Positions 1-18,318 are shown, counted from the first letter of the stretch. The stretch: DNA of 18,318 bases from Candidatus Heimdallarchaeota archaeon (GCA_048881705.1 JBHLSH010000076.1:1-18318); one strand, 5' to 3'. The notes: generated from the sequence alone by a model not told the origin. Made by a program: numbers and translations.

Positions 1-840
1 GTGTTTCTAGTCGTTGATGAGAATGCAAGACGGATTTTTATTTGGAAAGGGGAACAAGCACCAGTTCGTAGGAAATTCATCAGTGCCAAGGCCGCGCAAA
101 ACCTACGACAAGTGGAATACGGAATGGTTTATCGTATTGAATCACTGGATCCTGGGTTGGAGGGCCACGATTTCCTATCATTATTTGGGGAAAGTCCACC
201 GCAGCCAGAGGCAAAATCTCCTGTACCAGAAGAAACCTCTACCACGTCTCCTATTCCCGCCCCCATTGCGGCTCCCCATTCTGCTCCTTCGGTTCGACCG
301 AAACCTGCTCCATCATCCACCCCACGATCAGCAACAATTTCTCAACCGAAACCTGCTCCAATGGCTCGATCCAGTCCTGCTCCGACAACGCGTCCTAAAC
401 CTACGATTCAAACTGATGCAAAATCTGAGGTCAGAGCCAGCCCCGTTCCATCATCCCGTGCCAAGCCGACCCAAACCGAAGTCGAGGTAACACGGGTCGT
501 CAAGGCCGCACCTACCTCTATTGAGGATGTTACTGCTAAATTAAGAGACATTGAAGTACCTTCGAATATGGAAAGGGAGATTGTAATCATAGGGGACACC
601 GTCTATTCCGCAATAAAAGAGCACCTGAAACTCTTTGCGAAAGAGGTCGTTAAATTGGAGCCAATGGACGATCTACCCGCAGGGATTTTTCCTGCAGATC
701 AATACCAAGTTAGACTCTTCATGGAGAAAGGACGGGTACTTTTTATAGAAATGCTCAGACAAAAAACGCGATCAGAGCGTGACGAATTTATTGAAGACAT
801 GAGGGCTTCCCTCCAGGACCTTTCAAAGCTTGGACTCTGA
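1..840 (+). CDS. Gelsolin-like domain protein, Asgard 1DGelX-type (gelsolin domain + Pro/Ser/Thr linker + C-terminal X-like domain); probably 5'-truncated by the window edge
   Basis: N-terminus FLVVDENARRIFIWKGEQAPVRRKF...RIESLDPGLEGHDFLSLFG matches the gelsolin-repeat pattern (hhhD...hahW.G....E...F..hF). aa ~64-170 is low-complexity P/S/T/A/K. The C-terminal globular part (REIVIIGDTVY...YQVRLFMEKGRVLFIEML) resembles Asgard gelsolin-associated domains as I recall them. The ORF is open from base 1. Confidence 0.75.
   Translation: MFLVVDENARRIFIWKGEQAPVRRKFISAKAAQNLRQVEYGMVYRIESLDPGLEGHDFLSLFGESPPQPEAKSPVPEETSTTSPIPAPIAAPHSAPSVRPKPAPSSTPRSATISQPKPAPMARSSPAPTTRPKPTIQTDAKSEVRASPVPSSRAKPTQTEVEVTRVVKAAPTSIEDVTAKLRDIEVPSNMEREIVIIGDTVYSAIKEHLKLFAKEVVKLEPMDDLPAGIFPADQYQVRLFMEKGRVLFIEMLRQKTRSERDEFIEDMRASLQDLSKLGL
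297..360 (+). repeat. 16-nt exact direct repeat ACCGAAACCTGCTCCA (297-312 and 345-360) encoding PKPAP in the Pro-rich linker
   Basis: Read directly from the sequence; related RPKPT and RAKPT units follow in the protein. Confidence 0.9.
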
Positions 841-1396
841 TTACATTTTTTGGAAGTCTTTGATCGTGCAAGAAAACGAATATCTCCTTAAAATCTGTGC
901 TATCGGCTCAGGCAGCGTCGGTAAGACCTCGTTAATCCGCCGCTTTGCGGAAGGCAAGTTTGAAGCGAACTATCTTCCCACGCTCGGCGTGGACATCACT
1001 ACCAAGAAAATCCAGGTTGATAATAATTCAGTCAAGCTCATTCTCGTAGACACCGCGGGACAGGAGTTTTTTGGTAAGTTACGCCCCAGTTATTACCGTG
1101 GTGCTTCTGCTTGCCTCATCATGTTCGCCCTTGATGACAGAAAGACCTTTGATGCAATTCCTGATTGGCTCGCGGAATTCCGAAAGCATATTCCTGATCC
1201 TTCGATTCCTGTTGCTTTAGCTGGCAATAAAAAAGATCTTCCAGATCGTAAAATCTCCATGGAAGACGCTGTTGAGGTTGCAAAAACTCACGAAATGGTC
1301 TATTATGAAACGTCGGCAAAGGAAGGAGGGGAAGAGATTGACAAGATCTTTATCGGCCTAACACAGGCTATCTTGTCCAGAAAAAAGACTGGATGA
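830..1396 (+). CDS. Rab-like small GTPase (Ras superfamily); start either TTG 830 or in-frame GTG 866
   Basis: G1 GSGSVGKTS, G2 YLPTLGVDI, G3 DTAGQE, G4 NKKD, G5 ETSAK; Rab-type YYRGA motif; no C-terminal Cys. Confidence 0.93.
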   Translation: MDSDYIFWKSLIVQENEYLLKICAIGSGSVGKTSLIRRFAEGKFEANYLPTLGVDITTKKIQVDNNSVKLILVDTAGQEFFGKLRPSYYRGASACLIMFALDDRKTFDAIPDWLAEFRKHIPDPSIPVALAGNKKDLPDRKISMEDAVEVAKTHEMVYYETSAKEGGEEIDKIFIGLTQAILSRKKTG

Positions 1397-1417
1397 CCCT
1401 TAATAACGTATCTCAAA

Positions 1418-1456
1418 CCCGAATTTACACCCATAGCCCATCCATAGCCCCGAATT
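1418..1456 (+). repeat. Nested short direct repeats in the Rab/MglA intergenic region: CCCGAATT (1418-1425, 1449-1456) and CCATAGCCC (1431-1439, 1442-1450)
   Basis: Read directly; lies just upstream of the SD-like AGGAGA (1457-1462). Confidence 0.8.
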
Positions 1457-1474
1457 AGGAGAATAGATTTACTT

Positions 1475-2227
1475 ATGCAGGTAAAAACTGAGTTTGAAGT
1501 CGTTAAGAGAGACCATCAAGGTGTACCAACGGTCAAGATCGTTTTCTGGGGTCCTACTCTTGCAGGAAAGACGACAGCACTGACAATCACTAAGGTATTA
1601 AAAAGTCTTGAAGACCCAGAGAACGTTTATAAGTTCTTAAAGTTGGAGGATCCAACAGGACGAACCTTATTCTTTGACCAAGCGATCTTTGGACTTGGTC
1701 GAACCACTGCAGGGCTCCCCATCATAAAGTACCACCTCTTCACCGTTCCGGGACAAGAAAGACATTCAGGGCAACGTAAGGTTGTGTTACGAGGAGCGCA
1801 TGGTCTTGTTGTCGTCATCGACTCGGAAAAATCACGATGGGAAGAGAACAAGCATGCACTGAAAGAGATCAATGATTTAGCAGGAGACAAAATTTCCAAT
1901 GGAGTCCTCCCTTTTCAGCTGCTTTTAAACAAGATGGATTTACCGAGAGAGCAACGAATTTCTGCATTAGAAGTGGGAAAATTGCTAAGTGAATCAGGCG
2001 TGGCGGCAAATCTTCGTGACGCGGCAGCTAGAATGGTTGAAGTTTCTTGTCTTGAAGCTCGTGATGATCTAAAAGTTCTTCTCTCCACAGGAGATCGTAG
2101 CAAGATTGTTGATGCGGATGGTAAATTGAAAAAGGAATATAGACCAGCAAGTGTTTCTCGGGTAATCAAACCTGTTGAAAGCCTCATTCGGGATATCATT
2201 GTCTTAATGATGAAACAACAGGCTTAG
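1475..2227 (+). CDS. mglA: MglA-family small GTPase
   Basis: VKIVFWGPTLAGKTT (P-loop), RTLFFD (MglA intrinsic Arg-finger motif), LFTVPGQ (replaces DxxGQ, diagnostic for MglA), RKVVLRGAHGLVVVIDS, LNKMDLP (G4). SD AGGAGA upstream. Confidence 0.85.
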   Translation: MQVKTEFEVVKRDHQGVPTVKIVFWGPTLAGKTTALTITKVLKSLEDPENVYKFLKLEDPTGRTLFFDQAIFGLGRTTAGLPIIKYHLFTVPGQERHSGQRKVVLRGAHGLVVVIDSEKSRWEENKHALKEINDLAGDKISNGVLPFQLLLNKMDLPREQRISALEVGKLLSESGVAANLRDAAARMVEVSCLEARDDLKVLLSTGDRSKIVDADGKLKKEYRPASVSRVIKPVESLIRDIIVLMMKQQA

Positions 2228-2275
2228 CTGCGATTCGCTACAACTAATTCCCAGTTTGTTAGGTGAAAGCTGCTT

Positions 2276-2941
2276 TTGGCATTGGGAAAGTTTCCCATAA
2301 GAATTGCAATAACCAATCCGCAGATTGTACCTTTGGCATCCGAGACCTTAGGGAATGGAGTAATTGGAGTCTTTCCAACGGATACTTGCTATGGTCTGGG
2401 CTGCTGCGGTCTAAAGTGGAATAGTGATAATATATACCGTATATTCCGGCTTAAAGAGCGTCCGTTGGATTTACCTCTAAGTCTTCTGATTTCGAAAGAC
2501 ATGATCCCGAAATATATCGTTGCAACCCCCCAATTCTATTCTTTCTTACATGAAATTTGGCAACTCTCCGAACCGAGTCCCACTCTTATTTTAAAATGTC
2601 GAAAGGGAGCGGTTTCTCCCCTTCTCAATGCTAAAGATCCCCTCAAGATCGCTTTTCGTGTTCCATCTTATGAACTTCTTGTAAAAATCATCCAGAAGGC
2701 AGGATGTCCTATCATTGGAACCTCCGCAAATAAAACAGGCGCGCCAGTAAATTATAGCCTTGAAGGTGTGTACCAGGATTTTTTACCTAAAGACATCCCG
2801 TTAACGATTGATGCGGGACACCTTCCTCCGAACAAACCCTCGACCATCATAGATCTTAGTAATCTCACCAATCCCGTGGTGATTCGTCGTGGTGGATTTG
2901 ATCCTCAAAGGGTATTCGAGAGGCTCTCTGAAATTTATTAA
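2276..2941 (+). CDS. tsaC: L-threonylcarbamoyladenylate synthase, short TsaC/YrdC form (no Sua5 C-terminal domain)
   Basis: FPTDTCYGLG, KERP..LPL, GTSANKTG, PSTIID, RRG motifs; 221 aa; SD AGGTGA (2261-2266) 9 nt before the TTG start. Confidence 0.93.
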   Translation: MALGKFPIRIAITNPQIVPLASETLGNGVIGVFPTDTCYGLGCCGLKWNSDNIYRIFRLKERPLDLPLSLLISKDMIPKYIVATPQFYSFLHEIWQLSEPSPTLILKCRKGAVSPLLNAKDPLKIAFRVPSYELLVKIIQKAGCPIIGTSANKTGAPVNYSLEGVYQDFLPKDIPLTIDAGHLPPNKPSTIIDLSNLTNPVVIRRGGFDPQRVFERLSEIY

Positions 2942-2969
2942 AGATATTGCCAACCTCTTGCAGAGCCAT

Positions 2970-3036
2970 GAGTGATGAGGTGCAATTAATACCTGAAACT
3001 TATTAAGGATAATGATGAATGATATAGAGTGATGAG
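2970..3036 (+). repeat. 10-nt direct repeat GAGTGATGAG (2970-2979, 3027-3036); three RTGATGA motifs (2972-2978, 3012-3018, 3029-3035) and one CTGA (2993-2996)
   Basis: Read directly; function unresolved (C/D-box-like RNA or operator, see findings). Confidence 0.75.
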
Positions 3037-3038
3037 TT

Positions 3039-3050
3039 GTATATATTAAG
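3039..3050 (+). promoter_or_regulatory. Putative archaeal TATA box upstream of the 626-aa gene
   Basis: TATATATTAA about 30-40 nt upstream of the start; SD-like GGAGTGA at 3077-3083. Confidence 0.45.
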
Positions 3051-3079
3051 TAAATGGGATTCTTTGTAAATAACGCGGA

Positions 3080-4960
3080 GTGACTTTCTTGAAAAATGTG
3101 GAGAAAACTGTTTCTGCCCCGAATTTTAACGACATTCTAGTGATCCACCAAGGTGGTGGCTCGCCGCGCATCATATTCAGTTCTGGGGATGGGCAATTAA
3201 CTCAGAACTCGAAAATAAGTGCCCAAGTAACTCAGGTCCTCGATTTATTTTCACAGAGAATTGCAGAAGGAGAACAGGTACATTTTATCCGATTCTCTAA
3301 CCATCGTATGATTTTTTTATTCTCACAGGATAAGAGTCTTGTAGCAACTGTTCTTATTCCCATCGATCGCAGTGCACGTCAAATTATCCCCCTTATGAAC
3401 ATTATTTTACAAATGCTAACAGAATTTTTGTCCGGAGAGATTATTGATGCCCAAAATCGCCAACTAGACTGTTTTTTTCAGGTTTTTTCGGCTCCGCGGG
3501 ATGCTCATATCGTCATCCCTCGTACATCAGAAGGAATTCTAACCGCTCTCGTTATTCTAACCGCGGTTGCCCATGACCTGCAGTTTGGTATTCATCAAGT
3601 GGCCTCCAATATAGTATTCGTGGATCCTCAAGATCCTCGTGACGTGCTTGTAGCATCAGAACTGGCAAAAAAAAGCCGTATTATTTCGTTTCTACCACTT
3701 CCTAATGTGATGGAGAGTCCTAATGTACTTATTTTTGGATTAGAAGAACCACTTCGTCAATATTTCTCAGCTATATCAGGTGAATCCGCATATGATGCCG
3801 TAAGTCGAATCTTTGGTGAACAATCAAATGCTGCAAAGATGCATGCCTTCATTGCAAACGATGAGGCAAAAGAGATAGCCCAATCAATAACTGAACTTCC
3901 CAAATCTGAAGATGAATTCGTTAGAACGGATATACTCTTGACGACGGTGCTGCATCCAGGGCAGGACGTGTTGGTGACCTTATCATCCCCAGTGATGCAA
4001 AAAATGAGGGATTTGGCAAAGTCAGCTCCCCACGAAAAAACTGAAGTAACAGTTCCAGATCTTGAAGGTCTCACGGTCCAACCCTCTGAAACCGTGACTC
4101 AAAAACCCCCTAACACAGCTTCTACTCCAAAAACATTTTCAGATGCTTCCATCGAGCTGGCCGCCGAACCGGATGCAATTCCTACTGAGAATAATGTCTT
4201 GGCTACTCCCACGATAACTCCCATAACGCGTGCTACTTCGGTAGATCTCGATCCCGCAGTTATGGAGTTATTAGAAAAGGAGCGGTTTAGTGGTTTAGCG
4301 TACGAGTTTAAATCCCTTCCTGTAACTCTTGATACATCCCCTTCTAAAATTAATTTATCGAAGGCTCCCAACCTTCCCTTTGATAAAAATCAGGTTGTTA
4401 TTAGTACGTTTTCAGGAGATCAACGTTATTTTTCGATTCATCTTTATACGGCCATGGATCGCCTCCCCGCGCTAAAAGATTTGCTAGAAGATCTAACTGT
4501 TCGAGTGGGAGGAGAAGCTCGCTTGCAAGATGATTATGTTCTCATCGAAGGACCACTAGAAAAAGAAAGAGAAATTCTTCGTTCACTATTATGGTTAGGA
4601 ATTGTCGAGTACTTAACTCAGGTGCAGATGAATCTGCATCCCCTTCCGGAGATGTTCCAAATTCCCAAAAAAGGATCAATCCTAATAATTCCCCCTAGAC
4701 GAGAGTTTATCAGAGAAAAAATCCCGTCGAAATTTAAAACATTTGTCCGTGAAGTTGATCTTAGGAGACAATTCGAGCAGGAAGCCCTTTGGAGTCTAGC
4801 ATCCGCTCAGGATGAGATTTTATGGCGCTTACTCCAGCCACTAAAGAAAGGTGAAGGGGTAGTTTTTGTTTGTCGTGAGGACAATCAAGAAATAGAAGAA
4901 ATCGCGCTATTCTTACTATATGTGTCTGAAATTTGTGGAATAGGATTTTCTCGATGGTAG
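3080..4960 (+). CDS. Large multidomain hypothetical protein: N-terminal longin-like domain, alpha/beta core (possibly DENN-like), P/T/E-rich linker, unknown C-terminal alpha/beta region; true start may be TTG 3089
   Basis: 626-aa ORF. aa 17-118 shows beta-beta-alpha-beta-beta-beta-alpha longin-like periodicity (ILVIHQGG...RIIFS / ISAQVTQVLDLFSQRI / VHFIRFSNHRMIFLF...LVATVLI / RQIIPLMNIILQMLTEF). The CDS is secure; the domain calls are inference. Confidence 0.7.
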   Translation: MTFLKNVEKTVSAPNFNDILVIHQGGGSPRIIFSSGDGQLTQNSKISAQVTQVLDLFSQRIAEGEQVHFIRFSNHRMIFLFSQDKSLVATVLIPIDRSARQIIPLMNIILQMLTEFLSGEIIDAQNRQLDCFFQVFSAPRDAHIVIPRTSEGILTALVILTAVAHDLQFGIHQVASNIVFVDPQDPRDVLVASELAKKSRIISFLPLPNVMESPNVLIFGLEEPLRQYFSAISGESAYDAVSRIFGEQSNAAKMHAFIANDEAKEIAQSITELPKSEDEFVRTDILLTTVLHPGQDVLVTLSSPVMQKMRDLAKSAPHEKTEVTVPDLEGLTVQPSETVTQKPPNTASTPKTFSDASIELAAEPDAIPTENNVLATPTITPITRATSVDLDPAVMELLEKERFSGLAYEFKSLPVTLDTSPSKINLSKAPNLPFDKNQVVISTFSGDQRYFSIHLYTAMDRLPALKDLLEDLTVRVGGEARLQDDYVLIEGPLEKEREILRSLLWLGIVEYLTQVQMNLHPLPEMFQIPKKGSILIIPPRREFIREKIPSKFKTFVREVDLRRQFEQEALWSLASAQDEILWRLLQPLKKGEGVVFVCREDNQEIEEIALFLLYVSEICGIGFSRW

Positions 4961-4961
4961 A

Positions 4962-5225
4962 ATGTTCCGTACAAGCGTGCAAGAGACTAGAGAATCTTCT
5001 CCCAAAGACTGCTATTGTATCGGTCAGCTGAGGTCTCCCCGTTGCGATGATGCTGTTGCCGTCCGGAATAGTAGAAAAGCTGTGGCTGAAATCTTTGTGG
5101 AGAGTTCGGTCATTTCTTGCCCCGTAGGTATCCCTATATTTTTAAGGAAGAGGCCCGTCTTATTAACACACGGACGATATAAGGGATACTTACCCACAGA
5201 CACCATCCTGCAATCTGGTGACTAG
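4962..5225 (+). CDS. Possible 87-aa hypothetical protein (uncertain; overlaps a predicted RNA stem)
   Basis: ATG 1 nt after the upstream TAG and fills the gap, but has no recognisable family. Confidence 0.3.
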   Translation: MFRTSVQETRESSPKDCYCIGQLRSPRCDDAVAVRNSRKAVAEIFVESSVISCPVGIPIFLRKRPVLLTHGRYKGYLPTDTILQSGD

Positions 5226-5267
5226 GATACCCTTTATGGCAGCCATGATACATCGGAGAGTCCATTA

Positions 5268-6161
5268 ATGGCAAGAATTTGGGATATAGGCCGGCAAAAA
5301 TCTCGAATACGAGCTATTTCCCCTGTTATAGCGACTGTTTTGATGATAGGATTGGTTGTGGTCGCAGGCCTAGGAGTCGCATTGGTAATATTTGGAACAG
5401 TAGCTACGCCAACTCCAATAAACGTGGATGTTATTGGTATTTCCGAATTCGAATCAACTGACAATAATATACTTGTAGATAGATTTAGGGTGACTTTGCA
5501 GAATACAGAATCTTCTGTTGTATTGATACAGAGAGCTGATGCATTTGAAGTTCGCGATCGGAACTTCGGTATTATCCCAGGGTGGAGATTAAATTTAACT
5601 CAGGACCTAATTCCTCTAAGGCCATTGCAAATTCTCACCTTACCTATATCTTTAGATCGAAATATTCCCAGCGCGACCGAATTGATTCCAGAAAACGATA
5701 CTATCTATGTTCACGTCACAGTCTACCCAGAAGGGAGTAAATTCATCGCTCAAGAGGCCTTAATCTTTCAATCGGATCTTTTGGCGGTAGGAGATACGTT
5801 AGGCCCCGTTTATCTTTCAGCACAAACCCCATCAACGGAATTTGATACCAATGGCATTAATTTGCTGATGAATATTGTAAACAATGGAAGTACCAACCTA
5901 AATCTATTGTTAGAAATCACTTCGGATTCTCCTAGTCACATTTTTTTCACAATCGATAGTACAAATTCGAGTCAAGGCTCCCTTCCTGTCACACTACAGA
6001 AGTACCAAAGCACCTCGTTGTCAGGGGTAACCATCAAGGTCAATGCAGACCCTGCTCGCGCTGTTCCAAGTGCATTATATCAAATATTCATCACTCTAAA
6101 AGATCAGAACAGTCCCAAGTCCTGGGATATCGTGAGGATATATCTGACCTACCAGCCTTGA
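5268..6161 (+). CDS. Archaeal type IV pilin/archaellin-like protein with class III signal peptide
   Basis: Basic N-terminus ...KSRIRA followed by ISPVIATVLMIGLVVVAGLGVALVIFG (typical archaeal Pilin_N motif, predicted PibD/FlaK cleavage after A16); beta-rich exported region; SD GGAG 9 nt upstream. Confidence 0.85.
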   Translation: MARIWDIGRQKSRIRAISPVIATVLMIGLVVVAGLGVALVIFGTVATPTPINVDVIGISEFESTDNNILVDRFRVTLQNTESSVVLIQRADAFEVRDRNFGIIPGWRLNLTQDLIPLRPLQILTLPISLDRNIPSATELIPENDTIYVHVTVYPEGSKFIAQEALIFQSDLLAVGDTLGPVYLSAQTPSTEFDTNGINLLMNIVNNGSTNLNLLLEITSDSPSHIFFTIDSTNSSQGSLPVTLQKYQSTSLSGVTIKVNADPARAVPSALYQIFITLKDQNSPKSWDIVRIYLTYQP

Positions 6162-6169
6162 TAGAAGGG

Positions 6170-6210
6170 CTTATCTTTTCATAGACCTTTAATTTTATCT
6201 TTTATTTTTG
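6170..6210. terminator. Oligo-T-rich stretch between the convergent pilin and Dph6-family genes
   Basis: CTTATCTTTTCATAGACCTTTTAATTTTATCTTTTATTTTTG; oligo-T runs are typical archaeal terminators. Confidence 0.4.
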
Positions 6211-6879
6211 CTCAGTTTCCACTCTCAGAATTTCCAAATACCCCTCCTCCCGATATCGATCCCAATGAACGATGGAATCTTTGATCAAAATACGTGCTGG
6301 AAAGAACGGGGCATCCAATACAAAAGATTCGTAGGACCCTCCCTCTCCTGTAATGGCGATTTCGTTTCCATAAGCAGTGTTTTTCAATCTGTCAAGGATC
6401 TTAGAGGTTAATTTTGCCCCTAATAAATCCTTTTCCAGCCCCATACCCGCTATGGCGGTAAGAATAATATGGAAATTATGATCAAGCAATTCCAACATTA
6501 ATTGCTGAGGTGCCAATCGCCATAAGGGATTAAAGCATCGCATCCCAGCCCGGTGTGCAGAAAGATTGAACTTGTATCTCTGAAACTCTGATCGGATTCC
6601 CCCGGTAATCACTGCTTCTGCCTTTGCTTTAATCAAGGCATTCGTAAGGCCTTGAATCTCTTCTTCTACATCACAACTATCTATCCATGCGAATTGGTGA
6701 GGAATATCAAGCATTTCTGCGATCAGTTGAACATGTTGACAGTTAGGGAGGTGGAAGAGCTGACTCTCATCGCAGGACGATCTTATGGTTATGATCGAGG
6801 TCACTTCAAACTGGAGGAGCGCCAAACCTAGCGCAAAAATGGAATCCTTCCCTCCCGAGACGAGACAGGTAACCTGCAT
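6202..6879 (-). CDS. dph6: Diphthine--ammonia ligase family PP-loop ATP pyrophosphatase (Dph6/MJ0570-like); ORF track extends it to 6942
   Basis: MQVTCLVSGGKDS (PP-loop) from ATG 6879; LFHLPN, TGGIRSEFQ, FNPLW, GEGGSYESFVLDAPFF. Confidence 0.85.
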   Translation of the reverse strand: MQVTCLVSGGKDSIFALGLALLQFEVTSIITIRSSCDESQLFHLPNCQHVQLIAEMLDIPHQFAWIDSCDVEEEIQGLTNALIKAKAEAVITGGIRSEFQRYKFNLSAHRAGMRCFNPLWRLAPQQLMLELLDHNFHIILTAIAGMGLEKDLLGAKLTSKILDRLKNTAYGNEIAITGEGGSYESFVLDAPFFPARILIKDSIVHWDRYREEGYLEILRVETEQK

Positions 6880-7059
6880 AGGATCCGATGTGGATGCGAA
6901 GAAACTTATAATTTCTTCACAATTATTGTAGAATAGGCACATGATGCTTCCCCGTATCGCTAGGTCATATCACAAACCTCACATGTAAAGAAGGATGAAA
7001 ATTCTACAAATTTCTAGAGAAAGGAAACTTTTCTCCTATTCACTGCCATAAATCTAAGA

Positions 7060-7344
7060 ATGTGCATAAAAATGTCTTCTTCAGAAAATGCATTGCCCCA
7101 TAATACGGGATATCGGAATCGTTTTGGTTTTCGAGGGATTATTATCGCGATACTTGCAGCATTTGTAACAGCATTTGTACTCTTTATCTTTTCACCCTTA
7201 TTTCCCATAAATATTTTTGATGGTGTAATGGGTTATGTTTCCTTTGGGGGAATTATTATCCTTTCATATATATTCTATCTATTCCTACCCCAGGATAATG
7301 GAAGGGCACTTGAATCATCACAAGATGAAAATAAAGTACGCTAG
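7060..7344 (+). CDS. Small hypothetical membrane protein with two TM helices (start 7060 or 7072)
   Basis: Hydrophobic segments GIIIAILAAFVTAFVLFIFSPLF and VMGYVSFGGIIILSYIFYLFLP; fills the gap ahead of the acyltransferase. Confidence 0.7.
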   Translation: MCIKMSSSENALPHNTGYRNRFGFRGIIIAILAAFVTAFVLFIFSPLFPINIFDGVMGYVSFGGIIILSYIFYLFLPQDNGRALESSQDENKVR

Positions 7345-7356
7345 AGGTAATATCGA

Positions 7357-8091
7357 TTGGTTCACCTGAGTACTGGATATCGCTCCCAGCGAGCAACCGT
7401 ACATTCCTCACTTATTGCCGTCAGTGTCCTTTTGATTGGACCGTCATCAATCGGAAAAAGCTCGATTCTCGACCCTTTTGTCATCATTGGGTATCCAATA
7501 CGGACAAAAATGCAGAGAATCATGGCTCAAGATCAAAGAACCGAATCCCTAGAAGAACTATTTGATCAGGTCTCAACAGGAGCAACTATCGGAAGTAAAA
7601 ACCACATTAGGGCTTTTACCACGGTGTACGAGGATTCTTGTCTCGAGGATGGGGTTGAGACTGGCACGAATGTGACAATCAGGGAGGACTGCTACATCGG
7701 GGCCAACAGCATCATTGGCAGTGGCAGTATACTGGATAGTGGTGTTCACATTGGAGATAACGCCAGGATACAATCAAGTACATTCATACCTCCAAAGGTA
7801 AGGCTAGGTCGAAACGTCTTCTTAGGGCCGGCAGTACGATTTGCCAATGACAAATACCCCGTAAGTTCCCGTTTGATTGATACCGAAGTTGAAGACGGGG
7901 TTATCATAGGAATGGGAGCTTTGATCATGGCTGGAATAACTATTGGCCAAAATGCAGTTGTAGCTGCTGGTTCTATCGTCACAAAGAACGTTCCAGAGGC
8001 CCAGGTAGTGATGGGAGCCCCAGCACGACTTCTTATGACCCGAGAAGAATATGATCAAAAACAAGAAGAGTACAAATCATTAGGTGACTAG
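7357..8091 (+). CDS. Hexapeptide-repeat (left-handed beta-helix) acyltransferase, WbpD/WlbB-like sugar N-acetyltransferase family
   Basis: Repeated [LIV]G hexapeptides; VFLGPAVRFANDKYP and AVVAAGSIVTKNVP...VMGAPAR; SD GAGGT 8 nt before the TTG start. Confidence 0.85.
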   Translation: MVHLSTGYRSQRATVHSSLIAVSVLLIGPSSIGKSSILDPFVIIGYPIRTKMQRIMAQDQRTESLEELFDQVSTGATIGSKNHIRAFTTVYEDSCLEDGVETGTNVTIREDCYIGANSIIGSGSILDSGVHIGDNARIQSSTFIPPKVRLGRNVFLGPAVRFANDKYPVSSRLIDTEVEDGVIIGMGALIMAGITIGQNAVVAAGSIVTKNVPEAQVVMGAPARLLMTREEYDQKQEEYKSLGD

Positions 8092-8387
8092 ATAAAGGAG
8101 CATTTGCAGGGATTTTCTTCACATCTTGGACATTGGTCTGGATATTTTTCCCATGCAGCAGCCTCTAAATCAATATCAAGAAGATTAGAAACCGAACATA
8201 GCCAGGCAAACACATCTGCAACCTCTTCTCGAATTCCGTGGCGACTTCCTTCAAGATAAGCTTTCATTAATTCACCTATTTCGGTTTGTAGCCAGATCAA
8301 ACTTCGTTCAAGTCCACGTTTACGATCCCGCTCTAGATATAGGTCTGCCATTAATGTTTGAAACTGTTGAATCGTTTTCTGTACCAA
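8088..8387 (-). CDS. mazG: MazG-like NTP pyrophosphohydrolase (archaeal short form with C-terminal Cys cluster)
   Basis: WLQTEIGEL (ExxE) and EEVADVFAWL (ExxD); C-terminal CPRC...PCKC; SD AGGAG upstream of the TTG start. Confidence 0.88.
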   Translation of the reverse strand: MVQKTIQQFQTLMADLYLERDRKRGLERSLIWLQTEIGELMKAYLEGSRHGIREEVADVFAWLCSVSNLLDIDLEAAAWEKYPDQCPRCEENPCKCSFI

Positions 8388-8411
8388 TTGCCTGTCTCCT
8401 GTAAGATCTCT

Positions 8412-9434
8412 TCAAGAGTTGTTCAATGAAAGCGATGAATGATCTCCGATGTTGAGATCGGAGAGTCCGCCAACCATCTTAACTTCGTCTCCAATCACCG
8501 AGTCATGAATACTAACATTCATAAGCTTAGAGAACATCCCAACAATTGACGACGAAATAATTCCCCGGTTAACCTCTGTACCCTTTGCAATACTTACATA
8601 GGGGCCGATTATAGAATTTACGATTTGACAATCGGAATCAATGGCGACTGGAGGGATAATTATTGTATTGTCCAGTTTACTATCAATAGTCGGTTGCCGC
8701 TTTTTATTGAGAACGTATTCATGTGCGCCTAAGAGCGCCTCTTTCCTGCCGCAGTCGAACCACTGTCCTGAATCTACGGATCCAAGGGAAAATCCCTGAG
8801 TTATCATCATTTGAAGAGCATCTGTCAGTTGTAGTTCTCCTCCTGTACCTCTTTGATTCTGTTTGACAAGCTCCTGTAAGCATTCTTTCAATGCCAATGA
8901 ATTACGGATAAAATAAACTCCTGTTATGGCATTTGAAGAGCTAGGATTCTTTGGTTTTTCTTCCAATCGTTTTATGAGATTAGTACCTTCCTGCGTAACT
9001 GCAATCCCATAATTTTGAGGATCTGGTACCGATCTAACTGTAATCGCACCAACTAACTCTGGGTATTGATTGAAATCAGTAATCATTGCGTGAAAAGATT
9101 TTTCGTACAGACTATCGCCTAGAACGATGAGGACAGGGTCTCCATCTAAATAATCCCCAGCCAGATAAATCGCATGGCCCAACCCCCGCCTTTCATTTTG
9201 TTCGATGAATTTCACTGAACACACTGTATCGTAGTTGGTTTCTACATATGCCTTTAGTTTCTCTTTTTCATAACCAACTATGATAACAAAGTCATTGATA
9301 CCCGCATCTAGAACATCATCCATGATGTGTGATATGATCGGTTTGTTTGCCAACGTGAGAAGGGCCTTAGGTTTAGTATGTGTATGGGGACGTAACCGAG
9401 TTCCAGCTCCTGCCGCAGGAATAATACAACGCAT
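8412..9434 (-). CDS. Sugar-1-phosphate nucleotidyltransferase, long RmlA/GCD1-type with C-terminal LbH repeats (glucose-1-P thymidylyltransferase-like); ORF track start 9443
   Basis: IIPAAGAGTRLRPHTHTKPKALL, GLGHAI, LGD, EEKP, GELQLTDA, WFDCG. SD GGAGTGA favours ATG 9434. Confidence 0.9.
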   Translation of the reverse strand: MRCIIPAAGAGTRLRPHTHTKPKALLTLANKPIISHIMDDVLDAGINDFVIIVGYEKEKLKAYVETNYDTVCSVKFIEQNERRGLGHAIYLAGDYLDGDPVLIVLGDSLYEKSFHAMITDFNQYPELVGAITVRSVPDPQNYGIAVTQEGTNLIKRLEEKPKNPSSSNAITGVYFIRNSLALKECLQELVKQNQRGTGGELQLTDALQMMITQGFSLGSVDSGQWFDCGRKEALLGAHEYVLNKKRQPTIDSKLDNTIIIPPVAIDSDCQIVNSIIGPYVSIAKGTEVNRGIISSSIVGMFSKLMNVSIHDSVIGDEVKMVGGLSDLNIGDHSSLSLNNS

Positions 9435-9605
9435 CGTGTTCACTCCAATACCAGGCGGCCTTCGATTTCTATTGAATCAAGATCAGCCGCGGGTGTGATC
9501 CTTCCATCAAAACGTTTATTCAAAACTCTTTATTTTACCACTTCTTGATAATAGTTTCATCTAAGATTTTGTCTGTGGAATAAAAGGGCAATTTAGGTAA
9601 CAATT

Positions 9606-10640
9606 ATGGTTTCATTCGCTGTTTTAATCCTTGTACTCCTGGCTTTCGTGATTTCAGGCTTTCTATCTCGCCTTCTCCTCCCTTGGATTATAAAAGCCTC
9701 TTTAAACAGGGATATTACAACGATAGATGCCCACAAACCCGAAAAACCTATCATTGCTGAACCTGGAGGATTGGCTCCGTTGCTTGCAACAATTTTCACC
9801 ATTCTCATCTTAGTTTTCTCTTGGGAGTATATCACTCCAGAATTGGCTCCTAATCCTCAAGTATTTCAACCCCTCTTGGCGGGACTACTTAGTGTGGTCA
9901 TTGCAGGCCTCATTGGCTTTTTAGATGACGTATTTCGTATTAGCTGGCGGGCAAAGCTGTTGCTGGGGTTTTTACCTGCTTTTCCACTTATGGCCTTAGA
10001 AGTAGGAAAGAGTACAGTAGGTCTTGGCCCTCTTGGTGTTCTCGATCTTCGCTTTATCGTAGGTACCCTAAATCTCAACCTCTATAGCCTGATTATAATT
10101 CCGCTCGCTGTCAATTTTGCTTTCAATTCCTTCAATATGTTCGCAGGATTTAATGGATTAGAAACAGGAAACGGTACTATTTCGTTGTTTGCCATTCTGT
10201 TGCTATCACTTATTGTGGAAAATCCAATCGTAGCTTTATTTAGCTCCGCACTCTTGGGAGGATTCATTGTTATCTTATGGTTTAATTGGTATCCAGCCCG
10301 TACCTTGATAGGGGATACGGGGACATTAACTTTAGGCACAGGAATTATTGTGGCAATAATCATAGGGAATATGGATCGATTAGCTCTTGGTTTATTTGGA
10401 CTCCATTTCTTAAATTTCGTATTGTTCCTGGGTTACCTCTATACGCGACAGACAGAAAAAATTGCTTCGATCGATAATGATGGTAATATAGTGGCCCCCA
10501 GTCCCTTTACCGTATATTGGCTCCTCCCGTATTACTTGAAAAATATAGGAGAACGCAAAAATGTTTTGCTTCTCTTGTTAGCTCATACGATCATTGTTAG
10601 TATTGTTTTCCTTCTCTCTCTGCCAATCTACTCTTCATAA
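9606..10640 (+). CDS. aglH: UDP-GlcNAc:dolichyl-phosphate GlcNAc-1-phosphotransferase (AglH/Alg7/DPAGT1-like, glycosyltransferase family 4)
   Basis: Polytopic membrane protein; DAHKPEKP...EPGG, GFLDD, NSFNMFAGFNGLE, FNWYPAR..IGDTGT motifs. Confidence 0.88.
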   Translation: MVSFAVLILVLLAFVISGFLSRLLLPWIIKASLNRDITTIDAHKPEKPIIAEPGGLAPLLATIFTILILVFSWEYITPELAPNPQVFQPLLAGLLSVVIAGLIGFLDDVFRISWRAKLLLGFLPAFPLMALEVGKSTVGLGPLGVLDLRFIVGTLNLNLYSLIIIPLAVNFAFNSFNMFAGFNGLETGNGTISLFAILLLSLIVENPIVALFSSALLGGFIVILWFNWYPARTLIGDTGTLTLGTGIIVAIIIGNMDRLALGLFGLHFLNFVLFLGYLYTRQTEKIASIDNDGNIVAPSPFTVYWLLPYYLKNIGERKNVLLLLLAHTIIVSIVFLLSLPIYSS

Positions 10641-10676
10641 TTCCGTGCAACACTAGAAGAAACCTTTCATGAAAAT

Positions 10677-12296
10677 GTGAATATCTTGGCCGTCCAAACA
10701 ATATTATCGAAGGCTTTAACGGAGTTAGCACAAACGATCGTTCGTGAACCCAGTTTGGCCAAATCTCAAATGGAGGGATTGAAACGAAGTATTGCAAAAC
10801 GGTATGGTCTCAACCGTTTTGTCCGAAATTCCGAAATCATTGAACACGTGGTTGAATCCGATTTATTTAGTGAACAAGACAAAGAATATTTGATTGAATT
10901 CCTGAAAGTGCGTCGAGTTCGAACCCTTAGTGGCATAGCAGTGGTCGCAGTAATGACCAAACCCCTGCCCTGTCCAGGTAAGTGTATTTATTGCCCGGAT
11001 GTAGATGGAGCACCCAAAGCATATACAGGAAAAGAGCCTGCGGCCATGAGGGGAGCCCAAAATGATTTTCATCCAGAAAGGCAAGTTCTTACCCGTTTGT
11101 CTCAGTTAGAAAGCATTGGGCACCAGTTGGATAAGATTCATCTCGTAATAATGGGGGGAACGTTTCTAGCTACTTCTAAGAACTATCAGGAGTATTTTGT
11201 TAAAGGATGTTTGGATGGAATCACGAAAGTCCAATCGAAGTCCCTTGAGGAAGCGCAAAGATTCGCCGAAATAAGTAAACAGAGAAACGTGGGGATTACT
11301 ATTGAAACTCGTCCTGACTACTGTACCCCACGGCATGTCAATCGAATTCTTGAATTGGGTGGTACTTTTGTTGAGATCGGGGTTCAGACCTTGTCACAAA
11401 CTGTCTTGGATAAAGTTAAGCGGCATCATACGCTAGAAGATGTTGAAGAAGCTATAAGGAGTGCCCGGGATGGTGGATTGAAAGTGGCAGTCCATATGAT
11501 GCCTAATCTTTTTCATACTCCTGAAGACGATGTTACAATGTTTAAGCTACTATACAGTGATCCTCGCTTTGTCCCTGACGCGGTAAAAATTTATCCCACC
11601 TTGGTCCTTGAAAATACTTACCTACATAAGCTTTGGCAGACCCAGGAATACATTCCGTATGATACAGATCAGGTGGTGGATGTAATCGCTCAAATCAAAG
11701 CCATTACTCCTCCATTTGTACGTATCCAGCGTGTGCAACGTGATATCCCCGCCTACCTGATTCTTGATGGGGTTAGTCGGGGTAACCTTCGGGAAATGGC
11801 CCAATTTAAACTCAAACAAAACGACCAGCGCTGCTCGTGCATCAGATGTAGGGAGGTGGGGCATCAAACCAATCTTGGGAATCTTGACTGGATGGAGAAA
11901 GACAAATCTTTGCATACTTATGAATATCCAGCCTCAGAAGGAATCGAACATTTCATTACTTACGAAACCACGGATCACGAGACCCTATTTGGCTTTCTCC
12001 GCCTACGTGAGCCATCTATCGATGCCTTCAGACCAGAAATCCAAAGTATTTCCACCAGTATTATTCGAGAACTGCATGTCTACGGACGATTGGTAGGTCT
12101 CGGAAAATTTCCCCGTAATGCAACTGATTGGCAGCATCGAGGAATAGGGAAAAAATTGATTTCCAAAGCTGAAGAAATTTCCTTAGAGCGAGGATTTGAA
12201 AAAATCTTAGTCACTTCTGGCCTTGGAGTTCGAAATTATTACAGAAAGCTTGGATTTCATACTGATGGCGTTTATATGGGAAAAATGTTAAAATGA
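10677..12296 (+). CDS. elp3: Elongator protein 3, tRNA uridine(34) acetyltransferase (radical SAM + KAT domains)
   Basis: CPGKCIYC (CxxxCxxC), MGGTF, IETRPD, VEIGVQT, KIYPTLV, RIQRVQRDIP, CIRCRE, RELHVYG, QHRGIGK, GVRNYYRKLG. Confidence 0.96.
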   Translation: MNILAVQTILSKALTELAQTIVREPSLAKSQMEGLKRSIAKRYGLNRFVRNSEIIEHVVESDLFSEQDKEYLIEFLKVRRVRTLSGIAVVAVMTKPLPCPGKCIYCPDVDGAPKAYTGKEPAAMRGAQNDFHPERQVLTRLSQLESIGHQLDKIHLVIMGGTFLATSKNYQEYFVKGCLDGITKVQSKSLEEAQRFAEISKQRNVGITIETRPDYCTPRHVNRILELGGTFVEIGVQTLSQTVLDKVKRHHTLEDVEEAIRSARDGGLKVAVHMMPNLFHTPEDDVTMFKLLYSDPRFVPDAVKIYPTLVLENTYLHKLWQTQEYIPYDTDQVVDVIAQIKAITPPFVRIQRVQRDIPAYLILDGVSRGNLREMAQFKLKQNDQRCSCIRCREVGHQTNLGNLDWMEKDKSLHTYEYPASEGIEHFITYETTDHETLFGFLRLREPSIDAFRPEIQSISTSIIRELHVYGRLVGLGKFPRNATDWQHRGIGKKLISKAEEISLERGFEKILVTSGLGVRNYYRKLGFHTDGVYMGKMLK

Positions 12297-12397
12297 TGTA
12301 ATTTATCTTTTGTTGCTATCAAATTCACTTTTAGATCAGAAAGAAAAGACTTTTTCGCAGCAGACAATGTGGATAGAAGCTCGAATTCCTCTGTTAT

Positions 12398-13303
12398 TCA
12401 CTCTAACCGAGCAAGCATGTCCCATTCATGCTGTAAATCGGCCTGCAATGCCTCAATTTGTTGAGGAGACATGCTTTCAAACCGGCCCTGGAGTTTCAAA
12501 TATTCTGTAATCGGAACACGCTTTTCAGGATCACGATATTTGGCAAATTTTTTAGTAAAAGTTAGGGCCCCGTTTTCGATTTCATACATAGGAAAATATC
12601 CTGTTTTCACTGCTAATTGTCCCAGCCTTGGGGTCAAAGCAGGATCAGAGTACCAGCCTGTCGGGCAGGGCGCGTCAATAAGAATGAAGCGATATCCTGA
12701 CATGCTGTTAGCCTTACGAATTTTTGCGATTAGATCTCGAGGATATCCTGCTGTAGTGGTAGCAACATAAGGAACGTCATGGGCCGCTATTATCCGTGTG
12801 ATGCTCTTACGACTTTCTTTTTTACCTTTAGGTGTGGTTGTAGTTACCGCTCCACGAGGGGTAGCTCCAGATCTTTGGGCTCCAGTGTTTGAGTAAAATC
12901 CGTTATCATAACATACATGAATAATATCCTCGTTCCGCTCAGCCGCTCCAGACAGGGTCGCAAGCCCAATATCGTATGTACCCCCATCTCCACTCCATAC
13001 AACAACCGTAGCATTCTCACCTCGCATTTTTTTTGCACGAGCTATGCCAGAGGCAGCACTAGCATGAGCAGCAAACGCAATGTTTAGGGTGGGTACACCA
13101 TAGGTCACATGGGGATGATTACTTTGAACTACCGATGCACAGCAAGCGGGGATTACCACTATGGGGCGTTCAATGGCCGCTATGGCGTGTCGATAAGCGA
13201 TAGTGAGTCCGCACCCAGAACACGCGAAATTCCCTCGGAGGAGCACTCCCGGATCATTTTCTACCAATTGTTTGATATTAACAGCCATTTTCGTTTTCTC
13301 CAT
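12398..13303 (-). CDS. porB: 2-oxoacid:ferredoxin oxidoreductase beta subunit (POR/VOR family); likely start ATG 13288
   Basis: ACSGCG, PACC, GDGG...DIG (TPP-binding), YSNTGAQRS, PCPTGW. Confidence 0.93.
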   Translation of the reverse strand: MEKTKMAVNIKQLVENDPGVLLRGNFACSGCGLTIAYRHAIAAIERPIVVIPACCASVVQSNHPHVTYGVPTLNIAFAAHASAASGIARAKKMRGENATVVVWSGDGGTYDIGLATLSGAAERNEDIIHVCYDNGFYSNTGAQRSGATPRGAVTTTTPKGKKESRKSITRIIAAHDVPYVATTTAGYPRDLIAKIRKANSMSGYRFILIDAPCPTGWYSDPALTPRLGQLAVKTGYFPMYEIENGALTFTKKFAKYRDPEKRVPITEYLKLQGRFESMSPQQIEALQADLQHEWDMLARLE

Positions 13304-13313
13304 TGTTCATATG

Positions 13314-14462
13314 TTAGATGATACTTTCAACTTCGTTGGCGATATCTAGGTGAGTCACATTCATTCCACCAAGTCCCAAGATCTTTTGATGGAATTCTAG
13401 GTCTATTCTTTGAGCAAACAATTCTGCCTGGACTTCAATCGCCATCTGTCCAGCGTTACCATATGAAACAGCCCGATCAATCACCAGTAACTTCGGAATT
13501 TTTCTTAAATACCTAATTAGCTCTTTTTTAGGGAACGGACGAAATACTCGTGGACGAATGACTACAGCGTTAATTCCCTTCTCAGCTAGTAGGTCTAATG
13601 AATTTTCTGCTTCCTCACCCAGTGTTCCAAGGGCCATGATACCTATTTCCGCCTCTCCGATATCTCCTGTTATTTCAATCATTTCTCGTTGTAAGCGCCC
13701 AATTTTCATACCAAATTCCTCAAAGATTTCGGGAATGAGAAGTCTTGCATTTTCAAAACCCGTAATCAATGACATTCTCTGTTCCCATATTCCCTCGGCA
13801 TTTGTTAGGGAACCATGAGCAAATGGTGCATCAGGATCGAGCAGAACTAATGGCTTGAACGGAGGTAGAAAATTATCGACCTGTTTTTGAGTTGGCACTT
13901 CTACCTGTGCAGATGTATGGCTAAGAACAAATCCATCTAGGCATACCATGACAGGCATTGAAATTTTGGGGTGTTCACCAATTTTAAAGGCGCAGATGGT
14001 AAGATCCATCACTTCCTGATTGTTTTTGGCATACAATTGAATCCACCCAGCATCACGGAAGGCCATTGAGTCATGGTGATCGGGCCAAATATTCCACGGG
14101 TTTAATGATCGATTTACAACCGGCATGATTATAGGTACTCTTGTCATGCCAGCCCAAAAACACAATTCGCCCATATACAACAAACCATGAGAGCTAGTGG
14201 CAGTTACAGTCCGAACACCACCGAGAGATGCCCCAATACACGCACCCATGGCACTATGCTCGCTTTCGACCGCAATATATTCCGCATTCAGTTCTCCTGA
14301 CTCAACCATCTCCGAAAGAGATTCAACAATGGGTGTCTGTGGAGTGATCGGATAAGCTGCAATGACCTGAGGGCGGGAAAGTTTAATCGCTCTAGCTACG
14401 GCTTCCCCTCCCGTCATGAGCTCGGTTTTCATTGCATTGGGTTTTTCTAGTGATTGCACCAT
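13314..14462 (-). CDS. porA: 2-oxoacid:ferredoxin oxidoreductase alpha subunit
   Basis: AAYPITPQT, ESEHSAM, TATSSHGL, VNRS, DGFVLSH; SD AGGTGA upstream. Confidence 0.94.
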   Translation of the reverse strand: MVQSLEKPNAMKTELMTGGEAVARAIKLSRPQVIAAYPITPQTPIVESLSEMVESGELNAEYIAVESEHSAMGACIGASLGGVRTVTATSSHGLLYMGELCFWAGMTRVPIIMPVVNRSLNPWNIWPDHHDSMAFRDAGWIQLYAKNNQEVMDLTICAFKIGEHPKISMPVMVCLDGFVLSHTSAQVEVPTQKQVDNFLPPFKPLVLLDPDAPFAHGSLTNAEGIWEQRMSLITGFENARLLIPEIFEEFGMKIGRLQREMIEITGDIGEAEIGIMALGTLGEEAENSLDLLAEKGINAVVIRPRVFRPFPKKELIRYLRKIPKLLVIDRAVSYGNAGQMAIEVQAELFAQRIDLEFHQKILGLGGMNVTHLDIANEVESII

Positions 14463-14476
14463 TTTCCCTTCATCAC

Positions 14477-14755
14477 CTACTCTGGCTCCATCCAGAGTGC
14501 TTTCTCCTTAGGACATACTTCAACACAGATTCCGCATCCCTTACAATATTGATAATCCACGTAGGGATATTCATCTGGACCATCAACACGAATAGTATCT
14601 TCTGGGCAATTTAGCCAGCAAAAGTAGCATTTGGTGCAAGCTTCTTCTGCTAGAACAGGTTTTTCCGTTCGCCAATCCCCTGTGTTACCAGCGGAACCAA
14701 TTGTAGGTTTTCCCAATGGAAAAACTGGATCGGCCATTTCTTTTTCATGACTCAT
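14477..14755 (-). CDS. porD: 2-oxoacid:ferredoxin oxidoreductase delta subunit (2x[4Fe-4S])
   Basis: TGDWRTEKP; CTKCYFCWLNCP and CKGCGICVEVCP. Confidence 0.94.
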   Translation of the reverse strand: MSHEKEMADPVFPLGKPTIGSAGNTGDWRTEKPVLAEEACTKCYFCWLNCPEDTIRVDGPDEYPYVDYQYCKGCGICVEVCPKEKALWMEPE

Positions 14756-14784
14756 TTCTATAAAACCCGCTTGTTATTAAATTT

Positions 14785-15351
14785 TCAATTATAAAATCTA
14801 AACTTCTCATAAGCGTCTCTAATGGACTTAATATTAGCATCGGTCAACTTACCCTCGCCAAACTGATATTTAACAGCTTTAATAAGTGACTCCAAAGAAA
14901 CGATACCAGTGGCCTTCGCCCATGCTCCAAGCATAGTCGTACTAACCAAAACTGTTCCTGATCGAATCAATCCGCATTCTCGGGCAATCGTTACAGCATC
15001 TACCGTCCCCACTTTCAAATTCTCATGCGCTTTGAGGACGGGGGGGATTTCTTCTGAATTTACGATAATTATCGCTCCAGGTTTTAATTCATCAAAAGGT
15101 ATGTTATTGACCAGGGAAGGTTCGAAAACAATCCATGAATGGGCATTGGAGGCAATTACAGGGGCATGGGTTTTCACATGTTCATCTCCGATTCGGACAT
15201 CCGCAAAAATCGGTGCCCCTTTTCGTTCGGCCCCATACTTCGGGATGGCCTGAACGAACTTGCCATCAGTATGTCCAGCATAAGCTAACAGCTTTGCACC
15301 CATTACACCGCCTTGTCCACCTCTGCTAAGAATTCTGATCTCGGTGATCAT
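14785..15351 (-). CDS. porG: 2-oxoacid:ferredoxin oxidoreductase gamma subunit
   Basis: EIRILSRGGQGG, PKYGAERKGAP, VDAVTIA, TTMLGA; SD GGAGA upstream. Confidence 0.93.
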   Translation of the reverse strand: MITEIRILSRGGQGGVMGAKLLAYAGHTDGKFVQAIPKYGAERKGAPIFADVRIGDEHVKTHAPVIASNAHSWIVFEPSLVNNIPFDELKPGAIIIVNSEEIPPVLKAHENLKVGTVDAVTIARECGLIRSGTVLVSTTMLGAWAKATGIVSLESLIKAVKYQFGEGKLTDANIKSIRDAYEKFRFYN

Positions 15352-15643
15352 TTTTGTCTCTCCATTAACAAGATTAGTCCGACCAATCTAACTCGCCATT
15401 TCCTCGGCAAACCGATTCTTGATATTCTTCCGAAAGCACAATTTTCCTTTTTCTCCAGAATTATTCTTCTACCTTTAATCAGCCATTCAATAATTCTTTA
15501 GCTCAATCGTGCGTGATGATGGAGAAGAATAATGCCTGTCCGGTCTAAAGATACTAGTTAAGGGGATTTTCTCGGCCCTCTCTGTTGTCGCTGACCTCGG
15601 CAGAAATTCATAGATCAAAACAGGCAAATCTTGTCAGTTTAAA

Positions 15644-15660
15644 GTTTATAAGATTCTTTT
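15644..15660 (-). promoter_or_regulatory. Putative BRE + TATA box for the oxidoreductase operon
   Basis: Minus strand reads AAAAGAATC-TTATAAAC, about 290 nt upstream of the gamma-subunit start. Confidence 0.45.
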
Positions 15661-15855
15661 TTATCAATTTCCTTTTCTATTATTAATTCTCCAAAAACGG
15701 TGGATAATGGTGAGATTTCACTCCCTGTTCGCCCATCGGTACTGTTCCGGGGGATAGAACAGCAGGGAAAACATAAATTATCACGATTTTTTCCACGCTC
15801 TTGATTAATAATTCACGCATTCGGATTATGTTGAAAAATGACGTGAATATCGGCG

Positions 15856-15961
15856 GGGCCGATAGCTCAGCTTGGTAGCAGCGCCTGCTTGGCAAATTTG
15901 AAATCGATAAGGTTTCAATCTAAATTGCAGGAGGTCGTGGGTTCAAATCCCACTCGGTCCA
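15856..15961 (+). tRNA. tRNA-Ala(GGC) with a 31-nt intron at canonical 37/38 (15895-15925); CCA not encoded
   Basis: Acceptor GGGCCGA/TCGGTCC-A with G3:U70 and A73 (Ala identity); anticodon stem CCTGC/GCAGG, anticodon GGC at 15891-15893; T-arm GTGGG-TTCAAAT-CCCAC; BHB central helix TTGG/CTAA. Confidence 0.93.
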
Positions 15962-15972
15962 TTTCCTTTTCC
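15962..15972 (+). terminator. Pyrimidine/T-rich tract directly after the tRNA
   Basis: TTTCCTTTTCC immediately 3' of the discriminator base. Confidence 0.45.
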
Positions 15973-16100
15973 TCGGAAAAGACCTGAATGAGTGCTCAAA
16001 TATCTTAACTAAGGCATGTAGGTACTATTTTTATTCCTCATCTGAAGTCTTTAAAAAAGCACTTCTACCCCAGTTATCCCAAAGACAGACGGCGGAAGAC

Positions 16101-16871
16101 ATGGCAAACACATACTGTACCAATTGTGGGAAAGTTATTAGCGAAACAGCTCGGTTTTGTCGGTTTTGTGGGACACCCGTAAGGTCGAGATCGATCCGCT
16201 CACGTGCAGAACCGGGAAGATCAGCACCTCAACCTCAACAGGTCACCCCGAAGATGCCAACGGCCGCTCCTCCTGTGGCAGTAGAAAAAATCCCCGATAA
16301 GATCGTCGAGAACCTATATGCAAGGCGAAGAAACGATCAAATAAAGAAGGAACTAAAGAAAATGCTGGAGGAGGTCTCCGAACTTTCGAAGAAAGTAGAA
16401 ATTGGCCTAATTGATGCCGAAGATTCCAACCAGCAAGTCAACCAGCTTCAAAGCAGAATTTCTGCCCTTCAAACAGAGAAGACCGAATTGAAGCTCCAAC
16501 CGTTCGAATTGGAAGCATTAACTGAGAGTGAGAAAAAGTGGCAAGAGCGGCTCGAAAAGCTCGAAGAGAAAAATCGTGCTCAGGCTTTGTCCACGGAAGT
16601 GTATGCATCGTTACGGGACGAGTACGCAATGGAATTATCCTCCATTCAACAAAAAACTGCCACTGAGACCAGAAAGGCGAAACGTTGGTTGGTTGACTTA
16701 CAAAAAGAGGTAAGGGTTTTAGATACGCAAATTGAGCAAGCAAAGGTTCGGGGAGAAATTGAAGAAGCTGGAGAATCCGGGACAAAATCCCAAATCGAAA
16801 AATTGAAGACAGAACGCAAAAAGAAAGCAGTAGCTGCCGAAGTATTAACTGAGATTCTAAGTAACCGCTAG
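16101..16871 (+). CDS. Zinc-ribbon protein with Pro-rich linker and CdvA-like coiled-coil region
   Basis: CTNC-x10-CRFC zinc ribbon. The helical region LEKLEEKNRAQALSTEVYASLRDEY...IEQAKVRGEI resembles the CdvA-like coiled-coil pattern; the CdvA call is inference. Confidence 0.7.
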   Translation: MANTYCTNCGKVISETARFCRFCGTPVRSRSIRSRAEPGRSAPQPQQVTPKMPTAAPPVAVEKIPDKIVENLYARRRNDQIKKELKKMLEEVSELSKKVEIGLIDAEDSNQQVNQLQSRISALQTEKTELKLQPFELEALTESEKKWQERLEKLEEKNRAQALSTEVYASLRDEYAMELSSIQQKTATETRKAKRWLVDLQKEVRVLDTQIEQAKVRGEIEEAGESGTKSQIEKLKTERKKKAVAAEVLTEILSNR

Positions 16872-18130
16872 TCCAAAATCTTTAAGACCTCTTCTTCCAC
16901 CCCTGTCAACTCCTGGGAGAGAATGCCCGTATATTCGGTCATGTCTGAAATCTCTTGTCGTAATCGTTCCAATTTCATGGTCTGTTCATCATAATCATTA
17001 AGCTGATCCATCACAGATAGATACTGCGGATCTTTTTGTAATTGATTTTCAATTTCATCCAGTTGGGTCTCGATTTCACGCAATCGGGCAAAATCCTGAA
17101 GGATATCTTTTCTAGTTATGAATGTCCGAAGTTCTTCTGTTTTATTGAATTCAAACCAATCCTTGTTATGGAGCAAGTCAATGCCATTATTCTCAATAAT
17201 ATGTACGATTTCCCTCCACAATTCTTCGTCTAATCCATTGAACTTGCTTGGTTCGAGTATCATTCCCATGAAAGCATCCTTGTTTTCCACGATACGTTGC
17301 TCTCTACGTTCGACCCATTTCACATAACGCTCAAGACTGTTAGTTACTATCTTTAGGAATAATGAAAGCAGAGGCGAAGCCAAAAGACGTTCTTTTTCCT
17401 CTAGGACATTAAACACCCCTCTTTCTTGACGAAATTCCTCCAATTTACGTCTTAGCTCAGGTAGCCGAGGTTCAACTTCCGTGATCTGGTTTTCGAGCTG
17501 CTTGGCTTCTTCATGATTGGTCTCCAGTTTCTCTGAAACCTGTTTTTTTTCTTGATTTTTGTCTTTTAAGCGGCTTATCAGGCGATTAACAGTCTTAAAG
17601 AATTTTTTTCCTGTTGAATCGTCCACGACAAAGAGATCCAGTTTAATTAGAACATCCTCAAGTATAAGCTGATACCTTTCTTCTTTTAACAAATTCTGAT
17701 ATGCTTTTTGGGCGTCTTTAACTATTTTTTCATCCTTTTGTGTCTTTACGGGAGGTTCTGGACTCCGTTTAAGTGCAGATTCTACTTTTTTGAGATCAAA
17801 CTCTGTTATCCCCAGCTCTTTACGGCGACCCCGTCGAGAATAAGACTTTAGCTGCGAGACGGTTAAGTACTCCTCTACATTCTGAAAGATATTTCGAAGC
17901 GCTACTCCATACCGAAATATAGTGGCTGTAGAATCAGGAATAATCTCTTCTAGTTCCTGGGCTTTCGCCACAATATTTTCGGACTGCTCGATCAGAGTAA
18001 CCGTACTGTCCGCAAGACGAAATCCTTTCCGTCCCACGTTGATACTAATCAGATCCCTGGGGAGGTACTTGGCACAGAGTGTTATAATACGCTGCCGAGA
18101 ATACTCTTTTGGATCGAATCGTGTGGCCAT
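16868..18130 (-). CDS. Hypothetical protein with two long coiled coils flanking a central helical insert
   Basis: 420-aa ORF; heptad E/K/L/Q-rich segments at aa ~185-250 and ~345-420; SD AGGAGA 7 nt upstream; no Walker motifs. Confidence 0.8.
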   Translation of the reverse strand: MATRFDPKEYSRQRIITLCAKYLPRDLISINVGRKGFRLADSTVTLIEQSENIVAKAQELEEIIPDSTATIFRYGVALRNIFQNVEEYLTVSQLKSYSRRGRRKELGITEFDLKKVESALKRSPEPPVKTQKDEKIVKDAQKAYQNLLKEERYQLILEDVLIKLDLFVVDDSTGKKFFKTVNRLISRLKDKNQEKKQVSEKLETNHEEAKQLENQITEVEPRLPELRRKLEEFRQERGVFNVLEEKERLLASPLLSLFLKIVTNSLERYVKWVERREQRIVENKDAFMGMILEPSKFNGLDEELWREIVHIIENNGIDLLHNKDWFEFNKTEELRTFITRKDILQDFARLREIETQLDEIENQLQKDPQYLSVMDQLNDYDEQTMKLERLRQEISDMTEYTGILSQELTGVEEEVLKILD

Positions 18131-18165
18131 GCGCCGAGTCTCCTAGATTTTATCTTGATAGGAAC

Positions 18166-18318
18166 TCAGCTGGATAGGGATGCCTCAGTCTCTTCGTTTA
18201 TATCAAAAATGTCCCAATCTGACATTTTTAGATTTAAGATCATATCCTCCCCATCTGGACATTCTATCCTCAGGACAAGCTGCTTTTTAGATTTTGTTAC
18301 AACCTCAGGATGTAGACA
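18166..18318 (-). CDS. 3' end of a CDS entering from beyond the window (..CLHPEVVTKSKKQLVLRIECPDGEDMILNLKMSDWDIFDINEETEASLSS*)
   Basis: The only minus-strand frame open from the edge; TGA at 18166-18168, 35 nt before the next start. Not in the ORF track. Confidence 0.6.
   Translation of the reverse strand, partial: CLHPEVVTKSKKQLVLRIECPDGEDMILNLKMSDWDIFDINEETEASLSS

Follow-up and report, generated by a model that had tools for sequence, protein, structure and literature searches.

The window analyzed here is the entire contig C76 (18,318 nucleotides) of a Candidatus Heimdallarchaeota genome (GCA_048881705.1, JBHLSH010000076.1:1-18318); the archaeon belongs to the Asgard order Hodarchaeales. 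Its first 4,960 positions hold five genes in one orientation. ORF calling in the window returned the same coordinates and gaps as an earlier annotation made from the bare sequence (the sequence-only reading), and antisense ORFs inside the five genes are short ones only. The features are as follows.

1-840, + strand: GelX gene fragment, cut by the contig start; the last 279 codons
511-837, + strand: domain X of GelX, C-terminal, after the disordered linker
830 or 866-1396, + strand: Rab-like GTPase gene, starting at TTG 830 (188 aa; 11-nt overlap with GelX) or alternatively at GTG 866 (gap of 25 nt)
1475-2227, + strand: MglA-like GTPase gene, 250 aa; gap of 78 nt to the Rab-like gene
2276-2941, + strand: YrdC/TsaC gene, 221 aa; gap of 48 nt to the MglA-like gene
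2993-3006, + strand: BRE/TATA-like motif CTGAAACTTATTAA, upstream of the 626-aa gene and kept in most genus loci examined
3080-4960, + strand: gene for a 626-aa protein; gap of 138 nt to the YrdC/TsaC gene
3116-3370, + strand: roadblock/MglB-like domain of the 626-aa protein, residues 13-97 (model)
3419-4018, + strand: α/β domain and helical part with DHH-like topology, residues 114-313 of the 626-aa protein (model)
residues 295-389 of the 626-aa protein, + strand: disordered linker (model)
4247-4957, + strand: two α/β domains of the 626-aa protein, residues 390-626 (model)
5268-6161, + strand: gene for a 297-aa protein with an archaeal type IV pilin-like N-terminus

The end of contig C117 overlaps the start of C76 by 77 nt, and joining the two contigs gives the whole gelsolin gene (C117:6746-6933 plus C76:78-840). 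The genes are closely spaced, and an SD-like site lies ahead of both the MglA-like gene (AGGAG, approximately 14 nt upstream) and the YrdC/TsaC gene (AGGTGA). We infer co-transcription of the GelX-Rab-MglA run in the first 2.2 kb, which is probably one transcription unit and here also carries YrdC/TsaC. The 626-aa gene, with its own promoter-like motif, appears to be a separate gene that is loosely linked to this trio. A near copy of the motif at 2928-2941 overlaps the TsaC stop codon. An 87-aa ORF at 4962-5225 was considered as a further gene; it has no family match and a low-complexity look, and is therefore probably non-coding.

The first gene encodes a 1DGelX gelsolin, which consists of one gelsolin domain, a Pro-rich disordered linker, and domain X. 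Codons 1-64 of the fragment in the window form the end of the gelsolin domain and are followed by the linker. Asgard gelsolins are matched weakly by the fragment itself (2DGel3, E 0.003). A full-length orthologue, 90% identical, was modeled with AF2; its gelsolin domain superposes on that of Thor ProGel (7c2f_D) with a Z score of 15.9 and an rmsd of 1.2 Å over 88 residues, and the orthologue in G078 exceeds the Pfam Gelsolin cut-off (23 bits vs 21 bits). The same architecture is found in Thorarchaeota 1DGelX and L. ossiferum B35_GelX, and the published work on these proteins makes no mention of neighboring Roadblock or GTPase genes (PMC7444086; bioRxiv 10.1101/2025.11.30.690169). In vitro, 1DGelX severs, nucleates, and caps actin in a Ca-independent manner, the severing having been shown for the Thor protein with rabbit actin only (PMC7444086). 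The Hodarchaeales GelX is likely to be of this filament-severing type. Domain X has been predicted to be a coiled coil in published work, whereas in the AF2 model it is folded as a helix, a five-stranded antiparallel sheet, and a helix (pLDDT about 85-92), which suggests that it is not a coiled coil. A fold search gave weak Cache/PAS-like matches (Z 5.3 and 3.9). The domain is present in 354 of 400 Asgard genomes and is conserved at the sequence level across the phylum, including the motif set ERE..IIG...PEGIF..Y.PR (alignment A2; 31 proteins from about 12 families).

The second gene belongs to the Ras family (Pfam Ras, E 2.8e-46), contains DTAGQE, and has Rabs as all of its best PDB matches (Rab22A, E 1e-35). 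Its orthologues are 69-79% identical in more divergent members of the genus and 97% identical in the closest relative, L001. Inspection of the sequence found no C-terminal Cys prenylation motif in its basic, Cys-free tail; its absence has been reported for Asgard Rab-like proteins. The product of the third gene is MglA-like (E 2.4e-19 against M. xanthus MglA), with orthologues of 80-85% identity in more divergent genus members and 98% in L001. Along with the gelsolin match, these values bear out the identities that the sequence-only reading had assigned to the first three genes. In common with the MglA-MglB polarity switch of Myxococcus and Thermus (PDB 6h5b, 3t1q), the MglA-like protein has the T-x-x-G-Q motif and the intrinsic Arg; TVPGQ and RTLFFD are invariant across 12 aligned sequences. 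It differs from that switch in a C-terminal extension of roughly 50 aa, in the Thr of its P-loop (GPTLAGKTT) where MglA has Gly21, a Thr seen in all aligned Asgard MglA-like paralogues, and in the absence of an adjoining stand-alone mglB. The window contains no cognate PF03259 Roadblock gene beside the MglA-like gene; ten PF03259 genes are located elsewhere in the genome, and the canonical RB-MglA-RB cluster is on C72. The surroundings of a second MglA-like gene on C1 were considered as a paralogous cluster, and its neighbors (urocanase, PIG-L, and TGT) are unrelated. The fourth gene has a Sua5/YciO/YrdC domain (E 1.2e-27; Pfam PF01300, 97 bits vs a 25-bit cut-off) and scores 103 bits against the NCBIfam equivalog TIGR00057, under the 123-bit cut-off. 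It occupies this position only in the present GTDB genus and is absent there in family f2. A second YrdC gene lies on C87, and the gene in the cluster is probably a passenger.

The 20 genus-level contig loci all come from a single GTDB genus. Synteny there spans all 17 kb, including the housekeeping genes for Dph6, Elp3, POR, and nucleotidyl transferase, and the GelX-Rab-MglA order is kept in 17 of 18 informative loci. Such a block could consist of neighbors without shared function, its order inherited in a shallow clade rich in small-GTPase genes, with GelX acting on actin independently. With at least 49 Ras-family genes in a total of roughly 3,700, this genome could show a single GelX-Rab adjacency by luck. 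In keeping with this explanation, the cluster is broken in G079 (family f2), where GelX-Rab is retained, MglA lies apart from the pair, and the 626-aa gene lies apart from MglA; the trio was not found in G065, which lacks a detectable GelX and MglA orthologue though the 626-aa gene is present. In Loki MK-D1, likewise, GTPase genes as a rule do not share an operon with their regulators (PMC10933270).

Lineages beyond the genus make this explanation unlikely. Every Hodarchaeales lineage examined retains the GelX-Rab adjacency, as does G397, from one other Asgard family, where the X-domain protein and Rab are convergent with the MglA orthologue. G078 (family f2) retains RB-GelX-Rab-MglA among different flanking genes, and MglA joins GelX-Rab in some lineages only. 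Outside the Hodarchaeales, a Roadblock/LC7 gene follows GelX on the same strand in 18 of 25 loci (8 families; Roadblock HMM search), and a Rab-like gene adjoins GelX in 3 further loci, giving a Roadblock or Rab-like neighbor in 21 of 25 loci from about 10 families; beside GelX in the other four there is no Roadblock or clear GTPase gene. The Roadblocks following GelX constitute one orthologous family, whose member in this genome is located elsewhere, on C75. At 10 Roadblock genes per genome, chance alone would put one next to GelX in about 0.3% of cases. The recurrence of GelX pairing across lineages is thus not explained by chance, and as it occurs in about 12 GTDB families, and in f1, f2, and f32 despite changed flanking genes and orientation, it is more than inherited gene order. 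The linkage of GelX to the GTPase system extends well beyond this genome. Of the GTPase-actin module put forward in the sequence-only reading, the link between the gelsolin gene and GTPase-system genes is supported; the five genes do not form one conserved unit, given the genus-only TsaC gene and the separation of the 626-aa gene from MglA in G079.

As the most likely working model, with a probability of about one in two, we propose a small-GTPase switch with GelX as its effector or partner. The model builds on the gene identities, predicted folds, and gene-neighborhood conservation observed here, from which its contacts and direction of control are inferred. The GTP-bound Rab-like protein, joined in the Hodarchaeales by the MglA-like protein, would set where or when GelX acts on actin, probably through the conserved C-terminal domain X of GelX. 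Roadblock/LC7 proteins classically serve MglA- and Rag-type GTPases as platform or GAP partner; most other Asgard archaea have such a gene at the position behind GelX that in the Hodarchaeales is taken by the GTPase genes themselves. In eukaryotes, Rho/Rac/Arf pathways act on gelsolin, cofilin, and WAVE. The logic here would be the same, a small GTPase being paired with an actin-severing or capping protein, as known from gene context; the GTPases of this putative pairing are Rab-like and MglA-like, not Rho-family. If the model is correct, GTPase control of actin dynamics would be older than eukaryotes. A study of crawling motility named gelsolins and profilins as likely regulators of actin and saw an Arf GTPase co-precipitate with Lokiactin, with no matched GTPase-effector pair (PMC13716822). 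Gene layout rarely reveals which regulator belongs to which Asgard GTPase (PMC10933270); the GelX neighborhood is an exception, and it nominates small, expressible candidates for binding and actin assays, namely GelX or domain X, the adjoining Rab-like and MglA-like GTPases, and the GelX-type Roadblock.

The 626-aa protein was found in the Hodarchaeales only, among the genomes searched. In the model, its N-terminus superposes on M. xanthus MglB (Z 6.6-6.7, rmsd 3.8-3.9 Å, 75 residues), and matches to MglB, LAMTOR4/5, and dynein LC7 range from Z 6.3 to 6.7 over about 75 residues, in a region of pLDDT 59-73. A Pfam search of segments of the protein gave no PF03259 match, and roadblock homology by sequence was not significant (hhalign E 0.059 and 0.13). 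A paralogue of the N-terminal part, 46% identical, is fused to an ABC ATPase, which marks the N-terminal ~300 residues as an independent evolutionary unit; this paralogue has the DHH-like part without the DHHA1-like part. The C-terminal half was considered as a degenerate ABC ATPase after a mixed alignment had hinted at this, and this reading was rejected when a clean profile-profile comparison gave a probability of 0.05%. A profile search of PDB sequences returned nothing at E up to 10, and the best score in the ESM Atlas (0.84) is at chance level.

The sequence-only reading had described this protein as longin/DENN-like and placed it at the head of a full cascade, in which a longin-DENN-type GEF would activate the Rab-like or MglA-like GTPase that controls GelX. 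The order of parts in the first ~300 residues (roadblock/longin-like, α/β, helical) does resemble that of the longin-DENN modules of DENND1B, FLCN-FNIP, and C9orf72-SMCR8; these residues form an independent unit, and the gene lies beside small-GTPase genes, near MglA in the genus and in G078. Among the Foldseek matches are also tri-longin GEF subunits (Fuzzy, MON1A-CCZ1), with E values of 0.01-0.02 across about 172 columns. However, there was no DENN, uDENN, or dDENN Pfam match at E up to 10 in the protein, its segments, or 33 relatives, and no DENN chain among the matches listed in three fold searches of the long 626-aa model (Foldseek and two VIA). The best folds listed are the MglB/LC7 roadblock and DHH-type, and the α/β part aligns best to DHH domains among those matches (Z 7-8.5), its β-sheet domain being DHH-like. 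The conserved promoter-like motif of its own, the unlinking from MglA in G079, and the failure to detect the protein in G397, G309, G398, and G399, all of which have an MglA orthologue, also argue against the cascade, which we regard as very improbable. What survives is the roadblock/longin-superfold N-terminus, in the model; the DENN assignment is not supported by these searches.

The DHH likeness is one of predicted fold. Foldseek matches the model to the DHH plus DHHA1 two-domain fold (E 7e-5, probability 0.99), and VIA gives Z scores up to 8.5, a level that common arrangements also reach. For residues 114-513, the alignment to GAN and RecJ-Cdc45 spans about 280 residues (Z 8.0-8.5), with an rmsd near 20 Å because the two halves sit differently; single domains align at Z 6.2-7.7 and rmsd 3.2-4.7 Å. 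Unlike DHH/DHHA1 phosphoesterases such as RecJ, GAN, and NrnA, the 626-aa protein lacks the catalytic motifs DxD, D, DHH, and GGGH. RTSEG stands for DxD and PLP for DHH, as mapped by secondary-structure order, not superposition. The profile-profile comparison of the core with RecJ/GAN was negative (hhalign A1 vs A4, probability 0.2%). The genome contains four true DHH genes.

The MglB-like roadblock domain makes the 626-aa protein a possible partner of the MglA-like GTPase. In a more specific form, it would be an MglB-type GAP or platform acting through this domain, with the rest forming a DHH-like scaffold that, like Cdc45, is catalytically inactive, and the pair would operate alongside GelX-Rab, not in one cascade. 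The roadblock match, the degenerate DHH-like topology, and the lack of a stand-alone Roadblock gene in the window, the canonical cluster being on C72, all fit this arrangement, as does the co-occurrence of the two families: Hodarchaeales genomes with the 626-aa family also have this MglA subtype, except G065 and G072. We nevertheless consider it doubtful, in view of the low model confidence and middling Z scores of the roadblock region, the negative sequence comparisons for both roadblock and DHH parts, the broken linkage in G079, and the four other genomes with the MglA subtype without the 626-aa protein.

Extending the working model of a GTPase switch acting on GelX, the GelX-Roadblock/GelX-Rab pairing may tentatively be viewed as the mark of a module, ancestral in Asgard archaea, that uses a small-GTPase switch to direct an actin-severing gelsolin. 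Rewiring of this module would then have occurred in the Hodarchaeales, the order considered nearest to eukaryotes, with Rab-like and MglA-like GTPases put directly behind GelX and a new roadblock-containing 626-aa regulator added. This uncharacterized, Hodarchaeales-specific family merits a structure of its own. The gene for the 297-aa pilin-like protein often adjoins the 626-aa gene, in 11 genus loci and also in G078 and G079.

We propose that GelX, which joins a gelsolin domain through a Pro-rich linker to a C-terminal domain X, works with a small-GTPase switch. This is the best-supported reading of the locus, and we place the probability that GelX-GTPase coupling is functional at about 0.5, all contacts being putative. 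Beside GelX, the switch would be represented by a Roadblock/LC7 platform in most Asgard archaea and by the GTPases themselves in Hodarchaeales and some other families of the Heimdall class. In this scheme, the site or timing of actin severing or capping by GelX would depend on the state of the GTPase, an effect plausibly exerted through the conserved domain X. The component families are already known, and the publications consulted on 1DGelX/GelX and Asgard GTPases do not mention a linkage of GelX to GTPases or Roadblock proteins.

The assembly comprises 3.96 Mb in 155 contigs with 41% GC, and the window is the complete 18,318-bp contig C76. ORF calling recovered five plus-strand ORFs in 1-4960, and the intergenic gaps agreed with those of the sequence-only reading. 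The named homologs of the window proteins all come from Heimdall-group Asgard MAGs (labeled Hodarchaeales, Hodarchaeota, or Heimdallarchaeota).

Features of the window.
1-4960, plus strand: genes for GelX, a Rab-like GTPase, an MglA-like GTPase, YrdC/TsaC, and a 626-aa protein, in this order
4961-5267: 307-nt spacer 3' of the 626-aa gene, with an 87-aa ORF (4962-5225) of odd composition and no family match, probably non-coding
5268-6161: 297-aa protein, archaeal type IV pilin-like in its signal and N-terminus, 3' of the 626-aa gene
6202-15351: housekeeping genes (Dph6, hexapeptide transferase, nucleotidyl transferase, GT4 glycosyltransferase, Elp3, and 2-oxoacid:ferredoxin oxidoreductase subunits)
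16101-16871: 256-aa protein whose sole match is a zinc ribbon at the N-terminus (Pfam Zn_Ribbon_1, E 2.6e-8)

The truncation of GelX at the start of C76 is only an assembly artefact. The last 77 nt of contig C117 (6857-6933) are identical to window positions 1-77, which makes the two contigs adjacent, and joining C117:6746-6933 to C76:78-840 gives a GelX gene of 316 codons, as long as its 90%-identical ortholog at L001:4809-5756 (a locus used for comparison). Upstream of the GelX start, C117 carries a second Rab-like gene (C117:4146-4736), Trm56, a SLOG-family gene, and a gene for a long TrmB/coiled-coil protein, a gene content resembling that of L001:1-4800. Counting Trm56 and TsaC, the neighborhood is rich in genes for tRNA and translation-factor modification.

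GelX was modeled with AF2 from a full-length ortholog and a 31-sequence alignment (A2). Residues 7-100 form a gelsolin domain (pLDDT about 94) that superposes on Thorarchaeota ProGel with a Z of 15.9 and an rmsd of 1.2 Å over 88 residues. About 100 disordered, Pro-rich residues link it to domain X (residues 211-314), predicted as a five-stranded antiparallel sheet preceded and followed by a helix. Its structural neighbors are weak Cache/PAS-like matches alone (Z 5.3 and 3.9), and the domain is present in 354 of 400 Asgard genomes. For the Thor 1DGelX, Ca-independent severing, nucleation, and capping activity on rabbit actin has been reported (PMC7444086). The same study predicted domain X to form a coiled coil and did not succeed in solving its structure, whereas the model obtained here is an α/β fold; the two predictions disagree.

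With Rab and MglA queries alone, nothing was found adjacent to GelX at 20 loci outside the order. Roadblock and Ras-family HMMs built from the window genome's own genes were then run on 25 GelX loci outside the order.

Direct neighbors of GelX outside the order.
Other Asgard families (phylum level), 20 loci: Roadblock next on the same strand, 16; Ras/Rab-like direct neighbor, 0; neither, 4
Other families of the class, 5 loci: Roadblock next on the same strand, 2; Ras/Rab-like direct neighbor, 3; neither, 0

One of the four phylum-level loci with neither neighbor has only a weak Ras-like match. The Roadblock-linked loci are drawn from eight families, with a gap between GelX and Roadblock of at most about 180 nt. 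The best match in the window's genome is the same gene, C75:16563-17066, for 18/18 of the GelX-linked Roadblocks (30-49% identity); therefore, they constitute one orthologous family. In this genome the gene is not a neighbor of GelX; it overlaps the 5' end of a 240-aa ORF. Two of the three Ras/Rab-like neighbors are convergent with GelX and the third is 3' of it on the same strand, and the Rab-like neighbors fall in the C25/C76 Rab clade, named for two contigs of the window's genome. Of some 3,700 genes in the genome, about 10 are Roadblock and about 50 Ras-family genes, giving expected neighbor frequencies of roughly 0.3% and 1.3%, respectively, to be read with the phylogenetic relatedness of the sampled loci in mind. 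The pairing of GelX persists through changes in partner type, orientation, and flanking genes.

Closer to the window, the order GelX-Rab-MglA-TsaC-626 is kept in 17/18 informative loci. These loci all come from a single GTDB genus, in which the whole 17-kb block is syntenic, including housekeeping genes (Dph6, Elp3, and POR subunits), so this conservation alone says little and greater distances are more informative. In G078, a genome of the sister family, a Roadblock gene precedes GelX, Rab, and MglA, which are followed in turn by a 157-aa gene, a subtilase, the 626-aa homolog, and a pilin-like gene; TsaC is absent and the flanking genes differ from those of the window. The genome G079 keeps GelX and Rab together with the next genes convergent; its MglA lies on a separate contig and its 626-aa gene comes after S12 and a Csl4-like gene. 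G397, from a different family, encodes an X-domain protein and a Rab-like gene convergent with an MglA ortholog (66% identical), and no 626-aa homolog was detected in this genome. In G065, which is 70% complete by marker genes, the 626-aa gene is present, and the searches found neither GelX nor this MglA subtype. The five genes do not hold as a fixed unit, with breaks in G079, G065, and G397; the GelX-Rab pair is what endures, in the genus, G078, G079, and G397. At the G065 locus (L008, CP070760), the TsaC gene 5' of the 626-aa gene is broken into two short ORFs (7081-7714) and the Rab gene is missing, which points to a local deletion or rearrangement.

The product of the second gene is a GTPase of the Ras family; its best solved relatives are Rabs without exception, and it lacks a C-terminal Cys. 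The third matches Myxococcus xanthus MglA (E 2.4e-19), and its motifs RTLFFD and TVPGQ are invariant among the aligned sequences. All aligned Asgard MglA-like paralogs, including the canonical one on contig C72, have a P-loop Thr/Ser where MglA has Gly21, so this residue does not set the present gene apart. The C72 gene belongs to a canonical Roadblock - MglA/Rag-like GTPase - Roadblock cluster (C72:4591-6775) in the same genome; the second Roadblock also matches the MAPKK1_Int/LAMTOR3 family, making a Ragulator-like trio. The YrdC/TsaC gene scores above the Pfam cut-off and below that of the NCBIfam equivalog, a second YrdC gene lies on C87, and TsaC is best seen as a passenger gene.

The 626-aa protein had tentatively been read as a longin/DENN-like GEF at the head of a cascade running through Rab/MglA to actin. 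Searches of Pfam, NCBIfam, and PDB sequences gave no match for it, and an HMM search found only 31 clusters of its family among 1.84 billion representative proteins. Among 400 Asgard genomes, the family was detected in 21/21 of the window's genus and, at about 29% identity, in 2/2 of the order's sister family, and nowhere else. Fold searches with its AF2 model (mean pLDDT 75.6) gave Z values within the tool's common range, so that the following folds are descriptions, not homology: residues 13-97 are of the roadblock/LC7 type (M. xanthus MglB, Z 6.6-6.7, rmsd 3.8-3.9 Å, 75 residues; also LAMTOR4/5 and dynein LC7); residues 114-313 form a Rossmann-like α/β domain with helices that aligns with DHH domains (e.g., RecJ 6lrd_A, Z 7.1, rmsd 4.5 Å, 173 residues; 6mtz_B, Z 7.7); residues 295-389 are disordered; residues 389-516 are DHHA1-like (Z 6.2-6.6, rmsd 3.2-3.3 Å, about 116 residues); and residues 531-626 resemble the N-terminal part of P-loop kinases (T4 PNK, Z 8.2, rmsd 2.6 Å, 91 residues) and have no P-loop.

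No DENN chain was among the matches listed in three fold searches and no DENN-family profile matched; a DENN-type GEF is very unlikely. As for a DHH protein, the catalytic motifs are missing (RTSEG at the DxD place and PLP at the DHH place), profile-profile comparison with RecJ/GAN was negative, and the genome has four genuine DHH genes. The N-terminal ~300 residues are an independent unit, with a 46%-identical paralog fused to an ABC-transporter ATPase in about half of the genus genomes, which weakens a two-domain DHH+DHHA1 reading. This paralog (L055:8009-9766 in G065; also L049, L051, L052, P0070, and P0088) always lies directly 3' of a 485-690-aa ORF, hydrophobic at both ends in L055, and a search of the window's own genome did not find it. 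An MglB-like role for the 626-aa protein, as partner of the MglA-like GTPase, is possible but weakly supported, and the protein's membership of the module is doubtful. The pairing of its gene with the pilin-like gene occurs at 11 genus loci, in G078, and in G079 (convergent there), and is thus kept more widely than its pairing with MglA. Bacterial MglA controls type IV pilus polarity.

The GelX and Rab genes overlap by 11 nt or lie 25 nt apart. No TATA-like element is present in the Rab-MglA or the MglA-TsaC spacer, and in each an SD-like site precedes the next start codon; this suggests that GelX-Rab-MglA(-TsaC) forms one transcription unit. The 138-nt spacer between TsaC and the 626-aa gene contains the motif CTGAAACYTWWTAA at 2993-3006, which recurs 5' of the 626-aa gene in most genus loci examined. 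It looks like a BRE/TATA promoter, judged by its sequence, and the 626-aa gene would then be separately promoted. The motif CTGAAAYTTATTAA occurs twice, 65 nt apart, at 2928-2941 (overlapping the TsaC stop codon) and 2993-3006. Other genus loci have CTGAAAYTTATTAA directly 3' of the TsaC stop, which suggests a small duplication in the present lineage and in L001.
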